Shown in pieces: positions 1 through 64,000 of a DNA stretch of 64,000 nt. The DNA is from Callorhinchus milii (taxonomy: Eukaryota): the NCBI RefSeq assembly GCF_018977255.1, contig NW_024704742.1, positions 13,208,001 to 13,272,000 on the forward strand, given 5' to 3'. The translations under genes were made by a program, and so were the position numbers. Under the pieces are notes generated by a model. The model was not told the origin of the DNA. It ran no database searches and was given only the letters and a program-made list of their open reading frames with translations. How positions within the stretch are numbered: position 1 is the stretch's first letter; each line of letters starts with the position of its first letter.

Positions 1-112
1 TTAGTCGTGTGGAGTAAAGAAACTTGCCCAAGGTTTCACCCCGCCAGGAATCGAACCCAGGTCTTTTGCCCACGAGGTGAGTGCCCTAACAACTGAGCTA
101 CAGGACGCCACA
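1..112 (-). mobile_element. tRNA-derived SINE, 5' head (partial)
   Basis: Reverse complement of the SINE head at 3194 (cctgtagctcag...gggttcgattcc...cttgggcaagttt). Confidence 0.8.
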
Positions 113-656
113 TATTTTTGTTGCATTTTTTGCCGTTTTTGTATGTTAACATTTGTTTAGATTTTTCACGTACTTTCTGTTCATTTTTTCACGTATATTC
201 TGTGAAGGGCACCCAGGTCACATGACCCAGCCCAATTCACGTGACCCAACCCAGGTCACACGACTATGCCCCACGTCACTTGACTACACCTCGGTCACTT
301 GAGCACACACTCGGGTCACCTGACTGCATTCCGAGATCACGCCACTACATCCAGGATCATGTGGCATTGCACCCAGATCACGTGACCCGTTCCAGGACGC
401 ATGGTCCCACCCAGGTCATATCCCCACATCACCTGACTGCGCCCATGTCACATGAACCCGCCCCAGGCTAGATGTGCCATTCCAAGGTGCTAGCGCTAAA
501 CTCTATCCTAACCTTAACCCCTGACGCCTAACCCTTACCTCAATAGTTTCACTCGACATCTTTACAGGAATTCCATGAAACCCTATTTTGGCGCATATTT
601 ATGGAAAAATCGTATTAAATCTGATCACTCCACATTTGTACCTTAAACCACTTGAA
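113..656. repeat. Composite repeat module 1: T-rich tract, ~19-20 bp GTCACGTGAC minisatellite, degenerate CCCTAA repeats, ~100-bp AT-rich unit
   Basis: Same ordered blocks recur at 1130-1957 and 11150-12262. Confidence 0.8.
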
Positions 657-1125
657 TCCCCCCCACTTGCCCAGCTCCACTGGCTGCCCATCCCTCAGAG
701 AATAGAATTCAAACACCTCTTCCTCACTTTCAAGGCCCTCCACAACCTTGCATCCTCCCGTATCTCTGACCTGCTGACCTCCTATCAATCAGTCCACTCG
801 CTTAGCAGGCTCCGGCCTGCTCCATGTATCCCGCCCGACCCTCCCTACCATCGGCGGCCAGGCTTTCAGTGGCTCTGCCTCCACACTTTGGAACTGCATC
901 TCATAATCCCTTTGTCTTGCTCTCTCTTCATGCCAACTTCAAGGCATGACTCAAGACCCTCCTTTTCGACTGTGCTTCAGCCTCCTTCCTATACCCTCTG
1001 CGCTCCCTCATTCCAACCCTGCCCCCACCCACCCCCATGCTCAGGTCTGATCCCCGACTGTTCAGCGCCTTGGGATGAACTCCCGACGTGAAACCCACAT
1101 GATAAATGTAACTTTGTTGCTGTTG
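657..1125 (+). mobile_element. L2 LINE, 3' fragment
   Basis: PLAQLHWLPIPQRIEFK (L2 ORF2 C-terminus) and an L2 tail cagcgccttgggatgaactcccgacgtgaaa...(ttg)n. Confidence 0.85.
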
Positions 1126-1129
1126 TACA

Positions 1130-1957
1130 AACTCATATCAAATCTCCACATTTGGAGTAAATTAAACATTAAAACACTTGAAATTTTATTTCACTTGACA
1201 TTTTTATGGAAATTTCATGAAAAGCTATTTCCGTGCATGTTTGTAGAAAAATCTTATCAAATTTTTACAGAAATTCAATCATTTGTAACATATTTCTGTT
1301 GCATTTTTTGGCGTTTTTGTGTGTTAACATTTGTTTGAGTTTTTCGTGCATTTTCTCTTCAACATTCCTTTTTTTAAATGTTTTTGGTATTTTTTTCCTG
1401 ATCATTTTCTCATGTATATTCTGTGAAGTGCACCCCAGGTCACATGACCCAATCTGGGTTATGTAACCGCAAACCCAGGTCACGTGGCGCAGTCCAGGTC
1501 ACGTGACAGAACCCCCAGGTGCAGATCGCCTGACCCGCACCCCAAGCCACGTGGCCCAGTCCTGGTCACATGACTGCATCCGGGTTACATGATCCCGCGT
1601 CGGGTCATGTGGCCCAGTCCAGGACATGTGTGCACATCTAGGTAACATGATCCCGCCCAGGTCACGCAATTACACCCCAGGTCACGTGACTGTACCTGGG
1701 GTGTAATCATGATCACATCCCACGTTACCTCACCACATCCCCGGGTTACCTGAAAGAAACCGAGGTCACGTGATCCCTCCCAGGTCTTGTAACCAAATCC
1801 CCACATCATCTGACTGCACTCAGGTCACGGGACCCCATCACCTAAACCCTAACCCTCACCCTAACTTTAATCCCGAGCCCTAATCCCTAACCCCCTCACC
1901 CTAACTTGAATAATTTCACTTGACATTTTTACAGGAATTCCATGAAACTCCTATTTA
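1130..1957. repeat. Composite repeat module 2
   Basis: GGTCAC[AG]TGAC array at ~1435-1835, CCCTAA-like block at 1841-1908, AT-rich units on both sides. Confidence 0.8.
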
Positions 1958-2483
1958 TGTCTCTTAGGTTTGCTGGGACGAACCTCTAGATAACCTTAGC
2001 CAATGATCGACATCATAATCCCAATACGAATGTAAAGATGGTTTTATTCTAACATTTGTAGAATCATTTATACACACAGTACATAAGCGATAATTGACAG
2101 AACCAAAATAATATTACCCGTTCCGAGCTCTAGACAGCTGTGCAGCCCTTGAAGTCACCAGGTCATGCTCAGTGCCGCTGTATTGTATTAACTTTGCAAA
2201 CTTCCTTTATACCTTGAGATAAAAATGCTAATACCTATTGTTTCACTAGGCCCCTCCATAGCTGGGCTTGTTTTCCTCAGTATTCAACTTCTCTCGAGTT
2301 CCTATTAAATCATAAAACTTCTCCTATCTCAACTTACTGTTAAATCATTCAGTTGAGTCAGAGTACCCTGCAGATCACAAACTGATGTCACGTACCAATT
2401 TGTTACTCTTTACCTCCCTTATTCCTGCTAGCCCTCAAAATCTATATGTATGTCATAGGTAGTTAAATCACTATATTCTAACA
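1958..2483 (-). mobile_element. LTR (3' LTR of a retrovirus-like element)
   Basis: Minus strand reads TGTTAG...AGACA, preceded by a purine tract AAGGTGGGAAC (PPT), with AATAAA at ~2043-2048; lies directly after an env-like frame. Confidence 0.65.
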
Positions 2484-2521
2484 GTTCCCACCTTGAAGAT
2501 GAAGAAATCTATTCTGATCCC

Positions 2522-3670
2522 TCACCAGCACTTCTCTAGCAATGCCACAAATTCATTAAGCCTGACTCGCTTGTCCAATTGCTTTACGAAGCAACAAAGC
2601 CAACACAAAATTTAGTATAGAAACAACGTAAGCAAGATTTGCACAATTAGAAATGCGTAAGAGGCCAGTCGAGCCCATGGTGATTGTCCTGCATGATACA
2701 CATTTTGCCACCATGATTTCTTGCCTAACACCTTGAACCCGTGTTCCACCTTTTGATTATTCTGTTGGAATTTTACTAAGTGTGTCTGGGAGGCAATTCC
2801 TCTTGTAATTAAACTTTTTAGACTGAATGGTATAGGTAGAATGGGTTGGCCGAATTGTGCAATAACTCTTAGAGCTTCTTTTGCAAATCTGTTTTAACCT
2901 TGATCCTAGTCAGATTATATCCTATATTGGCTACGGGAGTCACCTGATGTTTGCCCAATCCAAGCTCATATGTGGGTTTGATACAACCTGTTGGGCTTGG
3001 CACCGGGCATTCATCCATGATAGAATTTAGTATCTGAGGTGGTACAGTAGTAGATACCTTTCCTTTGATATGCAATATTAGTGCTTCACCATTTTGAGAT
3101 CACTTGGACGTTACACAATAGTGATTGTTCCATAAATGTGTAACCACATGCTTGGTCGCCACCTGTGTAACTAGTTGGGAAAGCCCAACTATCGTGGAGT
3201 CCTGTAGCTCAGTGGTTAGAGCACTCGCTTTGCAAGTGAGAGACCTGAGTTCAATTCCAGGCAGGTCAGGGCGAAACCTTGGGCAAGTTTCCTTACTCCA
3301 CACGCCTAATAATAATCCCTCCAAAAAAAAAAAAAAAACAATAATTAAATTGGTCATTTTCAATCTACGACTGTTTGTGGGACATTGCTGTGCGCAATTG
3401 GCTGCCGCGTTCGCCCACAAATATACAGTCAATTCACTTTACAGTGTGTTCTGTGAAGCGCTTTGGGACGTCCTCCCGACGTGAAAAGCGCTATATCAAA
3501 TGCAAGGATTATTATTATTATTATTATTATTATCTCCCTTCCGTGTACATCTGGTCAGATCAATATCATTCCACACGCTCCCTTTAGTAAAATAAGGTGG
3601 GGACGTCAAATATTCTTTAAAGTTAGTATCCTCTAGTTGTCCTGTGGATGACACCTGATACAGTGGTTGT
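2522..3670 (-). pseudogene. Decayed env-like glycoprotein C-terminal half (lokiretrovirus/F-like), interrupted by a SINE
   Basis: Hand translation gives a Cys-rich ectodomain (DLTRCTRKGDSW...CG...C...IYYCTT...CPVPSPTGCIKP), then SWWQ...SPW, then a hydrophobic TM segment (LASYAFLIVQILLTLFLY*ILCWLCC); stops and frameshifts present. Confidence 0.6.
3194..3534 (+). mobile_element. Young full-length tRNA-derived SINE (tRNA-Ala-like head, L2-derived tail, (TAT)n end)
   Basis: A-box tagctcagtgg, B-box gagttcaattcc; tail shared with L2; tatc duplicated at both flanks; nearly identical to 22530-22865. Confidence 0.9.
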
Positions 3671-4483
3671 CATAGAATCATAGAATTATACAGCACAAAA
3701 GGAGGCCATTCAGCCCATCGTATCTATGCCAGCTTTTTGAAAAGAATTATCCAAATCAATCCCACTCCCCCGCTCTCTCCCCAAAGCCCTGCAACCTTGT
3801 CCTCCCCAAATAATTATCTACTCTTTTAAAAATGTTATTGAATCGGCTTCCACCACCCTTTCAGGCAATGCATTCCAGATCTGAACAACGTGCTGTGTGA
3901 AAAAATTTCTCCTCACCTCCCCTCTGTTTCTTTTAACAACTATTTTAAATTGGTTACCGACCCACCCACCAGTGGAAATAGTTTCTCTTTGTTCACCCTA
4001 TCGAATACCCTCATAATTTTGAAAACTTCTATTCAGTCTCCTCTTGAACTTCTCTGCTCCAAGGAGAATAATTCTCGCTTCTCTAACCTCTCCTGATAAC
4101 TGACGTCCCTCATTCCTGGTACCATCCTAGTAAATCTCCTTTGCACCCTCTCCAATGCCTTGATATCCTTCCTAAAGTGTGGTGCCCAGAACTGAACACA
4201 GTCTCTAGCTGAGGCCTAACCAGTGTTTTATAAAGGTTCATAATTTCCTGATTTTTGTATTCTACGCCCCTATTTTTAAAGCCTAGTAACCTGTATGCTT
4301 TTTTAGCAGCTTCATCTACCTGTCCTGCCACCTGGGTCTCTCTGTTCTTTCGCCCCCTTTAAGATTTTACCATCAGTTTATATTGCCTCTCCTCATTCTT
4401 TCTCCCAAAATGCATCACTTTGCATTTCTCCACATTAAACTTCATCTGCCACGTGTCTGCCCATCTTACCAGCCTGTCTATGT

Positions 4484-6816
4484 CAGGGGTGAGCAATTAT
4501 TTTGGCTGGCAGGCACTTCACGAGTTTTGGTAAGCTTCACAGGCCACACACTTAACATAAATGCAAATGCCTAATAATAGTTAAAAATCAAGTCTTACAC
4601 TTGTACATGCATAAAATAAAGTCTATATAATTGACATTCATTAAAATTAGGTTAAATAAAAACAACTCATTGAGCAGACATTTATTCGATATTTATTCAT
4701 TTATTCACAAATTGATGAGAATGTGAGAAGCTCAATCAATGGGAAAAATGAAAGCGCTGATGTCCGTTAACCAGACAACTGAAGTTAGGCATCGTCTCTA
4801 TTGTTGCAATGCGGAGTACTGCTGCAACAATAGAGACGATGCCTAACTTCAGTTGTCTGGTTAACGGTTATCAGTCAACAACAACAACTTGGATTAATAT
4901 AGCACCCTCCACGCTGGACGGCGTCTCAGAGCACTTTACAGTAACGGATCCCGGGACCGAGCCAGGGGAGGGGGAGGGGGAGGAAGGTGACCAAAGGCGC
5001 GATCGAAAAGAAAGGTCTTCAGCAGAGACCTGAAAATGGGAAGGGAGGGAGCGAGACGAAGGGAGTGAGAAAGACAATTCCAGAGCCTCGGGGCATAGTG
5101 GCTGAAGGCATGGCCACCGAGGGTGGAGCGGAGGACTCGGGGGACGAGGAGGAGTCATCACAGATCTAAGTTTTGATTTGTTTCATGTCCAAAAATCAAT
5201 CAATCTCTGTTCTCAGTTCACTCTTTTCAAGAACTTTCCTAAACTAAGCCATCTTACATGTTGATCCAAACAGCATCCTCTGGGCCTTTATTTTTGGAAA
5301 GGTATATTCATTAAGAGAGGCGTAAAAACTGGGAAGCAGCACAGATTTGAATTGCTCCGCAAGCAATGGATCAAATTGCAGGTCAGTAAGCTCGAGTTGG
5401 AGGTCAAATGGGGCTTTGTCATCATCAAATGAGAAAGATGAAGAGTGCAAAGACAGGTCAGTTTCGATCAAATTGAAATCCTGGAATTGGTGAGAAAATG
5501 TAAGTCAAGTAGTGACAAAGTATAATTTTTAAGGCTTTGATCGCAAAAAGTAATCTGCTGCAAAGTTGAAAGGTGGGCAAACAGCCTGTTTCCTATTTGA
5601 CACAATAAAATAAATAATTTCATCATAAATGACTTGACACTGCAATACAAATCATGAACAAAGGCTCCCTTCTGTTGCAGTTTTGAATTCAGTTCATTCA
5701 TGTGGCCCATGATATCAATGGCAAATGCGAAATCAGAGCCAATTTGAGTCATTCAGCTGTGGGAAATCTGAATTTTTTTGTTTCATGTCCAAAAATCAAT
5801 CTCTGTTCTCAGTTTCCACACTCTTTTCAAGACCTTTCCTAAACTAAGCCGTCTTACATGTGTGTGATACAGAACATCCGTGTGCTCGGATTCCAATTCC
5901 TCAAACAGAGTTACAATTGCCTGTGGTTTAATCCTCTTTGCTCGAATGTGGTTGACCACCTCATAACTGTCCAAGACATTGTTTAGTTTTAGAACACTCT
6001 GTTTACAGAGGACCTCTTGGTGAATAATGCAGTGTAGAAAAGCAATATTCTGTTCTGGGTTTGTTTCTTTGACTTGATCTTGAATTCTTTTCAGTAACCC
6101 AACATTTTTGCCTGTCAGATTTGGGCAGATGTTTCCACTCCACTCCTAACTTTAAGATATACTTATTAATTGCCTCCAAAAAGTCTTCTCAAGTTGTCGT
6201 ATCTTTCATTGACTGCATTGCTGTCAATTCCTCTGTGAGCTTAATATTTTTGGTGATACCTCAATAAAAATTATCAACTGGGCTGTGTCTTTGACATCAC
6301 AACTCTTATCGAGTGCCAGTGAAAAACATGCAAAATTGCTTACATTATTTTGTGACTGCATACTGTTTCTATTTTCTTTCTTTATTTTATTTTTTAATTT
6401 ATTTTTAGTTTATTTTATTTGTTTTATTTTCCACCCACACTGGTAAAAAAAAATTAGACGTCCATTCTTTTTGAATATTCTGCCTTCAGCGTCCACTTTC
6501 CGCTTCTTTAATAAACTCATTTATGATTAACGTCCTCGTCAGTGAACAGTATTGCTGTGGTTGCCGCATGTGCGTGTTTGAAAATTTGCCGATCCGTACA
6601 TTTCTGACGTCAGCCTGATTCAACACTTAAGGGAGTGTACGCACAACTAAGCAGTGTGATTGGCTGAAGTTCCCGGTCAGGTTCAAATGTGAAATTTGTG
6701 CGACTTTCTGGGACTGAACAAACTATAATTTTTTGTATTGCTAGGCACAATGACGGGCTGGATAGAATCATTTGGTGGCTGGATATGGCCTGCGGGCCAT
6801 CTTTTGCCCAATCCTG
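4484..6816 (-). mobile_element. hAT (Charlie/SPIN-like) DNA transposon with decayed transposase
   Basis: TIRs CAGGGGTGAGCAA...TTGCCCAATCCTG; subterminal tggcctgcgggcca; fragments YHTHVRRLSLGKVLKRVW, HMNELNSKLQ, LQLELTDLQ, MLFGST; TSD not clean. Confidence 0.85.
4876..5165 (-). mobile_element. L2-like 3' end fragment inserted in the hAT
   Basis: (caa)n tail, ttggattaatatagcacc stem-loop region and G-rich 3' UTR. Confidence 0.6.
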
Positions 6817-9337
6817 GTCATTTGCAATTTGCTACTGTCCTCCTCAATGTTTACTACTTTTCCTAGCTTAGTATTATCTGCAAACTTGGAAATTGTACTC
6901 CCTGTACCCAAGTCCAGGTGAATTACATAGGTCAAAATCAGCAGTGGTCACAATACTGATCCCTGGGGGACACCACTGCACACTTCCCTCCAGTCAGAAA
7001 AACAACCGTTCACCACCACTCTCTGCTTTCTGTTTCCCAGCCAGTTCTGTATCCATGCTGCCACTGTCCCTTTAATACCGTGGGCTTCTATTTTGTTTTC
7101 AAGTCTCTTATGTGGCACTTTATCAAACACATTTTGAAAATCCATATAAACTACATCAACTGAAACACCTTACCATCTACCCTCTCCGTTACTTCATCAA
7201 AAAACTACTTTTCTAAGTGAAAATTTATTTTGTCGCGGATTATAGTCTCTAGAAGTTTTCCCATTACTGAAGTTAGGCTGACAGGCCTGTAGTTCCTGGG
7301 TTTCTCCTTCTGCCCCTTTTTGTACAGGGGAGTAACATTTGCCAGTCCTCTGGGACCACCCGGGTTGCCAAGGAGGATTGAAAGATTGTGGCCAGAGCCT
7401 CCGATATTTCCATCCTTACTTCCCTCAGTAACCTAGGATGCATCCCATCTGGACCGGGTGACTTATCTGCCTTGAGCACTGACAACCTTTTTAGTACCTC
7501 CTCTCGGTTTATTCTTATCTTATCCAATTTCTCCAGCCTCTCCTCTGACACTGTGGCATTGGCTGCATCCTCTTCCTATGTGACGACAGAAGCAAAGTAC
7601 TCATTCAGTGTGTCAGCACTGCCTCCACAAGAAGATTTCCTTCTTGGTACCTAATTGGAGTCACCCTATTTTTGACATTATATTCTTTATATGCTAATAA
7701 AATACCTTAGGGTTCCCTTTTATGTTACCCGCTAATCTTTTCTCATACAATCTCTTTGCCCCTATTATTTCCTTTTTCAGTTCTCCTCTGTACTTTCTAT
7801 ATTGTATTTGATCATTTTCTGTATTTTGGACCTGACATTTATCAGAAGCCTCCTTTTCCTGTTTTATTTTAATCTCAATTTCCTTACTCATCCAGGGAGG
7901 TTTGAATGCCCTACCTTTCCCCTTTGTGGGAATGTATTTGTTCTGTCCCCGAACTATCACCTCTTTGCTCATTAGCTGTTTTAGCTCTCTTCCAGTTAAG
8001 TATCTTCACATTTGATTGCTCCTTGTCCCTTTCCATAAGTACTCTAAACCTTATGATGTTATGATCACTGTTGTCCAGATGCTCTTCTACTGAAACCTGC
8101 TCCACTTGCCCCACTTCATTCCCCAGAACTAGATCCAGCACTGCTTCCTTCCTCTTTGGGCTGGAAACATACTGATCTAGAAAGTTATCCTGCACACATT
8201 TCAGGAATGCTTCCCCCTCATTGCCCTTTACACTGTTGTTTTGTCAGTCTATGTTAGGATAATTGAAGTCCCCCATTATCACTACTCTAGTGGTTTTGCA
8301 TCTTTCTAAAACCTGCTTGCAGATTTGCTCATCTATCTCCCTTCCACTATTTGGAGGTCTACAGTATACACCTAACAGAGTAACAGCTCCTTTTCTGCTC
8401 CTTAACTCTAACCAAATAAATTCTCTTTTTGTACTCATAGCCCCTTTCCAGGGCCATGACCATGTCTTTAATCAATATTACCAGTCCCCCCACCACCACT
8501 CCTTTTTTTCCTTTTTTCCTCTATCCCTCCTGAATACATTGTAGCCAGGAATACTCAGCTCCCATTCCTGCCTTTGTTTGAGCCAGGTCTCCACTTTGCC
8601 ATTACATCATAACCCCATGTGGCAATGGCAACTTGAGTCTGCAGCTCACCAATCTTATTTGTCAACACTCCGTGCATTTACACACATACACTCCCAACTG
8701 ACTGAATCTGCTCTGCATGTCTCGCCTGTCTAATCCCTCTTTTTTCTGTATTATTCTTTATTACATTGCTATTTTTATCTCCCAGCCCTCTATGTAACTT
8801 GTTTATCCTCTCTGATAAACCCCTCCGCAGAGGGTCATCACCCTGACTGGCATTCAGTGCAGAGAGCCGGTTTGTGAGTGCCACACTCAGGGGATTGCTG
8901 CAATCCCCATCTTTTTCTTCCTACCATGCCAGGTGGTCACCCACTCACTCTCGTTCTGAACCCTCTGTGGCTGTGGGGTGACTATCTCCTGAAGCGTTCA
9001 ATCCATGAACTCTTCAGCCTCCCATATGCTATGTAGTGACACCAGCCTCTCCTCAAGCTGAGAAACTCTGATCAAGCTCGAGCAGCCGGAGGCACTTACT
9101 ACACACGTGTCTGTCCAGGGCACACAGAGCATCCTGGCGTTCCCACATTGTGCATGGAACCGGTCTCAGCTGCCCTGCCATATTCCTTTTATATTATTTT
9201 AATATAAATATTATATATTTTATAATTATGCACTTCTTTCCTCCTCTGCACCGAATTGCCACTCTCACCAAATTCCTTAACAGAATTCTCACTCAGTTCT
9301 TTCCTCATGCTGCTGGACTCCTTGCTCCCCTAAAAAG

Positions 9338-9656
9338 TTGATATTTTATTCCACTTGACATTTTTACAAACATTCCATGAAACGTTATTTCTGTGCATGA
9401 TAGTGGGAAAATCGTATCAAATATCATTTTACTTGATATCTGTACCTTAAACCTTTGAATGTTTATGCAAATTCCAAGCAAGACTATTTCTGTGCAAGTT
9501 TGTGGAAAATCACATTCAAACTGATCTTACGCACCTGACATCAGTTGATATTTTATCTCACTCGACATTTAGGCAAATATTCCACGAAACGTTACTTATG
9601 CACATGTTGGTGGAAAAATCGTATAATTTTACTCCATAATATGTGAAATTTTATTT
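9338..9656. repeat. AT-rich ~100-bp satellite units (continuation of the composite repeat)
   Basis: cacttgacatttttac...ttccatgaaacgttatttctgtgcatg... matches 1190-1270 and 11150-11680. Confidence 0.75.
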
Positions 9657-11148
9657 CAACAACATAATTACATTTGTATAGCACCTTTCATATCGAGAGG
9701 ATGTCCCAAGACGCTGGACAGACAAAGTTACAGACCCAAGCTGGGGGTTTGGGTCGGGGAGGGAGCGAACAGGGTGGTAGGGATTTAGGAGGTCGCAGAG
9801 GAGGGGGGAGCAAGGCCATGGAGGGCTTTGAAGGTGAGGACCAGGATCATGAACTGTATCCTCTGTGTGATGGGAAGCTACTGGAGTTGGAAGAGGATGG
9901 GGGTGATAGGATCACGGAGCCTAGTGTGGGAGAGGACACGGGCTGTAGAGTTCTGGATGATCTGCAACCTATGGGGGGAGGAGTTGGGGAGGCCGACAAG
10001 CAGTGAGTTTGCTTAGTCAAATCTTTATGTAATGTATGAAGGTTTCGGCGGCCTGCAGTGTGAGACAGTGTTGGAGCCGAGTGATGTTGGGGAGGTGGGG
10101 GAAGGCAGAGCCATGGTGCAGATGTGGGGTAGAAAGGATAGTTGAGGGACAAACAAGACCCCAAGGTTCCGGACTGGCTTAGCAAGGTGCGGTGTGCAAC
10201 CATGGATGGTTATGCTGTCAGCGCCTGAGGTGAGAGGCGCTGACGAAAGCCAATCAGGAAAGCCTCGGTCTTGTTGACGTTCAACTGAAGAAAGTTAGCT
10301 CTCATCCAGGACTTGATGTCTGACAGACATTCTGTCAGCACAGCAGTGGTCTTGGAGTCGAGGGTAGAGGTGGAGAGGTAGAGTTGAATGTCATCCGCAT
10401 ACATGTGGAAGTTGACCCAGTGTCTGTGGATGATGTCACCAAGAGGGAGCATATAGATGTTGAAGAGGAGGGGACCAAGGACAGAGCCCTGAAGAACGCC
10501 ACACGAGATGGTCCGGGGGCTACAGGAGAAGCCGTTTGCGGAGATGAAGTGCAGTGTGAGAGGTACAATCGGAACCAATCAAGGACAGCACCGTGGAGGT
10601 TGAGGTGAGAGGAGAGGCGATGGATGAGGATAGAGTGGTCGACAGTGTCAAAGGCAGCAGAGAGGTCAAGGAGGACGAGGAGGCAGAGGGAGCCCTGGTC
10701 ACAGATGACAGAATGTCATTTGTCACTTTGACCAGGGCTGTGTGTGGCACAGTAACCCGATTAGAAGGGTTTGAGAAGGGAATGGCGGCAGAGGAAGGAG
10801 CAAAGCTGAGAAGCAACAACTCATTTCAGGACCTTGGAGAGGAAAAGAGGATGGAGATGGGGCGGTAGTTAGGGAATAGAGAAGGGTCCAGAGAAGGTTT
10901 TTTAAGGAGTGATGATTGCGGTTTTTAATGGGTTAGGAACAGGGCCAGTGGACAGGGAGAGGTTTATGTCTGAGTAGAGGGGCAAGGAGGTGGAGCTGGG
11001 AGGTAAGGAGGTGGATAGGGATGGGGTCAAGGGAGCAGGTGGTGGGTTTCATACGTGTTATGGTGGTGATGAGAGAGGAAGGGGAGACAGGTTCAAAGGT
11101 GTGGATTGAGGGGTGGGTAGGGCTGGGATGGGCGAAGGAGATGGGGAA
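9657..11148 (-). mobile_element. L2 LINE (RT region to 3' end)
   Basis: [22 protein letters not shown]...[25 protein letters not shown]2 tail at 9657-9715. Confidence 0.92.
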
Positions 11149-11149
11149 G

Positions 11150-12262
11150 CATATTTTACATTCAATATTTTACAGAAATTCCATTAAAATCTATTTCTGC
11201 ACATATCTGTGACCAAATCGTATGAAATCTGATTATAGTCAAACATTTGTACATTAAAGCAGTTGGAAATTCCATGAAACACTATTTCTGTGCATGTTGG
11301 TGGAAAAATAGTATCAAATATCATTTTATCTCACATCTGAACCTTAAACCACTTGAACTTTAAATTTCACTCGAAATGTTTTGCCAAATTTGAATCAAGG
11401 CTATTTCCATGCATGTTTGTGGAATTCACATCAAATTTGATTTTAGTCTACTTTTGTACATTAAAGCACTTTTACAGAATTTGCATGAAACGCTATTTCT
11501 GTGCATTTTGACGGAAAATCTCATGAAATATAATTTTACTCCACATTTGTACATTAAATTTATATATCACTGTGCATGTTTGTGATCAAATCTTATTAAA
11601 TCTGATTTGACTCCACATTTATACCTTAAACCACTTGAAAAATTATTTCCTTTGACATTGTACAGAAATTCCATCATTTTAAATGTATTTTTGTTGCGTT
11701 TTTGCTGTGTTAAAATTTTAGGGGGTGTTTGCGTATTTTGTCTTGCACAATTTTTCGTGTATTTTTTTCAACTTTTTGGAGTATCGTCTTTTCGTATATT
11801 CTGTAAAGTTCACCCAAACTCGCATGACCCAGTCCAGACCACATGATCCCGTCCAGCTCACATGAGCATTTCCCAACGTCTCTGGCTGTGTCCAGATCAC
11901 GTGACCACGCCCCAGGCTACGTGGGCCAGTCCAGGTCACCTGACCGCACCCAGGGTGCTAACCCTTAGCCCTAAACCTCGCCCTAACTTTAACCCCTGAC
12001 CACTCATCCTAACTTCAATAATTTCACTCAACATTTTTACCAGAATTCCAATAAAACCCTATTTTGTGACCAAATCGTATGAAATCTAATTTAATCCACA
12101 TTTGTACCTTACAGCAGTTGATATTTGATTTTTCTCGACATTTTTAATAACATTCCATGAAACGTTATTTCTGTGCGTATTGGGGGGAAAATGGCACAAA
12201 TATCATTTTATTTCACATTTGTACCTCAAACCATTTGAACTTTTATTTCACTCCAAATTTTT
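11150..12262. repeat. Composite repeat module 3, abutting the Helitron coding region
   Basis: AT-rich units (ctatttc at 11191, 11283, 11401, 11493), GTCACGTGAC array at 11810-11950, CCCTAA-like block at 11957-12015. Confidence 0.8.
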
Positions 12263-15200
12263 ATGGAAAGTGATTCTAAGCATTTTTTAGCAAACCTTAG
12301 AAAATGCGTTTTGAACTTCCAGGTGACCTCTTTTGGTGCAACTAGAGAAATTAAAGAGCCAGGCTATATGCCAACATTTAAAGTGCAAGGTCAAGTGCAT
12401 CACTTATCAGGATCTCTAAACGCTTTGCCTAATGAGTCACCAAAATTCTTACAGATCTACTTCACGATGAACTGAGAAGACGAACAAGCCACACAGTATG
12501 GAAGCAATGTTCTGGGGTTGAACAAAGCCCTCATAATAGATCTACAAGACATACTTCACAACAGTAACACATACATCAGGAGCTTCAAGATCATTCTGAG
12601 TACAAAAGACCTCTGCCATCAATTCATCGTAGACACATATGCCAAGGTCAAAGCTGAGAGACTCCTTTTTTTCAGCTAGAACCAGAAGAAACTCAGGGCT
12701 GAGGAGTTTTAAATGATGGTGCCGCCAGCAACGTAGGTCAACTGGTCATCTTGCCATCCAGTTTCCCTCAGGGGTGGTGGGGGAGTGGCTACAGTTTTTG
12801 CAGATAGAACCCAGGATGCATTGTGCTATGTGCGAGCATACAGTCAATCTGACCTGTTCATCACATTCACCTGCAACTATAATTGGGAAGAGATCAAGCA
12901 GGAACTTTGCCTAGACAGAAGCCACAGGAATGCCATGATCTCATAGCCAGGATTTTCAACCTCAAAGTTCCTAAACTGATGGAGTTTAGCACCAAATATC
13001 AAGTCTTTGGAAAACTCTGTTGCTACCTCTACACCATTGAGTGGCAACAGTGTGGTCTTCCCTATGCATACATTCTTCTGTGGCTCATCGAAAAAATACG
13101 CCCCAACCAAATCGGCAATGTCATCTCGGCAGAACTGCCAAATCCAGACTGAGACCCTGTATTCTTTGAAATCATAAAGAAACACATGGCCCATGTGGAT
13201 AATTCAACAGAAAATTTCCCTTATGAAAGATGAGTCCTGCTCAAAGCAATATCCAAGGAGCTTCATACAGGAGCCACAAACAGGTCATGATGGGTATCTT
13301 ATGTAAAGGTGGAAGTCAACTGGAGTTGGTGGATTCCATGCAGTACTGACAAACAACAAACAGCAGATAAAAGTGGGCTCTTCAACGCTCACATCAATGT
13401 TGAGTTTTGGAACTCTGTTAAGAGCACCAACTATGTGTGCAAATAACAAGGGATGCGACATGGCTGAGTTTGGACTTGAGAGAGAAGAACCCCGAAGAGA
13501 CAAGGTAACATTCTACCAGATGGGCCAATATGTGAGCACCAATGAAGCAATCCGGAGAACTTTGGGCTTCCACATACATGATCGACACATCCAAAAAACA
13601 AACAAAAATATTCGGTCACTCAACACTTTCAGGCTCACCTTGAAAATGGCAAAAGGGTGTTTTTTACAGAAGTGAATGTTCCTGAAGTGAATGTTCCTGA
13701 ACATTCACTTGAACCTCCCAAAAGCCACGCAAACTGCATTCTTCCAACTGTGCCAACAAGACGAGTTTGCAAGAATTCTTCTCTACTATGAAGCCCCAGA
13801 GTATTTCACATGGAACTCCCAGACCAAGAAGTGGAAGAGAAGATTTTGAGGTATTCCTGTTGAAAGGTATTCCGGTGTCAAGTCCAGTGACGCGCTCGGC
13901 AGGGTGTACACAGTGCATCCAAACAACTTTGAATGCTACTTCCTAAGGCTTTCGCTGCACACAGTGAGAGGCCCAACAAACTATAAGGATCTCACAACTG
14001 TTGATGACAAAGTCTTTGATACCTTCCGAGAAACATGCTACTGCAACAACAACAAAATTACTTTTGCATAGTGCCTTTCACATCGGGAGGACGTCCCAAA
14101 GCGCTGGATAATCAGGGATCCTCACCCGAGCTGGTGGTTGGAATCAGGAGGGGTGGAGTGCGGGGAGGGTAGGGGTAGAAGGGTGACTGAAGGCACAGTC
14201 GAAGAAGAAGGTGCAAGGGAGGGGCAAAGCGGAGGGAATGTGGGATAGAGTTCCAGAAAATGGGGGCAGGGAAGCTGAAGGACCGTCCTCCAATGGTTGG
14301 GCGGGCAAGGCGGGGGACACTGATTCCATCCTGCATTTAGTATCTCATCAAAATGGTAATTTGTTACATGTGAGCCACAGGGGTCTCCTAGAAGACAATG
14401 CCCACTGGAACCAGACATTAGAAGAAGTAGCCACAACATGGTCTACTATCAGACAGATGGATTTGTTTGCCATCATGCTGCATACCTGTGGTCTATTTAA
14501 TCCAACACGGCTGCGGAATAATCACAAAGAACGCATGTCAAGAGACGTATTCCTTCAGCAATGCAGTGCAAATCCACAAACTTAGAAGACAAGCTAACAG
14601 CGTTGGGGGAAAAGGCACACTATGGTCTGCCCTGTACTCACAGAACAGAAGATGTCACCTTGCCCAAAGAAATTTGCCAGGAACTCAACTATAACTAAGA
14701 TGAAATGTAGCACTTTGTCCAGGAGAGAGAATCGACCATGACAGATTAAGCTGCAACGTATCACAATATCCTTCATAACATTGACCATGATGAAGGAGGC
14801 ATTTATCTTTCTTGATGCACCTGGTGGTATAGGAAGAACATACCTCATTAATCTCATCTTGGCCAACATTTGGTCCAGGGGCCAAATTGCACTTGCTGTT
14901 GCATCCTCTGGTATTGCAGCAACTCTACTCACAGGGTAGCAGAATAGTCTATTCTGCCTTCAAGCTGCCACTCAACCTTTCTCATACAGAGAAGCCAGTG
15001 TGCAATATCAAGAAGAGTACAGCTGCAGCCATATTGATCAAGGACTGTAAAACTATTGTGTGGGATGAATGCACCATGTCGCATAAGCAGGTCTTTGAGC
15101 CTCTGAACAGGACACTTCAGGACATCAGGGAAAACTCCCAGACGATGGGAGGGATGATGTCCGCCAGCCACTACCTGTCAATACAACTTGGTATCTATAC

Positions 15201-15945
15201 TGATGAACTTAATGCCAGTCTTAAGGGTTCCAGGCTGTGGGCATGTGTGGAGAAGATGAACCTCAGGATGAATATGCGAGTCCATCTTCATGACAATTCT
15301 GCAGCTGGGGCATATGCCAACTTCCTTCTGGAAATTGGGGACGGCAAAATTCCAGTGGATCCAACGGATGGCCAAATTAGAATCCCCCAAGGTTGTGGGA
15401 CCGTTGTACAAGATATAGCAGAGCTCAAAACTAAAGTCTTCCCAAACCTCAGCCATAAATACACAAATCATAAGTGGTTGTGTGAACAAAGAATCCTTGC
15501 TCCAAAAAATTAGTCTGTCGGCGAGATCAATTTCCAGCTACTCAATGACATCCCTGGCCAAGAAACTGTGTACAAGTCCAAAGCTACTGTTCCTGATATC
15601 GAAAATGCTGTCAACTACCCAACTGAGATTTTAAACTCTTTAGAACCATCTGGTATGCCTCTACACAAACTCATATTAAAGCTTGGATGCATAATCATGC
15701 TGCTGAGCAATCTAGAAGCAAATTTCTCTGGGCAAGGTGACATCTATGCAATGGTAAAAAGGTAAAGTTGGTGGTAAAGCAATTGATGCCACATGTTATA
15801 GAACCAACTATTCTGACTGGTCAGTTCAAAGGGGAAGATGTATTCATTCCTCACATCAACTGCTCCCAAGTCACTGCCTGATTGAGTTCAAAAGGCTCCA
15901 ATTCCCTATTCAAATGTGCTTTGCCATGTCAATTAACAGGGCATA
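12263..15945 (+). mobile_element. Helitron Rep-helicase pseudogene
   Basis: TSFGA...MPTFKVQGQVHH..GSL...FLQIYF; Rep motif 1 SDLFITFTCN (~12850); motif 2 IEWQQCGLPYAYILLW (HUH degraded to YAY); PIF1 helicase FLDAPGGIGRTY, IVWDECTMS, ILAPKN, QFPIQMCFAMSIN; many stops and frameshifts. Confidence 0.93.
14044..14323 (-). mobile_element. L2 3' fragment inserted in the Helitron
   Basis: Tail caacaacaaaattac...catcgggaggacgtcccaaagcgctg; ARPTIGGRSFS. Confidence 0.85.
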
Positions 15946-16310
15946 GTGGTGTGTCAATTTCCATTCCACGTTTGGATCCTTTGGTTGCAAGCGAAGCTGC
16001 AATGGGTACAATATATAGAATGAAATTTTTGGATCCATCACAAATCTCTAGGGGACACCAGTTGTCACCTCACCAATGAGAGAATTTTGTTCTAGAGTTC
16101 TGCCTTCTTTTTCTTAAACTAATTTCCTATCCCTACCACCATGATGGAATCTCCAATTCCATAAACTTTAATTTTAGCTTGTGTGTTTTGCCATATTGTC
16201 ATGATGTGTTTACTGGAATACCAATGAACCCACTGTTGTTTTCCCTGCTCCATATGTCCCAGTCTGTGTGTAATATTGGATATCTCTGACTGAAGTTTTG
16301 TAGGTTAATA

Positions 16311-16700
16311 GTAATAATAATAATTCTTGCATTTGATATAGCACCTTATCACGTCTTCGAGACATTTCAAAGCACTTCAAAGAATATATTGTAAAGCGAA
16401 TCAACTGTACATGTTGTGGGCAAAACATGGCAACGAATTGCATAGAGCAGTAGTGTCCCAGAAATAGTCGTGGATTCAAGTGACCAATTTATTATTATTA
16501 TTATTTTTTTTGAAGGAATTATTACCCCTGGAAAAGCGATCTGTCAATTGTCTAACAAACTGGGTTCCTACTTACTACTAGCTAGATAGAGGCGTTTGGA
16601 GTAAGGATACTTGCCCAACATTTCGCCCTGCCAGGAATTGAACCCAAGTCTCTCGCTTGCAAAGTGAGTGCTCTAACCACTAAGCCACAGAACTTCACAA
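16311..16700 (-). mobile_element. tRNA-derived SINE, older copy
   Basis: (aat)n tail to tRNA-like head, homologous to 3194-3534. Confidence 0.85.
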
Positions 16701-16754
16701 TCCCACCCTATGGCAATAGAACCGAGTTAATGGCCAGGTTCAATGTTTACCTGG

Positions 16755-18530
16755 TGATTCTCACTGCGAGAAAATGCTGGACTTCCTCGAGTCCAAAATC
16801 GAGCGAATCCGCTCAGCTGCCACTGCCCTCCCAACTTCCACCCCCTCCCTACCCCCACCCCACACAATTACCCATCTGACAATTACCCATCCCTTCTTCC
16901 ACACCTTTGAACCTGTCACCCCCTCCTCTGTCTTCACCACCGTAACCTTCATGAAGCCCACCACCTACTCCCTGGACCCCATCTCCACCCCTCTCCTTAA
17001 ATCCCAGCTCCACTTCTTGCCCTACTCGCTGACATCATTAACACTCCCTGTCATTTGGCACTGTTCCTTCCCCCCTCAAAACAGCCATTATAACCCCCAT
17101 CTTGAAGAAATCTTCCCTTGACCCATCACAGCTACCTAGCTACTGGCCCATCTCAAACCTCCCTTTTCTGTCTAAGGTCCTTGAGAGAGCCATTGTCTCC
17201 CAACTTCGTTCTTTCCTCTCCTCCCACTCCCTCCATGAACCCCTCCAATTAGGTTTCTGTCCTGCCCACAGGACGGAAACTGCTTTGGTCAAGGTCACAA
17301 ACAACATCCTGACCATGTGTGACCAGGGCTCCCTCTGCCTCCTCGACCTCTCCGCCGACTTTGACACCATGGACCACTCAATCCTCCTCCACCGCCTCTC
17401 CTCCCAACTCAACCTTCAAGGTTCTGTCCTTCACTAGTTCAGGTCCTACCTTTCACCGCCTCCACTTGGTCACAGCCAATGGCTTCTCCTCCAGCCCCCG
17501 CACCGTCTCTCATGCGGTGTTCCTCAGGGCTCTATCCTCGGTCCCCTCCTCTTCACCCTCTACACGCTCCCTTGGTGACAACATCTGCAGACATGGGGTA
17601 AATTTCCACATGTATGGGGATGACACCCAACTCTACCTCTCTGCCTCCACCCTGAACTCCAGGACCACTGGCATCCTGACCGATGCCTGTCTAACATCAA
17701 GTCCTGGATGAGGGCCAACTTTCCCCAACTCAACGTCAGCAAGACTGAGGCCCTCCTGATTGGCTCACGCCAGCGCCTCCGCACCTCAGGCGCTGGCAGC
17801 ATCAGCCTCCACAGCTGCACACTCAACCTCACTAAGCCAGTCAGGAACCTGTGTGTCTTGTTTGACCCTGAACTGTCATTTCTCCCCCACATCCGCGCCA
17901 TGACCAGCACTGCCTACCACCATCTCCACAGTATTGCCCGACTCTGCCTCACTCCTCAGGCTGCCGAAACCCTCACCCACGCATCCTCATCAGCCTTCCC
18001 AACTCTTCCCTTCACAAGCTGCAGATCATCCAAAACTCTGCAGCCTGTGTACTCTCACGCACCAGCCTCTGCGACACCATCACTCCCACCCTCGCCCAAC
18101 TCCACTGGCTCCCCATCCCCCAGAGGATCAAGTTCAAGATCCTCGTCCTCACCTTTAAGGCCATCCATGGCCTCGCCCCCTCCTACCTCTCTGACTCCCT
18201 ACCAACCTGCCCGTTCCCTCCGTTCAGTGGGCTCCGGCCTGCTCCATGTCTCCCGCCCGACCCGCCCTACCATCGGTGGCCGGGCTTTCAGCCTCTCTGG
18301 TACTCCATCATATGGTCCCTTCGCCTCGCTTCCTCCCTTGCCTCCTTCAAGGCCGGTCTCAAGACCCTTCTCTTCGATTGTGCTTTTAGTTGCCTTCCCA
18401 CCTCTGCCTTCCCTCCCCTCTACCCCACCCCTCCCCCATACTCGGACCCCGACACCTGACTGTTCAGTGCTTTGGGACGTCCTCCCGACGTGAAAGACGC
18501 TCTATAAATGTCATTTTGTTGTTTGTTGTG
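16755..18530 (+). mobile_element. L2 LINE (5'-truncated, decayed)
   Basis: [63 protein letters not shown]2 tail at 18465-18530. Confidence 0.92.
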
Positions 18531-19929
18531 TTTTCTTGACCTCTTTTGGACTTTCTCTTATTCCTTTTTCTTATCCTCAACTGGACTTTGATTTTTCGCT
18601 TAAAAGTACACACTACATTATTGTGATGCTTCAGCAGATTAGCAGCTGATTACAGCAACATTTTACCTAAATGTAATATTACAGTGCTTGAAGTTGATAT
18701 AACACCTTATCAGACTCCACAGGATATACTGAGCTGTAAAGTGGTATCACTGTGTACTTTGTGGGTGTAGGCTGATGTAGGACAGACTCTTGAGGAATCA
18801 TCAGAAATGTTGCTGCATTTTAATCCATTTGAAAGCATATTGTTAAGAAACCCACATGTAGAATACATTTATCATACTAACAGAGGTAACTGAAGCCTTA
18901 TTTGCATAACAATGAAAAAGATTCTACCCATAAATTTCAAACACGAGAAATACTTTCTATTCAAGATAAGATTTGTAGCATTTTTTGAACTTTGTACATT
19001 AGCTTCATAGACCCTAAATGAAACAGCCTCACACCATTCTGCTTTTTATTTCATTGTATGTGCAGAAAAATGAAATAGTAAGGTTGCAGGTCAGTACCAG
19101 AATCAAAACATTTTTATCTGTTGCAACTACTGTACAACCCAAAACAATTGCTGACTGTACTGGTGAAATTAAGCTTAACATTACAACGGGCTGAATCATG
19201 AAATGTTTCATTACCTTTTTGTGGATGCAAATATTTATTCACTTCTTGCGCATTTTGATTGGCCTCTAGAACTGTTGGCCTGCTAATGGAATATAGAAGA
19301 ATGTGCAACCATTAATAGCTCATAATGTTAACATCTGAAAAGGCACAAGTTAAGTGAACTCAACCCTAATTAGGGCATCCATCATTATTACTACTAGAAT
19401 CTACCCGCACAGAAAATAGCTATTACTGCACTGGAGTAAAAGAATCGTTCTATTCACTCAAGATACAATCACTTCAAAGAAGTGTTCAAATAATAACTTA
19501 GAATTCATAGCTCCAATAGTTTTGTTAATGTCAATATCGATCTTTCATATCTGGGAATCACAATTTGCATCCAATTCTCCTCAATGAAGCTTGGTACAAG
19601 TTCCGATATGAAAGGTGCTAAACAAATGTAATTTGTTGTTTCTAATATTTAACAAACATTTAATAAAGCAAAAGTCTGAGCATTTTCTAAGTTTATTCTT
19701 TTCTTACCAAAAAGAATCTACAGGGAATCTACACTCAATCATATAGGTTTTAAAATGTTGATTTTATTGCAAGACCGGTAAGGTCAAGGTGACCTCACAA
19801 TGGAACACAAAACAAAATCTTAGAACAATTGCTCCCAAATTACATTCACAAGTTTTGTTTCTCTCCAAACCACTGACGTACACAAACACTTCTGAGATCT
19901 TTTCAGCACGGGACAATGAATTAAAAATC

Positions 19930-20977
19930 AAAATAGGAACCTATCATTGTTTATTAAAAATGAAATAAGAAAATGCAAAGATTACAACTTCAACACTTCT
20001 GAAAACCATAATGAAAACATAAAAGCCAAACATCAAAAAATATGCATTTCAATAATGAGGAAATCCAAATCATTAGAAACTAATGAAAATAAACCACCCA
20101 TATTTTCACATATGCAAATAATCTTAATAGCACAGGACATCTTATATGAATGGACAAAATCTGAATGAAACCTACATTACACCAGAAAGTATAAAGATGA
20201 GTATCACTTTCAACACTACTCCTTAGGTAATAAAAATAATAATGCAACACACACTGGAAGTATTTTGTTTTCTCATTTATTTTGTACAAAAGATTTGCAA
20301 TTAAAGGTAATGTAACAATTTCTACCATAAACGTTTAATAAATCTGTCAGGCCACAGCGTGTGTTTATTTTTTAGGGAGAAAATAATGACAAACTTTAGC
20401 ATTGATTAAATGCTATTAAGCAAGGGATTTTGTTTTCTTAAAAAAGTTAAAACTGGATTGAAATAGTGTCCTTTGAATATTGCTTTCATCATTAACACTG
20501 AAAAAATTTCAAATCTATATGAAGGACTTTTTTTTAAAAAAAGTTACTTGCTACAATGTCACACAATTAGCCCGTTATATTTAACTTGCATACTTATTAG
20601 CAGCAGTATTTTCCTCATGAATCCATGTGCAACTACATACAAAGTCTACGGCCAGTGCAGGTTTGTTCCTCACAGCTTTCAACAGAATGGAGGGTAAAGT
20701 ATTTTTGATTAGACATTCCATTTATAAGTGACATTTCTAAACGCATCAGGGAACCCTCACTACGCCCTTTTCCCCCACAAAAAACATCCCTCTACAAAAA
20801 TCTGTGCTTCTGGTTCCAAATTCAATCCATCTAGTCAGCCCTACATGCACGAAAACGATAGATGTACAAGGGTTCCAATATGTAATTTAACTTAAAAAAA
20901 TAAAAATAAAAAGGAACAGTTCTAAACACTTTTCCACTACTGTAAACACAAAAAATGACAGTGCTTCAGCAAAGGAG
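19930..20977 (-). other. YTHDC1: YTHDC1 3' UTR (approximate), with candidate AATAAA signals at 20364-20369, 20276-20281 and 19950-19955
   Basis: TE-free, U-rich sense sequence after the stop; minus-strand AATAAA hexamers; the true 3' end cannot be determined from sequence. Confidence 0.6.
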
Positions 20978-21193
20978 TTATCTCCGATATCTTCCTCGTT
21001 CTTTTTCTCGTTCTCTCTCCCTCATCCTTTCCCTTTCTCGTTCTCGCTCCCTGGCCCGGTCACGTTCTCTGTCTCGCCGGCTATCACGAGGTCGCTCGCG
21101 CTCTCGCTCCCTTTCCCGAGGTCTGCTTCGTCGATTGGTGACAACTGCCTGAGTACGGCGAAGAAAGTCATCTACTCTCATGTCATAGTCATG
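20978..21193 (-). CDS. YTHDC1: YTHDC1 last coding exon ([18 protein letters not shown]...ERGRYRR*)
   Basis: Acceptor caacag|CAT; stop TAA at 20980-20978; RE/RD repeat tail. Confidence 0.96.
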
Positions 21194-24100
21194 CTGTTGG
21201 AATATATATAAAAAAAGTAAAAGGTGAAATTGTTCATTTCCCAGAATCACAGCCAGATCAGAATGTAAAAAAGGCCCTTTACAATACAAATTTAGATTTA
21301 TATAGCACCTTTCACATCAGGACATTCCCAGGCACCAGCCACAGTCCAGGGTTTAACCTGAGCAGGGGGTGGGGAATAAGGAGCTGGTGTAAGCGAGGTG
21401 CTTGAAACCACAGTCGAAGGTCTTGAGGCAGACCTTGAAGAAGGCAAGAGAAGGGGCAGTTGAAGGGACTCTGGGATGAAGTTCAAGAGCACAGGGACAG
21501 ATATGCCAAAAGCCCCCTTGCCGGTGGTGGAGCAGGGGGTATGAACTAGGCCAGTACCCGCTGAATGGAAGGAGCACACGTTGGAAGGGTTTGAGGAAGT
21601 TGTGGAGGCAAAGCTCTATCTATATCCTTCAGCTTGTGAAGGGAAGAAGAGTTGGGTAATCCGATGAACAGAGTTGGTGTAATCTAACCTGGAACTGATA
21701 AATGCGTGGATTAGGGTGTCAGCGGTCTAAAGGGAGAAGTAATGGCAGAGGTTGGAACACTCTTCCTCTATCCCTCTGCCTTGCCCCTCCTTTCCCATTT
21801 TCAGGTCGCGCCTTCCTATTCGACCGTACCTAGTCACCTCCCCCCACCCCCCACGGCTCAGCATCGTGCTCTGCCACTGTCAAGCTCTCTGGGACATTAC
21901 CCTGTGTGAGGGGCGCTGTATAAATGCAAGTTGTTGTTGTTAAAAGTGGGGGAAAGCTGAGCAGGTCAGAGAATGAAAGTGAAGTTTAAGGAACATCTGA
22001 GAGTCATATAAGACACCATAGTTCTATAGTGGAGTGCGCGTCCAAGTTGCTTGATGCTGTCAACGTCTGAGATTAGAAGACGTTGACAGGAACCAAGCTG
22101 TAGAGCCTCTGTCTTGTCAACATTCAAATGGAGAAGGTTTGAGTTCATTCCGGACTTGACAGTAGGACAGACAGTCAGTCAGAAAAGCAGTGGTCCTGGA
22201 AGCCAGGTGGAAGCCGAGATAGAGTTGGGTGCTATCCACATATATGTTGAAATTACTCCACTTCTACCAGACATCACCTAGCTGGAGCATGTAGATAGTA
22301 AAAAGGAAAGGACCAAGGAGAGAGCCTTGAGAAATGCCGCATGTGACAGTGCAGGGGCGGGAAAAGATGTGCAAAGAGAAAGTGGAGACACTGGGATAGG
22401 TCAAGTGAAACCAGGAGAGGTCAGAACCCTGAAGGTGGAGCTAAGAGGAGTGGCGTGGAGAATGATAGCCTGATCAACAGGGTCAAAAGCAGCAGAGATC
22501 AAGAAGACCTAATGACATTATTTCTATTTGTGGAGTCCTGTAGCTCAGTGGTTAGAGCACTCGCTTTGCAAGTGAGAGACCTGAGTTCAATTCCAGGCAG
22601 AGGGCGAAACCTTGGGCAAGTTTCCTTACTCCACACAGAGCCTAATAATAATCCCTCCAAAAAAAAAAAAAACAATAATTAAATTGGTCATTTTCAATCT
22701 AAGACTGTTTGTGGGACATTGCTGTGCGCAATTGGCTGCCGCGTTCGCCCACAAATATACAGTCAATTCACTTTACAGTGTGTTCTGTGAAGCGCTTTGG
22801 GACGTCCTCCCGACGTGAAAAGCGCTATATCAAATGCAAGGATTATTATTATTATTATTATTATTTGAGATCAGGCTCTCTCAAGAGAAAGCCCTGGTCA
22901 CATATGGAGATAGTCATTGGTGACTTTGACCAGGGCAGTCTCTGTACTGTGGAGGAGCAAAGGGATTTGCGTATCCACGTACACAAATCACTAAAAACAA
23001 GCTCACAGGTACAAATTGGTATAAGTTATCAAAATTACTAATGGGATGTTGGCCTTTATTTCAAACAGGCTAGAATATTCAACTATATAGAGCCTTGGTC
23101 AGACCCATCGGCAATACTAAGTTCAGTTTTGGGCACCGCACCTTAGGAAAAATATATTGGCTCTGGAGGGATTACAGCGCAGATACGGGGGTTTAAAAGG
23201 TTAAATTATGAGGACGGTTCCATAAACTTGGGTCTCTATACCTTTGAGTTGTTGAAGCTTGAGGGGTGATCTGATTGAGGTTTTTAAAATAATGAAGGGA
23301 TTTGATAGGGTAGATACAGAGAAACTATTTCCTCTGGTGGGGAATCCAGAACAAAGGGGCATCGTCTTAAAATTAGACCTAGGCCATTTAGGAGTGAAAT
23401 TAGGAGGCAGGTTTTCATCCAAAGGGAAGTAGAAATCTGGAATTCTCTTCCCCAAATGGCTCTGAATGCTGGACCCATCCAGACTGAGGTGAATAGATAT
23501 TTGTTAGGTCAGGGTATTAAGGGCGGGTAATACAGAGCAGCCATTATCTTACAGAATGGCTTGAGGGGCTGAATGGCCTACTACTCCTGTTTCTATGTTT
23601 CCATGTACTGTGGGCAGCACAGAAACTAGATTGGAAGGGTTCATACAGGGGATGAAAAAAGTGAAGCTGGGAAGTGACAAGCCATTCCAGTATCTTTGAA
23701 TGAAATGGTTGGAGATGGGATGGTAGTTAAAGACAAGGGTCAAGTAAATCTCAAAGAGAGGTTTGTGATGATTTAACAGGGATCAATGAGCTGGGAGAGA
23801 TGGTCAGGAGAGTATTTGGTGGGTTCCCATGGGAGATGAGGGAGGAGAGGAATGGAGAGACCGGGTTGAAAACATGGAGGGAGGGATGGGAAGATGGCAG
23901 AAGGTGGGAGGTACATACCACTCGCTTGTCTCTGTATCTGGCTTCATGTGGGACCGGATGGTGTCCAGAATACGGTGGGTGAGCCTGAGGTGGTGGAGGA
24001 TGATGTTGATAATAAGGATGATGTGGAGTCTGCTCCATACCAGGATAAGGTGGCTGTAAATTGCAAACAAATTTAGATCAAACTTAAGATAAATGCTCCC

Positions 24101-27100
24101 CTTCGCATGAAAATTCTTTGAAATCACATTTACTGAGGAGATGACTAGTTATTCCTTTCTGCCAGTGAAATAACATCAAACCAAACGTTATGTTTTTGCA
24201 TAATTCCTCCACACTTTAAGCAATTAAGGCTCACACACAAAATCTCTACCAGCACTGCGGCCATGCAAATGATACTTCAACTGCCATGCCAATAGTCTCC
24301 TATACTCAGCCCTATAGGGCTCAAGCTTGTTATGCAATAAGAAAGTATCTCTTCCCTTTGCCCCAAGTTATTTCTATGTGCCACATTAATCAATAATTAA
24401 AGATCAGATACGTGGACAAAAAAAAATCTTTGGATGCATCTAAAATCATTATCTTAAGGTGTTCAAACAATATAATTTCTTGGGACGCAATTTAAGTTTC
24501 AAAACAATTCATAAAAAAAACAAATTGATTAACAATTTGATGTTTCCCCCACTTTAGAGTTAAGGTAAATTCAGTTTGTTTGTAAACCAAGATGTTCACC
24601 CTAGTTTTCTCTTAGGGCCACTAGTTATATAGTTATACTAGTTATTTCAGCACCTTGGGACGTCCTCCCGACGTGAAAGGCACTATACAAATGTAATTTT
24701 GTATACATAAGGTAAATGACACAGCCTCTCGAAAATATCTTACATCCGTTTAGACATTGCCTCACAGAAGTCTTATTGATGAACCAGATAGATTGGTCAA
24801 CAATCAATGGTACTTTGAATTACATTAAACCTGTCAGACACTTTTCTAGTCATGTCTCCTGGAGCTATCTTAATTCAGGGAGATTTTCTCTCTCCTTCCC
24901 CAACATGAGTATATTAGGCTGGAATATGCTGCAAACTGCAATAATCAATCAATACATGAGGCATTGATAAATGGCACTGTGATAATTCCATCCAAAAAGT
25001 GCAAACAGTTAAGACTTTCGTTGCAATAAATAAAGTTATTAATTGCCTGACAAAATGGTAAATTATAACTTTTGTGAAGTGCCATTTTTCTGGGAGGCTG
25101 GGATACAATATAGCATCTTTTTTATAGCAACCTTCATGATCAAAATAACATATTTAAGTGGTTTACAAAATAACTGCCAAATTATTTTGTGAGTAATTAG
25201 TATTTAAAGTATAAATTGTAGAAAGTTTTAATTAACGTGTTACTTAACGGTTTTATTCTATCAATTAGTTCACTTGCTCAGATCAATTTTAATTCAAAGA
25301 AATAAAAATCAATAAAATGTTATAAGCGCATACAATGCTCCTCAAAATATTATTAAAAAATGCTACTACAAATGGAAACGTATTTGTAACAAAATGAAGG
25401 CAGTGTTCTGTCATCATGATGCAATTTGAGGTCTACTTTGTAAAGATTAGCATTATGGGGCGACTGACAAAAACTAACTTTTCAAATCAAAATCCATTTA
25501 AGATTTTAGTCATCTTTATTGAATGCACTTGTATGTCGCAATAAGCAATATTTTCAACAGTGAAAATAAGCTTTAGCTAGTGGTCCCTTCCTTAATGATT
25601 TTAAGTTTCACAATAAGCGTGTTTGAGGGATTCTGCAGTTTCAACATAGAAATGGGTACAAACCAAATGTTTGATTTGGAAATCCAGATCCAGTTTTACA
25701 GAAGACTGGACACATTAGTTGAGTAAAAGTCACAGATATGTATGTTTGATGGTTAATAAGCAGTTTTTCAAACACCACACTTTAACATTCAGAGTGCAAA
25801 TTTAACAGACTTTATAATTTGATCAATGGTGATCTATTGCAAATGCATATCCAATTAATTTTCAAAATCAACAGAATAATTTAAAAAGATTGATAGCCCA
25901 ATTAAACAACAGCATTCTGTAATAGAGGAATTTTGACAATCACTCTTCTGTTGGATTGGTAAGTTGGATAAGAATTCCTTGCTCACCTATATGAATACTA
26001 GTTTTTGTTGAGCTCTGCCAATGGGGATGAAGTAAATTCTATTTTTAGGATTACAAGATATAACTCCCCAAACGCTACCTTTGTTGGAAAAAAAATCTGC
26101 AAAGTAAGCCAATTAATTTGAAAATGTTTCAAGGAAATCCAGGATGGATTTATTTTTAAACAAGTATTTTTAAAAATATCAGGCTCAGTTATGTGTTTTT
26201 GTTTATCAAAATTTGAATTTTAGAAGTTGTTTATTTTAAGTTATTTTGTTTTCAAAAATGGTGCATTTGTGCAGGACTTAGAAACATTGTACCTCAGGTT
26301 TATTAATATGCTTCAAAGGTGCAATACAGCCATGCATCAATGGGATAATAATCCATGCATTTGAAACAGCGCCTTGTCACGTCTTCAAGATATCTGAAAG
26401 CACTTCACAGAATATACTGCAAAGTGAATTGACTTGTGTATTTTTGGGAGAATCGAGGCAGCAAATTTGCGCACAGCAGTGCCCCACAAAAACAGTTGTG
26501 AATTGAGTGACCAAATTATTATTATTTTTAAAGGAATTATTACCCGGAAAAGCGATTTGCCAATTGACTAACAATGAGTCCCTACTTACTACTAGGTAAA
26601 TAGAGATGTGTAAAATAAGGAAACATGCCCAACATTTCGCCCTGCCGGAATCAAACTCAGGTCTCTCGCTTGCGAGGCGAGTGCTCTAACCACTGAGCTA
26701 CAGGACTCCACAGTAGGATTGCAGTAAATAAGCATTTGTGTTGCATTGACAAGTTACCAACCAGAAAAATATTTTGAAATAGTTTATTTTTAGGTCAGGC
26801 TTTTTTCTACTTTGTGTATTCCACTTTTTTTTAAAGAAGTTTGAAAACAAAACTTTTTGAGTGTGATTTTAAAAGCGATGTGCTACAAAGATAGTGGTCA
26901 TTTTGTGCTGTCTTTTCAAAATCCTAAACTTTTTTTGCCCTGGGTGCAATTCTAATAACAATATCCTACAACAATGTTACTGATCTTGTGGTGTGTCTTG
27001 TTCTGTACCTTCACGCTTATGTCATTACTCCTGGTTTGGGGTTAAATGGGAATTTTGAAAAAAATCTTTAAAAAAACTTTAAAATGAACTTTATTAATTT

Positions 27101-30100
27101 TTTTAAAATGAGGACTTTGAAAGGACAAAGCAAAATGACCACTATCATTGTAATTTACAACCACGTTGCTTTTACAATCACACTCAAAATGGCAGGTTTT
27201 GTTTTCAAACTCCTAAAAAAAATCAGCTGAGTGAGAACATTTTGTAAAGCGTAACTAATCAATTAAAGGCACAATAACTGTCAAAAATCCGCCATTTAGC
27301 AAAACATAGTTTTGCAGGAACTCACCATTCCCTGCCACGGTGGTGGTGGACCAATGCTGTGATGAAATTCCCTCATATAATCATTGTAGGACTGTGAATT
27401 AAAGATGTTTTTGCAGATTGAATCCAGGTTTTGAAAAGTATTGACAAGCAATAATATGAACACTTCTACAATTCCAATGCTTCAAAGATTGATAGGAAGT
27501 TACTCACTCCATTTAAAAACACATCCCGTCGAACACCAGAAAATCGTCTGTTGGGAGAAAAGGTTTGGAAATACATTGAAACCATTCAAATGTTCTTTGC
27601 AAGGAAAGTAAAACTAATACGAACATGTGACATCAATTTAAAGAACCTACCTCTCTACTTCTTGGTACCGTGGATCCTTCATGTATCCTGTTCAAACATG
27701 AACACATTAACAAGCGCTGTATTGCAGAACTATCATTACAAATAGGAAGCTGTCCCATTAAAACAAGGCCAAATAGGCCTTATTCAGCAATACAAAAAGC
27801 ATTCAAATTTCCTTTGACAACCTGCAAAGATTTATAGTGCACTTGAAGTAAATAACGTGACATCATCCTTCAGTTCTGCAATGGCAAGTGTAACATTACC
27901 TTCCTTTTAAATTAAGGTGTTTCCCTATGGTGGCTATTTTCAATATTTTGATTTAACAGCTAGTGTTCATATCCTCAGCAGATACTAATCTGGGAATCAA
28001 AGTCCAACACCACGAGGGAACCACGTTAACAGTAGAGTTCTTTTACCTAGGCCACTACAATAAAAAAAATGTATTTCATCAAATGCTGTTCAGAAGGTTC
28101 AACTCATTTAATCTCATTCTTACAGAATATCCACCCTACTGTTTTCTCATTTCTTTCAATGAGTCCTGCATAATGGCCTCAACCAACCAAGCTGTCAATT
28201 GCCCTTCATAATTCTGAACTTGTGCTGTTAACCTGGGGTATTTGATATTTTTGTTCTGGGGTAATGTTTCTTTTGGAATCTTATACATTCATTCTCACAG
28301 ACACTGCTTTCAAGCCTAACTAGTTTAGCAAGTCATCATTAGACCTCAGCCCTCTAACCCTGGGGATGAATCTCGCTGCTGTCCTTTACACTGCCTGTTG
28401 TACCTAAGCAGCCCTCTTTTGTTGCATTGGCCAGGACTATATATACATTTCTTAGCAGGGAACTATGAAAAGATGTACAATGTTTGGTACATTCCATTTT
28501 TAAAAAGCTAATTTATGGTAGAAACAATGTTGGGAGGGAAATGTTCACAATAAACATTTCCACGAATGATCCAGCTTTCATCACTTAACCTGCACCTTCA
28601 CCCAAACCTGCAAATATAATTTCCAAATCAGATTTCCCCAAATTTTCCCCAAATAGTTTTCTTGTCCATAGGTTGAAAAACAAATTTACCCAATAACACT
28701 TTGAAATATAGATTCCCAAATATTTATTTTTCCTATATTTATCATATCACAAATGCTTTCTAGTGAACATGACATAACTCACAAAAGTCAGTCACAATAA
28801 GTTTATAACGGTCTCCTCAATTTATCAGCTATATTTATCAGCCCATTTTTCATAGCACAAAGCTATACAGACAAGAAGGTTGCAGATTTGAACTCTGTGA
28901 TATGTAAACTAACTAATCTTGGGCCAGAGTGGCAGTAAGGAAGTTGGAATTGACTTCAGCACCCTTGCTTTGGGAAGACAGAAATAAACATTGGCTCCTA
29001 CTCCATCGCTGCCTAGCGATTAAATTCCCTGGCTGGATGACCCACATGTTAAGGACATCGTTTTCAATTAGGATGAATCCTTTCCTTGCATTGTCAAGCA
29101 GTATCCAAACAAAGGATCACATATAAATAATTTGCCACTTAGTAAGAGCTTGGAGGGCAATAGAATGTTGATAGAATAAACCGGCAGGATCCTTTTTAAA
29201 AAAAAAATCTATTACTTTTAATGGGAACTACACGGAGCACAGGAGACTTCAAAAATCTACACTGCCACGTGAATCTCTCTTCCCACGTGAAATGCATGTT
29301 CCTGAATGACCCCGGTCAGTAGATATTTTTAATCAAATTCATACCGTCAGCCTGTAGCTGTTAATTTTTACAGGTTGAATCAGCTAACCAATGTATTGAG
29401 TGAACTCATCCTAATACTTTCAACAGATTCTAGAATTGGGTACAGAATTGAAAACCAATCATGGTATGGCAGTTAAATGGCAAGAGAACAAAGATTGGTG
29501 ATAAAAGAATCCTCAGGTGCTACAATAGCATCTTTATAAGGTTAATATGTATCTCGTAGGGTGTGTTCACAGCTAAGCACATAAAACAGTCCACCTGCCA
29601 AATTTTAAAAAATAAAGAATGTTGGAAAAGCTAGAATATTAATTTAAAATTTCTGGGTAAACTAAATCTGGAACATTCTTTCCTCAGTACAAGCAGTATA
29701 AATTCAAAAAGTGAGGGTGGTCAATCCATATCCCTTTTGCTAATTTACTATAATAGCTAGATAGGAAAACTGACTTTTTTTTGCCAATGCTGGTCACAAC
29801 AGCATTTCTGAAACGACTTATGTCCCAAGTACTGCAAGTGAATGTTTCATGGTAGTAGTATATTTGAATGGTCTTATGTTTATCACAACTCATGCATCCT
29901 GTACACACAATGCTGTAATCTCAAGGTATTTGCTTTCCTATCACTCACCTTTATACTGCCTACAGTTGCTCAACATTTTCCATCAGTTTTCAATGATTAT
30001 TGCTGGCCATGAATGCTTAAAAGTATTATTCCACAGCAGTAAACAGGAAACATGCACAGTGGGATACATTTGCACTTACCTAAACATTCCATTCAGTATG

Positions 30101-33100
30101 AGGTGTACTTTTTCAACAAGAAAATTGAGGATTCCATGTAGCAATTTAAAAGGGAAGCCTGTGCAAGTCTAAAGAGACTCACAGCTGCAACTACACATAC
30201 CCAGATATACTTGATTGGGTCTGAGATAATGATCATGTTTTTGTACATCAAAATGTCAATATGCTACAAGATAATGACCTGGTCTTTGTGAGAATTCTGG
30301 TGGGTAGTCAATCCTTGGTCTCTTTCTGGTGTTATATGTGTCATAATCTTCAGCTCGACGCCTACATAAATTAGGTAAACAGAATCATTATGGAAACAAC
30401 GTGATAAATTCAGCTAAAAAAACGCCAAAGGAAAGCAAACACTGTTAAAAAATGCATAAGGCAGCAATCGGGAAATGCAAAAATTGGTATTTAGGTTTTT
30501 TTTACCATAAAACATAGTTTGTGAATTTGATAAGATAAATGTTCATACTCTGACCATAATCTACTTCTCATTTATTATGTGTCAATTACCAATTTTACGA
30601 TTAGTTTAATAAATTCCAAATAAAGAGTGATTATGATCAGCAATTCACAAATGCTAACTGTGCAGAAACATCAGATCTTTCACGTTAAAGATCCTTCAAA
30701 GTAAACAGATAAAAAAGTTATGACCAACTGTTAAAAGACAAGAAGTTTTGAGAAACAGATTGCATTTCCTGACTGCTTTCTTCAAAAAATATATAATTTT
30801 ACTGTATGTTACAGGAACAGAAAGCAGATTTACAAAAAACATTTTTCACTACATGGCAACAAAAATGTAAATTACCATGTGAATTCCAAGAAATTAAACA
30901 TCTTAGATTTTTCAAATTAAGAAATAAAGTTCCCTTGGCCACTGAACATTTCTGAATTTTCAAATATTTTGTACTTTTGACTCAATTATCATTCAAATAA
31001 CTATCCCTATAAAGTGGAAGAGAATGTTAAAATCATAGAAATGTTACAGAAACAAGCGTTTTTAAGATTTGCACTGGTGCTTTTCCTCCACAATGTACCT
31101 AGTGTAATCCCACTCTCCTACTTGCTCCTAATTCATTTAAATTATTTTTCATAATTCCCTGTAACTTTATGGACTGATTCAGAAATAATTGTGGCAAAGA
31201 ATTGCACATTTTAATCACCCTATGTGTCTGCCTTTCAATTCTTTTTGGATATCTTAAATTTGCACCTGCTAATTATTGACTAAGTCAGCAGGAAATCTAT
31301 TATTATTCCGGCCCACAGTAGTGGCCAAACTGTGGGCCGGAAATGATCCAAGGGACTGTCAAAAAGTGCCCCCCGTCCCACCCCGGAATAGTCGCACCAG
31401 TTTAAGTGAGTCAGTGTTCGATCGGTAGTGTCAAATCAAGAACATTTATTTTGTTGACTGACCATAAAGGTTAGTCATCACTGATTTAGCCTTCATAACG
31501 TTGAAGACATCAGTGATCACCATTAATATTCTCACTGAGTGAAAACAGCCCTTCGTCACCTCTATAGAATGAAACCCACATTTCTGGCAACAGTCTACTT
31601 ACCCTAGAATCTAAGATGTATATTTGCTATTGTGTTCATATCATTTACTGGGAATTCATAACTGTGGCCTAAAATATCATACAAGTTCAGCATTACTTGC
31701 TCTTGTATTCTATGACTCCAGGTGAACAAGGTGTCAGTTTTCCTTTTTATTGTCTCATTAAATAAATATATTAAATGTATTAAAATGTATTAAATATGTG
31801 TACAAATGCACCTCCACTCCATTTAAAATCATACTATTTAAGATACATTTCCTTATTCTTTCTATCAAAATGTTTCAACACTGAATTATATCTGCCAACT
31901 ATCTGCCAGCCTGCCATGTCTTCCTGCAATCTTTCACAATTCTAATCACATTTGTTCCCCCCACCCAATTTATGCTTTCAGCAAACTGACAATTGTTCCT
32001 TCCAAAGATCATTAATGTATGTAGTAAAAAAAAGAAGCCTCAATACAGACGCCTGCGGATCAATCGCTACATTATCTCAGTCAGAGAAACTATCTTTTAA
32101 CTCTTTTCCTTCGTGCTCTGCTACCATCTCTCTATCAATGTGGTCACAATCCCCTTAATTTCATGTGTCAATCTTTGTCACAAGTCTCTTGTGTGGTACC
32201 TTATTTTTTGAAAATCACATGCAATGAATTTCCTTATTCTATCCTCCCATTATTTCTTTAAATAATTCTGTAAACTTGGTCATACTAAAGAGCATACGAG
32301 ACTCAACTTTTATTTTATTCTTTGTTTTTTAAATTTCAGATTGATCTAATCTGGTTTTCACTATAAAGTGCCAGGATATAATCCCATTTTCAATATTCTT
32401 TTTCCTAAAATATATTCCCTTTGCATCCTTTCAGTTTCCAGATTTCTGATTGTTACCAAACTAATTTCTACTTGCCAATTTTTCTTTCATTAAACTCTAG
32501 AAAGGCCCCTTTTACCTGGTGTTATTCCATAGCTAACAATTCAAATTACAAATATAATTTTGTACAAACTTTGCTTTAAACGTTAGCTAAATTTGCCTCA
32601 TTTTTTCTTGCTAAACTGGGTATTGCATTACCAAAGCAATAATGAAAACCTGGAAATGACCAACCAAAGTTATAACTATAGTCACATATTACAGTGTTAA
32701 AGTAGAACATAGACTAATTTACCTTTAGTGAGCAATTTAAATTCAAATTCCTATGGTTACAAAACATAAAAGTAAACCTCAATTTGAAAATCTTTTTGAG
32801 AGCCTCGATAGTCCAAAAACAGCAGGTTAAAAAGTGTACTGATGTTGGGTATATGTATACTGAAGTACTTTTTTCCAGCTTTCTGTTACATACTTATGCA
32901 TTTAAAATAAATCAGCAAAAAAAGCTTTTAGGGTGGGAAATATTCCATCATTCTGCATGAATTCTAGCTACTGACTCAGAGGTCCAAGGAGTTACTGTGA
33001 ATGTCAGATTTACAGACAAGAGTTTGCACTTATTTGCATAAGTGAGCTAGCAAACCACAGGATAAAAACAGAAAAGAAGGCAAATTTATAGGCAATATAT

Positions 33101-36100
33101 ATTAGTTTTGTAAACTGAGTTGAATTAAACCCAGTTGGACTCATAAAAACCTATGCAATAACAACAAGCAGCTGAACAAACTATATGCTGGATAATTCAC
33201 CTAGTTTAATTTTTTAAGAATCAAAGGATAAATTCTGTTCCACAATTATTTTGAAAATCAAATTAGCTTAAATAAAAGTAAAATTGTACCAGCACAGAAA
33301 CATGCAAAAAGTGTGGATTTTCCTCACCCATTTATGAAAAACAAAGCAAAGGGCGACTACAGCATATAAAATTCTGGTTAAAGTAGGAACATACCGCTTC
33401 TTGTAGTTGATTTTTGACCACGCAACGAAGGTTTTAATATGACAGTAAAGTTCATAAAGCAGTCCCAACTAATGACTTATGATGTGTGAGCCACAAACAT
33501 AAAGGGAGGGCCTGGCAGGCTGAGAAGAGCTGTTGTGGTAGCAATGCTATTGCAGTCCAGTGCAAAAAATAAACTCCATTCACAAAGACTTTTAAAATAG
33601 CACAGTGAAACCCCTTGGCTCAAAACTTCAAAAGACAGCTGGCCGCACAGTCCGTAATAGCCACAAAGAGAGGGACACTGCCAGGTTTCCTCCTACCTAA
33701 TCGACAGTCCACAACATCAATGAAATGGGCCACTGTTGGATTTTTTTCCTACCTACCACAGGTGCTTTTCCACAAAAGGAAACATTTGTCAAAGGTTGCA
33801 TCCCAGTAAACCAGATCAATCCATAGTCCTTTGACAGAGTAGAGGGTATTGAAAGACTTAAATCTGGCGTTTGGAAGTTGGCTACAAGCAAAAGCACTAA
33901 GCAGAGTGGTTACATCAGTTCTTTGAATTTCTCCACTTTTTGGAATGCGTTAACACCCCTTTTTCCTCCCAGGATCAGGAGGGAACCGTATAAAGTTCAC
34001 AAGCAGTGCTCAGTGAGGTGGCTTCAAACTGTAAACGTCCAGAGGCACTGCGGACATCTAGGAGATCGTACAGACTCAGCAACATCCACTCTCTGGTTTG
34101 TTGCCAGGTCTCCAAGGGTCATCGATTTTTCCCTTGCAAAACAACCTAACCACGTGGATCCTTTCAGAACCTCAGCAGCTTGACGGAAATGTATTCACTG
34201 CGTCTAATTTTTTNAAGGATATTTTTCAATGGGGTTACGCATCACGGTGACCAGGACGTAGCACCAAGCGAGAGTCCCATATTAATGCTCTTCTTGATCA
34301 AGTTAAAATAATTTAACACATTTTCCCCCAAATGAGGTGCCATCTTCTGCAAAATTATTAGACACTGATCCTTTTTAAAGTCCCAGATCACATTATTATC
34401 CATAGGAATATACCTGAAAGAAAAGGCTTTCACAAGATATCATAAAAGCAAGTTACCAATAAAAAATAAACACTTGTTTGTTTACACTCCACCTACCCCC
34501 ACCAAGATTTCATTACTTCTACACAACTCCTCAAACTCCCGACCACCCCGATATCTGTACAAAGGATGTACCACTCCATATATTCAAGTAATTGAAATAA
34601 TAAAATTACCCCACTTTATTACAGTTCATTCTGCACATTTAAGCTTTAGCCAGGTGTATGGCTCCACTCTTTTACTCTTGAAGACGAAAAGCCACTGCTG
34701 TGCAATCCTCATTGAAGCCACAGACTAGTCCATGCAGCTTGACATGAGGATATTAAAATGATCTTCTGCATCGTTGGTACCATGCATGGTGAATCTTACT
34801 GCTGCATCATGTTACTCCAATACAAGTGCCTACTATCAGTCCAAAGAACGTTTCTAACCTTCCCACTTCCCGGACTGGATCACGTCGAGAAGGTCGTCCT
34901 CTTGATCGGGGCTGTGAATGCCCCCTTCTCTTGTGCCGCATTTTATGAATGAACTGATACAAGTCAATGCTTTCATCTGGTGGAAACAGAAGGCAAAGTT
35001 GTGTACCACAATCGGGTTCAATTTCCTAGAGAAAAAAAAGAACATTTTGTTTATTTTGTTGAAGCAGGCGAGCAATTGCAAAACTGCACTTAAGTGTCAA
35101 AAGACTTCATACCTGCCCATCCCTTCCAATCTTAACAGGTTTATTTTCATTCCATAGATTCACAAGATGGCTCGTTTTTGTGAATGGTAATTCGCGCCTG
35201 GGGGAAAAGAAATTTATGAATAAAAAAAAGATTTGGTTGCTTCAATACATTAGCAAATTGAACTCCTTCTAATGCACCTTTACTTTAAGCTCAGTCTCGG
35301 CTGTCCCTTCACTGCAGTGCTGGGGGAGTGCCACATGGTCGAAGGTGCTGTCCTTCAAATAAAATGCTAAACTGGGGTCCCGTTTGGTTGTTCGGGTGAT
35401 AAAGACCTCATGACGTTATTTGAAAATAAGTTAATTTCCCAGAAAAAAGATTATTAACTTCAAGGTTGTTTGTGGGATATTGTGTGTAAACTGGTTGCCG
35501 TATTCCTCTACAAATATAATCACTACATTTAACAGAAAAGCGAATCACTTTGAGATGCATCAACATAAATCGCTTTATTATTTTACAACAGCTTCACATT
35601 CATGCAGGGATTTTTATATTACTAAGTTTGATTCAAATGTATCCCAAAGTAAGGTTCTCCCAACTCCTTGGATCGCCCCTGGTGTTCCAGTCCAGAAGGC
35701 AAGTAACACTAGGATCTGCCAATATGAATTTTCACCTGGCCACTACACAACAGAACCTATACATAGAGAATGGATAGCCTTGACTCAAATCTTTCCACTC
35801 AAGCTCACCTTGTAAACAGAAATTTCTTATACACCCGTTTATAACAAGATTATGAATTTAATTTTGAGTGTATTTCATTACTCGTACACATTACACACCC
35901 AATAATACCTGCAAATCCAGTCAATTTTGAAGACTCCGCCTAACATTTTGGCATTCATTCCTGCAGGTAACACCCAATGAATAGGGGATCCTCCATGGTG
36001 TGATTCCGATGAAAGTCTAGCAAATCCTAAAGAATAAAGCATACATTTATTCCCGGGCGGGTGAAAGTTTCCTTACTCCACACGCCTTTGTTTACCTAGC

Positions 36101-39100
36101 AGTAAATAGGAACCCGGTTGTTAGTCGATTGCTCATGGGGTAATAATCCCTCAAAGAAAAATTAATAACAATAATAATTTGGTCATTCAATCCATGACTA
36201 GTGTGCGCAATTGGCTGCTTTGCCCACAAAATGCACAAACATATTCTGTGAAGCACTTTGAGGCGCTTCAATGACATGATGTATATATAATAGTCTATAT
36301 CAAATAAAGGATGATTACTAATATTACTAAATTTTAACCCTTATTCAACATTAGGGAAATCCTTGATGAGCCGCTTGGTGTGATTTTGGGGCAGATTCCA
36401 GCGCCTTGGGACGTCCTCCCGACGTGAAAGGCGCTCTATAAATGGAATCTTGTTGTTGTTATTTGGAAGTAGGCCCAATCAGCAATAGTAATAAAAACAC
36501 ACACCAGAGTTGAAAGTCTTGTCGGGATTATATTTGTCCTGGATCCAAGAATATAAAAACTGGTTTGTCCAAACATTTTAATCCAATTATTTATTTTCAG
36601 AAAAACTGAATATGTTTGGTGTTTCCTACACATTTAAGTATTTAAGGTTACTTAGAGGAAATACTGGAAACTGAGATTCTCATGACTTGTGCTGTTTCAA
36701 CTGGTCAAAATCTAAAACCAGTAATAAGTGTGAAATGGTAATGTAATCCACCAGAAGATTCACTGTTCAATCACTTTGCACGAGAGGCTTTTACTCCGAA
36801 CTTAACACATGATACCATTACATTGGGAAGAGTGCAATTTGGGCCATTTTCAGTTCCCTCACATTGAAAACCCACAAAAAGCATTTTGTTAACATTTCAA
36901 TTTAATATACATTGCAGTGGAAAACACAAAAATATTCAGGATTCAGTTTTTGAGATGACAAATGTTATCAATTCAAGCTGCTTCAATACTAGATAATTGT
37001 TTACAAGTGTTTACCAATTGTTTACCTTTTGAGACATGGTAGGAAAAGAAGTTGACATTTTTAAAATTAACGATAGGCGAGGGAAAAGCTCCATCCCCAA
37101 AGGCTTGGTTATATGAACTACTTTAAATCCAGATTCTCACCCTGAAACTTTCCACTTTCTCTGACAGAGAATATTAAAATCACACTTCTAGCATCTCGAA
37201 ATGCAGTGTTGAGCTTCTTTTCATTCACTGGCAGTGTTGACCATACACCCTAGGAGCGGAGAAAAAAGAATAGATTTCTAAATGCGCAACATATTTTAAT
37301 AGGTGAACAATGATATTAAAGAGAGGATGAATACTAATTTAACACTAATAGTGCAAGCAAAATGATTCACAAGATTGGTTCAGATGAAGACGGTCCTTTG
37401 GCGCATCCGATCCAACTATCCTCCCAACACTGCATCAAGTTATGTTTTGAATGAGTCCAAAGTCATGGCTTCAATCATTTTTCTTGGTAACTAAGAAAAC
37501 TTGCCGTTATCTGTCGTGAAATTGTCCTTCACATCTCTATCCCTATGTCCTCTTGCTCTACTGTCCCAGTATGTACCAATTTTTTTGGCTTGAAAACTCA
37601 GGCACTTCTCAAATTCTTTAATAACCACAGTCAGCAACAAAACTGATAAGAAAAGGAAAACATTGAATTTTAAGGGCAGATATTGAAAAAATCCATCCTA
37701 ATATTTGGAGAAGCACATTCACTGGTAGGTTACATGCCCATTGATAAAAACAAGAATCCATAAGAATCCAAGTTGCAGAGACAAGCCTACATAATTGCTG
37801 TACCAGCTCCCCAATGGAATGATCTTCTCAAAACACATTTCCCTGCTCTTTATTCACACCTTTTTGGTTAATAAGGTGTCACTCGGAAACCCATTGCTGT
37901 CTTAATATCCAAACCAGACAGTCCCATATAGCATGCTACCTACGCATTATATTTGCCCATCATCCAGAACTCTGCAGCCCATGTCCTCTCCCGCCCCAGG
38001 CTCTGTGACCCTGTCACCCCCATCCTCGCCCAATTCACCTTTGGCTTCCCATCACACAGAGGATACAGTTCAAGATCCTGGTCTTCACCTTCAAAGCCCT
38101 CCATGGTCTTGCTGCCCCCTACCTCTGCGAGCTACTAACCCCCTACCATCCTGCCTCCTCCATCTGCTCAGCGGGCTCCGGCCTGCTTCACGTCTCCCAC
38201 CTCGGTCGCCTTACCATTGGCAGGCAGGCCTTCTACCACTCTGCCCCCACCCTCTGGAACTCCATCCCGCAGTCCCTCCGTCTCGCCCCTCCCTTGCCTC
38301 CTTCAAGACCCATCTCAAGACCCTCCGCTTCGACCGTGTTTTTGATCACCATGCTTCCCCCCTTGCCCTCCACCATCCCCAATCCCGATCCCCAGCTTAG
38401 GTCCAAAACTCTGTCTGTCTTAGGACACCATCCCGACGTAAAAGGCGCTATTCAAATATAATTTTGTTGTTGTTCATCTTGGCAAGAGCCAAGGCACAAC
38501 ACCAGAGTGTGCAATGGACACTGCTGGAATTTAACCAGCTTGCCAATATGAGAAATGTCTGACAAGCTTGTACAGCTAGCACCACTTGGTTAGGGCTTTG
38601 GCTTGTAGGGTTAAAAGAAACTAGGTAAGAAGAATCCTTGCCTGGGCAATTGGTATGAACCTTCAAATCCTGCCACTAAGCCAAGCTAGCTGGGCTGTCA
38701 CCATCACTGCCTTGGGGTACTGCAGACCCACTTGGCCCAAGAATCAGAGTACTTAGACCGCCACAGAGGAACAACTCGATTCTGACATTCCATTGCCAGT
38801 TCTATCATCTTGGAGCCAGCTCAGCCCTAAGAAGAACCTGTTTACCTCTCTGCCCCAGCAAGGATGGTCAATATCCTTTTATAGTTTTACCCTTCATGTA
38901 TCTATCTAATAAACGTTTAAAAAAACTACGTAACTGTTTTGGCTCCAAAAACGCACTTACGAGAGAACATTCAACTATTTAATAATACACTTTGGAGACA
39001 TTTGAAAACAAAGATCATATATCATTCGTTAGTTTGCGTAAATGCAGACTAAATGAAGAAAACCAGCAAAGGTTTCCTCATCTTCCAGAATCAAAGCAAT

Positions 39101-42100
39101 ATCTCCTCAGAACGAATAACTACTGGCCGCTTCAAAAATGGATCTGTTGAACAGCAAGTCATCCTTAGAAGACAGAACTAAGTAAATGACGGAGAACTTC
39201 ATCATGTTCCAACCAAACATTTTGAATGCCAATATTTATTTGATTTCCCCACAAAATGGCAGATGGGTTAAAATTATAATTCCAAAATATTAAGTCCCAG
39301 CAACAAAAGCCAGAGACACCCGAACAGTCAAAAGAAACCTAAAGGACCCACTCACACAAGTATAGATTGTTAAGCAGGTTTTGAAACAGTAAATGAAGTA
39401 CAAAATCTCTTGGAAACTACTCTACAAATGAGATAGCCAGACAATACAAGATCCCCAAATCCCTTCCTGTGGGTAAAATACTTTCTAAAAAGGAAAGCAT
39501 TTTTCTGCTTGCCAAGTTAGTTTTAACAAAGGGTTAAATAACATCATCAATTCAGATGACCGAATTACAATCTACCGAACAGTCAGAAGTAAATCAATTC
39601 GAGATCCAAATAATACCACTTCTTTCTGGATCAGTGAAGTGTTTATTTCACCTGTGGAAATCAGCCACAGTAAACAATCAGAAATCACTAGTTGTAACCA
39701 TGTTATTACCATTGAGAGTCTTTATGCAGCTACAGAGCTACCAGAGGAATAAACAACATAAACAGTTATTTATAGCTTTGATAAATATGGAACAAGTACA
39801 AATATAAATTTAAATTGGTTTTCAAAGTTAACAGCAGCATTCTGATCTCTCTGAATGAATAAGATCAGCATGCAGATGAACATTTAAAGTAGATTGTTCC
39901 ACCAATAGGCTACAGTATTCGCGGTGGGAACATATAGTACAGAAATGGATCATGCTCCTTTTGTACACAATTACCTTAGCTTTGGCTAGGGATACATTCT
40001 CATGGTTGTTGCTCTTGATGAGGAAAAATCGTGCATCTCGTAGAACATACTTCAGTTTACTTGTCTGATCTGTAAAATATTAATGCAAAATGAGCGACTT
40101 CAAACAGTAACTGAAAATGGTACAACTAATTATTTGTAGGACAAGTTTTCAATACTCAGTAACTTCAGTGGCTTTTCAGCTTTACCCCAGAGAAGCAAAC
40201 AGTCAAATATTAACTCAAGGAGAACGCTGATCAAGTTTATGTAAAATCTAAGAGCAAGTAGCATATCCATCATGGAACCAGAATTTGAATCCAGGGGAGA
40301 CGTGGTCAGCTGCACGGGTCCAAAATGAGTCAAACTGGATTATCTCAACCCAACATGAAAAGGATTTGCGTCCACAGCACAGACGGACCACAGTTCTGCA
40401 AGAATTTATCCGAATTGAAAGTCTTGTTAAGAGTGACCCCTAGGGGGGATGAGGGTGGGGGAGGGCAGAAATCACACTGGGGCAGTGGGGGTTGTATTTA
40501 AGCACAATGCAGTGGAAAAATTATTCTCCATCTGGTTTGCATTTCTCCACCTCATCTTGAGAAGCATATAAATTCACTAAAATATCAGATAGAATAGGCA
40601 GAAAAGAGGTCATTTCAGTGTATCTATAATAATAATAATCCTTGCATTTGATATAGCGCTTTTCACGTCTTCTCGACGTCTCAAAGCGCTTCACAGAATA
40701 GACTGCAAAGTGAATTGACCGTATATTTGTGGGCAAAATATCTATCATAGACAACAGAAAAATCAGTAAATAGACAAAGAGAGAAAGGGAAAATAATATC
40801 AGTGAACATCAGTACAAAATACAAATGATAGGCTGGTTCAACCAACTGCAGCAAACAACATTTTGATAATATTTCTTCAAAATATCCCAGTCACTCGATT
40901 TCTTAATAACCAGAGCATGTTATCTTGTCGCTTAATGTTCTCAATACAGATCAATGTTTCACATTTTGTGTGCCAGAATATCTTTATTTTTTAAAATTGG
41001 TTGACTGATATCAAAATGCCTGTTACATTTCAGTAATAAACTACTTTCCAAAGGACAATTAAAGACACAGTGCAGCTCAAGATTTCCTCTTTGGTCACCA
41101 TTTCTTTAAACGTTAATTGTTTTAATAGCTTTTTTAAGTGAAAAGTTGGTTTAAATTTTAACCACACATGGGTTGGTTCCCTAAACGTAAATACTTTGCT
41201 AAATTTCTGATCAACTCAGACAAATGGTGTTTTAGTCTTCATCAATTCCAAACACACATACCACCACCAAGCAAATCACTAAATGCCAGTAATACAATGT
41301 CACACTTCAGCCTCCAGTTCCAATTTGACTACAAACAAAATTATGTTTTACATGTACATAATTTAAAAATTAGACAAGGAATAAATGATTCCAAAGTCTT
41401 ATCCAGAAATATCTATTGAACTTTATTTTTTTCACCAGTGCTTAATTTTCTTTCTTTATAAATACCCTGAATCTTTTGTTTTACTGTATAGTAATGTATG
41501 ATGTGCATATCAAAATAAACAGATTAAAAGTTAACTTCCACAAGAAATTTTCTAGTAGAATAAACTACAATGATACAATAAATAGGATTAAAGCTATATT
41601 ACTGTATTACTAGTTAGACATATAGTACTTCAATAGTGTTCCATTTTACATCCTCTAAAGTTAGAAACATTCAGTCCTCTCATTAATAGCTTTTACAATC
41701 TCATTTGTTTAGAAAACACGGCTTGTCAGGAACATCAAATAGACAGTGGCGTACATCAAACAATAGTATTCTCATCAGAAACTCTACAGTTTCACGTAGG
41801 AGTAGACCACAACGCCACCTAGTCTTATCATTCAACTTTGAAGATTCCTTGGAAACATTTAATTCTTCCAATAAGATGGAATCCTTTGTTTCCAGATTCA
41901 ACTAGATCCCAGCGCTTTTATTTATTCTCAAGCTATAATCCTTTTGCTCTTGAATTTTGTCCACAGCAGAAGAACTTCTACAGATATAAGTTTAAACACC
42001 TTTATCACATCCCCCCTCAGTTTTCTCTTTTCAAGAGAAAAGTTCTAGGGTGACCAACTGCTACTATGTTTCCATAGGAGCATCTCTGCCTCAATGACAT

Positions 42101-45100
42101 GCACACAAAATTGTTCCATACATACATCCATCTCCAGGTTTAGTTTTTAACGGTAATAAATATCCTGCATTTATACAATAATTGTATCAAAATTCTGCTA
42201 AATCAAAGTACTAAAAAAAAGAAGTTGAAATGGACCAATTTATTGGACCAGAATATCGGATTAACTTTTTTNAATTAAAAAAGTCTGCTGTGTTTTACCC
42301 TAGCAATAAATGAGCAGGATCACTGAAAAAGCTTTATTTTCTCAAATAGGTTTCCTTCATTTTCCAATTATTTGGGTATTTCATTCAACCTCGCCCTCCC
42401 ATCAACAATTCCCAATCTAAAACAACACAATGACACATGTCCCAGTTCTACATTCAGCATGACGTACCACCATTCATGTCAAATATTGTAGAAAAAAGGT
42501 TTAACATAAAAACGAAGACCTGAAGTGAAGTTCCTATAGGAAAGTAAAGCAAGGCACTCTCATCAATGATAGAAAAAAGATACAAAAATTGGGCTACAGC
42601 AATGATAAAGTAAGAAAGCAAGAGCAAAGCCTTTAAATGAATGTGAATTCCTCACACAAGTATGAGGTTTATTCTGATGTCCATGGAGGATAGGAATGAA
42701 AAATTGCAATGTGGGTTATGAAATTTTTATTTGGAAATCAGATTAAAAAGCCTATATGCACAAACTTACAACTCAGAAACTAAAGAATCACAAGCTCATG
42801 TATATGTATTTTTGTACAGGAGCTTAAAAATAAAAGGGGAAAAATTAGTTCTGCTGGTATTCCTGAGTTTCTTTGCAGCAGTTTACATCAAAGACCTTAG
42901 CTGATAATCATCAAAAAAAATCAATGTCTTAATATTTAAATAAGACCAATAATACAAATACCATCCAGCTAACTTTTCCATGCCATCAAATTCCCCTTCT
43001 TCAAGAATTGTGCAGAGATACTGCACTTGAAGTGACACTGAACAGGTGAATAAGTAAATATGTTACAATATTTTGACAATCTTAATAGATTTGGATTAAT
43101 CAGTAAAGTACCATTTGCAGCAAGAAAGAAATGCAGTTTTATAATCTGATTAGAGAAAATACTACTTTGTATTTGATTACTACCACCTAACTTGTGTTCA
43201 GTTTTGCTCACTTGCTTCAAGCAGATTGGTTTGACATACATCAACAAACATCACCACAACATTGAGGTAAACTACATAACTAAGGCCAAATACGATAATT
43301 ATTTCTAACACATCCTATTTCCCTTGTTATCATGGCATGTAATGGGCATTGCAAGTGGTTTGATTTCATGAACTGGCAAGATAGAAAATTCCACTCTTTA
43401 TGACACTTAATTCCCAATTACAGAGCCAGTGCTTTTGTATCACCACCTCCATCTCACCGACAAAGAACATTTCCCTTTCAAAACACAGATAGGAATAAAT
43501 TGCTATGATAGAAGGAATGGTGTCCATCTTAAAACTAGGCAACCATAAAACATTCCCTATCGGTATACAGGAGGGAGTTAGAGAGAACAATGTCACCTTA
43601 ACAGAAGATAACACAGCCGTTGTAACAAGATGGTTTTGAAAGGAAAGGAAATAGCTCCAGGATACACTCACACTGAACAAAATTCCTGAGAAATGAACTT
43701 TTGGGGGTGGGGGCGGGGGAGAACATATACCCTGCATCTACAAGAGACTTCTGCATTCATGAAACTATAATCAATGAGGGGATTTAAAGAGTGCGGATTC
43801 TTATCGCAGTCGAATTAATAGTCTATGAAATGTACATATACAAGACAGTTCAGAAACAAGATAAAGAAAATCATGGAAAAATGTAAATTACCCCTTTCAC
43901 TAACAAGGCATCTTTCAGCTGAAGGCTTAAAAGTTGTAGAGCATTACTTTTTCAATATTGTAAAGTCTAAAAGACACAGAACATTCATTTCATTCTGGAC
44001 ATCAAACCCCAAAATGTCAACCTATTGGAGCTGCTTTTCCAGCTGCTTTATCTGCTCAAGCACACTTATTCTGACCCCTAAACTTATTGTTTCCATACCT
44101 TTACGAACTGCCCGCACAGATGATGACAGCTTCTCATGTTTCTTCTCTGATCCTGCATTACAGTACACAAATCCCATTAGGCCCTTGCTGTTTAATCTCC
44201 AAGCACGACAAGTTCCAAATGAAACACAAAACATACCTGCATATGAATCGGACGCAGAGCTTTCACTCCTATCAAACACAATTGGAGAAATGTCTCTAGA
44301 TCGCTTTTTCTTCTCCTTTTTATGTTTCTCATCGTCTGAAGAAAATTTAATTTGGAACAATTCCATTTAATTATTCTTTAAGAATCATTCGAGACTGCAG
44401 TATGAATGATAGGGGTTGAAAATTCCACTGACATTAGGTCTGGGACGTGTTCATTATGTCAGGTCAATTGTCAATAGACCAGTAGAAAGGTATAAGACAA
44501 ATTAAACAGCAGTGTTGTAATGACCAATATTTGTCACTATAGGCAATTAGAGCACTTACACAGCATGCTGGCAGCTTTCAGTGGATGGAATGAAATACAG
44601 TTGAATCCTGATAAATAAACTTTAGTTGGTTTGAAGCAAAATTACTTGATAAAAGCAAGTTTAAAACAGAATGTGCAAATCTTTAGAAAACCATCAATTT
44701 AAATCTTTCATTCAGCAGTTCAATCTAAAACAAAAACAAACTACTTAACAAAAAGTTTAGACAATAACTAATCTTTTCTTTTATATTGTCCCAATACAGC
44801 ACCAAAAGTGTCAATAGCACTGCAAACGGGTATCCGTGGCTCAACTATCATCTTGAATGAAAGTAAAATGTTAAGGCAGAACTTTGCCCATATGCACCCA
44901 AACATATTGGCTTCTAACTCACGTCAATTATTCCAACAGAAATGTTAGCTTCTTTCAATAAGTGTAAATAAAAAGGAAGCTCACTGCACCCACTTTTTTT
45001 TTTAAAAAAGCTGAAAAGTGGTTTTCTCTCATGTGCTTCAAAGGCTCCCCCAGTGAGAAGTGTTTGGTAACAGATTGTGGGAAGAAAGGCTGAAAGCCCG

Positions 45101-48100
45101 ACCATTAATGGTGGAGCGGGCAGAGCGGGGGACGTGGAGCTGGCCAGTGGCTGCTGAGCAGAGGGAGCGGACACGCTGGTAAACTATTAGGGTAATATAT
45201 TAAGGAGAGATTGTTAAAGTAGGAGAAAGGGAAAACTGGATTTTACATAACCACTATTATGAAGTGAAAAGATAGTTAAAGATCTTCTTAAAGATTATAA
45301 TTTTATAGAATACAAGACCACACTAGAGGTTTGATGACTTTTTGCACTGGCATAAAGGTACAGCATAAGGGCCGGAGTACAAATTAAAACTCGGAATTTG
45401 GCAGCAGATTAACCTGATTTAGTGTGGTAACGTTTTTTTAAACATAGACAACATATTACATGTTTGGAAAAAGACTTTGCACTCGTATTTTCCTTGAATC
45501 AGAAATTATGCAACAGAGGAACAAATGGGAAATGGTTTGGCACATGGGAATTCTATTCTTTGATCAGGAATAAATTTATCTGAAGTCAACTGTACTGTAA
45601 AAGTACATTAACAGGGCCTGAATGCTGGACCAGCAGTTAAGATTTCGATTTTGATCAGGTGGCCAAAGATACCACCCAGATCTCCTTGACAGTTATAATA
45701 ATTAGGAAATCAAGACACTTTAAACTTCAGTGGTGAGTGCAGTCCCATTGATCACATTAGCCACCATTTAATTGGATGCAGTGGCAACCTCATCAAAAAC
45801 AAGAAGCCAAGTCACAACTGAGCCTACTATTAGGGCCAAAAAATTTTCAACCCCCTTCAATCATTCATTATTTTGATATACATTCTTATCTTCTCCCCAA
45901 CACAGAAAAGGTTACAGTACTGGATATTTATCACTCAGAAATATCCTTCTGCTAATGTGACCAACATCGTTCCGAATCACAAAACAAATATAATTAAAGA
46001 CTATTTAGAAAAACGTTAGATTTAAAGAAAAGTAGCTGAGATAAACACAAAGCACTTATGATGATTTTAACTCAATGGATACACAGATGGATCAATGGTC
46101 TCAATCTGCTTTTGTACCACCAGAAGCATTTCTAAAAATATCTTGTCCCTCAGCATAAACCAAATTTTCCTTCAGTGATAATGGAGAAAATTGTGAGATA
46201 AGAATTTAGGTAACTAGAGAAATAGTCATTAGAAAATCACTGATGTACAATCAAACCTGCTCATAACAGCCAATTGTGGGTGTCTCAATATAACTTTAAA
46301 TATTGTCAAAACTGTCACTAGATGGTCAATATAGATTATTTTAATGTAAGATTCACTTTAAAGGTCTGAAATTGGAAGCAGATTTAAACTTCTCTTAAAT
46401 ATGTGGATAACCCATTTACCAGTACAATGGCTAGAAAAGGGATTACACATTGGATTTTACAATGGCTAGAAAAGGGATTACACACTGGATTGTACTCAAA
46501 AACAAAACTTTTGTTCGATTAGTTACGATGCGCAGGCTGATTAGGTCTAATTTAATTTGTTCTGCAGACTGTAGGTTCTGTAATATTAGGTTCAACACTA
46601 TCTAATGCAGTCAGCTTTCAAAACTTAGTTATATACAAACAAGTAAGTACCTGATGTACTGAGGATCAACATTACAAATTTAATCCAAATGTTTATACAT
46701 GCTTCAAAAACAGAAATATACCTGATACATCAGATCCAGATCTGGTAGCAGATTCTCCATCAGAAAACGAGACAGACTCCGAGTCCGAATCACTTGCTTC
46801 ACTCCGTGTATCATAATCTTGCTCGTGGCCTTCCTCTTTACTTTCTCTTGGATCTCTCTCTCTGAATTCATCTTGCTCAGCTATACACTGGTCATATTCC
46901 TCCTCTTCTACGTCTACCTCTTCCTCCTCCAACTCCAGTTCCTCCTTCTCTCTGTCAACATCTTCATCATCCTCTCCAAGTTTTACCTCCTCATCCATTG
47001 CTTCCTCTAGATTTTCCAAGTCTTCAGATGAAGTGGCACTACCTGTCTCAACATCGGGTTCAGACTGATAACCATCAGAATGAACCTCATCTTTGGAAGA
47101 ATGGCTTGACCTACGCACTTTCAGACTCTCATCACTGTTTCTTAAAGTCTTCTGCCATTAAAAAGAAAACGTTTTGTAAAATAAAAACAGATTTTTAAAT
47201 AAACAGTATTATCATAGTATTATCATTGGGTTACATTTGGTACAGAAAAATATTTAATCTACAATATCAAGGCACGTTTTCTGTATCGCACCAACAATTC
47301 CTCATTTAAAAAATGATCAACATTGTGAACCCTGAAGTAATTCAGATAACTGATTACAAGAGTAGAGAAGTTCAAGACAAAAAATTATGTCTGTGTAAAA
47401 GGAGCAAAGACCGAAGCTCTACACCAACAATAACAAGTTCTAATAGTGGGTAACTTGTGCAGAATTAGCAGATGCACATTATGGAAGACTCAATACATGA
47501 GAATCAGGTTAACACTAAAAGGTTTTGCTGGAAAAGTTACTGAAATACAACTTGCCATGCTGTAAACCTCAGACTCATTTTGAGTTGTTGATTTGGATTT
47601 CCTATCACACTCTCCTCGCCTGCTTCCCATTTTGTCCGTTCGATCTTTCTGTGACTCTCGGGAACTCCCGCCTTGGGTATGATTCTTTCGGTCACTACTC
47701 ATTTTGTTTCGTTCGTATCGTTGATATTCTTCCTTCTTATAGGCTGATGATACATGTCTGCCTTTTGAACTGGAAGCCTTTGCGTTATCACCTCCAGAAG
47801 AACAGGAAGACCTCTTGCTGACTTGCCTTGAATGGCTTGAAGATTTCTGCCGTTTCCCATCACCAACGTCTGGTCTCTCTTTTTCATTTTTTCTTTTTGA
47901 TGCTGTTGAGTAAAGAAGTCAGCATTTAATGAAGTAACTCACAAAAAGGTGAAAGGTTCAAATGACTGGCAAAATTATTTCACTCAAGTGAAATAACTGG
48001 CTCAGACGATAATTAGTATGAACTCTCATATGACTCACAAGAATAAATCGAAGCAATAGTGTCAATATGCAAAACAATGCAATTTACTTTTCTTCTCACT

Positions 48101-51100
48101 GCCCTTGTATGTCGTTGGTAGGTTTTGTGTTAAAACACAATTTTTTAAATTAATTCAGATCATCATCAACACCTCTCTAAACTCAATTTCTCCAATGCTT
48201 GATCCTCCACAAGCTACAGATTATCCAGAACCAAGCTCTGGGAGCCCATTACCACCAACCTCACCCAGTTCACCTGGCTCCCTAGCCCCAACAGACCAAC
48301 TTTTAACATCTTTGACCACAATCTCAGATGACTTCACAGCCTTTCTTTGCTACTTTGCTACTCCTTGACTTTACAAAGAGACGTTCTCTAATGTGAAAGC
48401 CACTACTATGTAAGTGCATATTGTTATTATAATTATAAATTCTCTTTTAAGAGTGGTCTCCCTACAGTTGAACTGACTTTGAATAGACACTCCGACTGCA
48501 CCATGGTCGACACTAATCAAAGGCAGACTTGCAAAACCCTAAAGCTAATGGCATTGCTTTCCAGAGTTGGATGAATGGCATTACTGTATTTTCACCAATA
48601 AAATAAAAAGTCAATTCACTTTACAGTATATTCGGTGAAGAAGCGCTTTGAGACATCTTGAAGAAATGATAAGGCGCTATATCAAATGCAAAGATTATTA
48701 TTATTAATTATCCTTCAAGTGAAGAAATACTTCCTGGTTGTCTGTCCTGAAATTGCCTTTTATAACCTTAAACCTGTGTCCTCTTGTTCTGCTGCCTTGG
48801 TGTATCTGGAAGTAACTTCACTCATCTTGAAGTTTAGTAAGTAGAATATAGAACATTATAGCACAGAAGGAGGCCATTCAGCCCATCGTGCCTGGTCCGG
48901 GTCTTTGGAAGAGCCACCCAATCAGTCCCACTCCCCCGCTCTTTCCCCATACCCTTGCAAATTTTTCCGTTTCAACAATTTTTTTTAAAAGTCGGTAGAA
49001 TCTACACAAGAAGAAGAGCTACCACAGAACTCCAATTATAGTGCAGTAGCTGGGCCCATAAAATCTCAATGCAATTTATAACCACAACAAAATTACATTT
49101 GTATAGCGCCTTTCATGTTGGGATATGATCACTGGCAAGAAGGACCCTTGAGTTCATTGACATGTATGTGGAAAGCTGGCCAGTTTCCCACGCTGAACAA
49201 TGTTGGAGCCATGAAGTCACCAAAGTCACTTCCTGAATATTACACGTGTGTACCAATACAGAAAAAAGTCAAGTCTCGTTTTAGCGTGCTGGAAGCCAAA
49301 TTACCCAAGCCCTGAGACATCGGGTTATGATTTAGGGAAAAAGGTCACAGCTAAAATAATCCTGGCATTTGATATAGCGCCTTATCACGCCTTCGAGACA
49401 TCTCAAAGCGTCCCAAAACATAGACTTACCTTTCTTCTCAATGACGTCTTGTCCACTCTCGGGGTTATAAAGCTCATCATCCTGATCAGGTGCTTCCGTC
49501 AAGATGTCATCCAAAACATTAACTTCACCATCTAAAAGACAAGACAATTAACCATCACACTATTAAAATGTTGTTTTCTCAAAAGCCTATTCCTTAAATA
49601 TAATTTATAAATGTTGCAATTAAAGGTCAGATTCTACATTTTTAAAATGCACTGTGTTATATTTCTGAATAAAGAGATTAGATAGGCAAGTTTGTTGTGC
49701 CATTTTTTTTCTGCAGATGGATTGTGAACTACCCAAATTAGAAAGGTATAGTATGTTAGTGGCAAAACTGCTCCTGTCTCATTGTACTCCTGTGGCTAAA
49801 AGAGTTTGGTGCCCATTACATCACAATATTTGCAAGGCACATCATAATCCATAAATCTGAAAAAAACGGACCATTTGTTGAAATGCAAATATTTTTCATG
49901 TCATTGTACGATGGACCAATTTGCTGAGCTTTTTCCAGGGCACATTTTGTATATAGAAAAAAATCTGGATTTATGTGGCCCGATTGCAAACCTGAACTTC
50001 AAAAACATGTGCACAAATATCTGCAATATTGATTTAATATCTGCAATATTAAATCAACTCAGAATCCCAAGGTAGTGTGGAATTTGGTACGAAACATGAA
50101 TTCTGGTAGTGAATAAAACTAAATTTTTGCACCAATTCATTTTACAGAAACACTATTGAGCACTTTACTTCTGGGTCTCAACCACATAATTTATACTAAT
50201 TCAGAATATTGAGGTCAAGTCTCTTTTGTGATGCGTGGCTACACCATACCCTGTTGGGGTATAGATACCCTGTTGGGGCACAGAATACCCAACGCAGCTG
50301 AAACCCTTATCTGCACATTAGTCACCTCCTGCCTTGATTATTCCAAAGCCCTCCTCACCAGTCTTCCCAAGTCTTCCTAATTTAAAATTACGCCACCCAG
50401 ATCCTCACCTGCCCAAACTCAGAACCCAAATCTGTGCCAGGCTCCAATGGCTCTCTATCATAGAACGATCAACTTCAAGATCCTCACACTTGTTTATAAT
50501 TTCCCGTCACATCCTGGCATCTCCCTACCTCCCCAAACTGCTTACTTCCTACTCCACTAACTGCTGCATCCGCTCAGCTGGCTCAGGTCTCCTGCACCTG
50601 CCTTACCCCCTCCGTTCCACCATCATAGCGGATGTGACTTTAGCCACTACGCCCTGAAACTCTCTTCCTCAATCCCTCCACCTTGCTTCCTCCTTCCCCA
50701 TTTTCAGATCACACCTGAAGACCGTTCTCTTCGACCATATCTACAGTCACCTCCCCCTCTTTTCGGCTTGGTATCAAACTCCAAAACGCTACCCCACATG
50801 AAGGGTATCACAGAATCGTACAGCACAAAAAGAGGCCATTTGGCCCATCGAGTCTGTGCCGGCTCTTTCAAAAGAGCAACGTAATGTCAATCCCACTCCC
50901 CAGCCCTTTCCCCATAACTCTGCAAACCCGTCCTCCTCAAATACCTGTTCACCGCGGTACTATGTAAATGCAAGTTGATGTTTGTTGTAGTTATGGAAGC
51001 TTTACTCAGAAAAGTATAAACATCACCTCTCCCATGCTTTGAAATAAAGACACTGATCACATAATATGGAACGTACCCTTGTTTATTTATAAAACGTAAA

Positions 51101-54100
51101 ATATTATCTTACTTTCCCCTTCCTCCCTAGATGCATTTTTAAGCATAATATCCATCCGTCTCATCCGAAGGACAGTACCTCTAACAATGTAAGAAAACTG
51201 AAAAATATGAGCATATTTGTGGATGCGAATCTATTTGTTGGTTGCCAGTGAACACTTGCGTGGTCAACACTTGCAGTTCAAGGTTAGGACTAGTGGGTCT
51301 GCACATTGAAGTACAGACATACACAGAATCCAACAAGCTAGAGTGGCCTCAGCCTCGAATGGTTCAAACCCATAACACTAAAGACTAACAGAAATTAATT
51401 TGGATTTGTATGGCTGTAGCTTCCAATCTTCCTTAACACAAAGTGTTTGGCAATTTTTTATATGCAGGTCTTTATGAACTAAATCAACTAGTTTACAATA
51501 GTTAAGTTTGCAAACATCAATCAGGCATGTACCATTTATAAATGTTTGAAGTCAACAATATATGCCCATCCAGCCGATGTCAGTTCATACAATATATTCA
51601 AATCAACAGCTCAATTAACAAGTCTCTATGTCAACAAGTCAGATTATTATTTTCATATAAAACACACATGGATAAACTATGGATTTTACCTGGACAATTC
51701 TGGTGCATGTCTAGATGAAACACGTCTGCACACTTCCCTCCAGTCAGAAAAATAACCATTCACCACCACTCTCTGCTTTCTGTCTCCCAGCCGGTTGTTC
51801 ATCCAGGCTGCCATTGTCCCTTTAATTCCGTGGGCTTCTATTTTGCTTACAAGTCTCTTATGTGGCACTTTTACTATGTGGCACTATTATTATTATTTAT
51901 CAAACGCCTTTTGAAAATCCATATAAACTATATCAACTCCACCACATTCATCCACCCTCTCCATTACTTCATCAAAAAACTCTATCAGGTTTGTTAGACA
52001 TGATTTGCCTTTAACAAATCCATGTTGGCTGTTCTTTATTAACCCATATTTTTCTAAGTGAAAATTTATTTTGTCCCAGATGTTAGTCTCCAGAAGTTTC
52101 CCCACTACTGACCTTAGGCTGACTGGCCTGTAGTTCCTGGGTTTATCCTTCTGCCTCTTTTTGTAGGGGAGTAACATTTGCAACCCTCCAATCCTCTGGA
52201 GGATATTATGTCTCCAATCTGTATTTTGGATCGCGTAATAAGATATTATGTCTCCAATCCAATCTCCAATCCGTTGTCCAAGGAGGATTGAAAGATTGTC
52301 GTCAGAGCCTCCTTTATTTCCACCCTTATTTCCCTCAGTAACCTAGGATGCATCCCGTCTGGACCGGGTGACTTATCTACCTTGAGCACTGACAACCTTT
52401 TTAGTACCTCCTCTCGTTTTTTTCTCATCTTATCCAATCCAAAGACAGATGCAAAGTACTCATTCAGTCCGTCAGCCATGCCCTCTGCCTCCACAAGAAG
52501 ATTTCCTCTTTGGTCACTGATTGGACCCACTCTACCTTTGACTAACCTTTTATTCTTTATGTATTTATAAAATACCTTAGAGTTTCCTTTTATGTTACCC
52601 GCTAATCTTTTCTCATAAACTAGAATATATTAGAATATACAGCACAGAAACAGGCCATTTGGCCCAAGTGGTCTATGATGATTGATGCTCCACATGAGCC
52701 TCCTCCTGCCCTTCCTCAACTAAGCCTTCAAGCACAACCTTCTATTCCTTTTTGCTCCTTAACTCTAACCAAATCAATTCTGTTTTTAGACCCTCTAGCA
52801 CATTGTCCCTTTCCTAAAGAAAGTCTGTCTATTGAGCGCCTTGGGACGTCTTCCCAAGGTGCTATACAAATGTAATTTTGTTGTTGTTGTTGTAAACTCT
52901 TCCTCACAGCACTAGTTAACCTCTCTGCAAGGACATCGGTCCCAGCCTATTCAGGTGTAACCCATCTACCAGGTCCCACCTGCCCCTGAACTGGTACCAA
53001 CACTCCAGGAACCTGAAGCCCTCCTTTCTGCACAATTTCTCCAGCCATGCATTCATGTGTTTGATCCTGCTGTTTTGATACTCACTTGCACGAGGCACTG
53101 GGAGTAATCCATCTTTGAGGTCCTATTCTTTAGCTTTTTCCCTAGCTTCTGATACTCTCCCTGTAGGATCTCAGCCCTTTTCTCCCCTACATCAGGGATC
53201 CCAACATGGACCATGATTTCTGGATATTCTTTCCCAGTAGAACGTTTTGCTCCCGATTGTTTTCAACCCCGGCACAAGGGAGGAACGAGAGTGACATCTT
53301 TGGTTGCACAAACGCCTGTCTGCTCCTTTCACCCTGTGTCCCCTTGTGCACCCATTTGCTTTTGATTACCCTCCGCAGAGGGGCACCACCCTGACTGGCA
53401 TTCAGTGCAGAGACCCGATTTGTGAGTGCCACACTCAGGGGATTCCTGCACTCCCCATCCTTTCTTCCTACCATGCCAGATGGTCACCCACTCACTCTCG
53501 TTCTGAACCCTCTGTGGCTGTAGGGTGACTACCTCCTGAAATGTTCAATCCATGAACTCTTCAGCCTCCCATATGCTATGTAGTGACACCAGCCTCTCCT
53601 CAAGCTCAGAAACTCTGATCAAGCTCGAGCAGCCGGAGGCACTTCCGACACACGTGTCTGTCCAGGGCACACAGAGCATCCTGGAGTTCCCATATGGTAC
53701 ACATTGTGCATGCTGCTGCCATATTCCCAGACTTGTTTTCTATTATTTTAATATAACTTATATATTTTATAATTATGCACCTCATGCCTCCTCTGCACCA
53801 AATTCCCACTCTCACCAAATTCCTTAACAGAATTCTCATTCTGTTCCACCTCACTCAGTTCCCTCCTCACACTGCTGTGCTCCGATCATTTTATGCTTGG
53901 ATATAATTACTTAAGCAACCAGAATTGTAAGTAATTAGAAAATTGTTAGCTCTATACATTAAACAAATGATTTTACTTAATATACACATAAGTGATTTAT
54001 AGTCAAAACAGAAACAGCATTAAAACCCAACATTCCCAAAGGACCATTGGCTCCAGAGTCTCACTCCACCCTACATCTGCAATCTCCTTCAATTTAACTG

Positions 54101-56066
54101 GCCACTTAGCGAGTACCGGCCTCACGTCCCCTCCTCAATCCATCCCACCATTGGCTGGCAGGTTTCAGCAATATTTGCCAATTAAGCAGAGAAAATAAAA
54201 TGAATCACTACTAGAGCTAATGTCTACCCAATCCAGGTTGTAGAGATGGAGTTACATGAAATAACCAAATTGACATCACCTCCAGCAGATCCAAACCTGA
54301 AGACTGTAATCAAAAATTTCTTCCAAGTTTTTTTAAAAAAATTATATCCTAGAAGTCCATAAAAAGTTTAGTTGCTTAAATTTGTCTTTGAACTGCCTTA
54401 ATGAACTTGCACTTATCCCATCCACCCTGGGTTTCAGATGAGAATGTCACAAAAAANCATTAAAGGTCTCACATAACGCAGCATTAAGCCATTATTCCAG
54501 TTTCACCAGACCTGTGCTGATAGTTGAAATCAGCCAGGACAGAGTTGGGTCGCATATAGGCCTTTGGGTCCTCGAGTTGCGGAAAGGAAAAAACAAAGAG
54601 GTTCAGATAAAGAAGGCTTTTGGACCAATTTGATTTAACTCTTACAGAATACCCAGTCTGTTATTATTTATATTAAAGCATTGAGCCTGCTTAAAAGACT
54701 CCAGTGGACTGGTCTCAACCACACTTCCTGCTTAGCCTTTCCAGATATTAATTACCATCAATGTAAAGAAATATTTCCTGCAATCTGTCCTCAAATTACC
54801 TTTCACAACATTCAATCTGTGTTTTCTTTAGTTCAGCCAAGTATCTGAAAATCCTCCATGTTTAATCTCCAAAAACAGTATACTGAATGAATGCATAACC
54901 ATTTTTTACCTGGGATAGATGTTGACCAAGACGCTATAGAAATTCACAGCACAGATTGAGCTCAAAGTTCCAACATGGTGTTTGAACCCAGAACCTTTTA
55001 ACTCAGAGGCAAGAGTGCTAACAACTGAGCCAATATGACACTGGTTTCCATTCGCTTGGAATACAATACGCACAATCCTTATCGAACTCTAGAGGGTGTT
55101 AGGCACAGGATGGGGGAATCCCAGAATGTGTGTTGTGACTCTACTGGAGCTTAAAAAGCTAAAACTGCAACCTACCATTGTGAACAAATGTATCAAGCTT
55201 CCCACTGCTTATCCAACTAGGGAAATGCCAAATAACCCATCAGGGATTTGGGTTGCAGGGCTAATTTTGGGGGGGTCTGCCAAGCATCTGACAGATGCAG
55301 AAACACATCACCACACACACCATTTGGAAATACAGAGTTCCAAAGATGTGAAGACTTTCCTCTTTGATCATGCTTCCCGCCACCCTCCCCCCTAATCAAT
55401 CAATGACTGTTTGTGGGACACTTCTGTGCTCAATTGGCTGCCGCGTTTCATCCACAAAATACGGTCAATTCACTTTGTGATATATTCTGTGAAGCCTTTT
55501 GAGATGTCGCAACAACATGATATATGAACTATATGAACTGCAGGGAAAATTATGATTATATTATTATTATTATTACCTCTGTCCCAAGGAGCCGTCACTT
55601 CTGGTTTACTCCCCTGCCCACCCCGGGGCTCTAATAATAATAATCCTGGCATTTAATAAAGCGCCTCATCACGTCTTTGAGATGTCTCAAAGCGCTTCAC
55701 AGTATTGACTGTAAAGTGAATTGCCTGTGTATTGTAGGCAAAATATAAACCGGGGTCAGGGTTTATGTCCCTGATGACAGACAGACAGACAGACAGACAG
55801 ACAGAGACCAAGCCCCCCACCCCGGCTCCCCCCTCTGGCCCTGTGTCTCTGTCTGTGCCTCACAGGGGGGAGGAGTTTGACACTGAGCGGCCCAGGCCCT
55901 GACCTAGGCCTAGACACAGTGTCAGGCGGACTCTGGTCTCGGAGCCGGAGAGGTGAGCAAGACCCGGGGCGGGGGGGAGGCACAATGACTGGCCGGCCGG
56001 GTGGCGGGTGACCGGGTGGGTGGTGTGACGGTCGCTCTCACCTTTCTCCTCGCGGTTCTCCGCCAT
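20978..56066 (-). CDS. YTHDC1: YTH domain-containing protein 1 (nuclear m6A reader), whole spliced gene span, 17 coding exons, 731 aa
   Basis: Hand-assembled exons total 2196 nt with consistent phases and GT-AG introns. The protein runs [34 protein letters not shown]... through an acidic tract, the YTH domain ([36 protein letters not shown]), a Pro/His-rich region and an RE/RD-rich tail ending ERGRYRR*. Confidence 0.97.
22530..22865 (+). mobile_element. Young full-length tRNA-derived SINE
   Basis: Nearly identical to 3194-3534. Confidence 0.9.
22946..23602 (+). mobile_element. CR1 LINE, 3' fragment
   Basis: CR1 ORF2 end and tail ggggctgaatggcctactactcctgtttctatgtttc. Confidence 0.85.
23919..24053 (-). 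CDS. YTHDC1: YTHDC1 exon 16 ([45 protein letters not shown])
   Basis: Acceptor tacag|CCA, donor GTG|GTATGT; 135 nt. Confidence 0.96.
26345..26711 (-). mobile_element. tRNA-derived SINE, older copy, intron 15
   Basis: Full head-to-tail homology with the SINE family. Confidence 0.85.
26826..27222. repeat. Imperfect inverted repeat (MITE-like), ~100-bp arms
   Basis: gtttgaaaacaaaac...tttgagtgtgatt...gatagtggtcatttt...ttcaaaatcct versus aggactttgaa...aaaatgaccactatc...aatcacactcaaa...gttttgttttcaaac. Confidence 0.75.
27326..27391 (-). CDS. YTHDC1: YTHDC1 exon 15 ([22 protein letters not shown])
   Basis: Acceptor cacag|TCC, donor ATG|GTGAGT; 66 nt. Confidence 0.95.
27508..27547 (-). CDS. YTHDC1: YTHDC1 exon 14 ([14 protein letters not shown])
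   Basis: Acceptor caacag|A, donor GGA|GTGAGT; 40 nt. Confidence 0.94.
27651..27687 (-). CDS. YTHDC1: YTHDC1 exon 13 ([12 protein letters not shown])
   Basis: Acceptor aacag|GA, donor GAG|GTAGGT; 37 nt. Confidence 0.93.
30279..30361 (-). CDS. YTHDC1: YTHDC1 exon 12 ([28 protein letters not shown])
   Basis: Acceptor tgtag|G, donor CAG|GTCATT; 83 nt. Confidence 0.93.
31030..32230 (-). mobile_element. Highly decayed CR1-like LINE in distal intron 11
   Basis: atcatagaaatg tail and remnants such as ttgtgtggtacctta...ttgaaaatc resembling CR1 RT. Confidence 0.5.
34859..35025 (-). CDS. YTHDC1: YTHDC1 exon 11 ([55 protein letters not shown])
   Basis: Acceptor tctag|GAA, donor AAG|GTTAGA; 167 nt. 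Confidence 0.96.
35113..35197 (-). CDS. YTHDC1: YTHDC1 exon 10 ([29 protein letters not shown])
   Basis: Acceptor cccag|G, donor CAG|GTATGA; 85 nt. Confidence 0.96.
35290..35545 (+). mobile_element. Deu-domain SINE remnant (SacSINE/AmnSINE-like)
   Basis: tgcagtgctgggggagtgcc...ggtgctgtccttc...taaactggggtcccg...aaagacctcatg resembles the Deu core as recalled. Confidence 0.55.
35909..36026 (-). CDS. YTHDC1: YTHDC1 exon 9 ([39 protein letters not shown])
   Basis: Acceptor tttag|GA, donor CAG|GTATTA; 118 nt; second cage Trp and Leu present. Confidence 0.97.
36060..36325 (+). mobile_element. tRNA-SINE, 5'-truncated, intron 8
   Basis: aagtttccttactccacacg...gcgcaattggctgc...tgtgaagcac. Confidence 0.75.
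37141..37249 (-). CDS. YTHDC1: YTHDC1 exon 8 ([36 protein letters not shown])
   Basis: Acceptor cctag|GGT, donor CAGG|GTGAGA; 109 nt; includes the first aromatic-cage Trp. Confidence 0.97.
37955..38475 (+). mobile_element. L2 3' fragment, intron 7
   Basis: [13 protein letters not shown]2 tail. Confidence 0.85.
39975..40069 (-). CDS. YTHDC1: YTHDC1 exon 7 ([32 protein letters not shown]), YTH domain start
   Basis: Acceptor tacag|AT, donor AAG|GTAATT; 95 nt. Confidence 0.97.
40625..40738 (-). mobile_element. SINE 3' fragment, intron 6
   Basis: (aat)n ccttgcatttgatatagcgc... tail. Confidence 0.8.
44099..44152 (-). CDS. YTHDC1: YTHDC1 exon 6 ([18 protein letters not shown]), 54-nt cassette-type exon
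   Basis: Acceptor tgcag|GA, donor AAAG|GTATGG; symmetric phase 1-1. Confidence 0.95.
44237..44335 (-). CDS. YTHDC1: YTHDC1 exon 5 ([33 protein letters not shown])
   Basis: Acceptor ttcag|AC, donor GCAG|GTATGT; 99 nt. Confidence 0.95.
46722..47151 (-). CDS. YTHDC1: YTHDC1 exon 4 (Glu-rich region, [21 protein letters not shown])
   Basis: Acceptor ggcag|AAG, donor TCAG|GTATAT; 430 nt; overlaps ORF 46693..47118. Confidence 0.92.
47568..47902 (-). CDS. YTHDC1: YTHDC1 exon 3 (ASKRKNEK...STTQNESE)
   Basis: Acceptor caacag|CA, donor GAG|GTTTAC; 335 nt, phase-compatible with exons 2 and 4; divergent low-complexity region. Confidence 0.85.
49430..49531 (-). CDS. YTHDC1: YTHDC1 exon 2 ([34 protein letters not shown])
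   Basis: Acceptor ttttag|AT, donor AAG|GTAAGT; 102 nt. Confidence 0.95.
50300..50800 (+). mobile_element. Old L2 3' fragment, intron 1
   Basis: [11 protein letters not shown]...[12 protein letters not shown]. Confidence 0.65.
51720..53880 (-). mobile_element. CR1 LINE fragments (ORF1 Zn-finger/esterase region and RT), same family as 3671-9335
   Basis: [51 protein letters not shown]...HVCRKC; 53365-53880 closely matches 8816-9320. Confidence 0.88.
55400..55745. mobile_element. Two SINE 3' fragments in inverted (tail-to-tail) orientation
   Basis: 55400-55575 (+) and 55632-55745 (-). Confidence 0.7.
55776..55804. repeat. (GACA)n microsatellite
   Basis: Directly visible. Confidence 0.9.
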
Positions 56067-56310
56067 CCCTCTGACTCGCCGCACACTCTGCTCCAGCAAA
56101 ATGGCGCCGCCCGCGATCCCACAGGCCTTCCCGCCCGTCGCGCGTCACAATGCGGACCCGTCGCGACGTCACAATGGGCGGTGGCGGCCACGTACGTCAC
56201 AATGGGCCTGCCCCCCCTCAACCCCACCTCCCCGGTGTTTGCTGGTCACGTGGTGGCTCTGACGTGGTGTGTGTGTGGAGCGTTCCATCCTCTCCGTCCA
56301 CACAGCGCTC
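55850..56310 (-). promoter_or_regulatory. YTHDC1 CpG-island promoter and 5' UTR, with a YY1-type motif (GGCGCCATTTT on minus, ~56098-56108) and CRE/ATF-like and E-box motifs
   Basis: GC- and CpG-rich island around the start codon; AAAATGGCG; three CGTCACAATG copies; GTCACGTGG (~56246); TGACGTGG (~56260). Confidence 0.8.
56042..56066 (-). CDS. YTHDC1: YTHDC1 coding exon 1 (MAENREEK-D)
   Basis: ATG at 56066 inside a CpG island; donor AAAG|GTGAGA; 25 nt. Confidence 0.92.
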
Positions 56311-56457
56311 ACTCAACACATTCACACACATACTTCAGAATTTTGTAAACCAAATCAGGGGACATATACTTAAAAAAAGGGAACTCACCACTGTTCCTGG
56401 TTCTGGCAGTACTGGAGCAGCTTGTTTCACTGATGAGTGTATGTGTTTCAGAATGTT

Positions 56458-56752
56458 ATAGTCCTTGCATTTGATATAACGCTTCTCATGTCTTCGAGAC
56501 GTCTCAAAGCACTTCACAGAATAGACTGTAAAGTGAGTTGACTGTGTATTTGTGGGCGAAACACAGCAGCCAATTGCGCACAGCAATGTCCCCACAAACA
56601 GTCGTGGATTGAAATGACCAATTTATTGTGTGTTTTGTCTTGAGGGATTGTTATCAGTCATGTGGAGTAAGGAAACTTGCCCAAGGTTTGGCCCTGCCGG
56701 GAATTGAACACAGGTCTCTCATTTGCAAAGCCACTGAGCTACAGGACTCCAC
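56458..56752 (-). mobile_element. tRNA-derived SINE upstream of the YTHDC1 promoter
   Basis: Head-to-tail homology with the SINE family. Confidence 0.85.
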
Positions 56753-56967
56753 CCCTTATACAATCACAATACATACGCCACTCGTTTGTGCACACATTCA
56801 CACATTTACTCACACATTTACACATACACATTCATGGATACATACTAAAATACACTCATTTCATGCATACTGATACATTCACTCTCATATACACTTGAAT
56901 ATATATATGTACTCATTCACACACACACATGCATACAATACATAAATCTATACTCACTCACATACAT

Positions 56968-58955
56968 GGATAATACGATTGAACTTGACATTAGGTTTGA
57001 GAGGGAGAAGGGAAAGTCCCAAACCAAGGTTTTAAATTTAAGTAAGGCAAACTTCGATGGGTTGAGAAATAAATTGGCCACAGTAAACTGGGCTGAACTG
57101 TTAGTGGGTAAACCTACAAATAAACAATGGGAAATATTCAAAAAAGTACAATACAATAGAATACAATACAGAACAAGTACATAACCCTAAAATGCAAAAG
57201 CTCCAACTGTGTAGTGAAGCAACCATGGTTGACAAAAGAGGTTAGAGACTGTATCAAGCTAAAAGAAAAGGCTTACTCAAATGCAAGAAAAAGTGGGAAT
57301 GCAGACAACTGGAAGAACTACACAAGGCAACAAAGAGATCCAAAGAAAGTACTAAGAGGAGCAAAAAGGAAATACGAAAAAAACTTGCAAGGGATATTAA
57401 AACCAATCGAAAAAGTTTTTACAAATATATTAAGAGAAAGAGTTGTCAAGGGGAATATGGGCCTGTTAAAGATAGATATAGGTGAGACTATAATGGAAAA
57501 TAAGTAAATGGCTGACGTTAAATAAATACTTTGCTAACGTTTTAACAGTAGAGGATGAATACAAAACACCAGCTGTACAGGGGAACCTAAAAATAAGTCA
57601 AAGTGAAATACTTAGACTTATTAATGTAAATAAAAAAATGGTAATGGGGAAAATAATGAGACTCAAGATAGACAAATCTCCAGGAACTGATAGTTTCTAC
57701 CCCAGGGGGTTAAAGGAAATAGGAGAGGAAATTGCAGATGCATTCGTCATCATTTTCCAAAGCTCACTAGATTTGGGAATTGTGCCCTAAGATTGGAAAA
57801 TTGTGAATGTCACCCTTTTATTTAAGAAGGGAGGCAGGCAGAAACCAGGAAACTACAGACTTGTCAGCTTAAGGTCACTTGTAGGAAAAATACTGGAATC
57901 CATCATCAGGGACAGAGTGACTGAACACTTGGACAGGTATGAACTAGTCAAAGAGAGTTAACATAGGTTTGTGAAGGGTAGGTCGTGTCTGACTAATCCA
58001 GTTGAATTTTTTGAGGAAGTCACTAAAATGGTTGGCCTTTATCTCAAGGGGCCTGAATACAAAGGGGAAGAAATGCTGCTTCAGCTGTATAGATCGTTGG
58101 TCAGACCCCATCTGAAGTACTGCATTCAGTTTTGGGCACCGCACCTGTTTCCAGGCCTTAAAGTGTTAAGTTTAAGGCATGTCCCTACCTCTCCGAACGC
58201 CACACTCCGCAATCCACCACCGGGCGCCTCCACTAAACTGGCATCGGCCTCCTGCTTGTCCCTCGCACCCTCCGCCCCACCATTGGAGGTCGCGCTTTCA
58301 GCCACTACGCCCCAAAACTCTGGAACACTCTCAATCCCTCCGTCATTGTCCCCTTTTTCTCTTTTTTCAAGTCCCACCTGAAAACCTTTCTTTTTGACCG
58401 TGCTTACGGTCACCTTCCACCCCACCCCTGGCTTGGAGTCAGGCTCCGCCGCTGTTAAACACTCTGAGACACTGTGTGGAGGGCGCTATATAAGTGCAAG
58501 TTGTTGTTGTTGTAAGTTATGAGGAAAGGCTGCATAAACTTGGATTGTATTCCCTGGGTTTAGAAGGTTGAGGGGTGATTTAATTGAGGTATTTAAAGTG
58601 ATTTGATAGGGTAGATACAAGAAGCTATTTCCTCTGGTGGGAGAATCCAAAACAAAGGGCATAGTCTTCAAATTAAAACCAGGCCATTTAAGAGTGAAAT
58701 CAGGAAGCATTTTTTCACTTAAAGGGGGTGGTGGGGTAGAAATCTGGAACTCTCTCCACAAAAGGCTGTGGATACTGGATCTATCCACACCTTCAAAAGT
58801 GAAGTTGATAGATTTTTGGTAGATCAGGGTATCAAGGGATATGGGGAAAGAGTGAGAAATTGGAATTGACAGGATTAGTTGAGGTACAGATCAGCCATGA
58901 TCTAATCTAATTGAATGGCGGAAGAGGCTCAAAGGGCTGAATGGCCTACTCTTGT
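56968..58955 (+). mobile_element. CR1 LINE (decayed ORF2 to 3' tail) with nested L2 3' fragment (~58150-58512)
   Basis: VLNLSKANFDGLR, PWLTKEV, KGRSCLTNPVEFFEEVT, LYRSLVRPHLKYCIQFWAP; tail gggctgaatggcctactc. Confidence 0.88.
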
Positions 58956-59390
58956 TCGTACATTCACATGCACTCATTCACCCACACCCAAACAAATACC
59001 CATGTACACTCACCCACAATTCGCACATATATACATTTAAGTACACAAAAGTACACAAGAAAAAACTTGCAAATCATTCTTGCTCTACTTCTCCTTTTCA
59101 AACAATTGCTCGATCCTGTTCCTTCCACAATGAAACATGTCACTATGACCGAAGAAGGTTTTGGTTAGTGCTGTACTGAGTCCATTCATATTTCTTGCAA
59201 TATAATAATAATCTTTGCATTTCATACCATGCCTTTTCATGGTGTCCAGCCATCTCAAAGAGCTTCACAGTATATAAAGTAAAGTAATTGTTTATTTTTG
59301 GGGGAAATGTGAGTCAAATGTGAGACTGATTCACTTCCATTGAACACCACAATGACATTTCATTCTGGAACGAAAACGCAAAGGAGCTAT

Positions 59391-60146
59391 TGTAAGGGTT
59401 AATTTGTTTTCATGACCCTGCGTGAAGTAAGGACTGACACAAATGTTGTACATTTAATCAAGGTTTATTAATTCAGATTAATAATGGTTATAAGTAATTA
59501 AAAAATACATTCAATTATGCTTACATATCCACGTCTACTGTTCACAACAATTGAAGTTGACCAAACCAAATGCTACGGGAGAGGTAGAGGAGCAATGTCC
59601 AATTTAATGTTCCATTTTAATCCAAATATAAGTCCTCAAAAGGTATCCAAGTATTGTTGTACGGTTCCCAGTTTGATATCGCCCAAAACTATCCAGGTAT
59701 TATTGTGCGTTTAGTGTTGTCCTAGTCTTGATTTTTTTTTATAAGCTGGAATATGGTTTGTGACTCCAAGTTCCAATTTCTTCCCTTCTCTCCTTCTCTT
59801 TTGAATTGATCTCTGTTTATACAGTTCGTTAGGTGACCTTTCACCGATCATCTTTTGCAGAATGGTTCCTTTGTAAAAACAAATGCAACATAGCTCTCTT
59901 AAACTGCAGACCATTTTTCCATCAGAAAATGATTGATGAGGAATAAAAACAGTGTTGTTTATAAACAGTCTTTTGTTTCTCCTCCTTCAGCAAGGATCTT
60001 CTTCGAAGCTAGTCACAACCAGCTCTCCTCATATGAGATTCATCATATGTCTCAAATATATAAACATCTCAAATATAATTTGAGATATTATTTAACACAT
60101 TAACTACAGAAATCTACAGTCCGCCCTGAAGTGAGTTAAGGTTACA
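59391..60146 (-). mobile_element. Probable LTR of the retrovirus-like element at 62-64 kb
   Basis: TGTAA...TTACA termini; minus-strand TATA (~59736-59742) and AATAAA (59464-59469); AAAGTGGG just upstream on minus. Confidence 0.55.
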
Positions 60147-60571
60147 AATGTAAACCCACTTTTATTACTGTAATTAATGTAAAATTGGTACCATTCCCCT
60201 CTATCTCTTCCACTACATTCAATCTCCAATCTATTTTAACATTTTTATGATTCTTTAATCGTTCATAAAAAATTCCACATTTTTTTCCATCATAAAAATC
60301 CATCAATTGTAGTAAATCATTATTAATAATGATAAAAATAAAGTAACAAGGTTATACTTAAATTGTATGACCACAAAAAATAAAATATTACTTTAGTGGG
60401 TGTTCCTTTTTTTATGGGCACACTACTTTTCTTTCAAAATATCATCTTCCAAAATTCCCAATCAATGTATCCATGTTTAATTTGTATAAACATCACTTTG
60501 ATTAAATACTGGAATGTATAAAATAAATGATACATGAAATAAAATCAGAATAAATCCAGTAATATTAAGAT

Positions 60572-62015
60572 AACAACAACAACTACAACAAAATTATATT
60601 TGTATAGCGCCTTTCACGTCAGGAGGACATCCCAAGGTGCTGGAAAGACAGAGTTATGGACCCGAGCTTGGGGTCGGGGTCAGGGAGGATGGAGGACAGG
60701 AGGGGAAGCAGGGAAATCAAAAGCACGGTCGAAGAGGAGGGTCTTGAGATGGATCTTGAAGGTGGCAAGGGAGGGGGCAAGGTGGAGGGACAGCGAGATG
60801 GAGTTCCAGAGGGTGAGTGCAGAGTAGCAGAAAGCCTAACCACCATTAGTGGGGTGAGCGAAGCAGGGGACGTGAAGCAGGCCACAGCCCGCTGAGCGGA
60901 GGTAGCGACAGGATGGTAGCGGTTAGGAGGTCACAGAGGTAGGGGGGAGCAAGACCATGGAGGGTTTTGAAGGTGAGGACCAGGATCTTGAACTGTATCC
61001 TCTGTGTGATGGGAAGCCAGTGGAGTTGGGCGAGGATGGGGGCGATAGGGTCGCAGAGCTTAGTGCGGGAGAGGACACGGGCTGCAGAGTTCTGGATGAT
61101 CTGCAGCCTGTGGAGGGAGGAGTTGGGGAGGCCGATAAGCAAGGAGTTTGCATAGTTGAGCCTCGATGTTATGAAGGCGTGTATGAGGGTTTTGGCGGCC
61201 TGCGGTGTGAGACAGTGGTGGAACCGGACAATGTTGCAGAGGTGGGGGAAGGCAGAGCGGGTCATGGCGCAGATGTGAAGTCTAAAGGACAGTTGAGGGT
61301 CAAACAAGACCCCAAGGTTCCGGACTGGCTTAGCAAGCTGTGCAACCAAAGATGGTGTTGCTGTCAGCGCCTGAGGTGAGGAGGCGCTGACGGGAGAGCC
61401 TCGGTCTTGTTTACGTTGTTTACATGAAGAAAGTTAGCTCTCACCCAGGACTTGATATCCGACAGATATTCTGTCAGGACAGCAGTGGCAGGACAGCAGT
61501 GGTCCTGGAGTTAAAGGTAGAGACAGAGTGGTAGTTGGGTGTCATCTGCATACATGTGGACGTTGACCCTATGTCTGCGGATGATGTCACCAAGAGGGCG
61601 CATATAGATATTGAAGAGGAGGGGACCAAGGACAGTCCTGAGGAAAGCCGCATGAGACGGTGCAATGGCGAGAGAAAAAAATGTTTGTGGAGATGAAGTG
61701 GAGGCGGTGTGAGAGGTACGAACTGAACCAGTCAAGGACAGAAGAGAGGTGGTGGATGAGGATAGAGTGGTCGATGGTGTCGAAGGCAGCAGAGAGGTCA
61801 AGGAAGACGAGGAGGCAGAGGGAGCCCTGGTTGCAGATGGAGAGAATGTCATTTGTCCCTTTGACCAGGGCTGTTTCTGTGCTGTGGGCGGCACGGAAAC
61901 CCAATTGGAGGGGTTCGAGAAGGGAATGGCGGGAGAGGAAGGAGTGAAGCTGAGAAGCAACAACTTGTTCCAGGACCTTGGAGAGGAAAGGGAGGTTGGA
62001 GATGGGGCAGTAATT
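60572..62015 (-). mobile_element. L2 LINE (RT to 3' end)
   Basis: [61 protein letters not shown]2 tail. Confidence 0.93.
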
Positions 62016-62759
62016 TGAGAGTATAGAGTAATTGACGCTATAGTATTTATTACAATTAAACCTACTAAAATGTCAATGTATGTGACATTATTGATTAGAA
62101 AATTAATAATTTTCTCTCTTATATCTATCAATGTTCACTCTACCCTGTCATTTCACTCTCACATCACACGTCCCAAATTATTTGGTCTTATGTGTAGTTC
62201 TATGCAGACCCCCATATTCCTTAAATATTGTCTTGCTATTTGGCTGGCCAATTGCCATCACATTTTTTCCTTTTTTTGTGCTTGGGAATGTTTGTCAGAA
62301 TATTTTCTGTAGCCCAAGATATTTTTTATAAACATCAGCAGGTGGTGTCATTGGATGACAGCATACCAGGTCTGAATTGGCCTTGCGCAACTGTGAGCAA
62401 CTTTGAAATTTATTTTTTCAACCAGTTTTAGAGACGTTTAAGCTTTCTCACTAATTTGGAATAAAACTGATTCACAGCCAGGTGCTATAAAAAAATGTAA
62501 ATGCCCCTGACTGCTGTTTGTATTCTACTCATTTTCAAAAAAGTTATTACTTTTAATCCAGTTACCAAATTCTTTTATCAAAATTGATTTGGTTTTCAAT
62601 CCTCTCTTCCATTTTTTCTCAAATACCTTTTCTTCTGTAACATAAAATTAAAAGTTAAATTATCCTCCCCATTTTATTTGGGGTGATTTCAGGAATCTTC
62701 TACAATTTATGATTCTATAATGAATCTTTGTGTCCTTGTGTATTTTTCCTTCTCCTACT

Positions 62760-64000
62760 TGGATGTTGATCACATCCTAAACAGGCGTCTGCTGTATTAT
62801 TACCTTTTGCATGAGGTATGTTGTTTGTGTGTGCCTTGACTTTTTGAGTTGCAATTTGAGACTTATAAGGTAAAGCAATTTTAATAATAGCTTGCAGTAA
62901 TTTTCCAGAGGGAGCGGTTTCCAGTCTGCCAATACAAACCCCCTCACCTTCCATTATTGGCAGATACTCTATAAGTAAATTACATGCATACATGGAATAC
63001 GAATAGATAGTAATTGGTAATGGATACATGTCGATGTTTCATAAAACATATGCAATTATTATTATTGTTATTATTATTAATTGCAGCTAATTCTGCCCCC
63101 TGTACTGCTCAGTGATCAGGTAAAGAAATTTTTACTTTTAAATCCATTTGTGGAACATAAATTCCAAATCCGGTTTGCCTCATCCCCTCAACTACTGAAT
63201 TAGATCCATTGACAGACAGTAGTGGATTGTGGAATTTCAATCGCTTTGAATGGACCCTTCAGATAAATTGGGCCACTTATACCACAATAACGAGTATCCT
63301 CTTCATAGAGTAACTTGTTAGCCAAAAATGGCGGAGAATTGAAATGTTTTATCGTAATGTCTCGTTTTTGTAACAATAAAGTCCATCGAGCCATACGGAC
63401 ATTTGATACCATCTAAAAGTAATTCTGTTGGGGTATAATTGGTTAACAAAAGCATAGGTGATAAACCAACAATGTTAAAACATTGATTAAAAAACTGATA
63501 AAGAGTTAAAACAACAGTGATAAAACAAAATGTTGCACAGCCCAAAATGTTTTTCACATTTTGAAAAAATTAGTTCTACAGGAGTCAATACTCTGGATGC
63601 AGAGTAATGCAGAGACACAGTTTACTATGCTTGTGCTGTAATAAAACTGCTGAAATAACTAAATCTGGGGCTGCTACTTCCAAATAAAAAGGTTCCCTTT
63701 CTGGAACTTGTAAAGCAGGAGCTGACACTAAAACTTGTTTTAACTTTTGTGCTGCTCAGTACAGGCTGGCGTCCAATTCCATTCAGCATGTTATTGTAAT
63801 AAAGCATAAAGGGGAGCACTGAGTGTAGCAAAATCTTCAATAAAAACCCTGCAATCCCCTACCAATCCTAAAAAAGATCTCAATGATGGGACAGAAGTTG
63901 GCCAGGGTAAGAGCTTAATGGTCTTCATTTTATCTTCATCAGGTACGAACATCTTTACCAATTTGGATCCTAAAAATGATGCATTCTCTTTAGCAATCTG
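62760..64000 (-). pseudogene. Retrovirus-like pol fragment: RT thumb, tether (degenerate RNase H), then RNase H
   Basis: Hand translation: LRSF/LGLVGDCRVFIEDFATLSAPLY; SAPAL..P...FYLEVA...SAVLLQ...ASRVL...CEKH..WAVQHF; VSNVRMARWTLLLQ; VNGS...TGFGIY...AELAAI; IYSYSMY; KVKAH...GNNTADA. Runs off the window end. Confidence 0.8.

Follow-up and report, generated by a model that had tools for sequence, protein, structure and literature searches.

In the chimaera Callorhinchus milii, nine copies of GGACU, the optimal m6A target motif, lie in sense orientation within the proximal part of intron 11 of YTHDC1, and a motif scan has confirmed this one-strand cluster as real. The segment that holds them, positions 33328-34858 of the 64,000-nucleotide stretch analysed here (the window), is probably an orthologous m6A/YTHDC1 autoregulatory module, the counterpart of the alternative exon part found directly after exon 11 of the mouse gene. 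The observations behind this reading are a motif excess confined to one strand and one place, an exon and an intron orthologous to those of mouse, two conserved blocks and the presence in databases of proteins that read through from exon 11.

The mouse gene sets the frame for what follows. According to the available text of Wei et al. 2021 (PMC8327914), exon 11 and intron 11 of mouse Ythdc1 are heavily m6A-marked, a form made with a minor downstream 5' splice site falls from a PSI of 0.204 to 0.0007 upon METTL3 depletion, and YTHDC1 protein goes up under the same depletion. Junctions begin at chr5:86828121 for the canonical form and at 86829479, i.e. at +1358, for the minor form, with m6A peaks at +70..230, +782..1032 and +1114..1328 (PMC8327914). 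In the model given there, the upstream donor is repressed by m6A that lies on it or shortly downstream, and m6A upstream of the downstream donor accompanies use of the latter; causality is left open, in the words 'direct causation ... warrants further investigation', and GGACU is the commonest motif in the m6A peaks of mouse nascent RNA (PMC8327914). The miCLIP2 paper of 2021 reports, in the portion available, that retention of Ythdc1 intron 11 drops in Mettl3 knockout cells, while one of its supplementary files holds no Ythdc1 entry (PMC8450095). Additionally, the accessible text of a study of cochlear hair cells describes a cell-type-specific alternative donor in Ythdc1 (PMC12528612). The preliminary description of this DNA had treated m6A-dependent inclusion of intron 11 sequence in mammalian Ythdc1 as established, and such inclusion is in print (PMC8327914, PMC8450095, both as available in part).

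The gene lies on the minus strand and is 100% identical to the database sequence of Callorhinchus milii YTHDC1, and mapping makes the exon next to the cluster the eleventh coding exon, so that both the gene and the exon number first proposed are correct. Exon 11 codes for the end of the YTH domain and a further 42 residues; in protein P0003 the Pfam YTH match covers residues 364-501 and exon 11 ends at residue 543. The exon is 167 nt long in C. milii and 167 nt long in mouse (block start 86827954, junction 86828121), and the mouse RT-PCR primers map onto the same exon 11 peptide and onto the intron block that is matched by the protein record P0024. Intron 11 of C. milii measures 4497 nt. The MT-A70 family (PF05063) is found above cut-off at two loci of the C. 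milii genome, on C16 and C1, which indicates that an m6A writer is present in the organism. A search for the exon-11 peptide in prokaryote genome contigs gave 598 pattern matches, with 0 confirmed. The elements of the locus, all read on the transcribed strand, are as follows.

34859-35025, minus strand: coding exon 11 of YTHDC1, 167 nt, from exact mapping of proteins P0128 and P0003.
34853-34861, minus strand: canonical exon 11 5' splice site, AAG/GUUAGA, suboptimal, with U at +3.
34807-34809, minus strand: in-frame TGA met on read-through, 17 codons past the last full exon-11 codon.
34615-34620, minus strand: AAUAAA at +238, which may by its letters be a polyadenylation signal within the intron.
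33438, minus strand: AUUAAA inside intron 11, likewise identified by its letters.
33389-33397, minus strand: alternative candidate 5' splice site GCG/GUAUGU, predicted, at +1465 (extension of 1464 nt).
33322-33330, minus strand: candidate downstream 5' splice site UGG/GUGAGG, predicted, at +1532 (extension of 1531 nt).
33328-34858, minus strand: proposed alternative exon part (poison extension), single-copy, GC above the rest of the intron, with all nine GGACU.
30362-33327, minus strand: distal intron 11, the ordinary part, AT-rich with interspersed repeats and one sense GGACU in 2966 nt.
30279-30361, minus strand: exon 12 of YTHDC1, 83 nt, the shared acceptor exon.

The proximal intron had been described as lacking recognisable transposable elements, and it does: region 33320-34800, searched against the whole genome, returned one candidate, namely its own locus, and contains no repeat family longer than 14 nt. 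The distal part of the intron carries 244 repeat candidates as well as a reverse-transcriptase-like fragment. GC is about 0.43-0.455 in windows across 33400-34400, 0.315 in 33000-33399 and lower further down the intron. There is no Rfam family at E <= 1 in 30362-34825 and no sense ORF longer than 71 aa in the segment, and thus no other known kind of element accounts for it. Protein searches, made against cluster representatives only, gave weak negatives for the two longer frames, i.e. the 71-aa frame at 33477-33689, which had too few words in common with any candidate, and the 56-aa frame at 34242-34412, for which none of the six candidates scored.

Based on an uncurated frequency matrix, the exon 11 donor scores 6.2 vs 8.6-10.3 for the best sites of the gene. 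By the same matrix, the candidate donor at +1532 scores 8.63, the second-best in the intron, and the alternative at +1465 scores 6.98; the top-scoring donor-like site of intron 11, at 31602, is outside the segment. Translation confirms the early finding that read-through from exon 11 ends at TGA (34809-34807) after 17 codons, that is R plus 16 residues. Internal entry at 34413 would also be premature, with TGA after about 56-57 codons. Protein records with this tail exist. Two C. milii database proteins have exons 1-11 spliced and then the exact read-through peptide, the C-terminus ending at 34807 that is seen in P0128 and P0129; the UniRef entries, which we take to derive from cDNA, are V9KJL3 (560 aa) and V9KDV7 (588 aa). 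Altogether, 22 of the 220 proteins compared carry the tail, including those of Xenopus tropicalis, Pyxicephalus adspersus and Staurois parvus, as well as records nearest to mouse, primate, bird and lizard proteins. As the 22 tails begin with R-L-E, a G-U-U-R-G-A donor appears to be forced in those species too.

Two blocks of the proximal intron are conserved, block A across jawed vertebrates and block B in a manta ray.

34652-34858, minus strand: conserved block A (+1 to about +207), whose nucleotides are conserved whatever the reading frame (22 protein tails plus P0024 and P0115).
34242-34415, minus strand: conserved block B, +446..+617, a putative internal 3' splice site followed by a 56-codon open frame.

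Block A is matched by frog, mammal-, bird- and squamate-like records. Past the stop codon, the bird-like record P0024 aligns to 34751-34699 with a score of 28 (null 12.0 +/- 1.8, maximum 17.2 of 100), and the squamate-like record P0115 aligns to 34738-34652 with a score of 23 (null 10.7 +/- 1.6, maximum 16.5). The stop codon of the tail is absent from these bird-like and squamate-like records, and the reading frame differs between species; since the likeness crosses the stop codon and changes frame, the conservation is at the level of RNA or DNA. A metagenome locus (L002) that contained a 24-letter block A pattern was rejected as a chance match, having a 28-nt likeness only and no YTHDC1 exon. 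In block B, an AG at 34415-34414, preceded by a polypyrimidine tract visible in the sequence, would set the exon start at 34413, and the frame closes with TGA at 34244-34242. Isoform X3 of the manta ray Mobula birostris (P0156) joins exon 11 to an internal exon that matches 34412-34246; its tail is identical to the block B translation at 37 of 53 residues (local score 165 vs <=57 elsewhere in the six frames), and 84 of 91 non-degenerate columns are identical between the two (score 58.5 vs null 11.2 +/- 1.7). This nucleotide conservation is deduced from protein records and covers the two blocks, which hold four of the nine GGACU, the other five lying in +618..+1531.

The same evidence bears on an alternative that is unlikely but the best placed of three, in which a conserved alternative exon or retained intron has its GGACU methylated for a purpose other than splice-site choice. 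In one variant, m6A on the long extension, or on the 3' UTR of a short mRNA polyadenylated within the intron, is a mark that directs nuclear retention, decay or control of export; in another, the short forms encode a truncated but functional reader, with the YTH domain and without the C-terminal low-complexity region. The truncated C. milii protein does retain the complete YTH domain (residues 365-502 of 560), and its tail of 16 residues changes very little between chimaera and mammals, but the stop of that tail is gone in bird-like and squamate-like records, where the likeness runs on in other frames, and this combination points to constraint on the RNA rather than on the protein. In like manner, both manta ray and C. 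milii have 53-56 open codons after 34413 and share a common stop, yet between their two tails 16 of 53 residues differ and there are indels, in a gene whose exon 11 shows 96% identity with the proteins of rays and sharks. A short mRNA could be served by the AAUAAA at +238, and a mouse gene of the m6A machinery, Wtap, is of the alternative-last-exon type, whereas the mouse Ythdc1 intron shows a splice-site switch and not polyadenylation (PMC8327914, available text for both mouse genes).

The nine GGACU, located by motif scan, are distributed as follows relative to the exon 11 5' splice site.

34838-34842, minus strand: GGACU no. 1, at +17.
34727-34731, minus strand: GGACU no. 2, at +128.
34379-34383, minus strand: GGACU no. 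3, at +476.
34273-34277, minus strand: GGACU no. 4, at +582.
33825-33829, minus strand: GGACU no. 5, at +1030.
33706-33710, minus strand: GGACU no. 6, at +1149.
33649-33653, minus strand: GGACU no. 7, at +1206.
33554-33558, minus strand: GGACU no. 8, at +1301.
33461-33465, minus strand: GGACU no. 9, at +1394.

These are the nine sense GGACT starts, from 33461 to 34838, given in the preliminary description, and its other counts are reproduced as well: there is no antisense GGACT within 33320-34858, the closest plus-strand matches being at 33137 and 34872; intron 12 (27689-30278) has three sense GGACT; and the expectation of about one is 1.06 when calculated from the sense strand of the rest of the window. 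Against that expectation, nine in the 1539-nt region has a Poisson p of 1.8e-6. The whole window contains 81 GGACT (52 minus, 29 plus), with at most four in the densest other 1.4-kb span, and the sites of intron 11 span +17..+1398, only one more being found in its remaining 2966 nt. Twenty other loci of the same genome (199,997 bases) have 0.64 GGACT per kb per strand, equivalent to 0.98 expected, and a maximum of six across 3400 sliding windows. In 5000 dinucleotide shuffles of the region, the mean count was 1.62 +/- 1.22 and the maximum seven. GGACT is the sole outlier among the 5-mers counted in the region, the runner-up being GTAGG (5 vs 1.08, p 5e-3), and 9 of the 10 GGAC present continue with T. 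Counted per strand against shuffles, as had been suggested for GGACT and DRACH together, the GGACT excess holds and the wider class shows no enrichment in the region, with 27 sense and 31 antisense DRACH vs 32.0 +/- 3.8. For sites 1-4, peptides of other lineages, read back into nucleotides, either fix GGAC or allow it. Site 1 falls in the F-G-L codons of the 22-protein tail, where G, G and U are peptide-fixed and A and C compatible; at site 2, GGAC is fixed by W-T codons in the tails of both P0024 and P0115, which are aligned in different frames; at site 3, the W-D-L of the manta ray fixes G, G and A and is compatible with C and U; and at site 4, the G-T of the manta ray leaves four of five columns fixed and identical and the fifth free.

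Should the extension be a conserved poison element whose GGACU serve another RNA-binding protein, or a DNA element such as an intronic enhancer, the absence of a DRACH excess would be easily understood, as would the fact that five of the nine sites read GGACUG. The flanks are otherwise mixed (T/G/A/C on the 5' side, G/A/T/C on the 3' side), leaving exactly the GGACU pentamer as the shared unit, and this pentamer is the most represented motif in the m6A peaks of mouse nascent RNA (PMC8327914, as available). Moreover, all nine sites are on the transcribed strand, which is needless for a DNA element (9:0, two-sided binomial 0.004 by our own arithmetic), and the orthologous mouse stretch has been shown by experiment to carry m6A (PMC8327914, same text). 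Such a non-m6A use is improbable.

Some clusters of this kind are expected in a 1-Gb genome, and the window has stronger clusters of other 5-mers at other places, the GGACT cluster being only 101st of 2046 5-mer/strand combinations; the best 20 of the 2046 are mostly purine-/pyrimidine-rich or dinucleotide-like words (AGAGG, GGAGG, ACACA) from few loci. If the shuffle mean of 1.62 is taken as a conservative expectation, the Poisson tail comes to about 5e-5 (own arithmetic), which is marginal after correction for 1024 pentamers, and the case has its strength because GGACT and intron 11 had been named beforehand from mouse work. An origin of the nine GGACU in tandem or dispersed repeats was considered and rejected, as their contexts are non-repetitive and the segment is single-copy. 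Chance or compositional accident in a repeat-free intron is very improbable indeed, given that 0 of 5000 shuffles reach nine, that the genomic maximum is six and no other 5-mer is an outlier, that location and motif were predicted from mouse, and that other lineages have sites 2 and 4, at least, largely fixed.

Such an improbable series of GGACU on one strand, at the very spot where m6A governs poison splicing in mouse, suggests that the self-limiting loop is probably ancient. If the segment is the m6A/YTHDC1 autoregulatory module, METTL3/METTL14 would methylate the nine GGACU on nascent RNA, and YTHDC1 protein, whose YTH domain prefers GG(m6A)C, would bind the methylated sites of its own transcript. 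Binding would disfavour the weak, conserved GUUAGA donor of exon 11, and the proximal intron would then be kept, spliced from a donor near 33327 or 33394, or entered at the acceptor at 34413. In all such forms a stop would come after no more than 17 or 57 codons and the C-terminal third of YTHDC1 would be missing, with nuclear retention, nonsense-mediated decay or a truncated reader as their predicted fate. More m6A or more reader would in this manner yield less full-length YTHDC1, which is negative feedback. Methylation, reader binding, the splice-site switch, transcript fate and feedback are what we infer for C. milii, the observed part being the orthology, the conserved blocks, the read-through proteins and the GGACU layout, which give real support to the original suggestion of a loop conserved in this lineage. 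Because of the internal acceptor of the manta ray, which the preliminary description had not noticed, the mouse architecture may not transfer exactly to C. milii.

A broader proposal is offered tentatively, being open to somewhat more doubt than credit: that the feedback is ancestral to jawed vertebrates (>400 million years), that it is written in a code of a weak GUUAGA donor and positioned GGACU, and that cartilaginous fish have in addition the 34413 acceptor, giving a second truncated reader isoform with a conserved tail of its own. If this were true, the loop would be as old as the origin of jawed vertebrates and its essential parts could be read by comparison, namely a donor made weak by the U in its +3 position, a GGACU near +17 and, ahead of the second donor, a distal set of further sites. 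Such a set would amount to a compact and testable cis-regulatory code for an m6A-dependent choice between two 5' splice sites. In the literature found, experiments on m6A feedback upon its own nuclear reader come from mouse cells only, and a search of open-access full text and bioRxiv found no paper on this element outside mammals. The conserved internal acceptor and the truncated reader isoforms are annotated, and discussion of them was not found in open-access papers or bioRxiv.

Among known systems, the SR protein genes offer a precedent in that inclusion of a conserved stretch reportedly brings a premature stop and, with it, negative autoregulation of SR proteins. The elements at which they are spliced unproductively are highly conserved or even ultraconserved (Lareau et al. 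2007, cited by the available text of PMC8327914). YTHDC1 resembles them as an RNA-binding regulator with a deeply conserved non-coding stretch and a premature stop; unlike them, the signal proposed for C. milii is a modification of the RNA, recognised by the protein that the gene itself encodes, rather than unmodified RNA, and in place of a short cassette the element extends an exon or is a retained part. METTL16 and MAT2A form a retained-intron feedback with a separate writer and a hairpin motif, and splicing of Drosophila Sxl runs through the YTHDC1 orthologue YT521-B. In both, as proposed here, m6A in or near an intron balances productive against unproductive isoforms of a regulator, but MAT2A relies on another writer and a hairpin motif, and Sxl differs in gene, lineage and outcome.

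Related systems are intron 6 of Wtap and intron 2 of Spen, which in mouse contain m6A-dependent alternative exon parts, that of Wtap being of the alternative-last-exon type already mentioned (PMC8327914, available text). Like Ythdc1, they are genes of the m6A machinery that are controlled by m6A near a 5' splice site. The parallel failed in C. milii: the WTAP intron after the exon ending ...KSSQD, presumably the orthologue of mouse Wtap intron 6, shows no cluster, with three sense GGACT spread over about 3.5 kb.

The closest system of all is mouse Ythdc1 itself. The proposed C. milii module is known from its sequence, with a predicted downstream donor; the intron is 2433 nt in mouse vs 4497 nt in C. 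milii; and the available mouse text describes no equivalent of the internal acceptor at 34413 that is used in the manta ray. What the two have in common is the gene, the 167-nt exon, the intron position and an early stop on read-through, together with an alternative part of about 1.4-1.5 kb (predicted in C. milii; 1358 nt in mouse, according to the same text). The m6A peaks of mouse and the GGACU of C. milii likewise correspond in layout, each adjoining the upstream donor and forming a further group before the downstream donor, known in mouse and predicted in C. milii.

YTHDC1 lies on the minus strand of the window. With the 55-residue peptide translated from 34861-35025, 233 of 235 search candidates fall at E <= 1e-3; among the best 120 listed, two C. 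milii YTHDC1 proteins (P0002 and P0003) match it at 100 % and the remaining 118 at 84-96 % identity. Between 56066 and 34810, the C. milii protein V9KDV7 (P0128) maps exactly in ten pieces, all collinear, and since one of these (44336-44100) is two exons in P0003, 34859-35025 is coding exon 11, the number that the preliminary description had assigned. In P0003 the Pfam YTH domain spans residues 364-501, and the last residue from exon 11 is 543.

Exons and intron of interest, with the repeat-bearing part of the intron:
34859-35025, minus strand: exon 11 (exact protein mapping)
34858 to 30362, minus strand: intron 11, 4497 nt (exon mapping)
30279-30361, minus strand: exon 12 (exon mapping)
~31315-31505 and ~32005-32137: interspersed repeat and reverse-transcriptase-like fragment, distal intron 11

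The preliminary description had also placed nine GGACT on the transcribed strand of proximal intron 11, none on the other strand, and a stop soon after exon 11. A motif scan recovers all nine, starting +17, +128, +476, +582, +1030, +1149, +1206, +1301 and +1394 from the donor at 34858, with zero on the plus strand of 33320-34858, and translation gives 17 residues followed by TGA at 34809-34807. A single N occurs in proximal intron 11 (34214), with further Ns at 42272 and 54457.

The read-through tail, G-R-L-E-T/M-F-F-G-L..., recurs in 22 of 220 database proteins compared. The C. milii UniRef entries V9KJL3 and V9KDV7, presumably derived from the C. milii transcriptome, have exons 1-11 joined by splicing and then finish with precisely the C-terminus predicted from the window; the tail is also found in named frogs (Xenopus tropicalis, Pyxicephalus adspersus and, in two proteins, Staurois parvus) and in records whose exon peptide is nearest to that of mouse (99.4 %), colobus monkey (100 %), birds (98.9 %) or lizard (94.6 %). 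Because the intron must begin GU and the tail begins R-L-E, we infer a G-U-U-R-G-A donor in all tail-bearing species, with a conserved weak U at +3. The stop is lost in the bird-like and lizard-like records, whose tails are longer and align with C. milii intron sequence in different frames. Aligned as degenerate back-translations and scored against a null, the bird-like tail reaches 28 at 34751-34699 (null 12.0 +/- 1.8, maximum 17.2), with 27 of 30 fixed columns identical, and the lizard-like tail 23 at 34738-34652 (null 10.7 +/- 1.6, maximum 16.5); GGAC of the second site (+128) is fixed in both. Judged from these alignments, the conservation of the intron start (block A, 34652-34858) is not at the protein level.

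V9KDV7 additionally keeps the 84 nt of an in-frame intron that separates coding exons 5 and 6 (44100-44336, minus strand), gaining 28 residues absent from P0003 and P0129; as the same record continues into intron 11, it may represent a partly processed transcript. Truncated YTHDC1 proteins of a second kind (P0083, P0099 and P0197, from Engystomops, Xenopus tropicalis and Latimeria) run on beyond the exon that ends ...PPPPWQGM into short, unrelated tails, which hints at a further recurrent read-through site closer to the 3' end of the gene.

Deeper in the intron, a match is found to isoform X3 of the manta ray Mobula birostris, in which exon 11 is followed by a tail of 53 residues; 37 of these are shared with the peptide that 34412-34245 encodes. 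The local score is 165, and no other place in the six frames exceeds 57; at the nucleotide level, 84 of the 91 fixed columns agree. A pyrimidine tract and AG directly precede 34413 in C. milii, and the third and fourth GGACU fall within this block B (34242-34415), both compatible with the ray peptide.

Motif statistics, orthology, two conserved blocks and database read-through proteins are the observations made here; 33328-34858 is probably, though by no means securely, orthologous to the alternative exon part of mouse, with a GGACU array that would limit reader level. Every biochemical step of the proposed loop is inferred: METTL3/14 would land on this array, YTHDC1 itself would then bind it, and splicing would move off the weak exon-11 donor to unproductive forms that would limit the reader. 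MT-A70 genes are present in the C. milii genome; one of two loci (C1:14423263-14424905) is on the same contig, ~1.15 Mb from the window. It is rather unlikely, if a serious contender, that the same element instead has another outcome, such as a truncated reader or decay or retention of a polyadenylated short form.

That the array serves something other than m6A is improbable.

The wider DRACH class is not enriched in the region (27 observed, 32.0 +/- 3.8 in shuffles); nine of its ten GGAC are GGACU, and GGACT is the sole outlier among all pentamers counted (runner-up p 5e-3). Known RNA families are absent from 30362-34825 at E <= 1 and the longest sense frame in the segment is 71 aa, so neither offers another explanation.

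A chance cluster is very improbable: three estimates concur on one or two GGACT in 1539 nt, namely 1.06 from the rest of the window on the sense strand (Poisson p 1.8e-6 for nine), 1.62 +/- 1.22 from 5000 dinucleotide shuffles (maximum 7; none reaches nine) and 0.98 from the density of 0.64 per kb and strand in 20 further 10-kb loci of this genome (maximum 6 in 3400 sliding windows). When all pentamers of the window are scanned blindly, on either strand, the cluster comes only 101st of 2046, so the statistical case leans on a motif and place named beforehand from mouse biology. By motif, purine- or pyrimidine-rich or dinucleotide-like words make up most of the top 20 clusters listed, at a few loci. 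Very strong local clusters of AGAGG, GGAGG/CCTCC, CCCAG and ACACA at 9696-11079, 16827-18486, 60622-61995, 212-2022 and 55914-57324 outrank GGACT and probably reflect low-complexity or repeat DNA. Window-wide, GGACT numbers 52 on the minus and 29 on the plus strand (43 and 29 without the nine); their sum, 81, is lower than the 105 +/- 10 expected from shuffles.

A repeat was rejected as the source of the nine sites, the region containing only one 14-nt and one 12-nt two-copy family and one short tandem array; within the 992-Mb assembly, the 1481 nt of proximal intron tested are single-copy. The cluster is real and is explained by neither chance nor repeats. The 2966 nt of distal intron 11 contain a single sense GGACU. 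A reverse-transcriptase-like fragment (PQASVL...YINDL) lies there too, as does an interspersed repeat for which the genome gives 244 candidates, 40 of them scored. Windows from 33400 to 34400 have a GC content of 0.43-0.455, which drops to 0.315 in 33000-33399 and lower thereafter, most of the distal intron having 0.28-0.35 and the surroundings of its repeat about 0.39-0.42.

Donor-like sites in intron 11, minus strand, scored on a non-curated 5' splice site frequency matrix:
34858: canonical donor AAG/GUUAGA, 6.2
33327: candidate downstream donor UGG/GUGAGG, extension 1531 nt, 8.63, second best in the intron
33394: candidate downstream donor GCG/GUAUGU, extension 1464 nt, 6.98
31602: top-scoring site, in the repeat-bearing distal part

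In mouse, where the mechanism is already known, Wei et al. 2021 (PMC8327914) describe heavy methylation of Ythdc1 exon 11 and intron 11 and a minor splice form, made from a downstream 5' splice site, that takes 20-30 % of wild-type junction reads and falls to nearly 0 after acute or stable METTL3 loss, with YTHDC1 transcript and protein up. LeafCutter values there go from 0.796 to 0.999 for junction chr5:86828121-86830554 and from 0.204 to 0.0007 for 86829479-86830554, which implies that the extension measures 1358 nt and the intron 2433 nt; the annotated transcript block start (86827954) makes mouse exon 11 also 167 nt. High-confidence m6A peaks in the same study (86828191-86828351, 86828903-86829153 and 86829235-86829449) lie at +70..230, +782..1032 and +1114..1328. 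Their general model has the upstream donor repressed by m6A that lies on it or a short way downstream, and places m6A upstream of the downstream donor that is enhanced. An independent miCLIP2 study reports less intron 11 retention in Mettl3 knockout cells by RT-PCR (PMC8450095), and in a cochlea study (PMC12528612) one type of hair cell is reported to make this long donor form too, premature stops included.

Full-text search of open-access papers and bioRxiv found no account of this layout in a holocephalan, of an intron start conserved so deeply or of an internal acceptor common to C. milii and a ray. The sequence finding is well founded, its function in C. milii is putative, and a module of the same layout is likely present in this holocephalan. 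A parallel test in C. milii WTAP (C3:56866001-56882000) was negative: the intron that follows the ...KSSQD exon has three sense GGACT in ~3.5 kb and no YTHDC1-like cluster. As judged by GGACU spacing, candidate donors and the GC drop, C. milii and mouse Ythdc1 are alike in an alternative part of ~1.4-1.5 kb (putative in C. milii, where the second donor is predicted) and in sites that adjoin the first donor and group just before the second (m6A peaks in mouse, GGACU before the predicted donor in C. milii), whereas intron 11 is 4497 nt in C. milii and 2433 nt in mouse.
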